The notes below the pieces were generated by a model. That model was not told where the DNA came from. It saw only the letters and a list, made by a program, of their open reading frames with translations, and did no database searches. This document shows, piece after piece, positions 1 to 64,000 of a stretch of 64,000 nucleotides of DNA; the first letter of the stretch is position 1; every line of letters starts with the position of its first letter. A program made the position numbers and the translations under genes. The DNA is taken from contig JAUCBJ010001297.1 of NCBI GenBank assembly GCA_032718475.1, forward strand, positions 60,824 through 124,823, given 5' to 3'. Source of the DNA: Nemertoderma westbladi. Taxonomy: Eukaryota; Animalia; Xenacoelomorpha.

Positions 1-1373
1 GCGTCCCGGTTGTCATCAGCAGTGGTGCGCACCACTGAGCAGGCGTTTGAAGGGCTTGAGATTATCCCAAAAGCCTGGATGGTCATCCAGTACTCCACCG
101 GTTTCTGGTTGAGGTCTCCTTCAGGCCACCACAGAAATCGTAGGCTATCTCGATCCCTATCCAGTGCCTTGACTTGTAAGAACATGCCTTCTATATCTGA
201 GGTGAAAGCGACTGAATATTGTCTTAATCTTAGGAGTATTCCCAACAAGGATTGGAGTAAATTGGGTCCGGGTAACAATTCGGAATTAAGGGATTGGCCC
301 ATGTAGAGGGCGGAGCCGTCAAACACTACTCGTACTTCATGAGGTTTACCGGGTTTGGGAATGTAATGGTGAGTTAAATAATACGTTCTCTCAGTTATAG
401 GTGTTTCTTCCGGTACTCGCTCCGCATATCCCTTGCTAATAAATTTCTTCAACTGCGTTTGATACATTTCTTTAGCTGAAGAATTTGCCGTAAGGCGTCG
501 ATGTTGTTGAGCAATTCTTTTCTCCGCCAAGGGTCTGTTGTTGATGAACTTTGGTTCTCGCTTTCTGAAAGGTAGACCGATTTCATATCTACCTTGATCT
601 TTAAGAAAACGTGTAGTTGTCTCTTGGATCTGCTTGGCTCTTTCTTCTTCTACTGATAGGGCCTTATCGTAGGAATTGGGCTCTACAGCCTCTTGAGTAA
701 AGAATCGTACGGCGTGTTCATCCCGGGTTTTGGCATTATAACGTTCAATGACGTCATTCAGTTCGTCGTTATAGTCATCTCGCTCCGATGGACGAATGAG
801 CTGACATAGGTTTACTTGGTTTTGCCAAGTCTCGTTTTCCGTAAGGAGATCAATGGTATTCTCCTCATCGCAGAGTTGGAGGATATCGTCGTTGTCTGAG
901 GAGTATGGAGTTCCCTCAGTTGGATCGTCTAACTCACTGCTCTCAACTTCCCATTCTCTTACTTGATATACCTGATCTTTCGGTAATCTTTCCATGAGAG
1001 TTCTACGGGAAGGGCCAGTAAAGTACCAACCCACTCTAGTTCTTCCCGCATAAGCTTGTAGTGGTTGCGGTTGAGCAGGCCGTTTCTCCAATGTCTCGAG
1101 CGCTTCATGCGCGTTTTGACCAATGAGTATTTGCACTCCAGGGTAATCGGTGTTGAATCTAGGTATTTCAAGCTGTTGGGTGAAATCGTCCTCATCCCAG
1201 TTATAAGGTTCCACTTGGCTGGTAGCGAAGTTCTTTATCGCCACCATTTTGACTGACCTTATACTATGTTCTCCTAGTTCATCCTGGGGGGTGGACAACG
1301 CGCCTACATAATAATCCGCTATTACGGTAGATTTCCAAACCTGCATAATTCCTGACATGTTTAGCTTAGTTCG
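1..1373 (-). pseudogene. pol: Protease C-terminus and RT of a second BEL/Pao family (element D), running off the left window edge
   Basis: Minus-strand translation gives VRVVFDGSA, SLNSELLPGPNLL, DIEGMFLQV and LRFLWW; the frame rejoins ...GQPKFRT (15163 side) across the GTTCG TSD. Confidence 0.9.
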
Positions 1374-1904
1374 TGTTAGCTTATTCAATCCCGCTAACAC
1401 CCCATAAAGTTAAGCCGATAAGCAATATTGGGGGCCACGAGATTGGGTAACCAATCACTCGTGTCACCCCAACAAAATGGGAAGGAGAAACACACAATGA
1501 GGGTCAGGGGCCAAACCCCTAACCCAGAGAGAACAGGTGGAGTGAACGGGAACACTCCAAAGGGCGCCAACAAGGGTATCAACCAATCAGAGGGGGGAAA
1601 GGCATCAATTAGGTATAGTAACAAGGCCAACCCGTGCAATATAGCCAGTTGGCAGTAATCATTTCAGTTCAGTTATCTCAGTATCATATTGGTGCTAGTT
1701 AGGTTAGTTAGTTTATCTAGGGAAGGACCGGGACTTAAATTACCGTTTCCCGCCTTCTGTGTACGACATCATATATCTATATCTATATCTTTTACCGGAA
1801 TATTATACGCGACAAACAACGTAAACCCTTTCACTCTTCACACACGGCGGGGACGCGTAAATTAACTAACGGATAAACCGGGATCCTCCCTGGATCCCGT
1901 CACA
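1374..1904 (+). repeat. 5' LTR of copy A
   Basis: Begins TGTTAGC and ends GTCACA; direct repeat of 14632-15162 with about 8 substitutions counted by eye. Confidence 0.97.
1583..1674 (+). promoter_or_regulatory. Candidate Pol II core promoter in the LTR
   Basis: CCAAT at 1583, AT-rich AATATA at ~1638, then TCAGTT initiator-like motifs at 1664 and 1669; B's LTR has a similar arrangement. The TSS is not verified. Confidence 0.4.
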
Positions 1905-1913
1905 GTAATTAAA
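1905..1913 (+). promoter_or_regulatory. Non-tRNA primer-binding site candidate (GTAATTAAA)
   Basis: Directly abuts the LTR end and has no TGG; reverse complement of TTTAATTAC in the LTR (14993-15001 perfect, 1735-1743 one mismatch). Confidence 0.7.
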
Positions 1914-1998
1914 CCCGTCGGTGGCACAGTAATTGAACTCAGAGCTGCCGACCTAGCTAGCTAAACAAGACTACCAGCCGCCAATCGAACCAAGCGAG

Positions 1999-4900
1999 AT
2001 GAGTCAGTCGAGAGAGACAACGCCGACGCGGACCCCGGCGAAGAGTTAACGATCCGCGAGGCCGGAACCAGGCGGTACAGGCTCACAACGCCGGACCCAT
2101 CGGTAACGGGTCACCCGGCAGTTCAGGATGAGGGGGGCCGCCTTGAACCCGAGGTCGAGCCGAGAGAAGGAGAGAGCGAGACAGAGGAGATGTCGGTACC
2201 GATGTCGCCGGCCAGCCACAGGCCGAGGGCGACGAGCGGCCCACCGAAACGGCGACGGTGGGGCCGACGGTATGACGCCGGACCCGGAGAGACGGAAGAG
2301 AGGTCGGCGACGAGGACGTCGGGGTTTCTGATCGACTTCGACGGGCCTACAATGCGACCCAGAAACTGCTAAAGGAGGCCAAAGAGGGGGCGAAGATAGA
2401 CGAGGTGAGACTGAGGAAACGACTAGGTGAGTCGAATAAACACTTTAATTATCTAATGCGCTTCGGGCAAAGAGAACTGGCCAAGGAGAGACCGAGAGGG
2501 GTTGCCGAGGAACTGTATGACTTATGGCGGTGTAGGAGTATGGAACCTAGCGTAGTGTACGTAGGGCCATACTTAGTCGATGCCCAGGGACTAAAATTAG
2601 TGGGTTGGGAGAGACCTGAGGAGGGCGAATCCGAGGTTAACCCCGAAGATTCGGCCTCATCGGTCGGAGGAAGTTCCGGGAGGCGGGGGAAAGTCAGTAG
2701 GTCGGGAAGGCGGAGGGAATCCGTCGCAACCGATAAGTCTGCTACATCCTCCGCGAAAGGAAGACGGGTGAGAGAGATAAATGCCACGTACCATCTCGAT
2801 TTGATAGAGCAAGGTCAAAGGGAAGTAGGTAGACGGTTAGAGGAGGGGAGAGTGCTGCTAGAGAGGGAAATGGCGTTGATCAAAGAAACCGGAGAGAGGG
2901 CCGAAAGGGCCGCGAGAAGCCTTAGGGAGTGTGAGGAAGTAGGGAGGAAGGAACAAGAAGAGCATGAGGCGGAACGTAGGGAACATGTAGCGAGGGAGAA
3001 AGATGAGCGCAAAGAGCGTGAGGCGGAACGTAAGGAACGTGTAGCGAGAGAGGAAAGCGAACGCAGGGAACGTGAGGCGAGAGAGGAAAACGAGTACAAA
3101 GAACACGAGGTGAGAGAGGAAAACGAGTGCAAAGAACACGAGGCGAGAGAGGAGAACGAACGCAGAGATCGTGAGGCGAGACGAAGGGAGGGGGCTAGAA
3201 GAGAGTTGGAATTGGCCGAGCGGGACGCACGGGAGTGTAGGGAGAGAATGGCAAGAAAGGAGTATGAGCGAGAAGAGCTAGAGAAACGTCAAGGTGAGCT
3301 TAGAGGGTACAAAGCTATACATACGTGCGAACGGGAATTGGCGCGAATAGGGGCGTCTGAGAGTGGGGCAGGCTCGAGTATTTTCGAGGAGCCAGGGGCT
3401 GTGGATACATTTATTAATACCCCACTTACAGGGACCGCACGACAGACCCAAGACTGGTGTGACCGTACGGGCGGGGGGGGGGGGGGGGGGTAATAATAAT
3501 GCTACAGTAGACGTCGTTAATATTAATAGTACCGTATTGGATAACCCTAATCCCTTTATTGCAGCAAATAATACTTTACCTAGTAGCAGTAATTTAAATT
3601 TAAATACAAATAATAATTTCAATTTGAACGTGCAAAATAATCCGAATAATAATTTAAATTTAGAAAATAGTAATAATTCAAATAATTTAAGTAATGATCC
3701 AAGCCCGAATTTACAAAATAATCCAAATGATTTTGTTTCAAACGAACAAATTAATTCCGTTTCCAATATGGGTGCTATTAACGTGAACACGTCGGGCGTG
3801 TATGGCCAGGCAGAAGGGGGCCTGGTAGGCCACGTAGTTGGTAGGGAGGGAGTGGCTGGGTTGGGTAGACCCAGAGAGGGCCTGGTAGGCCACGTAGTTG
3901 GTAGGCCGGAGCAGGCGGGGTTGAGCCAACCCAGAGAGGGCCTGGTAGGCCACGTAATTGGTAGGCAGGGAGTGGCTGGGTTGGGTAGACCCAGCGAGGG
4001 CCTGGTAGGCCACGTAGTTGGTAGGCAGGGAGTAGAGGGCCTGGTAGGCCATGCAATAGCAGAGGGACAGGCGGGGGTGAATAGACCCGACCGTGGTAGG
4101 GTTGATGTGTCGACTGGAGAGGGATATAGTAGCGAGGTGAGAGATAGCGAAGTTAGATGTGGCGAGTGGGGGGGGAGGGGGGGGGGCTACAGGGGCCCCA
4201 CAACAGAGAGTTAGCGGCAAAAAGGGGGGGGGGCAGAGAGTGTCCCACAGCCATCAGCGGATAATGCGCGGGCCGAAATAGGTAAACCGCAACACCCGGC
4301 GACGGAAAGCAATAGGGGAATTGCGAGTATCCCCAGCGGCGTGCGACCGAGCAGAGAGAGACAGGTTGACGTCGTAAGAGGGCGGACGAAGCATCGAGCC
4401 CGATCAGAAGAGGGAAGAAGAACAGTGGGGTTTAACCGGGAGGTCGACGAGAGATCTCACGAGCGGGAATACTCCACTGAAAGGAGAAGAAGAGAAGACA
4501 GTAGTAAAAGTATCGCCGCGAACTATAGAAGAGCGAGGACGGATAGCGAGCCGTCGGTAGTCGAGATGAGAACAGAGAGTCAGTGGGGTTGGACTCCGGG
4601 AGATTGCCGTCGCCCCGGAGAGATGCGACCTGGTGAGGCGCATTACGCGCCGATGGAGGGGTACGCGATGTACCGGTACGAAGACGAGAACAGTAGAGGG
4701 TGGGGGGTCGAAGAGAAACTTTCCGACGGAATATACCTACCGATCGAGAATACGGTAGCCGCGGGGAGGACTATTCGAGAAGAATAAACTTCGATCCCGA
4801 GCGACACATGCAGACTGTAGGACATACTGTAGGCCTTACTGCACATACCATAGGCCATACTGACAGAGGCAATGTAGGCGATAGGATAGCGCGGACGACG

Positions 4901-6611
4901 GGATTAAACCCAGAAGTCGCGGAATACATACCGGCGAGTAGGCCAGAAGCTGATAGGCCTATACCGGTACCAGTACACCAGTATGACTACAGCATGCAGG
5001 GACATAACATATACCCAGGGGAGGGGGGAATTATTGCGGATAGGTGTATGGGCCCCAACATATTAACATCAACCCCAGTACCAAACATACCGGTGGGGGG
5101 GGGGGGGACAGGGTGACATTCCCCCATCACAATATCAACAATATACCCCGATAGGAGCAAGAACAACGAGACCCTTGGATGAAAATAGGTCGTGCGACAT
5201 AGAAATATGGAGGGGGCCGCTACCCCCGATGACATATCCAAGTCAAAGGAAAGGTGGAAGTAGGACAGACGGACCGCACCAGACAGGAGTAACTATACAA
5301 CATCCATCAAACCCATTGGAAGCACAGGCGATGGGGATGGCCACGTTGATCGATGCGTTGAAAACGAGGATCGAGTTACCACCCGTGGAACCATTCAAAT
5401 TCGATGGGAGTAGGCCGGAAGAATATCTACAGTTTCGGTGCATGTATAGTAAGGAAATACTAACAAAAAACTTGACGCAGGCGGAGTGCCTAAAATATCT
5501 GCAAGTATACACGGGAGGCCCAGCATACGATATCGTGAGGCAATACCAAGGCATAGAGGGCGGCTTCACGACAGCATGGCGGGCACTGGATAGGGAATAC
5601 GGGCACCCGACCAAGATCATCAGGCAGACACTGAGAGGCATAACATCGGGTGGCCTACAGGATAATCCCGTTAGCATTAAGACGTTCGCTAACAAAGTCG
5701 AAAAGGCGCTAATCGTGCTGAAGACGCTAGACGCGCCATACGAGCTCAACGCGTCCAACAACATCACCACGATAGCGCAGGCACTACCGAACTGGCTGCG
5801 CAACAAGTGGAGGAAAATCGCTTTCTCCACTCGAGACAAGAAGGGTGTGGAACCGGGTTTAGAAGAAATGTCAAGCTTCTTAAACTATGAGGCTGAACTA
5901 ATAACTGACCCAGTCTATAGCGAAGATAGCCTGGGAAAGGGACCGAAGACGGATTACCATAGACCGAAGCCAGAGCACAATACATCAAACGCATTACCGA
6001 GGCTCAGGCAATCATTGCCATATGCAGCAATGCAGGGGACTGCAAGTCCACAGATAGCCGAAAGTAAGACCACACCATGGAACGAACAGGGGAACAATAA
6101 CAACACGAATAAATATAACCCCAGTACGTCCAGTAGGCCGAATCCAAACAATAAGAATAGTAGGGATTTTGGTACAAACGCAGCTGCGATACGCAATGCA
6201 CTGTATAAGGAGGGCTACGACCCAAAGAGCAAATGCCAGCTACACGCAAATGCGCTTCATCAGACCATGAACTGCAGGTACTGGCAGGCGCTACCTAGGC
6301 AAGATCAGATAGATTATGCGTTGAGCAATAAAATCTGCTCGCGATGTGTGATGAGTGGACATAGAGCTAGGGAATGCAAGGAGAAGCCGGTAAAGTTCGG
6401 TCAAAGGAGCGGCCAAACGATGGCAACGAGCACGGTAGGGGCGAAGAAGAGAGGAACGGTGTTACTTGGAGTAGTACCCGTGCGAGTGATTGGGGAAGGC
6501 AATCGATCAGTAACAACACTAATGCTGGTCGATAGTGGAGCTGCCTTCACATTAGTCGAGGAATGGGTGGAATGGAAAGAGATAGAACGAGGCCAAGCAG
6601 AATGGCGGTAA
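1999..6611 (+). pseudogene. gag: Frameshifted gag (very long N-terminal extension) and protease N-terminus of copy A
   Basis: ATG at 1999 matches B's ATG at 32282. Fragments 2405-3493, 3363-4214, 4341-4787, 4700-5116 and 5175-6611 join into one frame by comparison with B and C. BEL gag core (IELPPVEPFKFDGSRPEEYLQF...YLQVYTGGPA), knuckles CQLH..H..C and CSRC..H..C, protease LVDSGA. Confidence 0.88.
3817..4052 (+). repeat. In-frame coding tandem repeat (EGLVGHVVGR, 60-bp period, 5 copies)
   Basis: CCTGGTAGGCCA at 3821, 3881, 3941, 4001 and 4040; copy number differs in B and C. Confidence 0.9.
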
Positions 6612-9600
6612 CAACCATCTCTAGCAAAGATGAGATCCTGGAGATGAGAACCGGACGGTGCGCAATCGCAGCGGTGGCACCGGGATGCGACTATGGGGCA
6701 ACCATCGACCCCATCCAAGTGATAGAGTCAATTAATATCAATGCCAGGCGGCCAACCAACATCGAGGTCGAGCAATATAAATTCCTGGACGACATTGACT
6801 TCTCAATCCCAGATGTGGACGTTAGGAAGGTATCCATCATAGTAGGAATGGACTGCCCAACGGCCCACGAAAGAATGCAAACGGTCTTCGGCGAAGACAA
6901 GCAGTGTGACCCGGTGGCGATATTAACACCATTCGGGTGGACGCTGAGTGGCCCAATCAAGAGCAAGATACCATTTAGGATGTCGGAGACATCAGGATGC
7001 ATGTTCACGGGAACAATGCAGGAAATGGGTGATGAGGGAGCAGAGGAGCAGCTTAAAAGATTGCTCAGACAAGATTTCGAGGGACTGAAAGAGACCAGGG
7101 TCGGGACCTCGGTAGAAGACAAGCAGGCTTTACAAAGCGTGGAGGAATCGATGACATGCGATGAGGGGCGGTATACTATAGGGATGGTATGGAAACTACC
7201 GAAGATACCACTGCCCGATAATAGAGGGATGGTACTCACGAGACTCCGCAAGCTGAAACAAACACTAAAACGGAGCCCCGAGAAGAATGAGTACATCCAC
7301 AGAACGATTAAAAAGTACGTCGAGAAAGGATGGGCCGTGGAGTTACCGGTCGACGAACCGAACACAGACAGGACATATTACCTGCCACTCCACGTGGCTT
7401 TAGACCCAAAGAAAGGTAAACTGCGGATGGTAGTTGACGCATCGGCAAAGACCAACGGAAAATGCTTAAACGACTATCTGTTAGAAGGTCCAAACATATA
7501 CAACTCGGGCATAGAGGTCCTACTTAGATTTAGGAATGGGAAACACACCTTCACGTGTGACATAGAAGGCATGTTCAACCAAGTCCGTGTAACAGAGGAA
7601 GATAGCGATAGTCAACGCTTCTTATGGTATAACGGCGAAAAAGAACCGCCTATAATACCGGCATATAAGATGGTAGTACAAAACATGGGGGCCAAGTCGT
7701 CCTCATTTACGACGACTATGGCAGTGAGAGACACGGTAAAGGGGAAGGAAGATAGATATAGCAGTAGGGCCGTCGATATGATCCGACGCGGCTTCTACGT
7801 AGACGACGGTATGGAGTCTGGAAATACGGTTGAGGAGATACTGGAAACAGGGCGCGAGGTTCGCGACATCCTGAAAGGATCCGGCTTCAACCTGACCAAA
7901 TTCCAATCCAGTTCAGAAGAATTTATCAAGGAAATAGAAGACAAGAAACCAGGATCGACCATGGACAACCCTACAACAGCCAAAGGACAGGACATGGCGA
8001 TTAAGAGAACGGAATCCCAGCAGAAGGCATTGGGAATCGTGTGGGATAGGAAAACAGACGAACTGAAGTATCAGCTGAGCCAGGTGGGCGCAGACACCCA
8101 TACGAAGAGGGGTTATGTATCGTATATAGCAAGGATATACGATCCCCTAGGCCTAGCATCCCCACTACTAGTCACGGGGAAACAGATACTCAAGAGAGTA
8201 TATAAATTGAAGGATGAGTGGGACGTAGAGGTACCAGAGGAAATCAAGAAACAGTGGAGTAAGTGGACAGGAGACTTGGAGAAGATGGGAACATACAACA
8301 TGCCACGAGTGTATTTCCCGGATGGGAACATGACGAATCTGGACCTACACATGTTCTCCGATGCGTCATTAGAGGCGTACGGAGCGGCACTCTATTTAGT
8401 ACAACGAGAGGGGGCTCATAAGCCCAGACTAGCCTTTAGCAAAGCAAAGTCGACGCCGCCAGATTCAGCATCAGTTCCCAAATTAGAATTGACAGCTGCG
8501 AGACTAGGAGTAAGAGCCACAGCCTACCTAGTGGATACCATTCCCAACATAGTGGAGACACACTACTGGACGGACTCCATGGTAGTGCTTGGTTGGCTAC
8601 ATAACGAAAGGACGAGATACCCAATATTCGTCGCAAATAGAGTGGACGAAATAAGGGCGACCACAGAACTGGAAAGGTGGCACTACTGCCCAACGGACGA
8701 GAACCCAGCGGACTTGTTGTCGAGGGGCGTGGTACGCCACACTTTCTTGAAGAAGGAAGTATTGTGGCAACATGGGCCAGAATTTCTGAGCGATAAGGAG
8801 GCCTGGCCGCCGATGAGAAAGGTGGATCCGGGCTCAGAAGTAGTGTCAGAGGGAGAAGAAGGAGATTCAGAGGGAGAAGAGATATACTCCCAGATGGTGA
8901 GGGAGATTAGGGACGTGCAACCAAAGCAAGAACTATGCGATAACCCGACGGATAAACTCCTCAGCTACAGTTCTAGTTGGTATAATACCAAGAAATTAGT
9001 GGCGTACTGGAGAGCCTTCGGGAATTTCCTCGCGGGAGTCGGCAAAGACAAGAAGATCAGGACATCCATAGATCTGGAAGGAGCGGCCAAGGCGGTCATC
9101 CGCTATGAACAACGGAAGAACTATGGCGACGAGGTGGAAAGCGTCGGTAACCAACAGCACCTCCGACGGGACAGCGAGCTGATCACGCTGTCGCCACAAC
9201 TTAATGACGATGGGATTCTAGTAATGAATTCTAGGGTGGGATACAACAACAGCATAATCGTACCATCGAAACCCATCATCATTCCAACAGGATCGCCAAT
9301 AGTTCACCAGATTATCTGGGACTCCCATAAGTCGATATTGCACGGGGGCACCAACAGAACTCTCACGGAGATAAGGAGGACCTTTTGGGTCATACAGTTG
9401 AAGAAGAAGGTAAAAGCGGTAGTGGGGCAGTGCCAGACCTGCCGACGAGCGAAGAAGGAGCGAGCCATACAAGAGATGGCGCCACTACCAGCAAGTAGAG
9501 TAAGACAGCACGACCCGCCATTTACGCATTGTGGTGTGGACATGTTCGGGCCGATAAAGATCAAGGTGATGCGGCACACGGAGAAACGCTACGGTATCAT

Positions 9601-10435
9601 CTTCGTATGTAACAACACGCGGGCGGTAGGGATAGAACTCGCCCAAGATGCAACCGCATCAGCATTCATTAATGCCTTAGAAAGGTTTAGAGACCGCAAA
9701 GGTGGGACGATCGCAGTGATATACAGCGACAACGGCACCAACTTTGTGGGCGGAGAGAATGAGATGGCAGAGGCCTTGGACATCTTGGAAGGGGAGGAAG
9801 TCAGGGCGGCCATGAGACGACGACAAGTAAAGTGGGAGAGAAGGACGCCGTATGCACCACATACACTAGGATGCGTCGAGAAACTGGTGGGCAGTTCAAA
9901 GCGTCTAATGACAAAGCTAATGAACACCCACATGGTCACTGAGGACGTCTTACGGACAGTGCTTGCGAAGTGCGAGGGGATCATTAATAGCAGACTGCTA
10001 TACCCGGAGAATGATGACCCTGAATCACTAGACGTGCTGACGCCTAGCCATTTTCTAATGGAAAGGCCAGCGACCATCGATATGCGGGGTGTAGATCCAG
10101 ACGACATACACTCCCGCCAGAGTTGGAAAGTCGCTAAAGCAATAAGTGCCGAGTATTGGAGGAGGTGGGTTGAAGAATACCTGCCCACGCTCCATAAAAG
10201 AAGCAAGTGGAGGAAGCCGAATAGGGAGTTAAGAGAGGGAGATCTCGTAATCGTTACGGATGATACTATCATCAACAACCAATGGCGGTTGGCGAGAGTT
10301 GTAGGCACTTACTCCGATGAGGACGAAAGAGTCCGATCGGTAGAAGTGCGGATAGGTGGTAAGATAGGTGCGAAGGACAGAAAAACCTACAGGAGAGCTG
10401 TAGGGAAATGCTGTCTGTTAGAAGGGGCACCTTAG
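6563..10435 (+). CDS. pol: BEL/Pao Pol (protease C-terminus, RT, RNase H, integrase), open for 1290 aa
   Basis: RT: YYLPLH, KLRMVVDAS, LNDYLLEGPN, DIEGMF, FYVDD, DPLG. RNase H: MFSDAS..AYGA, PKLEL, YWTDS, NPAD. Integrase: H..H..CQTC, GVDMFGP, SDNGTNF, CVEK, WRLARV. Separated from gag here by a local lesion at ~6570 that B lacks. Confidence 0.97.
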   Translation: MGGMERDRTRPSRMAVTTISSKDEILEMRTGRCAIAAVAPGCDYGATIDPIQVIESININARRPTNIEVEQYKFLDDIDFSIPDVDVRKVSIIVGMDCPTAHERMQTVFGEDKQCDPVAILTPFGWTLSGPIKSKIPFRMSETSGCMFTGTMQEMGDEGAEEQLKRLLRQDFEGLKETRVGTSVEDKQALQSVEESMTCDEGRYTIGMVWKLPKIPLPDNRGMVLTRLRKLKQTLKRSPEKNEYIHRTIKKYVEKGWAVELPVDEPNTDRTYYLPLHVALDPKKGKLRMVVDASAKTNGKCLNDYLLEGPNIYNSGIEVLLRFRNGKHTFTCDIEGMFNQVRVTEEDSDSQRFLWYNGEKEPPIIPAYKMVVQNMGAKSSSFTTTMAVRDTVKGKEDRYSSRAVDMIRRGFYVDDGMESGNTVEEILETGREVRDILKGSGFNLTKFQSSSEEFIKEIEDKKPGSTMDNPTTAKGQDMAIKRTESQQKALGIVWDRKTDELKYQLSQVGADTHTKRGYVSYIARIYDPLGLASPLLVTGKQILKRVYKLKDEWDVEVPEEIKKQWSKWTGDLEKMGTYNMPRVYFPDGNMTNLDLHMFSDASLEAYGAALYLVQREGAHKPRLAFSKAKSTPPDSASVPKLELTAARLGVRATAYLVDTIPNIVETHYWTDSMVVLGWLHNERTRYPIFVANRVDEIRATTELERWHYCPTDENPADLLSRGVVRHTFLKKEVLWQHGPEFLSDKEAWPPMRKVDPGSEVVSEGEEGDSEGEEIYSQMVREIRDVQPKQELCDNPTDKLLSYSSSWYNTKKLVAYWRAFGNFLAGVGKDKKIRTSIDLEGAAKAVIRYEQRKNYGDEVESVGNQQHLRRDSELITLSPQLNDDGILVMNSRVGYNNSIIVPSKPIIIPTGSPIVHQIIWDSHKSILHGGTNRTLTEIRRTFWVIQLKKKVKAVVGQCQTCRRAKKERAIQEMAPLPASRVRQHDPPFTHCGVDMFGPIKIKVMRHTEKRYGIIFVCNNTRAVGIELAQDATASAFINALERFRDRKGGTIAVIYSDNGTNFVGGENEMAEALDILEGEEVRAAMRRRQVKWERRTPYAPHTLGCVEKLVGSSKRLMTKLMNTHMVTEDVLRTVLAKCEGIINSRLLYPENDDPESLDVLTPSHFLMERPATIDMRGVDPDDIHSRQSWKVAKAISAEYWRRWVEEYLPTLHKRSKWRKPNRELREGDLVIVTDDTIINNQWRLARVVGTYSDEDERVRSVEVRIGGKIGAKDRKTYRRAVGKCCLLEGAP

Positions 10436-10549
10436 TGGAGTTGAAGAAGAGTTTAGTCATCCAAGCTTTGGACTGAGGGGGGTGGGATTGAGGGCGAGAC
10501 GCCCTTCCCACACAAAAAAAATAGAAAATAAAAAATAAAATAATAGTAC

Positions 10550-10915
10550 ATAGTAGGTACGCAGTTAGTAGGCAGAAGTTAGCCAGTAAGAGGTACGTAG
10601 TACCATCAGTTAGTTAGTTAGAGAGTTAGAGGGTACGTAGTAGCGTTAGTTAGAGAGTTAGAGGGTACGTAGTACCGTCAGTTAATTAGTTAGAGAGTTA
10701 GATGGTACGTAGTACCGTTAGTTAGAGAGTTAGAGGGTACGTAGTACCGTTAGTTAGAGAGTTAGAGGGTACGTAGTACCGTTAGTTAAAGAGTTAGAGG
10801 GTACGTAGTACCGTTAGTTAGAGAGTTAGAGGGTACGTAGTACCGTTAGTTAGAGAGAGAGAGTAAGAGTTAGAGGGTACGTAGTACCGTTAGTTAGAGA
10901 GAGAGTAAGAGGTAG
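10550..10915 (+). repeat. Tandem array (~32-bp unit, core GAGGGTACGTAGTACC with GTTA spacers) between pol and the extra ORF
   Basis: GTAGTACC recurs at 10741, 10773 etc.; homologous arrays are present in B and C. Confidence 0.93.
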
Positions 10916-11379
10916 AAGGGTATAAGATATAGATATTAGTTAGCAGTTAGTAGCGAGAGGGGGGCATATGAGTACAGCTGGGTAAATCGTGTGGCCACGC
11001 GACGCATACTGCTGTACTGCACAGGCCCACAGAGTAGGCCAGAATGTGGATTAGAGAATAGAATAATCCATAGGCAATAGTAAGTAGTAGGACAGTAGAA
11101 TTAAAACTAAACTAAAATAAATAGAATAGGGCTGAAAGTTACAAATTATGGCAACACTAGGAAAGTTATTCTGGAACATAATAAAAGTAACTGACAGAAA
11201 TTAAAATTAGGGTGTATTTACTAGCTTCAGAATTAATTAGTAATAATTTAGGCTAAAAGGGCGCAGTTGAGTAAGGAATAGGCCATTATCGGACCGTACA
11301 GAACATCTTAGATACATCACTCATCTGTATTGCGCCTTGGTAAGGCACCACCTTACAGGTGAGCGAGTGAGTGTTCGGA

Positions 11380-13925
11380 ATGACGAGCAAATTGATCAGA
11401 AAGAGAAAGGCGGAGTCAGGAGGAAAGGAGATACTGGTGGATTTCACCGAGAGGCATCCGGAAGAGAAGACGAGAGGATACTACGAGAGGTTGGAAAGGG
11501 GTCACGCGGCACGAGCGCTGCAGGATCACTTCTGGGAGATGCACGAACAGCGGCTGGTCGGGACCTACGGGACGCCGTCGCTGGACAATGCGATCTTCCA
11601 ACACTTCCACTACGTGGTAAAAGGGGACGAGGCGAAGTTCGGGATTCCAAAGTACCCGAGGGAATCACCAAGGAAGGATTGGAAGAGATTCATAGAGTCC
11701 GTCAACAGGGGAGGATATATGATCCTAGACGATGAGGGAACTGTGGAAGACGAGGAGGGTTCGAGACGAGGATCGGCGGGGTCGGCCAGGACCATACTCC
11801 TACATTTGGCCGCGCCAAATGGGGACATCTTCTTATTCGATCTAGGAACGTATGGGAAGAAGGACGGGGCGAAATTAAACCGGTTGCCGAAAGCGGTACA
11901 AGTCTTGGTAAGAGAGAAGTCGACGACGAAAGTGGGATCGGCGATTCGCGAGGACACGGAGAGAATCATCGGTCCGGACGCCACCAACCTCCTGGATATG
12001 CAGAAGGTCTTCATGGCTATGACGGCACCGGATGGGTTGGGGGTAGTCGGAAACACAGGTCAATACGGGGCGGTGGCAATGGGCCAACTATTGGGGCTCG
12101 TATGCCACAAACCGATGGACTGGGGGAAGTTCAGGGAAGAATACGGAGCAGAACTAGCGAACTCGCTAAAGTGGGGAGCGAGACCGGGAAAGCAAGAGGT
12201 ATATCAATTCCGCAGAGGAGCGATAAAGGTATATCAGAAGCGATATATCCTGCAGGAAGATTGGATGATGATAAGTTTGCTTAACTTATTTATGACCGTG
12301 GTTATCGAGAGGGAACCAGCGGCATTTCTGTTATCGGGATCACCCCTAAGCTACAGGACAGCCTTTAAAATGGCCTTCGACGGTCTGGTAGACCACCCGG
12401 GGCTGAAGGGCGAGTCGGTGTACTATAACAGCCGACATCTGGTAGACGGGGAGACAGATACGCCGTATCAGAGATGGGAGCAGCTAGAGACGGATAGACG
12501 AGAAGCAAAGCGACTGGAAGAAGTCGCTAGACGGCAGAGGATAGAAGCAGAGGAGAGGGAAGAGGAGGCCAGGACGCAGAGTTACGGCTTCGAGGAACAG
12601 GCAGGCTTAGACGAACTTCATTGGACTTCATCAGGGAGTTCGGGGGAGTCTCTAGGGCGAGAATTGGGATGGACGGTGGGATCGCCGAAACAGTCGACGT
12701 CGGGGTTGCAAGAGATGCCCATACCAGCGGGCGCCGAAGGCGACCAACCACCAAGGAAGTTAAGGGAGCTAGAGGGATGGAGAGCTACGGGCGAGAGCCA
12801 AGGCGGGAAGGGACATAGTGGATCCATCGGGATACCGGGGTTGGAGCCACTGCCAGAGGAGGAGGATGACGACGACGAGTTCGGAGGGGTGCCGCCCATC
12901 GAGAGGATTGGCCACTCGGACACGGACTGGGTTGGCGGGAGGGTGGTGACGGCCAGTGGGGCGAGGGCCTTCTGGAACAGATCCGGCAAGCGGTCCTGGG
13001 TGCACGAGGAGCCAGCGATGGATTTCGCGGGGAGCACTATCAGGTTGGGCGAGCAACCGGGGACGGCACCACGGATAGTATTCGGGGGACAATGCCCGAG
13101 AGGGGCGAAGAGATCGACGTAGACAGGGACACCAACGTGGAGAAGTTCGCCTACCAGCGACTCCACAGACCGCGGAGATCGCTCGGGACGAAAGACGACG
13201 TGGGGCGGGAGACATTGGTACTCGGTTGCGACTACTGTGGGAGACAGACCCACCAGGAAAGGAGCTGCTTGTACCGGTTCCAAAAGGGAACCTTTTGTCT
13301 CTACTGCCGAGAGTCGAGCCACAGGATGGGGGCGTGTCCCCGGTTGCATAACCGATGTCTGAAGTGCAACTTTCGGGGACACTACGGACGCCAGTGCGAC
13401 TGGATGGACGACGAAGAGAAGTTCAGAAGATTCGAGGAGTGGGCCGACGTCGGGGCCATGACGCGCCAGCGCATGAAGGCCCAGGAGTTCAAGTGGGGTT
13501 TCTTCCTTATCAATCAGGAGGCTCACATGGAAATCATAAAGCGGAGGTTACCGTTTACCTATCAAGAGGTAGCAACGGCGGCGTCGTATGCCGGAGTGAT
13601 GAATACACAAAGATATTTGGACAGGTGGACGCCACAGAACTGAGGGGAGTTTAGGGATTTCTTGGCGGAGCACGTGCCGCGAGCAATGAAAATGATCCTA
13701 TGGGACGCCACCAGAGGGAGACAACAGGGCCACTCTGAGGGGCCACCGGCGAAGCGATATCGGGCACTAATAACACCAGCGCCCAAGGAGCCAACAACCG
13801 GGATCTGTAGGGAGGTGGCGGCGAAAGTCCGAAAGCAGAAAACGGATCCCAGAGGAGCGGCAGTAACCAAGAAACGACCCAGGGAAGAGGACGCCAGAGG
13901 GAACTATCCCCAGAGGAACAGATAG
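11380..13925 (+). pseudogene. Extra ORF: DEDDy-like 3'-5' exonuclease domain plus 3x CCHC zinc knuckles (~850 aa reconstructed), copy A
   Basis: ILDDEG (ExoI-like, 11722-11739); LLHLA..IFLFDL..LP..V..LV....KVG..I.ED (ExoII-like, ~11929-11955); NLLDMQ; QKRYILQED (ExoIII-like, 12235-12261); three C-x2-C-x4-H-x4-C at 13227-13397. A 1-nt deletion at ~13088 and a TGA at 13641 are absent from the other copies. Confidence 0.8.
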
Positions 13926-14593
13926 GTTCCCAGGGCCGGGGGAGTTAAACTGAGACTTGGACGTGGTACGCCTGGAAGGCGCCGCGTGGGACGTACGAAC
14001 TATTAAGTACAAACTAAGCTGATGCAAAATAATTAAATAAGTGCAATTATATGTACATACGTAGTGGTCAGTAGTTTAGCAATAAAAATATACGTTCGGA
14101 GTAAGTACTATAGTCATACAACCTTTCTCAATTAGCTACTGGGACTGGGGGGATAACTGACTATGGCACTATGGACGAGACACCAGACGATTTCACACTT
14201 CTTGAGTGCGACGGCACAAGAGGGGGGGGGAGATTCGTCAGAAGGGATGAGGTAGCCAAAGAGAGACGGAGTAATAGTGCGAAGTGCGGAGAGAGTGCGG
14301 ACGCAATTCTAGTGTGGGGGGGGGAGAATAAGAGGTTGAGTGAGGGACGAGGAGGTCCGAGGGTATGAGAGAGTTAGGGTGAGAGTGGAGAAGAGATAGG
14401 GCGAAAGTGTTGGGGAAACAAAAGTCGTGTGAGAGGTGAGCGCGATCGGCCCGACATGGGACGCCAGGCATACAGGGTAGCGTTATCATACCCATAGGGA
14501 GCAGCCTGGAAAGCCGGCTCCGAGAGAAAAGAATTCCACCCCACACCCGATACTAGATCGGGATCCAGCGGGATTGTAGCGCACTTTAGGTGG

Positions 14594-14631
14594 ATGCTAT
14601 CTTCTCACCGGGAAGATAGCATGGGGGGGAG
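14594..14631 (+). promoter_or_regulatory. 11-bp hairpin followed by the polypurine tract
   Basis: ATGCTATCTTC-N7-GAAGATAGCAT then GGGGGGGAG directly before the 3' LTR; same arrangement in B and C. Confidence 0.85.
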
Positions 14632-15162
14632 TGTTAGCTTATTCAATCCTGCTAACACCCCATAAAGTTAAGCCGATAAGCAATATTGGGGGCCACGAGA
14701 TTGGGTAACCAATCACTCGTGTCACCCCAACAAAATGGGAAGGAGAAACACACAATGAGGGTCAGGGGCCAAACCCCTAACCCAGAGAGAACAGGTGGAG
14801 TGAACGGGAACACTCCAAAGGGTGCCAACAAGGGTATCAACCAATCAGAGGGGGGAAAGGCATCGATTAGGTAGAGTAACAAGGCCAACCCGTGCAATAT
14901 AGCCAGTTGGCAGTAATCATTTCAGTTCAGTTATCTCAGTATCATATTGGTGCTAGTTAGGTTAGTTAGTTTAGCTAGGGAAGGACCGGGACTTTAATTA
15001 CCGTTTCCCGCCTTCTGTGTACGACATCATATATCTATATCTATATCTTTTACCTGAATATTATACGCGACAAACAACGTAAACCCTTTCACTCTTCACA
15101 CACGGCGGGGACGCGTAAATTAACAAACGGATAAACCGGGATCCTCCCTGGATCCCGTCACA
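14632..15162 (+). repeat. 3' LTR of copy A
   Basis: 531-bp direct repeat of 1374-1904, followed by TSD GTTCG. Confidence 0.97.
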
Positions 15163-18100
15163 GTTCGGAACTTGGGTTGTCCAGCAAAGATGTCTTCGGC
15201 TAGCTCTTTGTCGATGAATGTTCCTGTGCTACCGGAGTCAAGGAGGGCATTCACTATATAACTCCTTTTAGGTAAGTGGACCCTTAACTGCACTACTGGA
15301 AATTCTCGGATTCCTACATTGGAAGTTGGCGCTTTCCAAGATGGTTGTCGATCAGAAGTAGTTAGGGTGAGGTCGCTGTCGGTGTCTTTTTCGTAAGTGA
15401 GTGCTCGATACACTGCGGTATTTATCATGTAACAGGATTCGTTTTCGTCGGAGAATTCGTCCGTATAGAATCCTTCCATCTCAGAACTTTGGTCAGTGTC
15501 ATTCACATCACTGAACTGGACATGTAATTCGGAATCACTTACCTGACTCTGGCTGTTTCGCTCGAATTCAGTGTGCAACAAGATATGATGTTTCGCACCG
15601 CACTTTGCACACCTTGTGTCGGAGTAACAGGTTCGCCGTTGGTGTCCTTGTCTGAGGCAATTATAACACAACCGCTTATCCCACATGACTTCCCATCTCT
15701 CCGTTAATGATTTCTTTAGGAATTCATCACACATATTCAAACGGTGAGTCCCGTCACATAGCACACATTTCGGTTTGATGTTACTTACCTTATTTTGAAC
15801 AACATTGTGCACACTCGTTCTTTCTTTGGGCTTTCTCATCTGAATTCTCTTAGGAGACGGAGGAGGAGTTTTTCTTACCTGTTCTCTCCTGTCATTGGTT
15901 CGAGACTTGAATTTACTTACCTGTTCTTTAGGTGTTTTATTGACATAATAAGATCTTTCAGTGTCTTTCCCGCTGTCCTCTCCTTGAGAAGTCTGGCTTT
16001 CGCCGTCGTCGGTATAACACACTGGTGTTACTTTTCTCCTAGAAACGGGTTTCTCACTTACCTTGTTTTCCGGTGTCTTCTCTCTGGACTGCTTTAGGAG
16101 TTGTAATTTCACTTCTCCGTCTAAGAATGACATGAGATCAGCCATGGTAGGGTCTCGTCGTTGTTATTCCATCATATATAACACTTTTTTATCCCAGCGT
16201 GTACCTACTCCACCCTTCGGTAAAGTAGAAGCCACGGCTCCAATAACCATAGAACTCTGATATTCATGAGACTTACCTAACCAATCTAATTGTCTACAGA
16301 TCTCTTGAATCTCATCGGAAAACTCTATTATCTTGCTGCTAATGAACTCTCGGGGCGCTACTAATTTTGCATACAAATATTTAGCTATGTTATTCCTATT
16401 ACCATACCTGATGTTTATTGTATCCCAAACTTGTGTTAATCCGTCTGGATGTCCAATAAACTTTAACGCCATTAACTTGGGAGATCCTTGCAAGCACTCG
16501 ATGAGGAATCTAAGTTTCTCTCCGTTAGATAGCACAGAGTTCTGTATGTTATCTTTGTAATATTCATTAAAAGGTAACCATTTCATCTCATCTCCATTGA
16601 ACTTGACTATCTCTCCCACCTTTACCGCTTGACGGGCTTCGGTTCTAGCCATTTGACGTTAAAACTTTCTTGGGCCATCGTGTTATTTAATGTCGAGTTA
16701 TCGGTATATAAATTTCTAGGATTATGATCAAGTCTATAGGGAATATCATTGTCAACAGGTTTATAATTACCCTTAATAGGGTTCACTATAGGAGTTTCTA
16801 CTTCACTAGCAGTATAGATGCGTGTAGGCTCCACACCTTGCGCATGAGATACTTCAGACCTAACAGGTTGACACATTGTTACCGAGGGTGGTGGTATACC
16901 CTTTTGTGTATTTACTAATTTATCGCGTTCTAATGCGATACTTTGCTGCACTTCTTGCAACTCTAACCTACTTTCCCTTACTGTGCCCTTGAACTGCTTA
17001 ACAGTCTCCTGCATCTGCCCGAGCAGGAGATCCATCCCCCGCCGTCTCTCATCCACCCACTCGACCGCCGAAGCGGGAGCCGCCAACGTTGTAGCGGGCG
17101 GACGAGGGACAACGGGCGACAAATCATTAATTTTTCGCTCGGAGTCAGGGACATGAACATTTTCAGGGGAGGTTCTGTGGGGCACAGGTAGCTTAGTGCT
17201 GTGCAGAGGGAATTTAGAGGTGGGTTCTGGGAGCACAGGTGTCTCTATCACCGAAGGGGTGATTTCAAGAACAGGCCTAATTATTTCAGGCTCATCTACT
17301 ATAGTAGGGAGTCTTTCTATTTTAATTATTTGGTCTGTGGGTTCTGTACTACCTAAGTCTGTGTTAGTTAGTTGCCTTCTAACAGCTGGGGGCAAATCAG
17401 GCAATTTGTGACGGTGAGATGTTCTTCTACGCCTACTTAGACGAGATCTATTTCCTCCGCCTTCAGGATTGGTGGTATCGCCTTCCTCAGATGATGTATA
17501 TCCTTGTCTTTTGGGAGTAGATCGATTCATCATCTGCATATTACTAGCTGTTAACTGTTTATTGAAGTTGTCTTGCCTCTCTTGTAGATTTTCCAACTCT
17601 AGTTGGGTTGTCTCTTCAGATGCCCTCCGTTCTGCTTCTGCCACTGCTATTTTTCTTTCCGCTTCGGCCGCCTTTCTTTCCGCTTCTGCCGCTGCTGCTT
17701 TTCTTTCCGCTTCGGCCGCCTTTCTTTCCGCTTCTACTGCTGCAGCTACCGCTTTTGCCTCTGCCGCTGCCGCTTTTGCCTCTGCCGCTGCCTCTGCGGC
17801 TTTTCTATCCACTTCTGCCGCTTTTCTTTCCGCTTCTGCCACTGCCACTGCCGCTGCTGCTGTCTTTCTATCTTCTATACGTTTTTTCTTTACTTGTTCT
17901 TCTTGAACCTTAGCGATGCGGATGCTTTCATCAAATTTAGCTTGGTTCGCAGCTATCCTATCCGCATCGATTGCGTCCAACACAAGCTTGGCTCCTTCAC
18001 TATTAGGGCTAAGTCCATCCAGCCGTCTCCTCAATTCTTCGTCCCCTACAAAGCGTTGATAGTCTGACAGATAGATGTCAATGGCATCCCTCTTATGCGG

Positions 18101-19039
18101 TTTCTCTGCTGTCGCTTCGCTTTCCACTTGGGAAAAGGTAGCGTCTGTTGATTCTCCATGGGTTGAGCGCTCATCCAACTGAGATTTCCACGGGGTAGTT
18201 CTTTGAACTTGGAGGCTCACCCGCTGAAACCACGTCTTTACGGCAACTTGCAACGACGTGTCTTGTCTTCTTTTGGAAGCCTCCTCAAAGGCAGATAAGA
18301 TTAGTCTGATTCTTAGAATTCTTTCTCTAACTTGATAAAGCAGCTTTCCCTGCTCTTGAGGTCCTTGTGGTTGTCGAAACAATTGTTCCTCTAATCTCTC
18401 CATAGAGCTGAAGAATCCCTGTACGTATCCGGCTGCTGACCTCTTCCATACAGCTGGATCACTGGTTTCTTTTGTCACTCCCATCCTGTGTATGTCTTCC
18501 CAGGCAGCTTCTGATAAGTCAAACGGGAGTCCGGGTCCGGGGAAGTTCCATTGCAACTCGACAATAGACTTCAGTTCTTCCCTTGTATATCCCGCATAAC
18601 TATCCTTGGTCGATTGTTTACTTCTCGCCCAATCAATCTGGTGTTCCTCCACTGCAATCAATACCCTAGCAAGTAAGGCTGCAGGAAGGATGAGAAGGGG
18701 ATCCGAATAAACCACATCTGCCATTTTAGCTCCGCCCTCGGATGTCAGCTCTACAGTATCCGCACCACTGGAGCTGTCGGTCCGCTGAGAAATAAGTTCT
18801 CGGCTCGAGTGTTGCTGCTGTTCTGCTGCTTCTTGGTCTCGTTTGACTTGAGCTCGAGTGCCTATAATAGACCTACGGTGTTGGACCAGCCTAGGGTCTG
18901 ATATTACTACTGGAGGGATGACCTTTCTTACAGTAGGAGGTGAGTTGAACTTTGTTCTCACACGTTCCACACTCCTATCTGGGTCACAGATGGTTGTATC
19001 TAAGAGACTGTCTGACAGGTTTTGCTTTGTGTCAGACAT
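15163..19039 (-). pseudogene. gag: Gag-protease of element D (805-aa N-terminal extension with AAEAERK coiled-coil repeats, gag core, zinc knuckles, protease)
   Basis: ORFs 16622-19039, 16164-16652 and 15120-16145 are separated by frameshifts. IVKFNGD..W..F...EKLRFL..CLQG; CVLC..H..C, CYNC..H..C, CAKC..HH..LH (BEL-type triple knuckle); ALLDSGS. Confidence 0.9.
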
Positions 19040-20377
19040 GGTTGTTTGTACAGTTGAATGCCTACTGCTATATTACAGTTAAAGCAAGTCTAGTAATTCA
19101 GTATCAACTGTTAGCCTAGTAATTAATTACCGATACTGTTACTCAGTGTAACGTGATATATATACAATATATTAGAATACCGGTATGCTTATAGTATATA
19201 TATAAGTATTATTTCAGACTAGATTTGTCCCAGAATACCGGTATATAATTTTAGCGCAAATATATAAATATATAATAGGCCTATCGTGAATACCGGTATA
19301 CAGCTTACACTTATAGTATATATAAGTATAATTATGGACTAGAATTAATTACAGAATACCAGTATAATTTCAGCCTAAATTTATAGAAATAAATATAATA
19401 AGCCTATTGTAAATACCAGTATGTCAATTATTTTAAATAATTGAATTTCTGAATTTTTAGGGGTTACTTGGTTACTTTAACTTACTTTATTACCGTTATT
19501 TAAGCAGTAGTCCAACTGATATTGAGACCTAATTGTTGTAAAACAGGCCTACTATTTTATAAATCAGTTTGAGTTGATTTATAATATATATACCCGTGTC
19601 AATGGGTTTTTTTTGTCAATATTTGAAATAAATGTTATTATTTCTGGGAGGAGTCACTACACAGAAGCTGTGCGCTCTCAGTGAAGTGCTACTTGCTGGA
19701 CACTAAAACAAATAATTCTAATTTACCTAAGTTACTTAATACTACAAAATTACGTACAATTCGGTGTGAGATTACAATCTCTAAATAAACACAAAAATTA
19801 CAAGTACGAAATTTTAGGGTAATTTTACAAGAAGTCTACAAACCAGCCTAACAAAGGGTTAGAATATCTGGTTATTACAACGGACAGGGTACTACGGTAT
19901 TTGAAAATAATAAGTAGTAGTAAATATACTGCGTTGTCCAGATAGGAAAATACCACCATCTGACGACTTATGGCCGTATCGCTATAAGTACTACGTTATG
20001 TATCACGGAGTGTTCCTACCTAGAAGTTAATTACCGCGGTCTACCATAACCAACGTGCCTATTAACCACTTTACAACACAAATATACTACCTACACACTA
20101 ATTACCTTCGGAAAGCACTGTACACTAAACCCTAAATTAGGTACAAGTACTTATACAACAAATAATCAGTAGTTAAAATACTTGAACAGCTAAAAGAACC
20201 ACGGTATCTGCTGGAGTGACCGGGGCACAAAATCACCAGTCTTTACCTACGCCAAGCAGCCCTGATGTAGTACCGCGGTTAATTTAACTATAACGGTATA
20301 TATAACAAGCACAATTACTGTAGGAATAAACTTGGGGATATGAATGTTGCGAATAATCGCATAAACTCTGAATAATA

Positions 20378-20949
20378 AATATTACGCTACGCGTACAGAC
20401 TACTCAAACAAAATGCAGACCAAATACTGACAGACTACTATCAAGCCTAAACAAACCACGGTATATGCAGACTCCGAAATGGTTAGTTAGTATGCGTTCT
20501 AACCGAGTAGTATGACTTATTCTTTCGAGGGGGTTTACCTCACAGCACTGGAAGCCCCTACGTTCCCAACTGGCACTTTATCGGACATACATTCTACACA
20601 CACCGAAATCTCTTCAAGCCTAACAACAGCCAGACAACTATCCAGCCTACAAATTATCTAAATAAGAAATATTACGCTACCCGTACAGACTACACAAACA
20701 AAGTACAAACCAAACGCTGGCAGACTACTATCAAGCCTAAACAAACTATAGTATATGCAGACTCCGAAATGGTTAGTTAGTATGCGTTCTAACCGAGTAG
20801 TACGACTTATTCTTTCAAGGGGGTTTACCTCACAGCACTGGAAGCCCCTACTTTCCTAACTAGTACTTTTTCGGACATACGCTCTACACACACTACAATC
20901 TCCTCAAACTCAACAACAGTCAGACAACAGTCCAGCCTACAAATTATCT
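20378..20949. repeat. Two-copy ~290-bp tandem duplication in the leader of D
   Basis: ATTACGCTAC at 20381 and 20671; TCCAGCCTACAAATTATCT at 20641 and 20931; single copy in D' (~26785-27072). Confidence 0.9.
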
Positions 20950-21275
20950 GTACAATCTGGGCAGGCTTACACGTCTTCTGCTCAATATTAACCTACAAAT
21001 AAATAAAACCTGACAGAAATAAGTAAAATCTCAATAAAAAACCAGGGCTGCAGTCCCTGATTAATTATTAAGGCCTACCGGTATATAATTATCAAAATCG
21101 AATAATACTACTGTACCTGTACTGCTGTAGGTACTGGTCCGGGTGGTTAGGTAGTCAGGCCTACTAGGTACTGGTTGACCGGTACTTCAGCTTTATTGCC
21201 TACTGCAATACAGAAGCTATATCTGTTATTGTTCGCGCTTTCAGACCTTTAGCAGTTTAACCTGCCAAATTGGGA

Positions 21276-22391
21276 TGTCTTCTAGATAATAAATCGTCTT
21301 TAGCCTATGACAAGTATTTGATACACTACATTAGCCAAAGCCAGTCTATGCGCGACCATTCACCCACTGGATATACCCGGGAGACTGGATTCGGAAGCCT
21401 AACCGTATTGCGTTGTAGGCCTACTGCATTATTCGATTGATCGTTAATATATAATCTCTGACAAATATTATTCACTTTCAGGAAATATTAACAGTTCCTT
21501 TTGGACGTGGCGCTCTAAATATGTAAACAGAGTTATGACTTAAACTAGACACAACGGGATGGCTATAGATTCACGTATATGGCGCATTCTTTAGGAGATG
21601 CTTTGTTATCAGTCACAATCATACACAATACTGCACAATGCTGCACACCAATCTGCCGACCTTCACTAATTTTAGTCACATATAAAGAGAACAACAACCA
21701 ATGCATGTAGTGCCTATGAAATAGCATTAGATTCACTTCAAAACCACTTAATGTAAGTCGCAATCATTATATGTAACCGGTCTCTCTTACCTTCAGTATA
21801 TCAAGAAGATTGAGGGTTTTGTAATTATTTATCGGTATTCCAAATATAATAATATTCCATCAACTGATATAATGAATAACCGACAGTAAATAGCAGTAAA
21901 ATTGCAGTGTTTGTAGTTGACAATATGATTAGGTGAGTGAGATAACAGATATACATTCTATAATTAAGCCTACTAATGTTGGACTAAAGACTGAAAACAC
22001 AGAGGTTCCAAAGCCGGTCTTCTGACTGTGGACAAAATACACATACTGACTCAATTCCTGAGTTTCTGTATACAACCTCCAACACAGAGTCAAAAATCGC
22101 TCTGATTGGTCGAGTGATTGCACAGAGTGGGCCTGAACAAAGAAAGTTCCACGAGTACACCAAATCAGCTGATAGATGTCGTAATCTGAACTACACTGTG
22201 TAGAGAGTATTATCGCGTATTGCGGCATAAGATTGCTAGTTATGTCTGCCAAAGTACACATACAGAAAAATAGCTTTTTATGTCCACTAAAATACCGGTA
22301 CAGTAAGGAAACGGCTTTTATGTCCGTTAAAACATCTACAGAGTACTTTGCGGGGAAAAAATGACTAGCTAATCCCGCAAAAGCTTTTACA
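21276..22391 (-). repeat. Probable ~1.1-kb 5' LTR of element D
   Basis: Sharp shared TG start with D'; ends near AGAAGACA, followed after a short spacer by TGGCAGGTTAAAC in both copies. No 3' LTR is in the window, so the inner boundary is approximate. Confidence 0.6.
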
Positions 22392-24672
22392 ACAACGTCA
22401 GACCAATCAATCATCGAAGCAGTACCACATATCTCATTCCAATTGGCTCTGGACCAATCTCTAGTCCGGTTGGTGGGGAGGTTTCCATTATTTATAGGGG
22501 GAAGCCCCGAACAAGTTATAACAAAATGGTCGCTTAGTTTATCCCCAATACCAAAGCGGTTGCCAACAGCTGTATCACCTATCAGCATCGGATCAGTCGC
22601 GAAAACAAGATCTAAGATACCACCCTCTGTGTGAGTAGGTTCTAGAACCAGTTGTGTTAGGTACCTGTCAGAGATCGAATCAATAAATCGCTGGGCCACA
22701 GTTGGGTATGGGCATTGATTAGATGGGGCTGGGATGGACCAGTCGATATGGCGGAGATTAAAGTCTCCAGTTATGATAACAGGTCGCGTAAGTTCTATAG
22801 GGCAGAACAGTTTGTAAGATTTTTTCCCCATAAAAATCTGGAGGGAAAGAAATCTAGGAACCAAACGTTCTAACTAAATAAAAGTTTTAAGTTACAGAAT
22901 AATAGAATAAAACTACGTTGGGGATTTCCGGCTAAATCACGAGTCAAATGAAACCACAGGAATGTTTTGAAAGGCGACTCGCCTTACCATTCGTTCTAGT
23001 TAAAGTAAAGGAAGGTTTTCTTTGTACCTTGGTTTAGGCTTTCCTAGGGAAACTGAAAGTAAACAAACCAGTAGGCGGACCTGAATACACCTACGCCGTG
23101 TAGAATGCCCTACACACAATCCAAACCAGTCAAATTTACCTCACAAACCTGCTCAGAGCAAGCGAACCCACCCGCCCAATGATGGTTGGTAGATCCTGGA
23201 AGCTAACTAGTGTAGACCGTGGAGCATCCACATCCAACATCATCGATCTCGCATTGAACGACTCGCCCGCTCCCGTTAACGATAAGGTGCCTCTCCGGTC
23301 ATCCGTCTTAGTAACCAGTCAACCTAAGGTCGGCCATAATCCGACCTTGGCGTGACGCTAAGAGTTTTAATCCGTATGCCAGTAACCGATAGTTCACCCC
23401 CATAAGGCCAAAGGCCTTTTAGATCAAGGCCCGAAAGCCTAAAGGAAAATATAGTTTGAAATTCGGAATACTATATTTTAGATTGCCTGGAAACCTTTGA
23501 TGAAAACTAAGCTTCTAACTTCCTAAGAAAGGCAAGGTGGAGTACAAAGACTCATGAAAATATACCGGAGACAAAATATCTTCTAAACCAACGTAGAAAT
23601 ATATCACTAACAATATAAATAATTGTGATCAACTAATCAAATAACTTTAACTTATAAAACCGGTAGAATAATATTGGCAAATTGTGAATTTTGAACACCG
23701 TGAATTGAGACTAATAATAATTATGTAGCAACTGTATTATATCAGGACAATAAACAGGGCCGCTTTATCAATATCAAGGCCCCTACTCCTCTAGGCGGTA
23801 ATGTAGGTTATATCAGCTGACCAATAGGAAGCTACCTTTACTACACAGCATTTTCCCTAATGCATTTTCCGCCTAAGTAAACAGTTTAACCAATATAATA
23901 ATATTGTTACAGGGAGCCACTCGGATGGAGAGGATTAATTGAAATCAATATAATACAATACTATAACCGGCACATTTATCTAAGGCTATCTGACGGCTTG
24001 TAAAATATAGCACATGAATTTACCCAAATATAATTTCCGGTCAAATAAATTAATTCCTGCTGTAAAGCTATAATTTGGACCAAAAATAAGTAAATAACGG
24101 AGCGGGTGCCAAAAAAAGTGACACAGTTCAAAGTCAGAAGTTATACAGTTAATGTTATCAGCAGTTACATCAGGAATGTATACTGTGCCCAACCGCATTG
24201 GCGTTTTATATGCATATAAATTGACCCATAAAGACTCACCTACTGAAGGATAATCTATCTTGATTGGTTGAAGTACTTGCGATATTAACATTGCAACACC
24301 ACCACCACGATTGGAGCTAGTTGTCCCCGGGCGGTCTTGTCTAAATATAATAAAGTCTTTCAGTTCAAGGCAGGAGAATATATCGTCCGATTCATCATTA
24401 ATAAGATGTGTTTCCGTAAGACAGATTAAGAGCGGGTTTCCCATATGAATGGTTAGTAGGAATTGCAGAGCTGAAAGTTTGTTCCGGATTGATCGGCAAT
24501 TCATGCAAATAAGGGTTGGGGTTACAGTCTTATTGTTAGTTACATCATCATAATTTAGAGATGCAGTGGCTGAGTGCACGTGTTTTCAGGATTGTGAGGG
24601 TGAGTTAATGGAAGCTTCAATTATTGGTGTACCATTTTGCAGAAGACTGGGGTTACTTATTGCAGACCGGGC
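22392..24672 (-). pseudogene. LINE (CR1/L2/Jockey-group-like) ORF2 AP-endonuclease fragment, split by later insertions
   Basis: MNCRSIRNK, CLTETHL, RQDR..RGGGVA, TVYIP, then ITGDFN, LTQLV.EPT, LDLVF, SDH. Removing 22796-24125 restores TSDFELTRPVIITGDFN. Confidence 0.9.
22796..24125. mobile_element. 1.33-kb non-coding insertion, probable solo LTR
   Basis: Flanked by GTTC (or AGTTC) duplication at 22792-22795 and 24126-24129; termini TA...CA; precisely interrupts the LINE frame. Confidence 0.6.
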
Positions 24673-25757
24673 TGTAAAAGCTTTTGCGGATATAACAAGC
24701 CATTTTTCTCCGCAATATACCGTGTAGGTGTTATAGCGGACATAACAAGCCATTTTTACCCGCTATGTCTGCATGTGTGCTTTAGCGGACATAACAAGCC
24801 ATTTTTGCCGCAATGCGCATAATACTCTAAAGACTGGAACTCAGATGACGACATCTGTCAGCTGATTTACTGCCAACGTGGAACCTTTTTTCTTTGTTCG
24901 GCTCAGCCAATCAGAGCGATTTTCATTTTATGTGTGCTTTAGCCCTATGTAGCCTGCTCATGTAGTCTGCTATGTAGCTATGTAGCCTATGTACCGTGCT
25001 AGGCATGTCATGTGTCAGTGTCTTAGTTTTTATCTTTCCAGGCCCAGAACACCGGCTTTGGATTCTTCTGTGCTTCTGTGGAAGTTTCAGACTTTGACCG
25101 GAACATTAGATAGCTTTGATTGTAGAAACGTAAATCTATAACCTGTACTGCATTGGACTCTCACCGCATTATTTTACTTCTGTTTACTGTCTGTTATTAA
25201 TTGATATATATGGATGGATATATTGTTATATTTTGAGAATAACGATAAATAATCATAAAACCCCAATCTTCTTGATTACTGAAGGTAAGAGGGCCGGTAA
25301 CCTGTAGCAATTGCGACTTACATTATAGTGGTTTTGTGTGAATTAAATGCTATTTCATAGTCCCTACATGTGTCAGTTGCTATCCTCCTTATATATGATC
25401 AAATTCAGTGACGGTTGGCAGATGAGTGTGAAGTAGTGTGAAGTTGTGTGCAGTAGAGTGATTGGTAATAAAGCATCTCCTAAAGAATGCGCCTTTTACG
25501 AAACTCAGTAACCATCTAGTTGTGATTAGTATAAGTCATAACTCTGTTTTATACTTAAAGCACCACGTCCTAAAGGAACTGTTAATATTTCCCCGAAAGT
25601 AAATATATTGTCAGAGATTATATAGTAATGACCAATCGAATAATACAGTAGGTCTACAACGCAATAATAAGACCAAGCCCCCGAATCCAGTCTCCCTTAA
25701 CAGTGGGTGGATGGTCGCGCATAGACTGGCTTCGGCTAATGTTATTTCAGTGTAATA

Positions 25758-26423
25758 CAGTACAGGCCACCAGAAAAAGCAGATTTCACCCAATGTGATC
25801 ACATGTGAACACATTTGTTCAAGTCATCTGATTGGCAGGTTATGGCGAGTTATCTAGCTAACTTGCTGGGACCGACAAAGGCTTAGTGTGCGGTGCGCCT
25901 GTATGTCTGATATCAGGTAGATGAGAGAGCCCACAGGGCGTAACATTGCGGACATGGGCTGTATTGGTAGAGAGAGAACTACATACAAGACCACATGGAG
26001 GTTCATGGAGTGTATGGGAGTGGATGGGTATATGGATGGACGAGCCTAGACCATTGAATAATTAATTTAGTGCAGGGAGATGTCGCGCCATTAGTCTGGC
26101 ACCGAGAGGGCACAGAGAAACACCAGAAGATGGCTTAACATCACTAAATATAGGCCTGCCTACTAGACACTATTAACCGCACACTATAAAGGTAAACAAA
26201 ATCCTTATCGCATTTGCGGCAAACTACAGAGAGTTTCCAGATTACTAAGCGTTTCAAAAGTATTCAATTGTATCCTTTGGCAAAAAAAATTTGGTTGTTG
26301 CCAATTCAATTATGTTCAATTATGTTCAATTGTCCCGTTCAACAACATTACATTTCACTGGTACACATTTGATAAAATGTGTTCCCAATTGTACAAATCT
26401 GCGTTTTCTAGTGACCTGTACTG
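25758..26423. mobile_element. Non-autonomous Tc1/mariner-pogo-like DNA transposon (MITE) inside the D' LTR
   Basis: Imperfect ~28-bp TIRs CAGTACAGGCCACCAGAAAAAGCAGATT / AATCTGCGTTTTCTAGTGACCTGTACTG, TA on both sides, absent from the D LTR. Confidence 0.85.
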
Positions 26424-28290
26424 TAAATAATTGTTATCGGCTAAAGTCGATTTATAAATTAGAAGACAACTAAAATTGGCAGGTTAAACTGCTAAAGGTC
26501 TAAAAGCGCGAACAGTAATAGTTTTTTAGTTTTTTTATTGCACCGTAGGCAATAAAGTTTAATGTACCGGTCGAACGGTGAACTGTAGGCCTAACTACCT
26601 AATTCCCCGAACCAGTACTTACCGGTACCCAGTATTATTTCGATTGTGATATTTGTATAGTAGTAGGCTGTTTAAGAGATTAGGGACTGTACACCCCTTG
26701 TTTCTTTTAGACTTATTTCTGTCAGTTTTATTTATCTGTAAGCGAAATATTGAGCAGAAGGCGTGTAAGCCCGCTCAAATTGTGCAAATAATTTGTAGGC
26801 TGGATTGTTGTCTAGCTGTTGTTAAGTTTGAAGCGATTGCAGTGTGTGTAGAGTGTAGGTCCGATAAAGTACTAGTTAGGAAAGTGGGGGCATCCAGTGT
26901 TGTAAGGTGAATCCCCCCCCCCCCCCCCCGAAAGAATAAGTCGTACTACTACGCATACTAACTAACCATTTCGGAGTCTGCAAATACTGTAGTTTATTTA
27001 GGCTAGACAGTAGTCTGCCAGCATTTGGTTTGTATTTTGTTTGTATAGTCTGCACGGGTAGCGTAATATTTATTATTCAGAGTTTATGCGAGTATTTGCA
27101 ACCTACATACCCCCCAAGTTTATTCCTACAGTAATTGTGCTTGTTATACATACCGTTATAGTTAAATTAACCCCAGTACTACATCAGGGCTGCTTGGCGT
27201 AGGTAAAGACTGGTGATTTTATGCTCTAGTCACTCCAGCAGATACCGTGGTTCTTTTAGCTGTTCAAGTATATTTAACTGCTGGTTATTTGTTGTATAAG
27301 TATTTGTACCTAATCTAGGGTTTAGAGTACAGTACTTTCCGAAGGTAATTTAGTTTGTAGGCAGTATATTTGTGTTGTAAAGTAGTTAATAGGCACGTTA
27401 GCTCTGGTTGGCTGCGGTAATTAACTTCTAGGTAAGGACACTCCGGGTACATAACGTAGTACTTATAGTGCTGTAGAGCAAAAAGACTATAAGTCATCAG
27501 ACGGTGGTAATTTCTTATCTGGACAACACAGTGTATTTACTACTGCTTAATTATTTTCAAATACCGTAGTATCCTGTCCATTTGTAATAACCAGAAATTC
27601 TAACTCCCTGTTAGACTGGTTTGTAGAATTCCTGTAAAATTACCCTAAAATTTGTACGTGTAATTTGTTATTGTTTATTTAGAGATTGTAATCTCATCCT
27701 GTATGTAAGTAATTAGTAGTAATAAGTAACTTAGTAAAGTAGAATTATTTGTTTTAGTGTCCAACAGGTAGCACTCCACTGAGAGTGTTTAGCTTCTGTG
27801 TAGTGACCCCTTAATCAGAAATAATAACATTTGTTTCAAATATTGACAAAACCCTTGTACGGGTACTTATATATTATAAATCAACTCAAACCGATTTATA
27901 AAATAGTAGGCCTGTTATACATCAATTAGGTCTTAATATCAGTAGGGCTACTGCTTGATAACAGTAATAAAGTAAAAGAAAGTAACCTTTAAATTCAGAA
28001 ATTCAGTTATTATAAAATAATTGACATTACCGGTATTTAAGGTAGGCTTATTATATATATTTATATAAATTTAGGCTGAAATTATATACCGGTATTCTGT
28101 GACTAAACCTAGTCTGCAACAATACTTATATATACTATAAGTGTATAACGGTATTTTAATATATTATATATATCACGTTACATTGAGTAACGGTATCGGT
28201 AATTGATCACTAGGCTTACAGTTGATACTGAATTACTAGACTTGCTTTAACTGTCGTTATAGTAGTAGGCATTCAACTGCACAATCGAAC

Positions 28291-31200
28291 ATGGCTGACA
28301 CAAAGCAAACTCTGTCAGATAGTCTCCTAGAAAGAACAGTCTGCGACTCAGACAGGAGTGTAGAACATCTTAGACCGAAGTCCAAGTCCCCTCCTACTGT
28401 AAGAAAGGTCATCCATTCAGTAGTAGTATCAGACCCTAGGCTAGTCAAGCACCGTAGGTCTATTATAGGCACGCGGGCTCAAGTCAAGCGGGACCAAGAG
28501 GCAGCTGTTAAACAGCAGCACCAGCAACACCCTAGCTGAGAACTTATTTCTCAGCGGCCCGATAGCTCCAGTAGTTCAGATACTGTAGAGTTGACACCCG
28601 AGATCGGAGCAAAGATGGCAGAAGCAGTTTATTCTGATCCGCTTCTCATTCTTCCTGAGGCCGTACTCACTAGAGTATTGATCGCTGTGGAAGAACATCA
28701 AATCGATTGGGCGAGAAGTAAGCGATCGACCAAAGATAGTTATGCTGGATACCCGATGGAAGAACTGAGGTCTATTGTCGAGGCGCAATGGAACTTCCCC
28801 GGACCCGGACTCCCGTTTAACTTATCGGAAGCTACCTGGGAGGACTTATACCGGATGGGAGTAGTCAAGGATACTAGAGATCCCGCTGTGTGGAAGAGGT
28901 CGGCAGCAGGATATGTCCAGGGATTCTTCAGCTCTTTGGAGCGATTAGAGGAACACCTGTTTCAACAACCTCACGGACCTCAAGAGCAGGGAGAGCTGCT
29001 TTATCAAGTTTGCGAACGAATTCTACGGATCAGACTAATCCTTTCAGCCTTTGAGGAAGCCTCGAAGAGAAGCCAAGACACGTCGTTGCAAGTTGCCGTA
29101 AAGAATTGGTTCCAACGAGTGAGTCTTAAAGTCCAAGGAACCACACAATGGAAAATTCAGCTAGCTGAGCGCTCAACCCAAGGAGAATCAACAGACGCTG
29201 TCTATTCTCAAGTGGAAAGCGAAGCGACGTCAGAAAAACCTCAGAAGAAGGACGCTATTGACATCTATCTGTCGGACTATCAACGATTTATAGGTGACAA
29301 AGAGTTAAGGAGACGGCTAGCTGGACTTCACCCTAAGAGTGAGGGAGCCAAATTTGTGTTGGACTCGTTGGATGCGGAAATATTAGCCGTTGAGCAGGCT
29401 AAATTTGATGAAAGCATCCGCATCGCTAAGGAACAGGAAGAACAGTTAAAGAAAAAACGAATAGAAGACAGAAAGTCAGCAGCAGCGGCAGCTGCAGAAG
29501 TTGAAAGAAAGGCAGCAGCGGCAGCTGCAGAGGCAGAAGCGGAAAGAAAAGTAGCAGCAGCAGAAGCGGAAAGAAAAGCGGCAGAGGCAGTGGCAGAAGC
29601 AGAATGGAGGGCATCTGAAGAGACAACCCAACTAGAGTTGGAAAATCTTCAAGAGAAGCAAGACAACTTCAATAAACAGAGAACAGCTACTTATATGCAG
29701 CTGCTAAGTCGATCTACTCCCAAGAGACAGGGATTTACATCCTCTGACGAGGGCGATACAACAGATCCTGAAGGTGGAGGAAATCGATCTCGTTCCAGCG
29801 GATGTAGAAGAACGCCCCACCGTCAGAAATTGCCTAATTTGCCCCCAGCTGTGAGAAGGCAACTAGCTAGTGTAGACTTAGGTAGTACAGAACCCACCGA
29901 CCAAATTATTAGAGTAGAAAGACTCCCTACTATAGTAGATGAGCCGGAAATAATTAGGCCTGTTCTTGAAGCCACTCCCTCTGTGATAGAGACACCTGTA
30001 CTTCCAGAACCCAACTCAAAACTCCCTTTGCACAGTACTAAACTACCTGTGCCCAGTAGGACAGTTCCCGAGTCAATGCCAATCCTGGACGCCGAGCGAG
30101 ACATTAACGATTTATCGCCTGTCGTCCCTCGTCTACCCGCTACTATGTTGGCGGCTCCCGCTTCGGCGGTAGAGTGGGTGGATGAGGGATGGCGGGAGAT
30201 GGGTCTCCTGCTCGGGCAGCTGAGAGAACACCGTGTGTGTTCCTCCCAGCAGGTCCGGGAGTTGGAGGGGACTGTTCAGCAGTTAAAGGGAACAGTAAGA
30301 GAGGGTACCTAAAGAGGTGAGGTCTCTATAGGGGTGCCCTCAACAGGCGGCGGCGGACTCGTGAGGGTCTGGGGGCACGTTAAATCTCTTACTAAGTGCA
30401 AGGGAGATACTGAAGGCCCTCGTGTCTAGCGAACCATGAATCAACATGGTGCTGTGGTACCGTCTAGTCGGCCTGCTGCCATACTGCTAGTCCTGTACAC
30501 AGTAGGGCTGGTGGCTTAGTGTGATCTGTGGTTTATGTGGTGTTTATGTTTAGTATGTATGTATGAGTTGACCAGACTCTTTACTGTCTCCAATAGGCTG
30601 CTGAAACGTGTCTTTTCCCAGGGTAGAACTATTGGAATGGAGGTGTTGCATCGGAATGGGCAGGATTCTGATGATTCTGTTGGTACTACTATTGAAATGG
30701 AGGTAGCACCTGGAATATCTGCTGCAAGGATTGGTTGGTGTTGTAGTGTGGTCCGAGTGAACGATTTTGTCCACCGACAATTTTGTCCCCTCTGTTTTTG
30801 TCACCGATTTTGTCTTCCCCGATTATGTCTTCTGTGTGTGCATGGTATGTGTCCAATTTTGTATTTACCGTTGTGTACTTGATTTTGTGAGCATCTGTTG
30901 AGTACACGTGTACAGTGACTAGTAAGTGGTTACTTGTTCCTAGCTTTCGAGCTAGTCAGTATTGTTTGCGGAACCGACTTCCCCTCTATACTGCTGGAGA
31001 GGTGGGTGAAAACGTGTCAAAATTCCATGTTGGGTAGCGCAAGCCCACTTGGGACAAGACCGTTGGTTTGGCTCAAGGGCAACCTTGATGCTCGATCGCT
31101 ATTGACTGGTCCACCCACCGGTTGACTCTCTGAGTTGGCTCAATGTAGAGTCAGGCCACAGTAAGTTGACAGTAGCCGACCGGACAAATCTGGCTACACG

Positions 31201-31526
31201 TGCAACGAGCTGTGCCGGTGTGATCGGGGGATTGAAAATTGAACCCAGGAAGCATCGGGCTACCCTCCGGCCCGGTCTGATAAAAACGGAGTCAGACTGG
31301 CCCCAAGGGTGGTGGGACAGCGTCCGCCTCGTGGGTGCGCCTCGGGGAGGAGCCCAGAAGGACGCAAGCGAGGTTAGAGTTGCAAGAAGTGCTGCAGAGT
31401 ATCGCGTTAGAACGCGATAAATTGGTAAATATTCAAAAGGGTATACCACCACCCCCTGTAAGAATGTGTCAACCTGTTAGGTCTGAAGTATTTCATACGC
31501 AAGGTGTAGAGCCTAAATGCATCTAT
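28291..31526 (+). pseudogene. gag: Gag N-terminal extension of D', disrupted
   Basis: ORFs 28291-28539 and 28591-30312 closely match 16622-19039 (-); stop at 28537, ~1-kb insertion at 30308-31370, resumes at RLELQEV. Confidence 0.88.
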
Positions 31527-31589
31527 ATCTATAGGTCGTATATATATATATATATATCGTATATAGGTGTATATATATCTATAGGTGTA

Positions 31590-31656
31590 GATTCCCGTCG
31601 TCGACTCCTTGGGCGCTGGTGTTATCAGCTCCGGGTATCGCTTCGCGGGTGGCACC
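31590..31656 (-). mobile_element. Short fragment of the A/B/C extra-ORF 3' end (left part; continues at 50381-50452); insertion target of copy B
   Basis: Matches 52445-52510, and 50381-50452 matches 52507-52578 of copy C. Confidence 0.85.
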
Positions 31657-32186
31657 TGTTAGCTTATTCAATCCCGCTAACACCCCATAAAGTTATAAGC
31701 CGATAAGCAATATTGGGAGCCACGAGATTGGGTAATTAACCAACTCGTGCCATCCCAATAAGAATGGGAAGGAAGCACACAATAGAGGGTCAGGGGCCAA
31801 ACCCCTAACCCAGAGAGAACAGGTGGAGTGAACGGGAACACTCCACGGGGCGCCAACAAGGGTATCAACCAATCAGAGGGGGGCAAGGCATCGATTAGGT
31901 AGTAATTAGGCCAACCGTGTAATATAACCAGTAACCCAATATCAGTAATTCAGTTATCTCAGTGCAGTAGTGCTAGCATAGGTTAATTAGTTTAGATAGG
32001 GGAGCACGGGACTTTTAGTTACCGTATCCCGCCTTCCATATACTATACAATATATCTATATCTTATACCTTTATTATTATACACCGAACTTCAGAACTCA
32101 TTTTACTTTCATTCACTCTTTATACACGGCGGGGACGCGTGAACTAAATACCGGATAAATCGGGATCCCTCCTGGATCCCGTCACA
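31657..32186 (+). repeat. 5' LTR of copy B
   Basis: 530 bp, TG...CA; differs from the 3' LTR by about one substitution and a 3-G indel, counted by eye. Confidence 0.96.
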
Positions 32187-32196
32187 GTAACTAAAA
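32187..32196 (+). promoter_or_regulatory. Non-tRNA primer-binding site candidate (GTAACTAAAA)
   Basis: Perfect reverse complement of TTTTAGTTAC at 32013-32022 in the same LTR. Confidence 0.72.
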
Positions 32197-32281
32197 TCAG
32201 CGGCCGCCCTAGCTAAACACAGTAACTAAAACCAACCGCTGCCCTAGCTAGCCAAACCAACAGCCACCAATCACCAGCGAG

Positions 32282-35200
32282 ATGAGTCAATCGGGCGAGA
32301 CACCGACGCGGACCCCGGACGAAGACCAAACGATCCGTGAGGCCGCAACCAGGCGATATAGACCCACGACACCGGAGCCATCGATAACGGGCGAACCGGA
32401 AGTTCAAGACGAGGGGAGCCTGGAACAAGAGGTCGAGCCAAGAGGAAGGGAGAGCGAGACGGAGGGAGACAGAGATGAGTCGACACGGGACGGAGATCGG
32501 CGCACCGATGTCGCCGGCCAGCTACAGGCCGAGGACGACGAGCGGCCCACCGAAACGGCGACGGTGGGGCCGACGGTGCGACGCCGGACGCGAAGAGACG
32601 GAGGAGACATCGGTACCGATGTCGCCGGCCAGCTACAGGCCGAGGGCGACGGACGGCCCACCGGAACGGCGACGGTGGAGCCGCCGGCACGACGTCGAAC
32701 CCGGAGGGACGGAGGAGAGGTCGGCGACGAGGACGTCGGGGTTTCAGAGCGACTTCGACGGGCCTACAACACGACCCGGAAGCTAATAAAGGACGCCAAG
32801 AAGGAAGGGGCGAAGGTAGACGAGGTGAGACTGAGAAAGCGACTAGGTGAGTCGGATAGACACTTTAATTACCTAATACGTTTTGGGCAGAGAGAACTAG
32901 CCGAGGGGAGAGCAAAAGGGGTTGCAGGCGAACTGTTTGAACTATGGGAGTGTGGGAGTATGGAACCTAGCGTAGCGCCAGTGTACATAGGGCCATACTT
33001 GGTCGATGCCCGGGGAGTAAAATTAGTGGGTTGGAGGGGACCCGAGGGGGGCGGATCTTAGGTTAACCCCGAGGATTCGGCCTCGTCGGTCGGAGAAAGT
33101 TCCGGGAAGCGGGGGAAAGTTAGTAGGTCGGGAAGGCGGAGGGGTTCCGTCGTAACCGATAAGTCTGCTACATCCTCCGCGAAAGAAAGAGTGGTGAGAG
33201 AGATAGGTGCCGCATACCGTCTCAACATGGTAGAGCAAGGTCAGAAGGAAATGGAGGAACGGTTAGAGGAGGGGAGAGTGCGGTTAGAGAGGGAAGCGGC
33301 ATTGATTAGAGAAACCGGAGAGAGGGCCGAAAGGGCTTTGAGACACCCTAAGAGTGTGAGGAAATAGAGGAAAAGGAGTGTAGGGAGCGTGAGGCAAGGG
33401 AGGAAAGGGAACGCAAAGAGCGTGAGGCGGAACGCAAGGAATATGAGACGAGAAGGGAAAAGGAACGCAAGGAGCGTGAGGCGAGACGAGACGAAGGGAG
33501 AGCGCTAGGAGTGTAGCAGAGTCGGCCAGTCGGGACACCCAGGAGTGTGAGAGGAGAATGGCAGAGGCTGAGCGAGAGCAAAAGGAATTAAAGAGACGCC
33601 AAAGTGAACTTGCGGAACATAGGATTAGACGGGCGCACGAGCTGCAACTGGTGCGAGCGTCGCCGTCTGAAAGCGGGGCCGGCTCGAGTATTTTTGAGGA
33701 GCCGGGGGCCGTAGATACATTTATTAATACCCCACTGACAGGGACCGCACGACAGACCCAAAACTGGTGTGACCGTACGGGCGGGGGGGGGGGGGGTAAT
33801 AATAATGATGATACAGTAGACGTTGTTAATATTAATAGTACCGTATGGGATAACTCTAATCAAACCTTTATTGCAGGAAATACTTTGCCTAGTGGTAGTA
33901 ATTTAAATTTAAATCAGAACAATCCTAATATTAATGTAGAAAATAATTCTAATATTAATGTAATTACGCAAAATAATTCAAATAATCAAAATAATAACCC
34001 AAATTCGAACCTACAAAATAATTTAAATAACGCGATTACGCAAAATAATCCAAATAATTTAAATAATGATCCAAGCCCGAATTTACAAAATAATTCAGAT
34101 AGCGTAGTCGCGCAGAATAATACAAATGATTTCGTTCCAAACGAGCAAATCAATTCTGTTTCCAATATGGGTGCTATTAACGTAAACACGTCGGACGTGT
34201 ATAGCCAGGCAGATGAGGGCCTGGTAGGCCACGTAGTTGGTAGGCAGGGAGCAGAGGGCCTGGTAGGCCACGTAGTTGGTAGGCAGGGAGTAGAGGGCCT
34301 GGAAGGCCACGCAATAACAGGAGGAGAAGCGGGGGTGAATAGACCCGACCGCGGTAGGGTTGATGTGTCGACTAGAGAGGTATATAGTAGCGGGGTGAGA
34401 GGTAGCGAAGTAAAATGTAGCGAGTGGGGGGGGGGGGGGCTACGAGGGCCCCACAACAGAGAGTTAGCGGCGAGAAGGGGGGGGGGCAGAGAGTGTCCCA
34501 CAGCCGTCAGCGGACAATGCGCGGGCCGAAATAGGTAAACCGCAACAACCGGCGACGGAAAGTAATAGGGGGATTGCGGATATCCCCAGCGGCGTGCGAC
34601 CGAGCAGAGAGAGACGGGTTGACGTCGCGAGAGGGCGGACGAAGCGTCGAGCCCGATCAGAGGAAGGAAGAAGAACAGTGGGGTTTAACCGGGAGGTCGA
34701 CGAGAGATCTCACGAGCGGGAATATCCCACTGATAGGAGAAGAAAGGAAGACAGTAGTAGAAGTATCGCCGCGAACGATAGAAGAGCGAGGACGGATAGC
34801 GAGCCGTCGGTAGTCGAGATGAGAACGGAGAGTCAGTGGGGTCGGACTCCGGGAGATTGCCGTCGCCCCGGAGAGATGCGACCCGGCGAGGCGCACTACG
34901 CGCCGAGAGAGGGGTACGCGATGTACCGGTACGAAGATGAGAACAGTAGAGAGGGGGGTCGAAGAGAAACTTTCCGACGGAATATACCTACCGATCGAGA
35001 ATACGGTAGCCGCGGGGAGGATTATTCGAGAAGAATAAACTTCGATCCCGAACAACACATGCAGACTGTAGGACATACTGTAGGCCTTACTGCACATACC
35101 GTAGGCCATACTGAGAGAGGCAATGTAGGCGATAGGATAGCGTGGACAACGGGATTAAACCCGGAAGTCGCGGAATACATACCGGCGGGTAGGCCAGAAG

Positions 35201-37774
35201 CTGATAGGCCTATACCGGTACCAGCACAGCAGTATGACTACAGCATGCAGGGACATAACATATACCCAGGGGAGGGGGGAATTATTGCGGATAGGTGCAT
35301 GGGCCCCAACATATTAACATCAACCCCAGTACCAAACATACCAGTGTGGGGGGGGGGGACAGGGTGACATTCCCCCATCACAATATCAACAATATACCCC
35401 GATAGGAGCAAGAACAACGAGACCCTTGGATGAGAATAAGTCGTGTGACACAGAAATATGGAGGGGGCCGCTACCCCCGATGACATATCCAAGTCAGAGA
35501 AAGTCAAGAAATAGGACGGACGAGCCGCACCAGACAGGAGAAACTATACAGCACCCGTCGAATCCATTGGAAGCGCAGGCGATGGGGATGGCCACGTTGA
35601 TCGATGCGTTGAAAACGAGGATCGAGTTACCACCCGTGGAACCATTCAAATTCGATGGGAGCAGGCCGGAAGAATATCTACAGTTTCGGCGCATGTATAG
35701 TAACGAAATACTAACAAAAAACTTGACACAGGCGGAGTGCCTAAAGTATCTGCAAGTGTACACGGGAGGCCCAGCATACGACATCGTGAGGCAATATCAA
35801 GGAATAGAGGGCGGCTTCACAACAGCATGGCGGGCACTGGATAGGGAATACGGGCACCCGGCCAAGATCATCAGGCAGACGCTGAGAGGCATAACATCGG
35901 GTGGCCTACAGGATAATCCCGTTAGCATTAAGACGTTCGCTAACAAAGTCGAAAAGGCGCTAATCGTGCTGAAGACGCTAGACGCGCCGTACGAGCTCAA
36001 TGCGTCCAACAACATCACCACGATAGCGCGGGCACTACCAAACTGGCTGCGCAACAAGTGGAGGAAAATTGCCTTCTCCACTCGAGATAAGAAGGGTGCG
36101 GAACCGGGTTTAGAAGAAATGTCAAACTTCTTAAACTACGAGGCTGAACTAATAACTGACCCAGTCTATAGCGAAGACAGCCTGGGAAAGGGACCGAAAA
36201 CAGACTACCATAGACCGAAACCAGAGCACAACACATCGAACGCATTACCGAGACTCAGGCAATCATTGCCATATGCAGCGACGCAGGGGACTGCAAGTCC
36301 ACAGCTAGTCGAGGATAAGACAACATCATGGAACGGACAGGGAAACAATAATAACACGAATAAACATAACCCCAGTACGTCCAATAGGCAAAACCCAAAC
36401 AATAAGAATAGTAGGGACTTTGGTACAAACGCAACTGCGATACGCAATGCACTGTATAAAGAGGGCTACGACCCAAAGAGCAAATGTCAGCTACACGCAA
36501 ATGCGCTTCATCAAACTATGAACTGCAGGTACTGGCAGGCGCTACCTAGGCAAGATAAGATAGATTATGCGTTCAGCAATAAAATCTGCTCGCGATGTGT
36601 AATGAGTGGACATAGAGCAAGGGAGTGAAAGGAGAAGCTAATGAAATTTGGTCAAAGGAGAGGCCAAACGATGGCGACGAGCACAGTAGGGGCGAAGAAG
36701 AGAGGAACAGTGCTACTTGGAGTAGTACCAGTACGAGTGATCGGGGAAGGCAATCGATCAGTAACAACACTAATGCTGGTTGATAGTGGAGCTGCCTTCA
36801 CATTAGTCGAGGAATGGGTGGCCGAGGAGATAGGATTGAAAACGAGGCCAAGCAGGATGGCGGTAACAACCATCTCTAGCAAAGATGAGATCCTGGAGAT
36901 GAGAACAGGATGGTGCGCAATTGCAGCAGTGGCACCAGGATGCGACTATGGGGCAATCATCGACCCCATTCAAGTGATAGAGTCAATTAATATCAATGCC
37001 AGGCGGCCAACCAACATCGAGGTCGAGCAGTATAAATTCCTGGACAACATTGACTTCTCAATCCCAGACGTGGACGTTAATAAGGTATCCATCATAGTCG
37101 GTATGGACTGCCCAACGGCCCACGAAAGAATGCAAACGGTCTTCGGCGAAGACAAGCAGAGTGACCCGGTGGCCATATTAACACCATTCGGGTGGACGCT
37201 GAGTGGTCCAATCAAGAGCAAGATACCATTTAGGATGTCGGAGACGTCAGGATGCATGTTCGCGGGAACAATGCAGGAAATGGGTGACGAGGGAGCAGAG
37301 GAGCAGCTCAAAAGACTGCTCAGACAAGATTTCGAGGGACTGAAAGAAACCGGAGTCGGGACCTCAGTAGAAGACAAGCAGGCTCTACAAAGCGTGGAGG
37401 AATCAATGACGTGCGATGAGGGACGGTATACTATAGGAATGGTATGGAAACTACCGAAGATACCGCTGCCCGACAATAGGGGGATGGTACTCACGAGACT
37501 CCGCAAACTGAAACAAACACTAAAACGGAGCCCCGAGAAGAATGAGTACATCCACAGAACAATTAAGAAGTACGTCGAGAAAGGATGGGCCGTGGAGTTA
37601 CCGGTCGACGAGCCGAACACGGATAGAACATATTACCTGCCACTGCACGTGGCTTTAGATCCAAAGAAAGGTAAACTAAGGATGGTAGTCGACGCATCGG
37701 CAAAGACCGACGGAAAGTGCTTAAACGACTACCTGTTGGAAGGCCCAAACATATACAATTCGGGCATAGAGGTG
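32282..37774 (+). pseudogene. gag-pol: gag-protease-RT N-terminus of copy B
   Basis: Fragments 32282-33061, 33558-34538, 34594-35367, 35426-36628 and 36641-37774 are homologous to A; nonsense codons at 33059 and 36626; cut by the Gypsy insertion after YNSGIEV. Confidence 0.92.
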
Positions 37775-37926
37775 TGTAATGTTGGGACTGAATTACAGAA
37801 CTGCAGGACTATAGATACTGAGTAAGACACTGTACATACATAGGTCTTGACTGACTAATATATATAGGTGATGGGCTGGAGCCTTCTTTATTATATTATT
37901 GAACTAAGAAAGAGAATACATTTTAA

Positions 37927-37939
37927 TGGCGACGAGGAT
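37927..37939 (+). promoter_or_regulatory. tRNA primer-binding site TGGCGACGAGGAT
   Basis: Complementary to the 3' end of metazoan tRNA-Ser(GCU) (...ATCCTCGTCGCCA, recalled from memory); a PBS type seen in Mag-group elements. Confidence 0.85.
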
Positions 37940-38026
37940 AAACATACTCACAACTGTTTGATTACTACAGACAGATCTATTCAGGGAAATATATTCTGAA
38001 CTGAAGTTTAATCAAGGCACACGAAA

Positions 38027-38491
38027 ACCATCGTTAACCATCCGCCGAGGTCCAACGACCTATCAATGCGAGTTTAAACCGTCGTTAACTATCCGCCGAG
38101 GTCCAACGACCTAACAACGCGAGTTTAAACCGTCGTTAACTATCCGCCGAGGTCCAACAACCTGACTAGGCGAGTTTAAAACTGTTCTCAACTATCCGCC
38201 AAGGTCCAACGACCTAACAACGCGAGTTTAAACCGCTGTTAACTATCCGCCGAGGTCCAACGACCTATCAATGCGAGTTTAAACCGTCGTTAACTATCCG
38301 CCGAGGTCCAACGACCTAACAACGCGAGTTTAAACCGTCGTTAACTATCCGCCACGGTCCAACGACCTAACAACGCGAGTTTAAAACAGTCATTAACTAT
38401 CTGCCGAGGTCCAACGACCTAACAACGCGAGTTTAAACCGTCGTTAGCTATCCGCCGAGGCCCAACAACCTGACGAGGCGAGTTTAAACCG
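38027..38491 (+). repeat. Nine-copy 51-bp tandem array in the Gypsy 5' UTR
   Basis: TCCGCC-type motif at 38041, 38092, 38143, 38195, 38246, 38297, 38348, 38400 and 38451. Confidence 0.95.
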
Positions 38492-38511
38492 TGTAGTCTA
38501 AACCAAAAAAC

Positions 38512-41500
38512 ATGGCTACAAATATTCAACCACCAGCGGAGATAGATTTAGATTCGGGTGGAGATCCGGCTGCAATTTGGGAAGAATGGAGTGAAAATAT
38601 TGAACTGTTCTTTATAGCAGCGCAGCGCACAGAGGAAGCCGATAAACTCGCATTGCTGAAATATATAGGAGGGAAGCGCATAAGAGATGTATTAAAAACT
38701 CTACCAAAGGTAGAAAGTTATCAACAGGCTAAATCGGAATTAGATTCACATTTTGAAGCTAAACGAAATGAGTGTTTTGAGAGACATAAATTTAGATGTT
38801 TTATTCAAGAAGATGAGGAATCAATGCTGAGTTTTGTTACTCGGCTTAAAACAGCCGCATTGCACTGCAAATTCGAAGAATATAATCTCGAAAAGGCAAT
38901 TATAGATCAAATTATAGACAAGTGTAGCAACAAGAAATTAAGAAAAACTTTCTTAAAGGAACAACAAATCACGTTGGAATCTATTCTAAGGACTGCATAT
39001 GCTGTTGAATCAGCAAATGCTCATGCTGCAGAAATTGAGGGCTCCGGCAATACAACAGAAGTCAACAAGATTTCAAAATATAAGACAAGGCCAGAAAAAT
39101 ATCAGTCAACTTGGCAAAACAAGAGAAATATTCAATGCTATGGGTGTGGAAGTTCAGGTCATCTACATGGTGATAAATCATGCCCAGCTCTTGGAAAAAA
39201 ATGTAATTATTGCCAACGTGTTAACCATTTTGCTAACATGTGTCGATCAACTGGTCCTCAGCAAAGAACAAAAGCAATATTGGAGGATATAGTTTCTGAT
39301 GATGACGATGGGCAGCTACATACTGTAGAAACCAAAATACAACAGCTAGAAGTAGACTCAGACAGTGACGATGACACATATATTTTTAAGATTTCTAAGA
39401 ACATCAGAGAAACTCTTATTGAAATTGATGGATACTCAGTGGGTATGCTTGCTGATTCAGGATCGGATGTAAATATGGTAGATGGTAAGACATACAAAGA
39501 AATACTGAATGCAAACCGAAAAATTACAATGACAAAAACCACTGCAAAACCAAAGGCTTATGGACAAATTGAACCTATTCCTCTGCAGGGAGAGTTTTTC
39601 GCTGTAATCTCATGTGGCAAAAACCGAACTCCAGCACGAATCTTAGTCACAGAACATGAAACTACAGGAAACATTCTTAGCAAACATTCTTCCAAACAAT
39701 TGGGATTGATAAAATTGCAAGAAGATAACATAAGGAATATAAATGGAATAATGTCTCCAATAGAACAATATCCTGACCTTTTTAATGGGATAGGAAGACT
39801 AAGAGGTACAGAATTAAAACTCAATATTAACCATGATGTTGAACCTGTGGCCCAGCCAGTTAGACGTGTGCCTTTCCACACAAAGAAAATAGTACAAGAA
39901 AAAATCAAAGAAATGCTGAGACAGGACATGATTGAACCAGTATATGGGCCAACCCCGTGGGTTTCTCCGATAGTTGTTGAACCAAAACCAGATGGCGATA
40001 TACGACTGTGTGTCGATTTACGCCAGGTGAATAGGGCAATAACAAGAAGTCGATTTCCAATTCCAACACGTGAAGAATTGATAGAAAGAGTGAATGGTTC
40101 TTGCATATTCTCCAAACTAGATCTAAGATCTTATTTCCATCAAATTCCTTTACACCCAGATTCTCGTGAGATTACCACATTCTCAACGTCGGATGGGATC
40201 TATCGCTATAAGGTCCTGGTAATGGGGATTGCATCAGCATCTGAGGATGGCCAAAGAATATTATCAAAAATATTGGCCGGAATACAAAATTGCAATAATC
40301 TCCAGGATGATATACTAATATGGGGTAAAGACAAAAAAACCCATGATAACACACTCGACGAAGTACTGAAGACGTTGCAAAAGTTTAACCTAACTTTGAA
40401 GCCAGAAAAGTGTATATTTGGTGTAACTGAAGTAGAGTTCTTTGGGTTGAGGATCTCTAAAAATGGGGTACAGCCACTTGAGTCACATATAGAAGCAGTC
40501 ACTTCTTTTGTAGAACCAAATAATGTGGCTGAAGTGAGAAGCTTCATGGGACTCGTCAATTATATGGGCCAGTTTATACAAGATCTCGCCACCATCTCGG
40601 AACCAATCCAAGCTTTAACTCGAAAGAATTCAAAATGGAAATGGGAGGCACAGGAGAAGTGTGCATTTGAAAAATTGAAGCAGAGAGTCACATCTATTGA
40701 TGTCATGGGGCATTATGATATCAATAAAGATACCCATTTAATAGTAGATGCTAGTCCTGTGGGAGTCGGAGCTATCCTAATGCAAGAATGCAATGATAAA
40801 TTTCTGCCAATATCCTATGCATCAAAATGCCTCACAAATGTAGAGCGGCGATATAGCCAGTTGGAAAGGGAAGCATTGGCAGTAACATGGGCCTGTGGAA
40901 AGTTTCATTTGTATCTATATGGTACAACTTTCAATATTTGGTCTGACCACAAACCATTAAAATACATATTTTCCCCAACCGGAAAGCCATCCCCAAGAGT
41001 CAGCGCTGGGCATTATTGTTACAACAATATTCGTTCAACATAAAGTTTATCAAAGGGGCCGAAAATCCAGCAGATATACTTTCCAGAAAGCCACATGGCG
41101 AAATAACCCTAAGTAAGGAGCAGATCATGGCAGAAACATATATAAATAGTATAATAGCAAATGCCGTTCCACGAGCGATCTCCCTCAGTGAAATAATTGA
41201 AATGTCCCTGAAAGACACTGAAATAACTGAAGTCGGTAAGATGATGGAATCAGGACTCTGGGATGCTAGCCATCCATTATATCGTGTGAAAGATGAACTA
41301 TGCTTCAAAAGAGGTCTCTTGATGAGGGGAAACAGGATTGTCATACCAAAGGAACTGCGTCGTAGCATATTAAAAATTGCTCATGAGACCCATCCAGGAA
41401 TTGTACGGACCAAAGCATTACTTAGAACAAAGGTATGGTGGCCAGGTATTGATGCTGCAGTGGAAGTCTTGGTCAGAAACTGTATTCCATGCCAAGCACA

Positions 41501-42551
41501 ACGGGATACCCAGGGGCATGAACCACTGATAATGAGTGAAATGGGAAGACCATGGGAGAGACTACACATCGATTTATGTGGACCGTTGCCTTCAGGGGAA
41601 TACATAATTGGAATAATTGATGCATCATCGAGATGGCCTGAATTATTCACATCAAGAACTACAGTCACAGAAAAGTTAATAGAATGTTTGGAAACTTGTA
41701 TAGCCAGTCATGGGGTTCCAGACGTATTAATATCAGATAATGGGCCACAGTTTCGTTCGAAACAATTCAAGCGATTTTGCAAAGAATGGGGTATAATGCA
41801 TCAAAAAACTGCACCATATCACCCACAAACCAATGGGGAAATTGAACGACTATGGCGCCCTTTAATGAAATCGATCCGTGCTGCTAGAACAGAGGGTAAA
41901 GACTGGAAACAAGCTATAAGGAAATTTCTAATGGTATATAGAAATATACCCCATACAAGTACTGGGAAGACCCCATCAGAATTATTGGGAAGAGTTCCAA
42001 AAACAAAACTGCCTTGTATTGTGGGAAATGAGTTACAATTGCCAATGTTTCAAGAAGCAATACAGAGGGATACAATGATGAAGGAAAAAGTGAAGATATA
42101 TGCAGACAGGAAGAATAAAGAGAAAAAGATTCATCCAGGCGATATGGTTTTAATACAACAACACAAGCAAAATAAGTTCACAACTAGATTTGACCCAAAT
42201 CCTTTCCAAGTTCAAGAGAAAAAGGGAACGGCGCTGATTCTGAGAAGAGGAAACGAGGTAAAGATGAGAAACACGAGTAAAGTGTTACCCATACCGGACA
42301 GAAATGAGAGAGATAAGGGGGATGATAATATTGATGATGATAATATTGACAGTGATGAGTGTGATAGTATGCATGAAGATATTAATAATGGATTAGAAAA
42401 CCAACCCTTACGAGACGAATTGGGACAGGATGTGTGTCATACACCCCCAGTACCAGGCCAAATACAACAGCCTCCTCAATCCCAAGGAAAAGGCTGGTGT
42501 GATATTGACTCGAGGAATATTATCGTAGGGTCACGGAAGAGGAAGAAATAA
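38512..42551 (+). CDS. gag-pol: Gypsy (Mag-like) Gag-Pol with a single frameshift at ~41000
   Basis: Tandem knuckles CYGC..H..C / CNYC..H..C, protease LADSGS, RT RLCVDLR/FSKLDL/LQDD, RNase H VDAS..G.GA/YSQLEREALA/SDHKPL; second frame NPAD.LSR, H..HPG..C..C, HIDLCGP, SDNGPQF, NGEIER. Adding 1 nt restores the RWALLLQQY motif. Confidence 0.93.
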
Positions 42552-42767
42552 TTAAGACTGATATAACGGATTTATTATTAGAATAATCCTTTGTTTAAAC
42601 GAGAAGAGTGATGTAATGTTGGGACTGAATTACAGAACTGCAGGACTATAGATACTGAGTAAGACACTGTACATACATAGGTCTTGACTGACTAATATAT
42701 ATAGGTGATGGGCTGGAGCCTTCTTTATTATATTATTGAACTAAGAAAGAGAATACATTTTAAGGTG

Positions 42768-45404
42768 TTACTTAGATTTCGAAATGGGAAACACGCCTTC
42801 ACGTGTGACATAGAAGGCATGTTCAACCAAGTCCGTGTAACGGAAGAAGATAGCGACAGTCAACGCTTCTTATGGTATAACGGCGAAGAAGAACCGCCGA
42901 TAATACCAGCATATAAGATGATAGTACAGAACATGGGGGCCAAGTCGTCTTCATTTACGACGACTATGGCAGTGAGAGACACAGTAAAGGCGAAGGAAGA
43001 TAGATACAGCAGTAGGGCCGTCGATATGATTCGACGCGGCTTCTACGTAGACGACGGAATGGAGTCTGGAAATACGGTTAAGGAGATACTGGATACAGGG
43101 CGCGAGGTTCGCGACATCCTAAAAGGATCCGGCTTTAACCTGACCAAATTCCAATCCAGTTCGGAAGAATTTATCAAAGCCATAGAGGACAGGAAAGCAG
43201 AATCGACCATGGATAATCCCACAACAGCCAAAGGGCAGGACATGGCGATTAATAGAACGGAATCCCAGCAGAAGGCATTGGGAATCGTGTGGGATAGAGA
43301 GACAGACGAACTGAAGTATCAGCTGAGCCAGGAGGGCGCAGACACCCATACGAAGAGGGGCTATGTATCGTATATAGCAAGGATATACGATCCCCTAGGC
43401 CTAGCATCCCCATTATTAGTCACGGGGAAACAGATACTCAAGAGAGTATACAAATTGAAAGATGAGTGGGACGTAGAGGTACCAGAGGAAATCAAGAAAC
43501 AGTGGAGCAAGTGGACAGGAAACTTGGAGAAGATGGGAACATACAACATGCCAAGGGTGTATTTCCCGGATGGGAACATGACGAATCTGGACCTACACAT
43601 GTTCTCCGACGCGTCGTTGGAAGCGTACGGAGCGGCACTCTACTTAGTACAATGAGAGGGGGCTCATAAGCCAAGGCTAGCCTTTAGCAAAGCAAAGTCA
43701 ACGCCGCCAGATTCAGCATCAGTTCCCAAGTTAGAATTGACAGCTGCGAGACTAGGAGTTAGAGCCACAGCCTACCTAGTGGATACTATTCCCAACATAG
43801 TGGAGACGCACTATGTTGGGAATCAGAAGTATCAGAAGGAGAAGAGGGAGATTCAGAGGGAGAAGAGATATACTCCCAGATGGTGAGGGAGATTAGGGAC
43901 GTGCAACCAGGAAGGGAACTGTGCGATAACCCAACGGATAAACTCCTCAGCTACAGTTCTAGTTGGTATAAGACCAAGAAACTAGTGGCGTACTGGAGAG
44001 CCTTCGGGAATTTCCTTGTGGGAGTTGGCAAGGACAAGAAGATCAGAACAACCATAGATCTGGAAGGAGCGGCCAAGGCAGTGATCCGCTATGAACAACG
44101 GAAGAACTACGGCGACGAGGTGGGACGCGTCGGTAACCAACAGCACCTCCGACGGGACAGCGAGCTGATTACGCTGTCGCCACAACTCAATGACGACGGG
44201 ATTCTAGTAATGAATTCTAGGGTGGGATACAACAACAGCATAGTGGTACCACCAAAACCCATCATCATTCCTACAGGATCGCCAATAGTCCACCAGATTA
44301 TATGGGACTCCCACAAATCGATATTGCATGGGGGCACCAACCGAACCCTCGCAGAGATAAGGAGGACCTATTGCGTCAAACAATTAAGAAAGAGGGTTAA
44401 AGCGGTAGTGGGGCAGTGCCAGACCTGCCGACGGGCGAAGAAGGAGCGAGCCGTACAGGAGATGGCGCCACTACCGGCGAGTAGGGTAAGACAGCACGAC
44501 CCGCCATTTACGCATTGCGGTGTGGACATGTTCGGGCCGATAAAGATCAAAGTGATGCGACACACGGAGAAACGCTACGGCATTATCTTCGTATGCAACA
44601 ATACGCGGGCGGTCGGGATAGAACTCGCCCAAGATGCAACCGCATCAGCGTTCATTAATGCCTTAGAAAGGTTTAGGGATCGCAGTGATATACAGCGACA
44701 ACGGCACCAACTTTGTGGGCGCAGAGAGTGAGATGGCAGAGGCCTTGGACATCTTGGAGGGAGAAGAAGTCAGGGCAGCCATGAGAAGACGACAAGTAAA
44801 GTGGGAGAGAAGGACGCCGTATGCACCGCATACACTAGGATGCGTCGAGAGACTGGTGGGCAGTTCAAAGCGTCTAATGACGAAGCTAATGAACACCCAC
44901 ATGGTCACCGAGGATGTCTTACGTACAGTACTTGCGAAGTGCGAGGGGATCATTAATAGCAGACCGCTATATCCGGAGAATGATGACCCTGAGTCACTAG
45001 ACGTGCTAACGCCTAGCCATTTCCTAATGGAGAGGCCAGCGACCATCGATATGCGGGGTGTAGACCCAGATGACATACACTCCCGCCAAAGTTGGAAAGT
45101 CGCTAAAGCAATAAGCGCAGAGTATTGGAGGAGGTGGGTCGAGGAATACCTACCCACACTCCATAAACGAAGCAAGTGGAGGAAGTCAAACAGGGAGTTA
45201 AGAGAGGGAGATCTCGTAATCGTTACGGATGATACCATCATCAACAACCAATGGCGGTTGGCGAGAGTTGTGGGCACCTACTCCGACGAGGATGGAAGAG
45301 TCCGATCGGTAGAAGTGCGGATAGGTGGAAAGATAGGTGCGAAGGACAGAAAAACCTACAGGAGAGCTGTAGGTAAATGCTGTCTATTAGAAGGGGCACC
45401 TTAG
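42768..45404 (+). pseudogene. pol: Remainder of pol of copy B
   Basis: Resumes LLRFRNGK; TGA at 43653, deletion of the RNase H C-terminus at ~43814, frameshifting deletion at ~44678 in the integrase. Confidence 0.93.
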
Positions 45405-45519
45405 CAGAGTTAGAGAAAAGTTTAGTCGTCCAAGTTTTGGACTGAGGGGGGTGGGATTGAGGGCGAGACGCCCTTTCCACATATAAAATTTGAAAAATAA
45501 AATAAAAATAAAATAATAG

Positions 45520-46180
45520 TTAGTTAGTAGGTACGTAGTACCTAGAGTTAGTTAGTTAGTTAGGAGGTACGTAGTACCGCCAGCTAGAGAGTTAGTTAGA
45601 GGGTACGTAAGTACCGTTAGTTAGTTAGTTAGTTAGGAGGTACGTAGTACCGCCAGCTAGAGAGTTAGTTAGAGGGTACGTAAGTACCGTTAGTTAGTTA
45701 GTTAGTTAGGAGGTACGTAGTACCGCCAGCTAGAGAGTTAGTTAGAGGGTACGTAGTACCGCTAGTTAGTTAGAGTTAGAGGGTACGTAGTACCGCTAGT
45801 TAGCTAGAGTTAGAGGGTACGTAGTACCGATAGTTAGTTAGAGAGTTAGAGGGTACGTAGTACCGATAGTTAGTTAGAGAGTTAGAGGGTACGTAGTACC
45901 GATAGTTAGTTAGAGAGTTAGAGGGTACGTAGTACCGTTAGTTAGAGAAGAGTTAGAGGGTACGTAGTACCGTTAGTTAGAGGAGAGTTAGAGGGTACGT
46001 AGTACCGTTAGTTAGTTAGTTAGAATTAGAGTTAGAGGGTACGTAGTACCGTTAGTTAGAGAAGAGTTAGAGGGTACGTAGTACCGTTAGTTAGAGGAGA
46101 GTTAGAGGGTACGTAGTACCGTTAGTTAGTTAGAATTAGAGTTAGAGGGTACGTAGTACCGTTAGTTAGAAGAGAGAGAG
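45520..46180 (+). repeat. Expanded GAGGGTACGTAGTACC/GTTA tandem array of copy B
   Basis: Same core as 10550-10915, with more units and a higher-order repeat structure. Confidence 0.93.
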
Positions 46181-46658
46181 TAAGAGGTAAAAGGGGTATA
46201 TAAGATATAGATATTAGTTAGCAGTTAGTAGCGAGAGGGGGCATATGAGTACAGCTGGATAAATCGTGTGGCCACACGACACATACTGCTGTACTGCATA
46301 GACCCACGGAGTAGGCCAGAATGTGGATTAGAGAATAGAATAATCCATAGGCAGTAGTAAGTAGTAGGACAGTAGAATCAAAGTAAATAAATAAATAAAT
46401 AGAATAGGGCTGAAAGTTGTAAAATAGTGGCAACAAAAGGGAAGTTATTCTAGAACACAATAAAAGTAACGGACAGAAATTGTAAATTACGCTCATTTAC
46501 TAGCTTCAAAATTAATTAAGAATAATTTAGGTTAAAAAGGCGCAGTTAAGTAGGAAATAGGCCATTATCGAACTGTACAGAACATCCTAGATACATCACT
46601 CATCTGTATTGCGCCTTGGTAAGGCACCACCTTGCAGGTGAGCGAGTGAACGTTCGGA

Positions 46659-49136
46659 ATGGCGAGTAAGTTGATCAGAAAGAGAAAGGCGGAGTCAGGA
46701 GGAAAGGAGATACTGGTGGATTTCACCGAGAGGCATCCGGAAGAGAAGACGAGAGGATACTACGAGAGGTTGGAAAGGGGTCACGCGGCACGAGCGCTGC
46801 AGGATCACTTCCGGGAGGCGCACGAACAGCGGCTGGTCGGGACCTACGGGACCCCGTCGCTGGACAACGCGATCTTCCAACACTTCCACTACGTGGTAAA
46901 AGGGGACGAGGCGAAGTTCGGGATTCCGAAATACCCGAGGGAATCACCGAGGAAGGACTGGAAGAGATTCATAGAGTCCGTCAACAGAGGAGGATATATG
47001 ATCCTAGATGACGAGGGAACCGTGGAAGACGAGGCGGGTTCGAGACGAGGAACGGCAGGGTTGGCCAGGACCATACTCCTACATTTGGCCGCGCCAAATG
47101 GGGACATCTTCTTATTCGACCTAGGGACGTATGGGAAGAAGGACGGACCGAAATTAGACCGATTACCGAAAGCGGTACAAGTCTTAGTAAGAGAGAAGTC
47201 GACGACGAAAGTGGGATCGGCGATTCGCGAGGACGCGGAGAGGATCATCGGTCCGGACGCCACCAACCTCCTGGATATGCAGAAAGTCTTTATGGCTATG
47301 ACGGCACCGGATGGATTGGGGGTAGTCGAAAACACAGGCCAATGCGGGGCGGTGGCGATGGGCCAATTATTGGGGCTCGTATGCCACAAACCGATGGACT
47401 GGGGGAAGTTTAGGGAAGAATACGGAGCAGAACTAGCGAACTCGCTAAAGTGGGGAGCGAGACCGGGAAAGCAGGAGGTATATCAGTTCCACAGGGGAGC
47501 GATAAAGGTATATCAGAAGCGATATATCCTGCAGGAGGACTGGATGATGATAAGTTTGCTTAACTTATTCATGACCGTGATTATCGAGAGGGAACCAGGG
47601 GCATTTCTGTTATCGGGATCACCCCTAAGCTACAGGAGAGCCTTTAAAGTGGCCTTTGACGGTCTGGTAGACCACCCGGGGCTGAAGGGCGAGTCGGTGT
47701 ACTACAACAGCCGACATCTGGTAGACGGGGAGACAGATACACCGTATCAGAGATGGGAGCAGCTAGAGACGGATAGACGAGAAGCAAAGCGACTGGAAGA
47801 AGTCGCTAGACGGGAGAGGATAGAAGCAGAGGAGAGGGAAGAGGAGGCCAGGACACAGAGTTACGGCTTCGAGGAACAGGCGGGCCTAGACGAACTTCAT
47901 TGGACTTCGTCAGGGAGTTCGGGGGAGTCTCTAGGGCGAGAATTGGGATGGACGGTGGGATCGCCGAAACAGTCGACGTCGGGGTTGCAAACGATGCCCA
48001 TACCAGCGGGCGCCGAGGGCGACCAACCGCCAAGGAAGTTAAGGGATACCGGGATTGGAGACACTACCGGAAGATGAGGACGACGACGACGAGTTCGGAG
48101 AGATGCCGCCCATCGAGAGGATAGGCCACTCGGACACGGACTGGGTTGGCGGAAGGGTGGTGACGGCCAGTGGGGCGAGGGCCTTCTGGAACAGATCCGG
48201 CAAGCGGACCTGGGTGCACGAGGAGCCGGCGATGGATTTCGCGGGGAGCACCATCAGGTTGGGCGAGCAACCAGGGACGGCACCACGGATAGTATTCGGG
48301 GAGACGATGCCCGAGAGGGGCGGAGAGATCGACGTAGACAGGGAGACCAACGTAGAGAAGTTCGCCTACCAGCGACTCCACAGACCGCGGAGATCGCTTG
48401 GGACGAAAGACGATGTGGGACGGGAGACATTGGTACTCGGCTGCGATTACTGTGGGAGACAAACCCATCGGGAAAGCAGCTGCCTATACCGGTTCCAACA
48501 GGGAACCTTTTGTCTCTACTGCAGAGAACCAAGCCACAGGATGGGGGCATGTCCACGGTTGCATAACCGATGTCCAAAGTGCCACTTTCGGGGACACTAC
48601 GGACGCGAGTGCGACTGGATGAACGACGAGGAGAAGTTCACGAGATTCGAGGAGTGGGCCGACGTCGGGGCCATGACGCGCCAGCGCATGAATGCCCAGG
48701 AGTTCAAGTGGGGTTTCTTCCTTATCAATCAGGAGACTCACATGGAAATCATAAAGCGGAGGCTACCGTTTACCTACCAAGAGGTAGCAACGGCGGCGTC
48801 GTACGCTGGAGTGATGAACACGCAAAGGTATCTGGACAGGTGGACGCCAGAGAACCGAAGGGAGTTTAGGGATTTCTTGGTGGAGCACGTACCAAAGGCA
48901 ATGAAAATGATCCTATGGGACGCCACTAGAGGGAGACAACCGGGCCATTCTGAGGGGCCGGGCGATATCGGGCACTAATAACACCAGCGCCCAAGGAGCC
49001 AACGACCGGGATCAGCAAGGAAGTGGCGGCGAAGGTCCGAAAGCAGAAAGCGGATGATGCCAGAGGAACGGTGATAACCAAGAAACGACCCAGGGAAGAG
49101 GACGCCAGGGGGAACTACCCCCGGAGGAACAGATAG
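46659..49136 (+). pseudogene. Extra exonuclease/zinc-knuckle ORF of copy B
   Basis: ORFs 46659-48077 and 48055-48978 are near-identical to A, including ILDDEG, KVGSAIRED, YILQED and 3 CCHC; deletions at ~48043 and ~48960. Confidence 0.8.
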
Positions 49137-49847
49137 GTTCCCAGAGTCGAGGGAGAGAGACTGGGACTTGGACGTGGTACGCCTGGTAGGCGCCGCGTGG
49201 GATGTACGAACTATTAAGTACAAATTCAATTAATGCAAAATAATCATATAAGTGCAATTTGTATGTACGTACATAGTAATTAGTAATCTAGAAATATATA
49301 CGTTCGGAGTAAGTACTATAGTCATACAACCTTTCTCAATTAGCTACTGGGACTGGGGGATAACTGACTATGGCACTATGGACGGGACACCAGACAATTT
49401 CACACTTCTTGAGTGCGACGGCACGAGAGGGGGGGGGGAGATTCGTCAGAAGGGAAGAGACAGTCGAAGTGACGTTGAGGAACGGAATAATAGTGCGGAG
49501 TGCGGAGAGAGTACGGACGCAATTCTAGTGTGGGGGGGAGAGAATAAGAGGCTGAGTGAGGGACGAGGAGGTCCGAGTGTGAGAGAGTTAGAATGAGAGT
49601 GAAGGAGAGATAGGGCGGAAGTGTTGGGGAAACAAAAGTTGCGTGAGAGGTGAGCGCGATCGGCCCGACATGAGACGCCAGGCACACAGGGTAGCGTTAT
49701 CATACCCATAGGGGGCGGCCTGGAAAGCCGACTCCGAGAGAAAAGAATTCCACCCCACACCCGATACTAGATCGGGATCCAGCGGGATTGTAGCGCACTT
49801 TTTTGGTTCATGCTATCTTCTTACCGGGAAGATAGCATGGGGGGGAG

Positions 49848-50380
49848 TGTTAGCTTATTCAATCCCGCTAACACCCCATAAAGTTATAAGCCGATAAGCA
49901 ATATTGGGAGCCACGAGATTGGGTAATTAACCAACTCGTGCCATCCCAATAAGAATGGGAAGGAAGCACACAATAGAGGGTCAGGGGCCAAACCCCTAAC
50001 CCAGAGAGAACAGGTGGAGTGAACGGGAACACTCCACGGGGCGCCAACAAGGGGGGTATCAACCAATCAGAGGGGGGCAAGGCATCGATTAGGTAGTAAT
50101 TAGGCCAACCGTGTAATATAACCAGTAACCCAATATCAGTAATTCAGTTATCTCAGTGCAGTAGTGCTAGCATAGGTTAATTAGTTTAGATAGGGGAGCA
50201 CGGGACTTTTAGTTACCGTATCCCGCCTTCCATATACTATACAATATATCTATATCTTATACCTTTATTATTATACACCGAACTTCAGAACTCATTATAC
50301 TTTCATTCACTCTTTATACACGGCGGGGACGCGTGAACTAAATACCGGATAAATCGGGATCCCTCCTGGATCCCGTCACA
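49848..50380 (+). repeat. 3' LTR of copy B
   Basis: 533-bp direct repeat of 31657-32186, preceded by hairpin and PPT. Confidence 0.96.
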
Positions 50381-50555
50381 GCCCCTCCGAATGGCCCTGT
50401 TGTTTCCCCCTAGTGGCGTCCCATAGGATCACTTTCATCGCCCGCAGCACATAGTAAACATAGTATTACATATATACATAGTAAAGGTGTTGGTTCTTTA
50501 TATTATATTATATTATATTGTTGATATATCTTAATAATAATAAATGGCTGACTTT

Positions 50556-51055
50556 AATTCGAATTGAATGAATTGAATTTGAATTGAACTCTCTTTTTTA
50601 TTAAAATTATAAAAACATATAAGTAACGAAATTAACAATTTAAATACACTGAAATTGGAACTGCAATAATTATAAATAACCACGACATCAATAAAAAGAG
50701 ATTTAATAATTAAAAGAAAAAGAGGGGAAGACCACCAAGGCAAATTGCACTTATTGGGGGCGCTGCACAGCATCACCAAAAAATTAATATAATGCAAAAA
50801 CATTGTATTACGTACGCAATGAAATAAAAAAAGTTAACTACGATATGTTCATAAAAAGGACGAAAGTATATACATACCAAATAGAAAATAAATAAAAACA
50901 ATCATAATCATGCATGCTAATCAATCGAATCTATTAAAATGACAATGTTCTGACAAATTACAAGTATTAAGTTTGTCACAAAAGGACTTAACTAACACTT
51001 ACTGCTTCGACTACGTCACTGGGCAGTGAGTTCCATATTGGCACTACTCTATTGG
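50556..51055 (-). mobile_element. 3' end of a CR1/L2-type LINE (target of copy C)
   Basis: Minus strand encodes NRVVPIWNSLPSDVVEA (typical CR1/L2 ORF2 C-terminus), then an AT-rich UTR, AATAAA and a (TTCAA)n-like tail at ~50556-50590. Confidence 0.75.
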
Positions 51056-51608
51056 TGTGACGGGATCCACGAAGGATCCCGATTTATCCGGTTTATCAAT
51101 CTACGCGTCCCCGCCGTGTGTGAAAGGTGAAAAGAGTTTGTTGATCGTTGTATATAGTCTCTCGGGTATAATGTATAATAGTATAGATGATATATGTATA
51201 ACTGTATAATTGAATGATAGTAAACGGAAGGCGGGAGACGGTGATTAAAGTCCCGGTACTTCCCTAGCTAAACTAACCTAACTAACACTAAATGATACAC
51301 TGACTAAATGATAGCTGTACTGATAATATATATTGCACGGTTGGCGAAGCTACGTTACTCAGCCGGTGCCTTCCCCCCATTGGCTAATAACCCTGTTGTC
51401 GCCCTTTTACCTTCCCCAGAAGTGTTTCCCTTCACCCCTGCTATTCTCTCTCTTTCAGGGGCGTAACCCCTGACCCCTATTGTGCGTGTATCTCTCCTTC
51501 CCACTTTGTTGGGGTGACACGAGGTTGATATTGGTAATCAACCTCGTGTTCCCAATATTGCTTAATGGCTCACTTTATGGGGTGTTAGCGGAATTGGATA
51601 AGCTAACA
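51056..51608 (-). repeat. 3' LTR of copy C
   Basis: Reverse complement begins TGTTAGC and ends GGATCCCGTCACA; the PPT complement (ATCCCCCCC) is adjacent. Confidence 0.93.
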
Positions 51609-52306
51609 ATCCCCCCCATGCTATATTCCCAGTGAGAAGATAGCATCCACCTCAAGTGCGCTACAATTCCGCTGGATCCCAATCTAGTATCGGGTGTGGG
51701 GTGGAATTATTTTCTCTCAGAGCCGGCTTTCCAGGCCGCTCCCTATGGGTATGATAAAGCTACCCCGTTTATCTGGCGTCCCGTGTTGGGCCGATCGTGC
51801 ACTCCTCTCACACGACTTTGTTTCCCCAACACTTTCGCCACTTCAACTACACTCTGTTCTCACCCTGACTCTCCTCTACTTCTCCTCACTTCCGCTCTGA
51901 CTCTCTTCCCTGTCCCTCACTCAGCCTCATATTCCTCCCCCCCCCCCACACTTAAATTGCATCCGCACTCTCTCCGCACTATTACTCCGTCTCTCGACCC
52001 CTCTTTGGCTAACCTACTCATCTCTGACAAGTCCCATCCCCCTCTCCTGTGCCGTCGCACTCAGGAAATGTGAAGTCGTCTAGTGCCTCGTTCGTCATAG
52101 TCAGTTCTCCCCAGTCCAGTAGCTAATTGGAAAAGGTTATATGACTATAGTACTTACTTCGAATGTATATATTTTAGTTAGTAGATTACTGATTGCTACG
52201 TACGTACGTACAAATTGCACTTATTTAATTATTTAAATTACTTGAATTTGTACTTAATAGTTCGTACGTTTCGCGTGGTGCCTTCCAGGCATGTTACACC
52301 GAAGTC

Positions 52307-54871
52307 TTAGTTCGTTTCACCAGCCTTTGGGAACCACCTCAAGTCATTCCCTTTGCCGTCCTCCTCCCTGGGTTGTTTCCTGGTCACTACCGCTCCTCTG
52401 GGATCCGCTTTCTGTCTTCGGACTCTCGCCGCCACCTCCTTACTGATCCCGGTCGTTGGCTCCTTGGGTGCCGGTGTTATCAGCTCCCGATATCGCTTCG
52501 CGGGTGGCCCCTCCGAGTGGCCCTGTTGTCTCCCCCTGGTGGCATCCCATAGGATCATTTTCATTGCCCGTGGCACATGCTCCGCCAAGAAATCTCTGAA
52601 CTCTCCTTGGTTCTGTGGCATCCACCTGTCCAAATACCTCTGCGTATTTATCACCCCGGCATACGACGTTGCCATTGATATCTCCTGGTAGGTAAACGGA
52701 AGTCTCCGTTTAATAATCTCCAGGTGGGCCTCCTGGTTGATATTAAAGAAGCCCCACCGGAACTCCTGGGCCTTCATACACTGCCGCGTCATGGCGCCGA
52801 CATCGGCCCACTCCTCGAAGATCTTAAATTTCTCTTCATCGTCCATCCAGTCGCACTGGCGTCCGTAGTGCCACCGGAAGTTGCACTTAGAACACCGGTT
52901 GTGCAACCGTGGACATGCCCCCATCCTCTGACTCAACTCGCGGCAGTAGAGGCAGCTTGTCCCCCTTTGGAATCGGTACAAGCAGCTCCTTTCCTGGTGA
53001 GTTTGCCTCCCGCAGTAATCGCAACCGAGTACCAATGCCTCCCGCCCCACGTCGTCTTTCGTCCCAAGCAATCTCCTCGGTCTATGGAGTCGCTGGTAAG
53101 GGAACTTCTGGACGTTAGCGTCCCTGTCCATGTTTATCTCCTCGTCTCGCCTGGGCATCGCCTCTCCGAATACTACCCGTGGTGCCGTTCCTGGTTGCTC
53201 GCCCAACCTGATGGCGCTCCCCGCAAAATCCATCGCCGGCTCCTCATGCACCCAGGCCCGCTTACCGGGTCTGTCCCAGAAGACCCTCGCCCCGCTGGCC
53301 GTCACCACCCTCCCACCAACCCAGTCCGTGTCTGAGTGGCTGATTCTCCCGATGGGTGGCATCTCTCTGAACTCCTCGTCATCCTCGTCCTCCTCTGGGA
53401 GTGGCTCCAAACCCAGTATCCCGGTGGATCCACTGTGTCCCTTCCCACCTTGGCTCTCGCCCATGACTCTCCATCCTTCCAGGTCCCCTGGCCTTCTCCC
53501 CGCGAAATCGCCCTCGGCGCCCGCTGGTATGGGTATCGTCTGCAATCCCGATGTCGACTGTTTCGGTGATCCCACCGTCTACCCTAATTCTCGCCCTAGA
53601 GACTTGCCCGAACTCCCTGATGATGTCCAACGAAGTTCGTCTAAGGCCGCCTGTTCCTCGAACCCGTAGCTTTCCCTTCTTTCTTCCTCCTCTCTTTCTT
53701 CTGCCTCCCTCCTTTCTCGCCTAGCGATTTCTTCCAATTGCTTCGCCTCTCGTCTATCCGCCTCTAGCTGCTCCCATCTCTGATATGGCGTACCCACCTC
53801 CCCGTCTACTAGATGTGGGCAGTTATAGTATACCGACTCGCCCTTCAGCCCTGGGTGGTCTACCAGACCCTCGAAAGCCGTCTTGAAGGCTCTTCTGTAG
53901 TTCAGGGGTGATCCCGATAGCAGGAATGCCGTTGGTTCTCTCTCAATGACGACGGTCATGAATATGTTTAGCAAACCCATCATTATCCAGTCCTCCTGCA
54001 GGATATATCGCTTCTGATATACCTTTATCGCTCCTCTCCGGAATTGATACACCTATTGTTTCCCTGGCCTTGCTCCCCACTTCAGCAAGTTTGCTAGCTC
54101 CACTCCGTACTCCTCTCTGAACTTACCCCAGTCCATCGGTTTGTGACACACGAGCCCCATTAGCTGGCCCATCGCCACCGCTCCACAATGGCCTGCGTTC
54201 TCCACTAGTCCCAACCCGTCTGGTGCTGTCATAGCCATGTAGACCATCTGCATGTCCAGGAGGTTGGGGGTGTCCGGACCGATGATTCTCTCCGCATCTT
54301 CGCGGATCGCCGATCCCACCTTTGTCGTCGACTTCTCTCTTACTAGGGTTTGCACCGCCTTTGGCAACCGGTTCAACTTCGGCCCGTTCTTCTTCCCATA
54401 CGTTCCCAGGTCGAATAGGAAAATGTCCCCATTTGGGGCGGCCAAATGTAGGAGTATGGTTCTGGCCGACCCTGCCGACCGTCTTCTTGAACCTTCCTCA
54501 TCTTCTACGGTCCCCTCATCGTCTAGGACCATGTATCCTCCCCTGCTGACGGACTTTACGAACCTCTTCCAATCCTTTCTTGGTGGCTCCTTTGCGTACT
54601 TCGGAATCCCGAAATTCGCCTCGTCTCCCTTCACCACGTAGTGGAAATGCTCGAAGATTGCGTTGTCTAGCGACGGTGTCCCGTAGGTCCCGACCAGTCG
54701 CCGTTTGTGCATCTCCCTGAAATGGTCCTGCAGCGCTCGCGCTTTGTGACCCCTCTCTAACCGCTCGTAGTATCCCCTCGTCTTTTCTTCCGGATGCCTC
54801 TCGGTGAAATCCACCAGTATCTCCTTTCCTCCTAACTCCACCTTTCTCTTTCTGACCAGTTTCTCCACCAT
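52307..54871 (-). pseudogene. Extra exonuclease/zinc-knuckle ORF of copy C (one frame, ~854 codons, two nonsense mutations)
   Basis: ORFs 54053-54886, 53579-54052 and 52307-53575 are in the same frame; the TAG stops correspond to E and W codons in A/B. Confidence 0.82.
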
Positions 54872-55359
54872 TTCGAACTCTCTCAATCACTCACCCGTAA
54901 GGTGGTGCCTTGCCAAGACCCAGTACAGATGAGTGATAAAGTTAGGATGGTCTGTGCAGTTCGATAATGGCCTATCTCTCACTGAATCTTAGGTTATCGC
55001 CTAATTTTCATACTTAATTTTCTAAAGGTGCCAAATTGTACTAAATTTCGTAATTCTGTCCGTTACTTTAATTAAGTTCTAGAATATTTCTCCTACTGTT
55101 GCCATAATTTGTCTAATTTTCTAATTTTATTTTATTTTAATATTTAATTTAATCCTACTACTGTGCTATCAGTATTCTGCCAATAGATTATTCTATTTTA
55201 TAATCCACATTCTGGCCTACTCTGTGGGCTTGTGCAGTACAACAGTATGCGTCGCGTGGCCTACACGATTTATCCAGCTGTACCCACGTGCCCCCCTCTC
55301 GCTACTCACTACTAGCTCTACTAACTCTCACTATATTTTATATTATACATATCCTCCTA

Positions 55360-55880
55360 CCACTAACTCTTACTGCTAACGGTACTATACGTACCCTCCT
55401 ACTAACTTCTCTACTAACTCCCACTACCGGTACTACGTACCCTTTTACTAACTTCTAACTACACTAACTCTTACTAACCGGTACTACGTACCCTCTTACT
55501 AACTTCTAACTCCACTAACTCTTACTAACCGGTACTACGTACCCTCTTACTAACTTCTAACTCCACTAATTCTTACAAACCGGTACTATGTACCCTCTTA
55601 CTAACTTCTAACTCCACTAACTCTTACTAACCGGTACTACGTACCCTCTTACTAACTTCTAACTACACTAACTCTTACTAACTGGTACTACTTACCCTCT
55701 TACTAACTTCTAACTCCACTAACTCTTACTAACCAGTACTACGTACCCTCTTACTACTAACTAACTCTCCAACTAACGGTACTACGTACCCTTAACTAAC
55801 TATCTAACTAACGGTACTACGTACCCTCTTACTACTAACTAACTCTCTTCTATCTGCCTACTTACTTACTACGTACTAAT
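55360..55880 (-). repeat. Tandem array of copy C (~51-bp unit, same GGTACGTAGTACC core)
   Basis: GGTACTACGTACC at 55480, 55531 etc. Confidence 0.9.
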
Positions 55881-55990
55881 ACTCTCTCTTTCTCTTTCTT
55901 TATTTATTATTATTTTTTTTTTTTATGTGTGGGAAGGGCGTCTCGCCCTCAATCCCACCCCCCTCAGTCCAAAACTAGGACAACTAAACT

Positions 55991-58900
55991 CTACGGTGCG
56001 CCCTCTAGAAGGCAACACTTCCCTACAGCCCTCCTGTAGGTCTTCCTATCTTTCGCTCCTATCTTTCCACCTATCCGCACTTCTACCGATCGGACTCTTC
56101 CGTCCTCATCGGAGTAAGTGCCCACAACTCTCGCCAATCTCCATTGGTTGTTGATGATGGTATCGTCCGTGACGATCACCAGATCACCCTCCTTTAACTC
56201 CCTATTTGTATTTCTCCACTTGCTTCTCCTATGAAGTGTGGGTAGATATTCCTCGACCCACCTCCTCCAGTACTCCGCGCTTATCGCCTTAGCGACTTTC
56301 CAACTTTGTCGGGAGTGTATATCGTCTGGGTCTACACCCCGCATGTCAATGGTTGCTGGTCTCTCCATTAGAAAGTGACTGGGCGTCAACACATCTAATG
56401 ACTCTGGGTCATAATTTTCTGGATATAGCGGTCTGCTATTAATGATACCCTCGCACTTTGCCAGTACTGTCCTTAGTACATCTTCTGTTACCATGTGGGT
56501 GTTCATCAACTTCGTCATCAGACGCTTGGAACTACCCACGAGTCTCTCGACGCATCCTACAGTATGCGGAGCATACGGCGTCCTCCTCTCCCACTTCATC
56601 TGTCGTCTTCTCATGGCTGCCCTGACTTCCTCCCCTTCCATGATGTCCAAGGCATCCGCCAGCTCGTTCTCTGCCCCCACAAAGTTGGTTCCGTTGTTAG
56701 AGTATATTACTGCGATCGTCCCACCTTTGCGGTCTCTGAACCTTTCTAGGACATTGATGAATGCCGACGCGGTTGCGTCTTGGGCGAGTTCTATCCCTAC
56801 CGCCCGCGTCTTGTAAAATACGAAGATAATGCCGTAGCGCTTCTCCGTGTGCCGCATCACCTTAATCTTTATTGGCCCGAACATATCCACACCGCAGTGC
56901 GTGAATGGCGGGTCGTGCTGTCTCACCCTACTGGCCGGTAGTGGCGCCATCTCCTGTATGGCTCGCTCCTTCTTCATTTGTCGGCAGGTCTGGCACTGCC
57001 CCACTACCGCCTTTACCTTCTTCCTTAACTGTTTGACCCAAAAGGTCCTTCGTATCTCCGTGAGGGTTCGGTTGGTGCCCCCGTGCAATATCGACTTGTG
57101 GGAGTCCCAGATGATCTGGTGGACTATCGGTGATTCATTAGGGATGATGATGGGCTTTGGTGGAATGATGATACTGTTGTTGTCCAACACCCTTGAGTTC
57201 ATTACTCAGATTCCATCATCATTGAGTTGTGGCGACAGCACGATCAGCTCACTGTCCCATTGGAGATGCTGTTGTTTACCGACGCGACCACCTTGTCGCA
57301 GTAATTCTTTCTCTGTTCGTAGTGGATGACGGCCTTGGCCGCTCCCTCCACATCGATGTTTGGTTTATTTTTTATGTCTTTGCCGCCTCCCTTGAGGAAA
57401 TCCCCGAAGGCTCTCCAGTACGCCACTAACTTCTTGGTCTTGTACCAACTTGAGCTGTAGCTAAGGACTTTGTCCGTCGGGTTATCGCACAGTTCTTCCG
57501 GTTTTGGCTGCACGTTCCTTATCTCCCTCACCATCTGGCTATATATCTCTTCACCCTCTGAATCTCCTCCTTCTTCCTCTAATGCTACTTCTGATGCTTC
57601 CTGAGCCCGGGTCCACCTTTTTCATCGACGGCCAGGCTGTCTTATCATTCAGAAATTGCGGCCTGTGCTGCCACAATACTTCCTTCTTCAAGAAAGTGTG
57701 GCGTGCCACGCCCCTCGATAACAAGTTCTTGTCTGTTGGGCAGTAGTGCCACCTTTCCAATTCCGTCGTCGCTCTTATTTAGTCCACCCTATTTGCGACG
57801 AATATAGGGTATCTCGTCCTTTCATTGTGTAGCCAACCAAGCACTACCATGGAGTCCGTCCAGTAGTGTGTTTCCACTATGTTGGGAATAGCATCCATCA
57901 AGTAGGCTGTGGCCCTTACTCCTTCCTCAGGACCGATGATGAATCCGGCGGCGTCGACTTCGCTTTGCTGAATGCAAGCCTGGGCTTATGAGCCCTCTCC
58001 CATTGTACTAGGTAGAGTGCTGCTCCGTATGCCTCCAATGACGCATCGGAGAATATGTGTAGATCCAGATTCGTCATGTCCCCATTCGGGAAATACACCC
58101 TTGGCATGCTGTATGTCCCCATATGTTATAAACTCTCTGTCCACTTACTTCATTGCTTGCTGATCTCTTCCGGGACCTCTGTATCCCATTCCTCCTTTAG
58201 TTTGTATACTTCATAAGTATCTGTTTCCCCGTGACTAGTAATGGGGATGCTAGGCCTACGGGGTCGTATATCCTTGCTATGTACGACACATAGCCCCTCT
58301 TTGTGTGGATGTCTGCGCCCTCCTGGCTCAATTGGTACTTCAGTTCGTCTGTCTCTCGGTTTCACACGATCCCTAGTGCCTTCTGTTGGGACTCTATCCT
58401 CTTGTTTGCCATGTCCTGTCCCTTGGCTGTCGTGGGATTATCCATGGTCGATTCTGGCCTTCTGTCTTCTATAGCTTTGATAAATTCTTCCAAACTGGAT
58501 TGGAACTTGGTCAGGTTAAAGCCGGATCCTTTAAGGGTGTCGCGAACCTCGTGCCCTGTATCCAGTAGTTCTTTAACCGTGTTTCCAGACTCCATTTCGT
58601 CGTCTACATAGAAGCCGCGTCGAATCATATCGACGGCTTTGGTGCTGTATCTCTCTTCTTTTCCTTTTACTGTGTCTCTCACAGCCACAGTCGTTGTGAA
58701 TGAGGACGAATTGGCCCCCATATTCTGCACCACCATCTTGTACATCGGTATTGTCGACGGTTCCTCGTCGCTGTTGTACCATAGGAAGCGCTGACTGTCA
58801 TTATCCTCTTCCTTTACACGGACTTGGTTGAACATGCCTTCGATGTCGCAGGTGAAGGCGTGCTTCCCATTCCTGAATCTAAGTAGGACCTCGATCCCTG

Positions 58901-61900
58901 AGTTATAGATATTGGGACCCTCCAGCAGATCATCGTTTAGGCATTTACCATCGGTCTTGGCTGACGCGTCAACTACCATCCGCAGTTTACCTTTCTTCGG
59001 ATCTAGAGCCACGTGGATGGCAGGTAGTAGGTCCTGTCCTTGTTCAGTTCGTCGACCGCTAACTCTACGGCCCATCCTTTTTCGACATACTTCCTAATCG
59101 TCTTGTGAATTTACTCATTCTTTTCGGGGCTCCGTTTCAGCGTTTGCTTCAACTTACGAAGCCTCGTGAGTACCATTCCTTTGTTGTTGGGTAGCGGTAA
59201 TTTTGGCTGTTCCATACCATCCCTATGGTATACCGCCCCTCGTCGCATGTCATCGATTCCTTCATGCTTTGTAAAGCCTGTTTATCTTCCACTGAGGTTC
59301 CGACCCCGGTCTCTTTCAATCCCTCAAAATCCTGCCTGAGCAGTCTCCTGAGCTGCTCCTCCGCTCCCTCATCTCCCATCTCTTGCATAGTTCCCGCGAA
59401 CATGCACCCTGATGTCTCCGACATCCTAAACTGTATTTTGCTCCTGATTGGGCCGCTCAGCGTCCACCCGAATGGTGTTAAAATCGCCACCGGGTCACAC
59501 TGCCTGTCTTCGCCGAAGACCATCTGCATTCTCTCGTGGGCCGTTGGGCAGTCCATTCCCACAATAATGGATACTTTCCTAACGTCCACGCCTGGTATTG
59601 AGAAGTTGATACTACTGTCCAGGAATTGTTTGACCTCAATGTTGGTTGGTCGCCTGGCGTTGATATTTATCGACTCTATCACCTGGATGGGGTCAATGGT
59701 CGCCCCATAGTCGCATCCCAGTGCTATCGCTGCTATCCCGCACCGTCCAGTCCTCATCTCCAGGACCTCATATTTGCTGGAGATGGTTGTTACCGCCATT
59801 CTACTTGGCCTCGTCCTCAATCCTATCTCTTCGGCCACCCAATTCTCAACCAATGTGAAGGCTGCTCCACTGTCGACTAGCTTCAGTGTGGTTACTGATC
59901 GATTGCGTTCCCCGATCACCCTCACTGGTACTACCCCGAGTCGTACCGTTCCTCTCTTCTTTGCCCCAACGGTGCTCGTTGCCATCGTCTGTCCTTTGCC
60001 TTGACTGAATTTGATTGGTGTTTCCTTGCATTGGTTTGCTCTGTGTCCGCTCATCACAAATTGAGAACAAATTTCATTTCTCCTCGCGTATTCTACCTGA
60101 TCTTCCCTGGGTAGTGCTTGCCAATATCTGCAGTTCATGGTCTGATGAAGTGCGTTTGTATGTAATTGGCATTTGTTCTTTGGGTTGTAGCCGTCCTTAT
60201 ACAGTGCGCTGCATATCGCACTTGCGTTTGTACCAAAGTCCCTACTGTTCTTATTGTTTGGGTTCGGCCTACTGGGGTTGGGTGTTGGGGTTATGTTTAT
60301 TTGTGTTGTTATTTTTCCCCTGCCCGCTCCATGATGTGGTCTTACCCCCGGCTACATGTGGACTAGCAGTCCCCTGCGTCGCCGCGTACGGCAGTGATTG
60401 TCTGAGCTTTGGCAATGCGTTCGCCGCGTTGTGTTCTGGTTTCGGCCTATGGTATTCGGTCTTTGGTCCCTTTCCCAGGCTATCCTCGCTATAGACTGGG
60501 TCCGTTATCAGTTCGGCTTCATAGTTCAAGAAGCTCGACATTTCTTCTAAGCCCGGTTCCGCACCCTTCTTGGCTCGAGTGGAGAAAGCAATCTTCCTCC
60601 ACTTGTTGCACAGCCACATCGGCAGTGCCTGCGCTATCGTGGTGATGTTATTAGACGCGTTGAGTTTGTATGGTGCGTCCAGCGTCTTTAGCACAATTAG
60701 CGCCTTCTCAACTTTATTTGCAAATGTCTTTATGCTAACGGGGTTATCCTGTAGGCCACCCGATGTTATCCCTCTCAGGGTCTGCCGGATGATCTTGGCC
60801 GGGTGCCCATACTCCCTGTCTAGTGCCCGCCATGCTGTCGTGAAGCCGCCCTCGATGCCCTGGTATTGCCTCACAATGTCGTATGCTGGGCCTCCTGTAT
60901 ACACTTGCAGATATTTTAGGCACTCCGCTTGTGTCAAATTCTTCGTTAGTATTTCATTACTATACATGCGCCGAAACTGCAGGTATTCTTCCGGCCTGCT
61001 TCCATCGAATTTAAACGGTTCCACAGGTGGCAACTCGATCCTGGTTTTTAATGCATCGAGTAATGTGGCCATTCCCATCGCTTGTGCTTCCAATGGGTTC
61101 GATGGATGCTGTATAGATTCTCCCGTTGGATGCGGCCTGTTCGTCCGATCTGCTGCTTTTCTTTGGCTTGGATATATCATCGGGGGTAGCGGCCCCCTCC
61201 ATATTTCGGTGTTGCACGATCTGTTCTTGTCCAAGGGGTTTGATGTTCTTATTCCTATTGGGGTATATTGTTGATATTGTGATGGGGGAGTGTCACCCTG
61301 CCCCCCCCCCCCCCCCACCAGTATGTTTGATACTGGGGTTGATGTTAATATATTGGGGCCCATGCACCTATCCGCAATAACTCTCCCCTCCCCTTGATAT
61401 ATGTTATGTCCTTGCATGCTGTAGTCATACTGCTGTGCTGGTACCGGTATAGGCCTATCGACTTCTGGCCTACCTGCTGGTATGTACTCCGCGACTTCCG
61501 GGTTTAATCCCATCGTCCACACTGCCCTATTGCCTACATTATCTCTCCCAGCATGATCTATGGTATGCGCAGTAAGGCCTACAGTATGTCCTGCAGTCTG
61601 TATGTGTCGCTCGGGATTGAAGTTTAACCTTCTCGAATAATCCTCCCCGTGGCTACCGTATTCTCGATCGGCAGGTGTATCCTGTCGGGAAGTTTCTCTT
61701 CGATCTCCTCTACTGCTCTCGTCCTCGTACCGGTACATCCTGTACCCCCCTCTTGGCGTGTAATACGCTTCGTCAGGTCGCGCCTCTCCAGGACGACGGC
61801 AATCTCCCGGAGTTCGACCCCACTGACTCTCCGTCTCCATCTCCATCTCTACTACCGACGGCTCGCTATCCATCCTCGCTCTCCTGTCGTTCGCGACGAC

Positions 61901-63875
61901 ACTTCTTCTACTCTCTTCCCTTCTTCTCTCTGCAGTGCAGTATCCCCGTTCACGAGATCTCTCGTTGACCTCCCGGTTAAACTCCACTGTTCTTCTTCCC
62001 TCTTCTGATTGGGCTCGACGTCTCGTCGCTCGCCCTCTCGCGACGTCAACCTGTCTCTCTCTGCTCGATTGCACACCGCTGGGGATACTCGTGATCCCCC
62101 TACTATTCTCCATCGCCGGGTGCTGCGGTTCACCTAATTCGCCTCGTGCATTATCCGCCGACGCCTGTGGGACACTCTTTGCCCCCCCCCCCCCCCTCTC
62201 GCCGCTGATCTCTCGTTGTGGGGCTCCTGTAGCCCCCCCCCCCCCCCCCATTCGCCACCTATTACTTCAATATCTCTTACTTCACTTCTACACCCCTCTC
62301 TAGTCGATGCACTAACTCCACTGCGGCTGGGTCTATTCACCCCCGCCTCTCCCTCTGTTACTGTGTTGCCTGGCAGGCTCCCGTCGGGTTGACTCAACCC
62401 CGCCACTTCCTGCCTACTAACTACGTGGCCTACCAGGCCCTCATTGGGGTTTCTCACCCCCGCCACCTCCTGCCTACTAACTACAGTACATGGCCTACCA
62501 GGCCCTCACTGGGGTTTCTCACCCCCTGCCACCTCCTGCCTACTAACTACGTGGCCTACCAGGCCCTCATTGGGGTTTCTCACCCCCGCCACCTCCCGCC
62601 TACCAACCACATGGCCTACCAGGCTCTCATTTGCCGGGCCACGCACCTCAGCCACGTTTATATTAATTGCACCATTACCAATATTGTCCTCTAAATGAAT
62701 TAAATTATTTTGTACACCTAAATTAGAAACGGGATTATTATTTATATTATTTTGCGTATCTAAATTTAAATTATTTGAATTATTTTGCGTAATTACATTA
62801 TTTGAATTATTTTGTATATTCGGGTTTAGATTTAAATTTAAATTATCCGGACTACTTTGTACATTTATATTAGGGTTATTATTTGAATTATTTATATTTA
62901 AATTTAAATTAGAATCACCGGATAAAATATTATTCGCTGCAATAAAAGGTTGATTAGAATTATCCACTACGGTACTAATAATATTAACGTTCTCTACTAT
63001 ATTACTATTATTACCCCCCCCCCCCCCCCCCCCCCCCGCCCGTACGGTCACACCAGTCTTGGGTCTGTCGTCCGGTCCCTGAAGTGGGGTATTAATGAAT
63101 GTTTCCACAGCTCCTGGCTCCTCGTAAACACTACTCGAGCCAGCCTCGCTCTCTGACAGCCCCATCTGCGTCAGTTCCAGTCGGTGCTTCTGTTTTGCCT
63201 GGTACTGCATAAGCCCCCTCAACCGGGCGTGCATGTCATCCCGCACACGTTTTCCCGTTATATCTCTCTCACTGTCCTCTCATGAACTCTGCTCGCCCAA
63301 TTCCGCCTCTCTCATAACTCTCTCAAGTCGTCTCGCCTCGCGCTCTCTTCGCTAATTCTCCTCTCTCGCCCCACGCTCTTTACGTTCTTTCTCCTCTCTC
63401 GCCTCACGCTCTTTACGTTCGATGCCTCTGCCGCCTCTCGCTCTCTACGTTCGCTCGCCTCTGCCGCCTCTCGCTCTTTACGTTCGCTCGCCTCTGCCGC
63501 CTCTCGCTCTTCTTGTTCCTTTCTTTCCCTCTTTCCTATTTCTTCACACTCCCTAAAGTTTCTCGCAACCCTCTCTGCCCTCTCTTTATTCTCTCTGGCC
63601 AGCTCTCTCTCTTTCTCTAGTAACGCACTCCCTTCTTCCAACTGTCTCTCTAATTCTCTCTGGTCTAGCGCCACCAGATCGTGCTGACACACCAGATCTA
63701 TTTCTAGCACCTGTCTTAATTTTGTGGAGGATGTAGCAGACTTATCGATCGCGACAAACTCCCGCCGCCTTCCCGTCCTACTGACTTTCCCCTGCTTTCT
63801 GGAATTTTCGCCGACCGATGAGACCGAATCCTTTGGGTTAACCTCGGATTTACCCTCCTGTGGTCCCCTCCAACC
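55991..63875 (-). pseudogene. gag-pol: Degraded gag-pol of copy C
   Basis: Fragments 55991-57202 (integrase), 57244-59075 (RNase H/RT), 59149-60138 (protease), 60269-62251 (gag) and 62134-63875 (N-terminal extension). Confidence 0.93.
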
Positions 63876-64000
63876 AAGGTGTACTAAATAACAGGTCATG
63901 CAGCGAGAATTGGCCTCCAATTATTGGAGGCTGAACATTTTTATTAAAGTGGGAGGGTGTACCTACGATTTTAAATCACACAAGATTAATAAAATTACCC

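Follow-up and report, generated by a model that had tools for sequence, protein, structure and literature searches.

Two related LTR retrotransposons of the BEL/Pao superfamily in Nemertoderma westbladi probably prime their own reverse transcription with a short segment excised from inside their own RNA. They were analyzed in a 64,000-nt stretch of DNA, hereafter the window (assembly GCA_032718475.1, contig JAUCBJ010001297.1, positions 60,824-124,823 of the forward strand). The bases that follow the 5' LTR complement a 9-10 nt segment of the LTR, here called P, and comparable self-complementary sites were found in 15 other BEL/Pao families. The evidence for an internal, self-derived primer is presented below together with the alternatives that it has to be weighed against.

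Elements in the Window

The window holds three related LTR elements of 13-14 kb each. Element A (1374-15162, forward strand) has TG...CA LTRs at 1374-1904 (5', 531 nt) and 14632-15162 (3'), with the target-site duplication GTTCG on both flanks (1369-1373 and 15163-15167). Element B (31657-50380, forward strand) has its 5' LTR at 31657-32186 and its 3' LTR at 49848-50380; its target-site duplication pair is GCACC/GCCCC, and a gypsy element, F, is nested inside it at 37775-42763. Element C, on the reverse strand, has its 3' LTR at 51056-51608, is cut off near 63875, and shows no 5' LTR or primer site in the window. The target-site duplications fix the LTR ends of A and B at ...CACA. The coordinates given by a first-pass annotation for the LTRs, sites and P variants of A, B and C were all correct on re-check.

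By Pfam, A contains a DUF1759 gag region (5067-6611, forward strand) and a pol region with Peptidase_A17, Integrase_H2C2 and DUF5641 (6536-10435, forward strand), and on the basis of these domains A and B are assigned to BEL/Pao. The domain order PR-RT-RH-IN, with DUF1759 gag, Peptidase_A17, integrase and DUF5641, is that of BEL/Pao (Belpaoviridae), as is the combination of TG...CA LTRs, a polypurine tract (14612-14631 in A, forward strand) and a short target-site duplication. PF05380 was present in 120 of 120 protein homologues among the matches listed, at 31-38% identity. Membership in the Tf1/sushi group, marked by a Ty3/gypsy chromovirus polyprotein, found no support, the domains being those of BEL/Pao and a chromodomain search of the window element being negative. 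Reading frames are interrupted in all three copies.

Several other features were recorded in these elements. About 3 kb precedes the gag domain, and long forward-strand ORFs at 12870-13643 and 2276-3493 were Pfam-negative, one of them with weak zinc-knuckle-like scores (E 2-3). An additional ORF of 583 aa lies 3' of pol in A (11371-13122, forward strand), B (46650-48077) and C (53150-54877, reverse strand) with 84-96% identity, and family, structure and homologue searches with it were all empty. By eye we took the copy at 11371-13122 to resemble a DEDD 3'-5' exonuclease; its candidacy as a primer-trimming 3'-5' exonuclease was dropped, as the searches gave no backing and the predicted structure had a pLDDT of 33. 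Between pol and this ORF lie arrays (10541-10912, 45515-46195 and 55353-55847 in A, B and C, respectively) whose units of 32-51 nt carry a GGTACGTAGTACC palindrome.

The surroundings of the elements are themselves repetitive. D and E, copies of a different large BEL/Pao family that are 70-91% alike, stand head-to-head in segments 1-1368, 15163-22391 (reverse strand) and 24673-31527 (forward strand), with an endonuclease fragment between them (21929-22873), and A is inserted within D. The LTR ends of D and E could not be fixed by the search, and a self-primer scan of both gave unanchored matches only. B inserted into a short piece, in reversed orientation, of the internal region of its own family (31590-31656 and 50381-50452); this piece matches A 13674-13806 and C 52445-52578 at 83-90%.

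Candidate Primer Site and Its Complement in the LTR

No TGG, the sign of a tRNA-primed element, occurs near the 5' LTR of A or B, and the 64-kb window contains no tRNA genes. The candidate primer-binding site of A (1905-1913, forward strand) is the exact reverse complement, 9/9, of the P copy in its 3' LTR (14993-15001), and the candidate self-primer P of its 5' LTR (1735-1743, forward strand) differs at one base. The candidate site of B (32187-32196, forward strand) is the exact reverse complement, 10/10, of its P at 32013-32022. A P variant is present in C at 51241-51249 (reverse strand), and primer site and LTR partner are both visible in two copies only, A and B. The lack of TGG and the exact complement in the own LTR, 9 bases in A and 10 in B, had been reported in the first-pass annotation and were confirmed here: among 20,000 dinucleotide shuffles of the LTR, 96 (A) and 20 (B) equalled the match at base +1, and with offsets of 0-3 permitted, 31 and 6 of 2,000 shuffles were as good, p-values that are not independent because A and B are homologues.

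The match is specific to each copy. Cross matches between the leader of A and the LTR of B, and the reverse, reach a maximum of 4 bases; one A-T pair of A is G-C in B, which has one additional T-A pair, and the P of B could still pair with the site of A via one G-U. The primer duplex is of low stability (-5.4 and -8.7 kcal/mol). As a control, the nested element F has an ordinary TGG-type primer site (37927-37938, forward strand) and no self match, 916 of 2,000 shuffles being as good. F also has identical 152-nt LTRs ending in TAA and 51-nt tandem repeats at 37974-38537. A and B share with Tf1-type self-priming the absence of a tRNA site and post-LTR bases complementary to the own LTR.

Self-Complementary Sites in Metagenome Relatives

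Relatives were collected from metagenome contigs with a profile built from 33 polyproteins, and the best 77 of 484 confirmed loci were retained. Self-complementary primer sites were found in 16 of these 77 (15 families, L023 and L024 being one), a TGG-type site in four, and 57 were without class. The first-pass annotation had read the trait as an independent origin of self-priming in BEL/Pao; with self-complementary sites in 15 other families, it is common in the superfamily and not confined to the window's family. Twelve loci yielded candidate LTR ends at both flanks, of which three were doubtful (L044, L017 and L065, without class); the nine with a usable end comprise two TGG loci (L006 and L048) and seven self-complementary ones. 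The TGG of L005, L006, L015 and L048 lies 2-5 nt past the CA/TA end.

Three self-complementary loci have a contiguous match, including L059 (11 nt, 2 of 300 shuffles), and in the other 13 (12 families) the complement exists solely across the splice junction of an LTR intron. These introns, with canonical splice signals and a length of 67-426 nt, occur in L001, L004, L016, L020, L022, L023, L024, L030, L036, L041, L053, L057 and L070. Matches of 10-15 nt across a GT-AG LTR intron were equalled by 0-5 of 200 shuffles in L001, L023, L036, L070 and L020 (the 3' LTR of the last runs to the contig end), and L030 has an 11-nt match across its intron at offset 5. Inheritance of an LTR intron would require an unspliced 3' LTR copy. 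When upstream regions were scanned blind, 11 of 63 real sequences matched versus 2 of 189 shuffles. A splice-built primer was also considered for the window and rejected, since the best candidates, 5 nt in A (151 of 200 shuffles) and 8 nt in B (19 of 200), fall below the unspliced 9 and 10.

The boundaries of the matched segments are recurrent. Candidate primer lengths are 9-13 nt, and the site starts within 0-5 nt of the LTR end in all relatives. The 3' end of the matched segment is AC in 13 families and AT in two (L057 among them), where AC was a scan requirement for nine of the 15; the six found from LTR ends gave five AC and one AT. A second AC, required by none of the scans, stands immediately 5' of the segment in 9 of 15 relatives (p 3e-7 versus background) and 2-3 nt inside the match in two more. 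A and B keep both boundary rules, with AC directly 5' of P and at its end, and this links their P to the mechanism of the relatives even though it needs no intron.

A search for the LTR-end pattern gave 0 matches in viral_contigs and metagenome_contigs, and no BEL relatives were detected in viral_contigs. The LTRs of L030 (7270-7810) and L059 (566-911) end in TATA instead of CA, with a 5-bp target-site duplication in L030. L009 and L038 each contain head-to-tail tandem BEL/Pao sequence, 100% identical, in a single contig, and these may be assembly artefacts.

Position of P within the Transcript

A motif scan places a predicted promoter well upstream of P. A TATA-like AATATA (1638-1643 in A, forward strand; 31921 in B; also in C) is followed 29-31 nt 3' in all three copies by an initiator-like TCAGT (1669-1674 in A, forward strand). 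From these motifs, the start of transcription in A is predicted near 1671, some 65 nt 5' of P. Because no TATA-like box occurs 25-32 nt upstream of P in any of the three and leader pairing reaches about 24 nt upstream of P, P is probably internal in the transcript, some 65 nt from its 5' end.

The first-pass annotation had proposed self-priming on the basis of two copies. Self-priming is backed more strongly than by those two copies, with 15 further BEL/Pao families; its geometry does not look like that of Tf1, as judged by the TATA-like box and the upstream leader pairing. In the Tf1 geometry, which is here a variant within the best explanation and an unlikely one, the transcript would start at P and a single cut would release a primer of 9-10 nt. 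The primer lengths of 9-13 nt are indeed close to the 11 of Tf1, in A and B the match breaks off sharply at the first base of P, and 9 of the 15 relatives have candidate primers starting with A, in 8 cases after a pyrimidine. However, a TATA-like box at -25 to -32 was seen in one of the 14 relatives whose upstream sequence was long enough and in none of A, B and C, where the shared promoter-like pair lies 55-70 nt further upstream; in addition, the second leader-LTR helix (block 2, below) requires RNA upstream of P, and the first exon of the spliced relatives would be just 4-9 nt if transcription started at the primer. Priming from a poly(A) end at P was also rejected, the listed poly(A) hexamers being absent from the 30 nt before the end of P and the sole downstream candidate being GATAAA at 1872.

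Additional Helices and Predicted Folds

Three features had been missed by the first-pass annotation: a repeated primer site, an alternative partner of P, and a second helix between leader and LTR. Both leaders carry the site twice. The second CACA plus primer-site unit lies at 1925-1937 in A (forward strand), where it pairs with P via one G-U, and at 32218-32231 in B (forward strand), where the 10-mer is identical to the first. In the folds of A, B and C, an R-U5 stem begins immediately 3' of P and of the predicted cut (5' arm 1744-1754; 3' arm 1846-1855, invariant in the three copies; both forward strand). It is lengthened by P' (1857-1865 in A, forward strand; 32139-32148 in B), an alternative or decoy partner of P in U5, and a terminal U5 hairpin with an invariant 8-bp stem and a variable loop is predicted in all three (1879-1899, forward strand). 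P' was matched by 1, 4 and 3 of 50 shuffles in the window copies, and in the three contiguous-primer relatives it was not above shuffles (11, 5 and 36 of 50).

P and P' covary at two double-sided changes across A, B and C, which suggests an RNA switch in the predicted folds. The earlier claim that the primer site co-varies with P retains the compensated changes between A and B and loses its uniqueness; since P covaries with P' too, covariation alone is no proof of priming. In block 2, the leader complements the LTR 12-24 nt upstream of P. The LTR arm is at 1711-1722 in A (forward strand; 14969-14980 in its 3' LTR) and 31990-32001 in B, and the leader arm at 1957-1966 in A and 32207-32218 in B (both forward strand), the latter pairing 12/12 with the A 3' and C LTRs and 11/12 with its own. 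Elsewhere in the 64 kb, the 12-mer at 32207 recurs solely in the 3' LTR of A and the LTR of C. Taken by itself, block 2 is modest (equalled by 63, 312 and 30 of 2,000 shuffles), and relatives show no evident counterpart, their best matches being 5-9 nt.

Folding of the natural RNA of B from its predicted start gave pairing probabilities of 0.92 for P with the site, a value ranging over 0.31-0.92 with the chosen 5' end, and 0.81 for block 2. For the natural 5' LTR of A, with its mismatched P, the values were 0.79 for P:P' and 0.006 for P:site. The fold of 31985-32222, a region picked after the helix was seen, had a z of -3.7 (0 of 200 shuffles).

The two double-sided changes shared by P and P' would also suit a structural switch acting in packaging, dimerisation or translation, with priming left to a host RNA, for instance half of a tRNA. 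Half-tRNA primers without TGG are known in copia lineages (PMC6317226). Such an arrangement is given a low probability, as the match begins exactly at the first post-LTR base in A and B and at 0-5 nt in relatives, and a host RNA would have to match every one of the differing sites of 15 families, each of which matches its own LTR, 12 of them solely after splicing. Chance, or a by-product of local U5 duplication, might be invoked for a short, A/T-rich match in a leader with tandem duplications, but it is very improbable given the shuffle tests, the recurrence in distant families, and a site that fits the complement of P better than it fits P'.

Sequencing Depth at the Site in Host Data

The abundance of the site was assessed in five host DNA runs from three studies, using the summed contig depth over 1850-1945 for X2, X3 and X5. 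Contig depth follows A through 1913 and drops immediately after, 16-, 8- and 4-fold in the three studies. It is 10,941, 21,407 and 359 (X2, X3 and X5, respectively) at 1906-1909, 5,535, 9,815 and 259 at 1910-1913, and 336, 1,239 and 61 at 1914-1917. This drop behind 1913 indicates that a 9-base site like that of A is common to many copies and the following sequence is not, where contig depth is not copy number, one run is possibly the source of the window itself, and depth was read without letters, B-type and predicted C-type contigs each being expected to differ from A at 4 letters.

The LTR sequence as such is very abundant in the host runs, as might be expected if the LTR-derived primer acted in trans, the short RNA stemming from a different copy, from a solo LTR or from small-RNA processing and not from fold-back of one genome RNA. 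In cis, moreover, P' competes with the site for P and is synthesized first. Nevertheless, in B the R-U5 stem and block 2 bring P onto the site within a single molecule, and copy-specific covariation is simpler with a cis primer; action in trans is given a low probability.

Proposed Priming Mechanism

In the preferred reading, an internal primer acting in cis, P would replace the tRNA: a 9-10 base LTR segment, cut out of the element RNA, would prime reverse transcription. The natural RNA of B would fold with P on the site at base +1, the R-U5 stem immediately 3' of P, and the second leader-LTR helix upstream. A cut after the final AC of P (1743/1744), with the RNase H of the element as the probable enzyme by analogy with Tf1, would yield the 3' OH, and the 5' end of the primer would be set by a second cut or by a polymerase stop after the upstream AC (1734/1735). 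Strong-stop DNA would span 1904 to 1744. In Tf1, the primer is reported to stay in place and to be copied into the plus strand. In the present elements, plus-strand synthesis would copy the primer and rewrite the primer site as the complement of P, and under this proposal even the one-base lengthening is matched because the site is rewritten from the primer. Pairing with P' would mask P both in the nascent transcript and in the 3' LTR copy that the RNA carries.

A broader reading, tentative and held at somewhat less than an even chance, is that much of BEL/Pao has left tRNA priming for a mechanism different from that of Tf1. A primer of 9-13 nt would be excised internally between two AC sites, mostly after host splicing, and the window's family would be an intron-free form with an RNA switch that opposes the decoy P' to the site plus block 2.

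Origin of the Putative Self-Priming

In trees that omit four loci with short RT cover, 14 of the 15 putatively self-primed families cluster together with high support (SH-aLRT 99 in two trees), and FastTree gives 1.0 to the group that additionally contains L001. The window element lies outside that group on a long branch. Its union with the self-primed families versus the tRNA-type loci has a support of 0.977 in FastTree and an SH-aLRT of 56 in IQ-TREE, and a mixture-model tree (quick tree only) does not group it with them. The self versus tRNA label changes once on the FastTree and IQ-TREE trees and twice on the mixture-model tree. These trees fit a single origin of the trait within BEL/Pao as well as more than one. 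Self-priming here is likely independent of that of Tf1, given the different superfamilies and the different geometry.

Comparison with Known Systems and Implications

BEL/Pao elements are generally described as tRNA-primed. Their tRNA-primed members share the domain set and order of the window's family, with TGG in L005, L006, L015 and L048 and none in the window's family. The text of two BEL surveys (PMC554778 and PMC3118150) contains no mention of PBS, tRNA or priming by term search, and their supplements could list primer sites. Self-priming in BEL/Pao is not reported in the papers found, a body of literature largely outside subscription journals and Repbase notes.

The closest parallel is with Tf1, Tf2, Tj1 and the Tf1/sushi chromoviruses, which resemble A and B in having no tRNA site and a site right behind the 5' LTR that complements an LTR segment of about 10 nt (PMC7175516, PMC4600332, bioRxiv 10.1101/2022.12.06.519325). 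In Tf1, the primer is freed by RNase H cleavage (PMC7175516), and additional helices flank the primer duplex, as predicted in A and B (bioRxiv 10.1101/2022.12.06.519325). The differences are equally clear. Tf1 is a gypsy element, whereas A and B belong to BEL/Pao, and its primer consists of the 5'-terminal 11 nt of the RNA (PMC7175516), whereas the P of A and B is seemingly internal, with AC on both sides. In the Tf1 pretzel, as described in bioRxiv 10.1101/2022.12.06.519325, both site-adjacent sequences pair with the LTR downstream of the primer, whereas the A and B leaders pair upstream. The only other exact blocks of at least 8 nt between these leaders and their own family's LTRs are upstream of P, apart from one A-leader 8-mer that matches the C LTR downstream, and the predicted folds show no pretzel. 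The window's family also has a decoy partner and a duplicated site, and most relatives would build the primer by splicing, unlike Tf1. Among plant Ty1/copia elements, TAR, Houba and Osr-1 have self-priming predicted from sequence, as here, in a superfamily other than gypsy (PMC6317226). This precedent outside Tf1/sushi somewhat lowers the surprise of the present case. What is new here is the set of candidate self-complementary sites across 15 BEL/Pao families, self-priming itself being known from Tf1.

The mode of priming serves as a marker of lineage among LTR elements; self-priming has been demonstrated in Tf1 alone and predicted in the Tf1 group and a single copia lineage. The present reading, if true, predicts to the base what sequencing of 5' ends, degradome and strong-stop DNA should show. 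It would also account for the many BEL/Pao elements that receive no primer-site call, and it would mean that a third LTR superfamily self-primes widely and in a different manner, with an internal primer, two boundaries and, often, splicing.

Follow-up and report, generated by a model that had tools for sequence, protein, structure and literature searches.

A selected third gene in a BEL/Pao retrotransposon family of Nemertoderma westbladi, with a predicted DEDDy-like exonuclease domain and three CCHC zinc knuckles

Third ORFs (ORF3s) encoding DEDDy exonucleases are known from bdelloid rotifer LTR and Athena elements (PMC5408684, PMC5718144, PMC6431247, PMC6338049), where they raised the idea of an anti-silencing role, with neither selection nor activity demonstrated. 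Animal transposons may encode proteins directed against RNA silencing; the convincing cases in the available part of one review are those of plants (PMC6719617). For BEL/Pao elements, the ICTV profile of the Belpaoviridae gives gag, pol and env as the only genes (PMC8742986), the word exonuclease is absent from the available main text of a BEL/Pao survey (PMC3118150), and the accessible portions of two other papers contain no further BEL/Pao exonuclease ORF (PMC9094657, PMC11662393). Our search for such an ORF in print, which covered the literature and had Repbase, Dfam and GyDB outside its scope, found none, and to that extent the architecture described below is, as the initial annotation of this DNA had supposed, not already catalogued for BEL/Pao. 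Nematode Cer elements may carry accessory ORFs, possibly including an exonuclease, and the claim of novelty is tempered accordingly.

We analysed a window of 64 kb (the whole stretch of contig JAUCBJ010001297.1 presented here), which is a nest of retroelements. It contains three copies (A, B and C) of the family of interest, with the following parts:

1373-15164, + strand: element A, whole, 13,792 bp between LTR outer ends
1373-1906, + strand: 534-bp 5' LTR of element A with TG...CA termini, 526/534 identity with the 3' LTR
2276-10435, + strand: gag-pol of element A, frames broken in several places, domain order PR-RT-RH-IN
6234-6377, + strand: Gag nucleocapsid of element A, one C-x2-H-x4-H-x4-C knuckle and one CCHC knuckle, protease next
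10475-10490, + strand: G-rich polypurine-tract-like run directly 3' of the pol stop, identical in A, B and C
10541-10910, + strand: tandem array of ~32-bp units separating pol from ORF3 (B counterpart at 45501-46174)
14631-15164, + strand: 3' LTR of element A, with a polypurine tract just 5' of it
31657-50380, + strand: element B, LTR pair 530/531 identical
~37773-42763: gypsy element nested in element B
51056-51608, - strand: 3' LTR of element C, whose 5' end lies beyond the window

Pfam and the best pol matches assign the family to BEL/Pao, in agreement with the initial annotation. The gag-pol of element A matched Peptidase_A17 (1.9e-40), DUF5641 (1.1e-23) and DUF1759 (1e-10), together with Integrase_H2C2, rve and, weakly, RVT_1, and its RT motif is YVDD. 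Among the matches listed, PF05380 was present in 120/120 pol relatives and the named relatives came from marine invertebrates and fish; none of the candidates scored was a close relative of this pol, the identities of those listed ranging from 31 to 35%. The 534-bp LTR, the polypurine tract and the 5-bp target duplication (GTTCG at both ends of element A) fit the Belpaoviridae trait (LTR of 0.2-1.2 kb). Copies B and C align to element A along its length, and gag-pol or ORF3 is damaged in every copy, so that the selection described below lies in the past or acts on copies elsewhere. Read contigs on the 3.8-kb ORF3 stretch numbered 5,694 and 9,637 in two runs, which is not a copy number, and a run labelled organism B yielded 11 low-depth pieces of the ORF3 region.

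Downstream of the pol stop (10435) of element A come the polypurine-like tract, the tandem array, an AT-rich spacer and then, ~950 nt past that stop, ORF3, which is followed by 700 nt of 3' sequence before the 3' LTR. The polypurine-like run at 10475-10490 is possibly an ancestral 3' end that predates the gain of ORF3. A splice acceptor 5' of the ORF3 ATG was rejected because its AG is missing in copy C, as was a conserved expression signal in the upstream block (conservation of 0.81 vs 0.80 for the spacer). The ORF and its parts are as follows:

11380-13925, + strand: ORF3 of copy A, ATG to stop, frame broken by a 1-nt indel near 13086 and again by TGA at 13641
46659-49136, + strand: ORF3 of copy B, ATG to stop, with deletions of 47, 18 and 7 nt near 48023, 48042 and 48960
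52307-54871, - strand: ORF3 of copy C, one frame of 854 codons with in-frame TAG at 54055 and 53581
11650-12315, + strand: predicted DEDDy-like exonuclease domain, residues 91-312, uninterrupted in copy A
11722-11739, + strand: ExoI motif, Asp117 and Glu119, columns invariant in 77/77 alignment rows
11929-11955, + strand: ExoII motif, Asp192, with Lys, Gly and Asp invariant in the same alignment; the HMM and hhalign matches are centred here
12235-12264, + strand: ExoIII motif, Tyr289 kept, Glu293 at the catalytic Asp position, Asp294 adjoining
12469-12604, + strand: Glu/Arg-rich helix, from sequence and composition
13227-13397, + strand: three CCHC knuckles, C-x2-C-x4-H-x4-C, starting at 13227, 13296 and 13356 (copy A)
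13398-13690, + strand: conserved segment 3' of the knuckles, dN/dS 0.06-0.13

ORF3 is thus a third ORF of ~850 codons occupying the interval from pol to the 3' LTR in all three copies. The sense ORF that the initial annotation had placed downstream of pol has an ATG and a stop in each copy, its lesions map to distinct positions in A, B and C, and the predicted length of ~850 residues and the single frame with two stops are both borne out by copy C. From the N-terminus, which is basic (RKRK at residue 7), the protein runs through the nuclease-like domain, the Glu/Arg-rich helix (a probable coiled coil or single alpha helix, from its composition) and a linker to the three knuckles, and ends in a conserved segment without known family and a basic tail; a search of protein collections with the post-knuckle segment, a weak one, gave no homologue. 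The linker, previously called acidic, has one acidic patch but is Gly/Pro/Ser-rich overall (30%). A hydropathy scan ruled out an env gene, in line with the initial annotation: it gave no signal peptide (best N-terminal 19-residue value -0.07) and no TM helix or C-terminal anchor, the maximum of 1.36 being the ExoIII helix. A furin site had also been described as missing; strings of the form R-x-K/R-R are present at residues 385, 597 and 816, although they are meaningless without a signal peptide.

ORF3 evolves under purifying selection and is a real, selected gene, which is accessory in that other BEL/Pao elements replicate without anything like it. The inference of such selection had been drawn from positions 11461-11505 of copy A, where five of five changes relative to C are indeed synonymous, and it extends to the whole ORF. 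Pairwise NG86 dN/dS was 0.13-0.17 for the whole of ORF3 (bootstrap 0.10-0.22) and 0.08-0.12 for the nuclease region, close to the 0.05 of the integrase part of pol; transition bias pushes these values low, yet a neutral simulation with the same bias gave 0.45-0.72 (median 0.59). Between C and A, 4.1% of second positions differ in the nuclease region as against 34.5% of four-fold sites, and in the knuckle region the figures are 6% and 30-38% respectively (38% for C vs A). The ratio of second-position to four-fold divergence, a less biased measure, was 0.25-0.26 for the whole ORF and 0.12-0.13 for the nuclease. Public contigs of organism A on the 600-nt nuclease core (835 to 1,406 per run) told the same story, with 29 of 40 listed variants (50 more exist) synonymous vs 34% expected (P 3e-6), and contigs with deletion joints inside ORF3 were a minority. 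The gene has been retained in 3/3 copies and across lineages ~30% apart at four-fold sites.

The domain at residues 91-312 is very probably a DEDDy-like 3'-5' exonuclease, as proposed from the ordered motifs ILDDEG to QKRYILQED, all of which were found in that order. With copy A alone as query, 25 of 30 ESM Atlas matches fell in PF01612 clusters at 0.92, and 10/10 family matches agreed, with the limits that 164 features were held in common vs 170 typical of true members and that three unnamed clusters ranked on top. From 75 bacterial WRN/EXD2-like proteins (those of 120 loci, retrieved by a motif, that were long enough) an HMM was built, and it placed the three ORF3 copies above all other segments of the window (350 in total; E 0.009-0.026). 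Comparison of ORF3 by hhalign with this set, to which E. coli RNase D and the Pol I exonuclease had been added, scored 40.2 (probability 81%), or 31.1 when those two were left out. As controls, 200 column shuffles reached no more than 21.9, reversal gave 14.8 and the unrelated tiles of the window (93 tiles in total) did not exceed 25.6. The motifs, moreover, are in register: the D, E, D and Y of the active site are kept at 15-25% identity to bacterial family members, and ORF3 has both the ExoI D-x-E and the ExoII Asp of PF01612. A motif-order pattern matched by 0/100,000 shuffles was discarded as evidence, having been built post hoc and fitting only 38 of the 75 family members.

Standard sequence searches were blank. 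No match above cut-off was obtained for ORF3 in Pfam (where the initial annotation had proposed to look for an exonuclease family), PHROG, NCBIfam or PDB sequences; none for its parts among 1.84 billion protein representatives; none for the N-terminal part among 5.8 billion protein clusters, in which a weak search also found no match to the knuckle region in longer proteins; and none in viral, metagenome and prokaryote contigs or phages. Structure prediction gave a divided answer. The unguided fold was of low quality (pLDDT 34.7) and without a Foldseek match, although it placed a helix and three successive strands where they were expected, the ExoI segment being a strand in this model as in the guided one. 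The guided fold (pLDDT 72.8), for which a bacterial DEDDy alignment served as guide, so that it is partly circular and lacks a decoy control, did match DEDDy structures, the best with Z 11.8, rmsd 3.7 and 158 residues aligned. Its relatives included TbRND, EXD2, Egalitarian, RICE1, Nibbler, WRN and RNase D, with Z-scores tied across DEDDy families and the WRN and Pol I exonucleases tied at the top; this model indicates compatibility with the DEDD fold only. A resemblance of the guided model to giant-virus 3'-5' exonucleases was also observed.

The annotated alteration of ExoIII was confirmed. ORF3 reads Q-x2-Y-x3-E-D-W where the family reads Q-x2-Y-x3-D-A-W (Q, Y and W being invariant in the bacterial set by construction, as part of the retrieval pattern), so that Tyr289-x3-Glu293 stands in place of the Y-x3-D of PF01612, and the domain is for this reason filed as DEDDy-like rather than canonical DEDDy. 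Among the listed read-contig variants, the codons of Glu293 and Asp294 vary only synonymously. In the available text on TbRND, the enzyme without its ExoIII Asp retains no more than trace activity, and Glu is not among the substitutions tested (PMC7797062). On balance we judge that the predicted nuclease is rather likely to have remained catalytically active.

Over the three copies, 8/9 ORF3 knuckles have the exact C-x2-C-x4-H-x4-C form, the second knuckle of copy C having lost its His, as annotated; Pfam recognized zf-CCHC_4 there at E 0.02, under the cut-off. BEL Gag proteins typically have three knuckles, ending C...C...H...H. The Gag of A and that of B share the same two knuckles, the second of which lacks one Cys in C, and the third is missing from 3/3 copies of the ORF3-bearing family. 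A pattern search found the third knuckle in at least 88 of 92 pol relatives longer than 1,700 aa among the matches listed (28 shorter relatives were left out, and two of the four misses proved on inspection to be pattern artefacts), which puts its loss at 2 to 4 of 92 relatives, and the other BEL family in the window keeps it. An origin of the ORF3 knuckles by duplication of the element's own Gag knuckles was dismissed by eye, spacing and sequence being unlike. A tie between the loss from Gag and the gain of ORF3, coming from one family, is a lead and not a correlation.

Our tentative reading, which we would not put as high as probable, is that ORF3 encodes a DEDDy-like exonuclease with CCHC knuckles that works on the RNA particle of the element itself. 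The protein would be translated from a sub-genomic RNA, as suggested by the distance of its start from the pol stop; its knuckles would hold single-stranded RNA and, by analogy with TbRND, feed it to the active site while the nuclease trims 3' ends, and they may compensate for the knuckle lost from Gag. Two-metal catalysis would survive with Glu at the ExoIII position. The benefit would be local, 3' tails or transcript-bound host small RNAs being removed and the element transcript thereby protected for reverse transcription. The reduced Gag nucleocapsid shifts our reading in this direction and away from the general anti-piRNA effector of the initial annotation. Against active trimming stand the Y-x3-E of ExoIII and the ~290 residues between knuckles and nuclease, vs 28 in TbRND. 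A bolder version is doubtful: ORF3 as an active counter-defence nuclease, the first in an animal LTR retrotransposon, a DEDE variant tethered by its knuckles to element RNA that would strip host 3' tails or bound piRNAs, with the knuckles partly replacing the nucleocapsid.

The small-RNA trimmers and piRNA factors among the fold relatives (Nibbler/Mut-7, EXD1, SDN1, TbRND) would equally suit a diffusible nuclease acting in trans to shorten or degrade piRNAs or siRNAs of the host, the main idea of the initial annotation, as would the abundance of the family in reads (5,694 and 9,637 contigs, not a copy number), the basic N-terminus and the depletion of guide RNAs on TbRND overexpression (PMC7797062). 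Such a suppressor is a public good, open to free riding. ORF3, however, persists in 3/3 copies of a many-copy family under a constraint that comes close to that of pol, and we take this to fit action on the particle of origin better; the transposon anti-silencing systems described in the available part of PMC6719617 are, furthermore, narrow, broad blocks being harmful to the host, and we regard a suppressor in trans as unlikely. Somewhat less credible still is a catalytically weakened RNA-binding adaptor of the Egalitarian, EXD1 or Maelstrom type that chaperones or transports element RNA and supplements Gag. The ExoIII Glu, the charged helix and knuckles, the reduced nucleocapsid and the structures with the most residues aligned to the guided model (Egalitarian, 183; TbRND, 182; EXD1, 177) all speak for it, and EXD1 and Maelstrom are termed inactive DEDD derivatives (PMC5408684). 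The Z-scores, tied over DEDDy families, do not single this group out, and despite <25% identity ORF3 preserves the Tyr, three carboxylates and an acidic residue at the fourth position. Pseudo-enzymes seldom keep the full set of residues at catalytic positions.

A third proposal, improbable in our estimation, makes ORF3 a proofreading or cDNA-end-trimming aid, like nidoviral ExoN, for reverse transcription of a 13.8-kb element that exceeds the 4.2-10 kb given for the Belpaoviridae (PMC8742986). The DEDDy domain of Dada elements is proposed to process DNA 3' ends (PMC3706591), and the top ranking of the WRN and Pol I exonucleases points the same way, but ORF3 is separate from RT rather than fused to it, its knuckles point to RNA, and longer LTR elements (Burro, Ogre) are described with no such domain noted in the available text (PMC6431247). 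Least probable of all is that the domain is no DEDDy relative, or that ORF3 is cargo from the host, carried along passively: the standard searches were blank and the sole confident fold was guided, but Atlas features, controlled profile match and motif register concur, and selection is detected on element-borne copies.

Among known systems, env-bearing belpaoviruses (Cer13, Atlas, Tas; PMC9094657, PMC8742986) likewise carry a third gene in the interval from pol to the 3' LTR, from which ORF3 differs in the predicted soluble, nucleic-acid-binding design of its product, with neither signal peptide nor TM anchor. Dada DNA transposons also carry a DEDDy exonuclease, which in the available description lies inside the transposase of a DNA transposon and has all four catalytic residues canonical (PMC3706591). 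ORF3 resembles the PF01612 nucleases (WRN-exo, EXD2, Mut-7/Nibbler, Egalitarian/EXD1) in motif order and register, in its Atlas neighbours and in guided-fold Z of 10-12, and departs from them in its 15-25% identity to bacterial members, below the Pfam cut-off, its long inserts and its ExoIII Glu, a naturally occurring replacement of Asp by Glu in a textbook active site. Copy A, with its nuclease domain naturally uninterrupted, is open to assay.

TbRND (PDB 7c42/7c4c) was the top Foldseek match of the guided model (E 9.6e-5; Z 11.1, rmsd 3.8, 182 aligned) and offers the nearest known architecture, sharing the order of a DEDDy domain followed by a CCHC array, which in that enzyme binds U-rich RNA, raises RNA binding and strongly boosts trimming by the DEDDy domain; it differs in being a cellular mitochondrial enzyme with canonical DEDD and four knuckles after a 28-residue linker (PMC7797062). 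A phmmer search of the PDB with ORF3 gave no match to TbRND at E 10, and the likeness is probably one of convergent architecture. The novelty that the initial annotation saw in the DEDDy-knuckle fusion therefore stands for transposons, BEL/Pao included, as far as we searched, and not for biology at large. A transfer of nucleocapsid function to an accessory gene is a further possibility that this family offers.

The rotifer Juno/Vesta and Athena/Terminon elements have a similar layout, with an extra ORF after pol, in the env position, that encodes an RNase D-like DEDDy domain with one acidic residue changed (PMC5408684). There the change gives DEED, whereas ORF3 has DEDE and keeps Asp as its third acidic residue; the rotifer ORFs are reported in the available text without coiled-coil and TM domains, whereas ORF3 has its charged helix and three CCHC knuckles; and the rotifer extra ORFs do not depart significantly from neutrality, in contrast to the purifying selection found here in a BEL/Pao host element (PMC5408684). 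The ORF3 family looks like an independent DEDDy capture, made in another LTR superfamily and kept under strong selection, with a predicted RNA-binding module. What sets it apart from the known DEDDy ORF3s is its superfamily, the fusion to knuckles, the altered active site and the selection detected.

Five features of the BEL/Pao family carrying ORF3 (the third open reading frame, between pol and the 3' LTR, predicted to encode a DEDDy-like exonuclease with three CCHC knuckles) lie outside copies A, B and C of this gene:

13926-14630, ~700-nt non-coding stretch 5' of the 3' LTR, copy A
10475-10490, polypurine-like tract directly 3' of pol
31589-31656 and 50381-50452, fourth ORF3 copy, opposite strand, reduced to a ~140-bp remnant
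2276-5000, very long, repeat-rich N-terminal region of gag-pol, upstream of DUF1759
6234-6377, 36485 and 60171, Gag nucleocapsid knuckles

Copies A and C shared 87% identity in the pre-LTR stretch, whereas their ORF3 four-fold degenerate sites were 30% different, so that 13926-14630 is probably under constraint, as an RNA element or as a promoter element. The tract at 10475-10490 has the same sequence in copies A, B and C, and may mark a former 3' end or serve for internal priming.

Within ORF3, the residue (codon 11950-11952) preceding the predicted catalytic Asp of the ExoII motif varies: the copies in the window have Glu, but some of the public read contigs placed on this region, among them a piece from the low-depth organism B run, have Asp. 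The fourth ORF3 copy is interrupted by element B, which is inserted within it. The gag-pol N-terminal region contains repeats of 33, 54 and 60 nt and had no match in a Pfam search. In the nucleocapsid the first knuckle is C-H-H-C and the third is absent.

Other retroelements were also detected in the window:

1-1372, 15165-21900 and 25170-31530, second BEL/Pao family, two copies
16622-19072, 816-aa ORF, Gag N-terminus of this second family
21929-22873 (Exo_endo_phos_2 in Pfam) and 23986-24585, non-LTR endonuclease gene fragments
37773-42763, gypsy-type element inserted in pol of copy B

The two copies of the second BEL/Pao family are ~80% similar and oriented away from each other, and element A is inserted in the protease-RT region of this family. 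Its 816-aa Gag ORF, for which a Pfam search returned no match, contains a long helix of Ala/Glu/Arg/Lys. The gypsy-type element possesses short LTRs (~150 bp, identical to each other) and a 51-bp tandem array, and its GC content is much below that of the BEL family.
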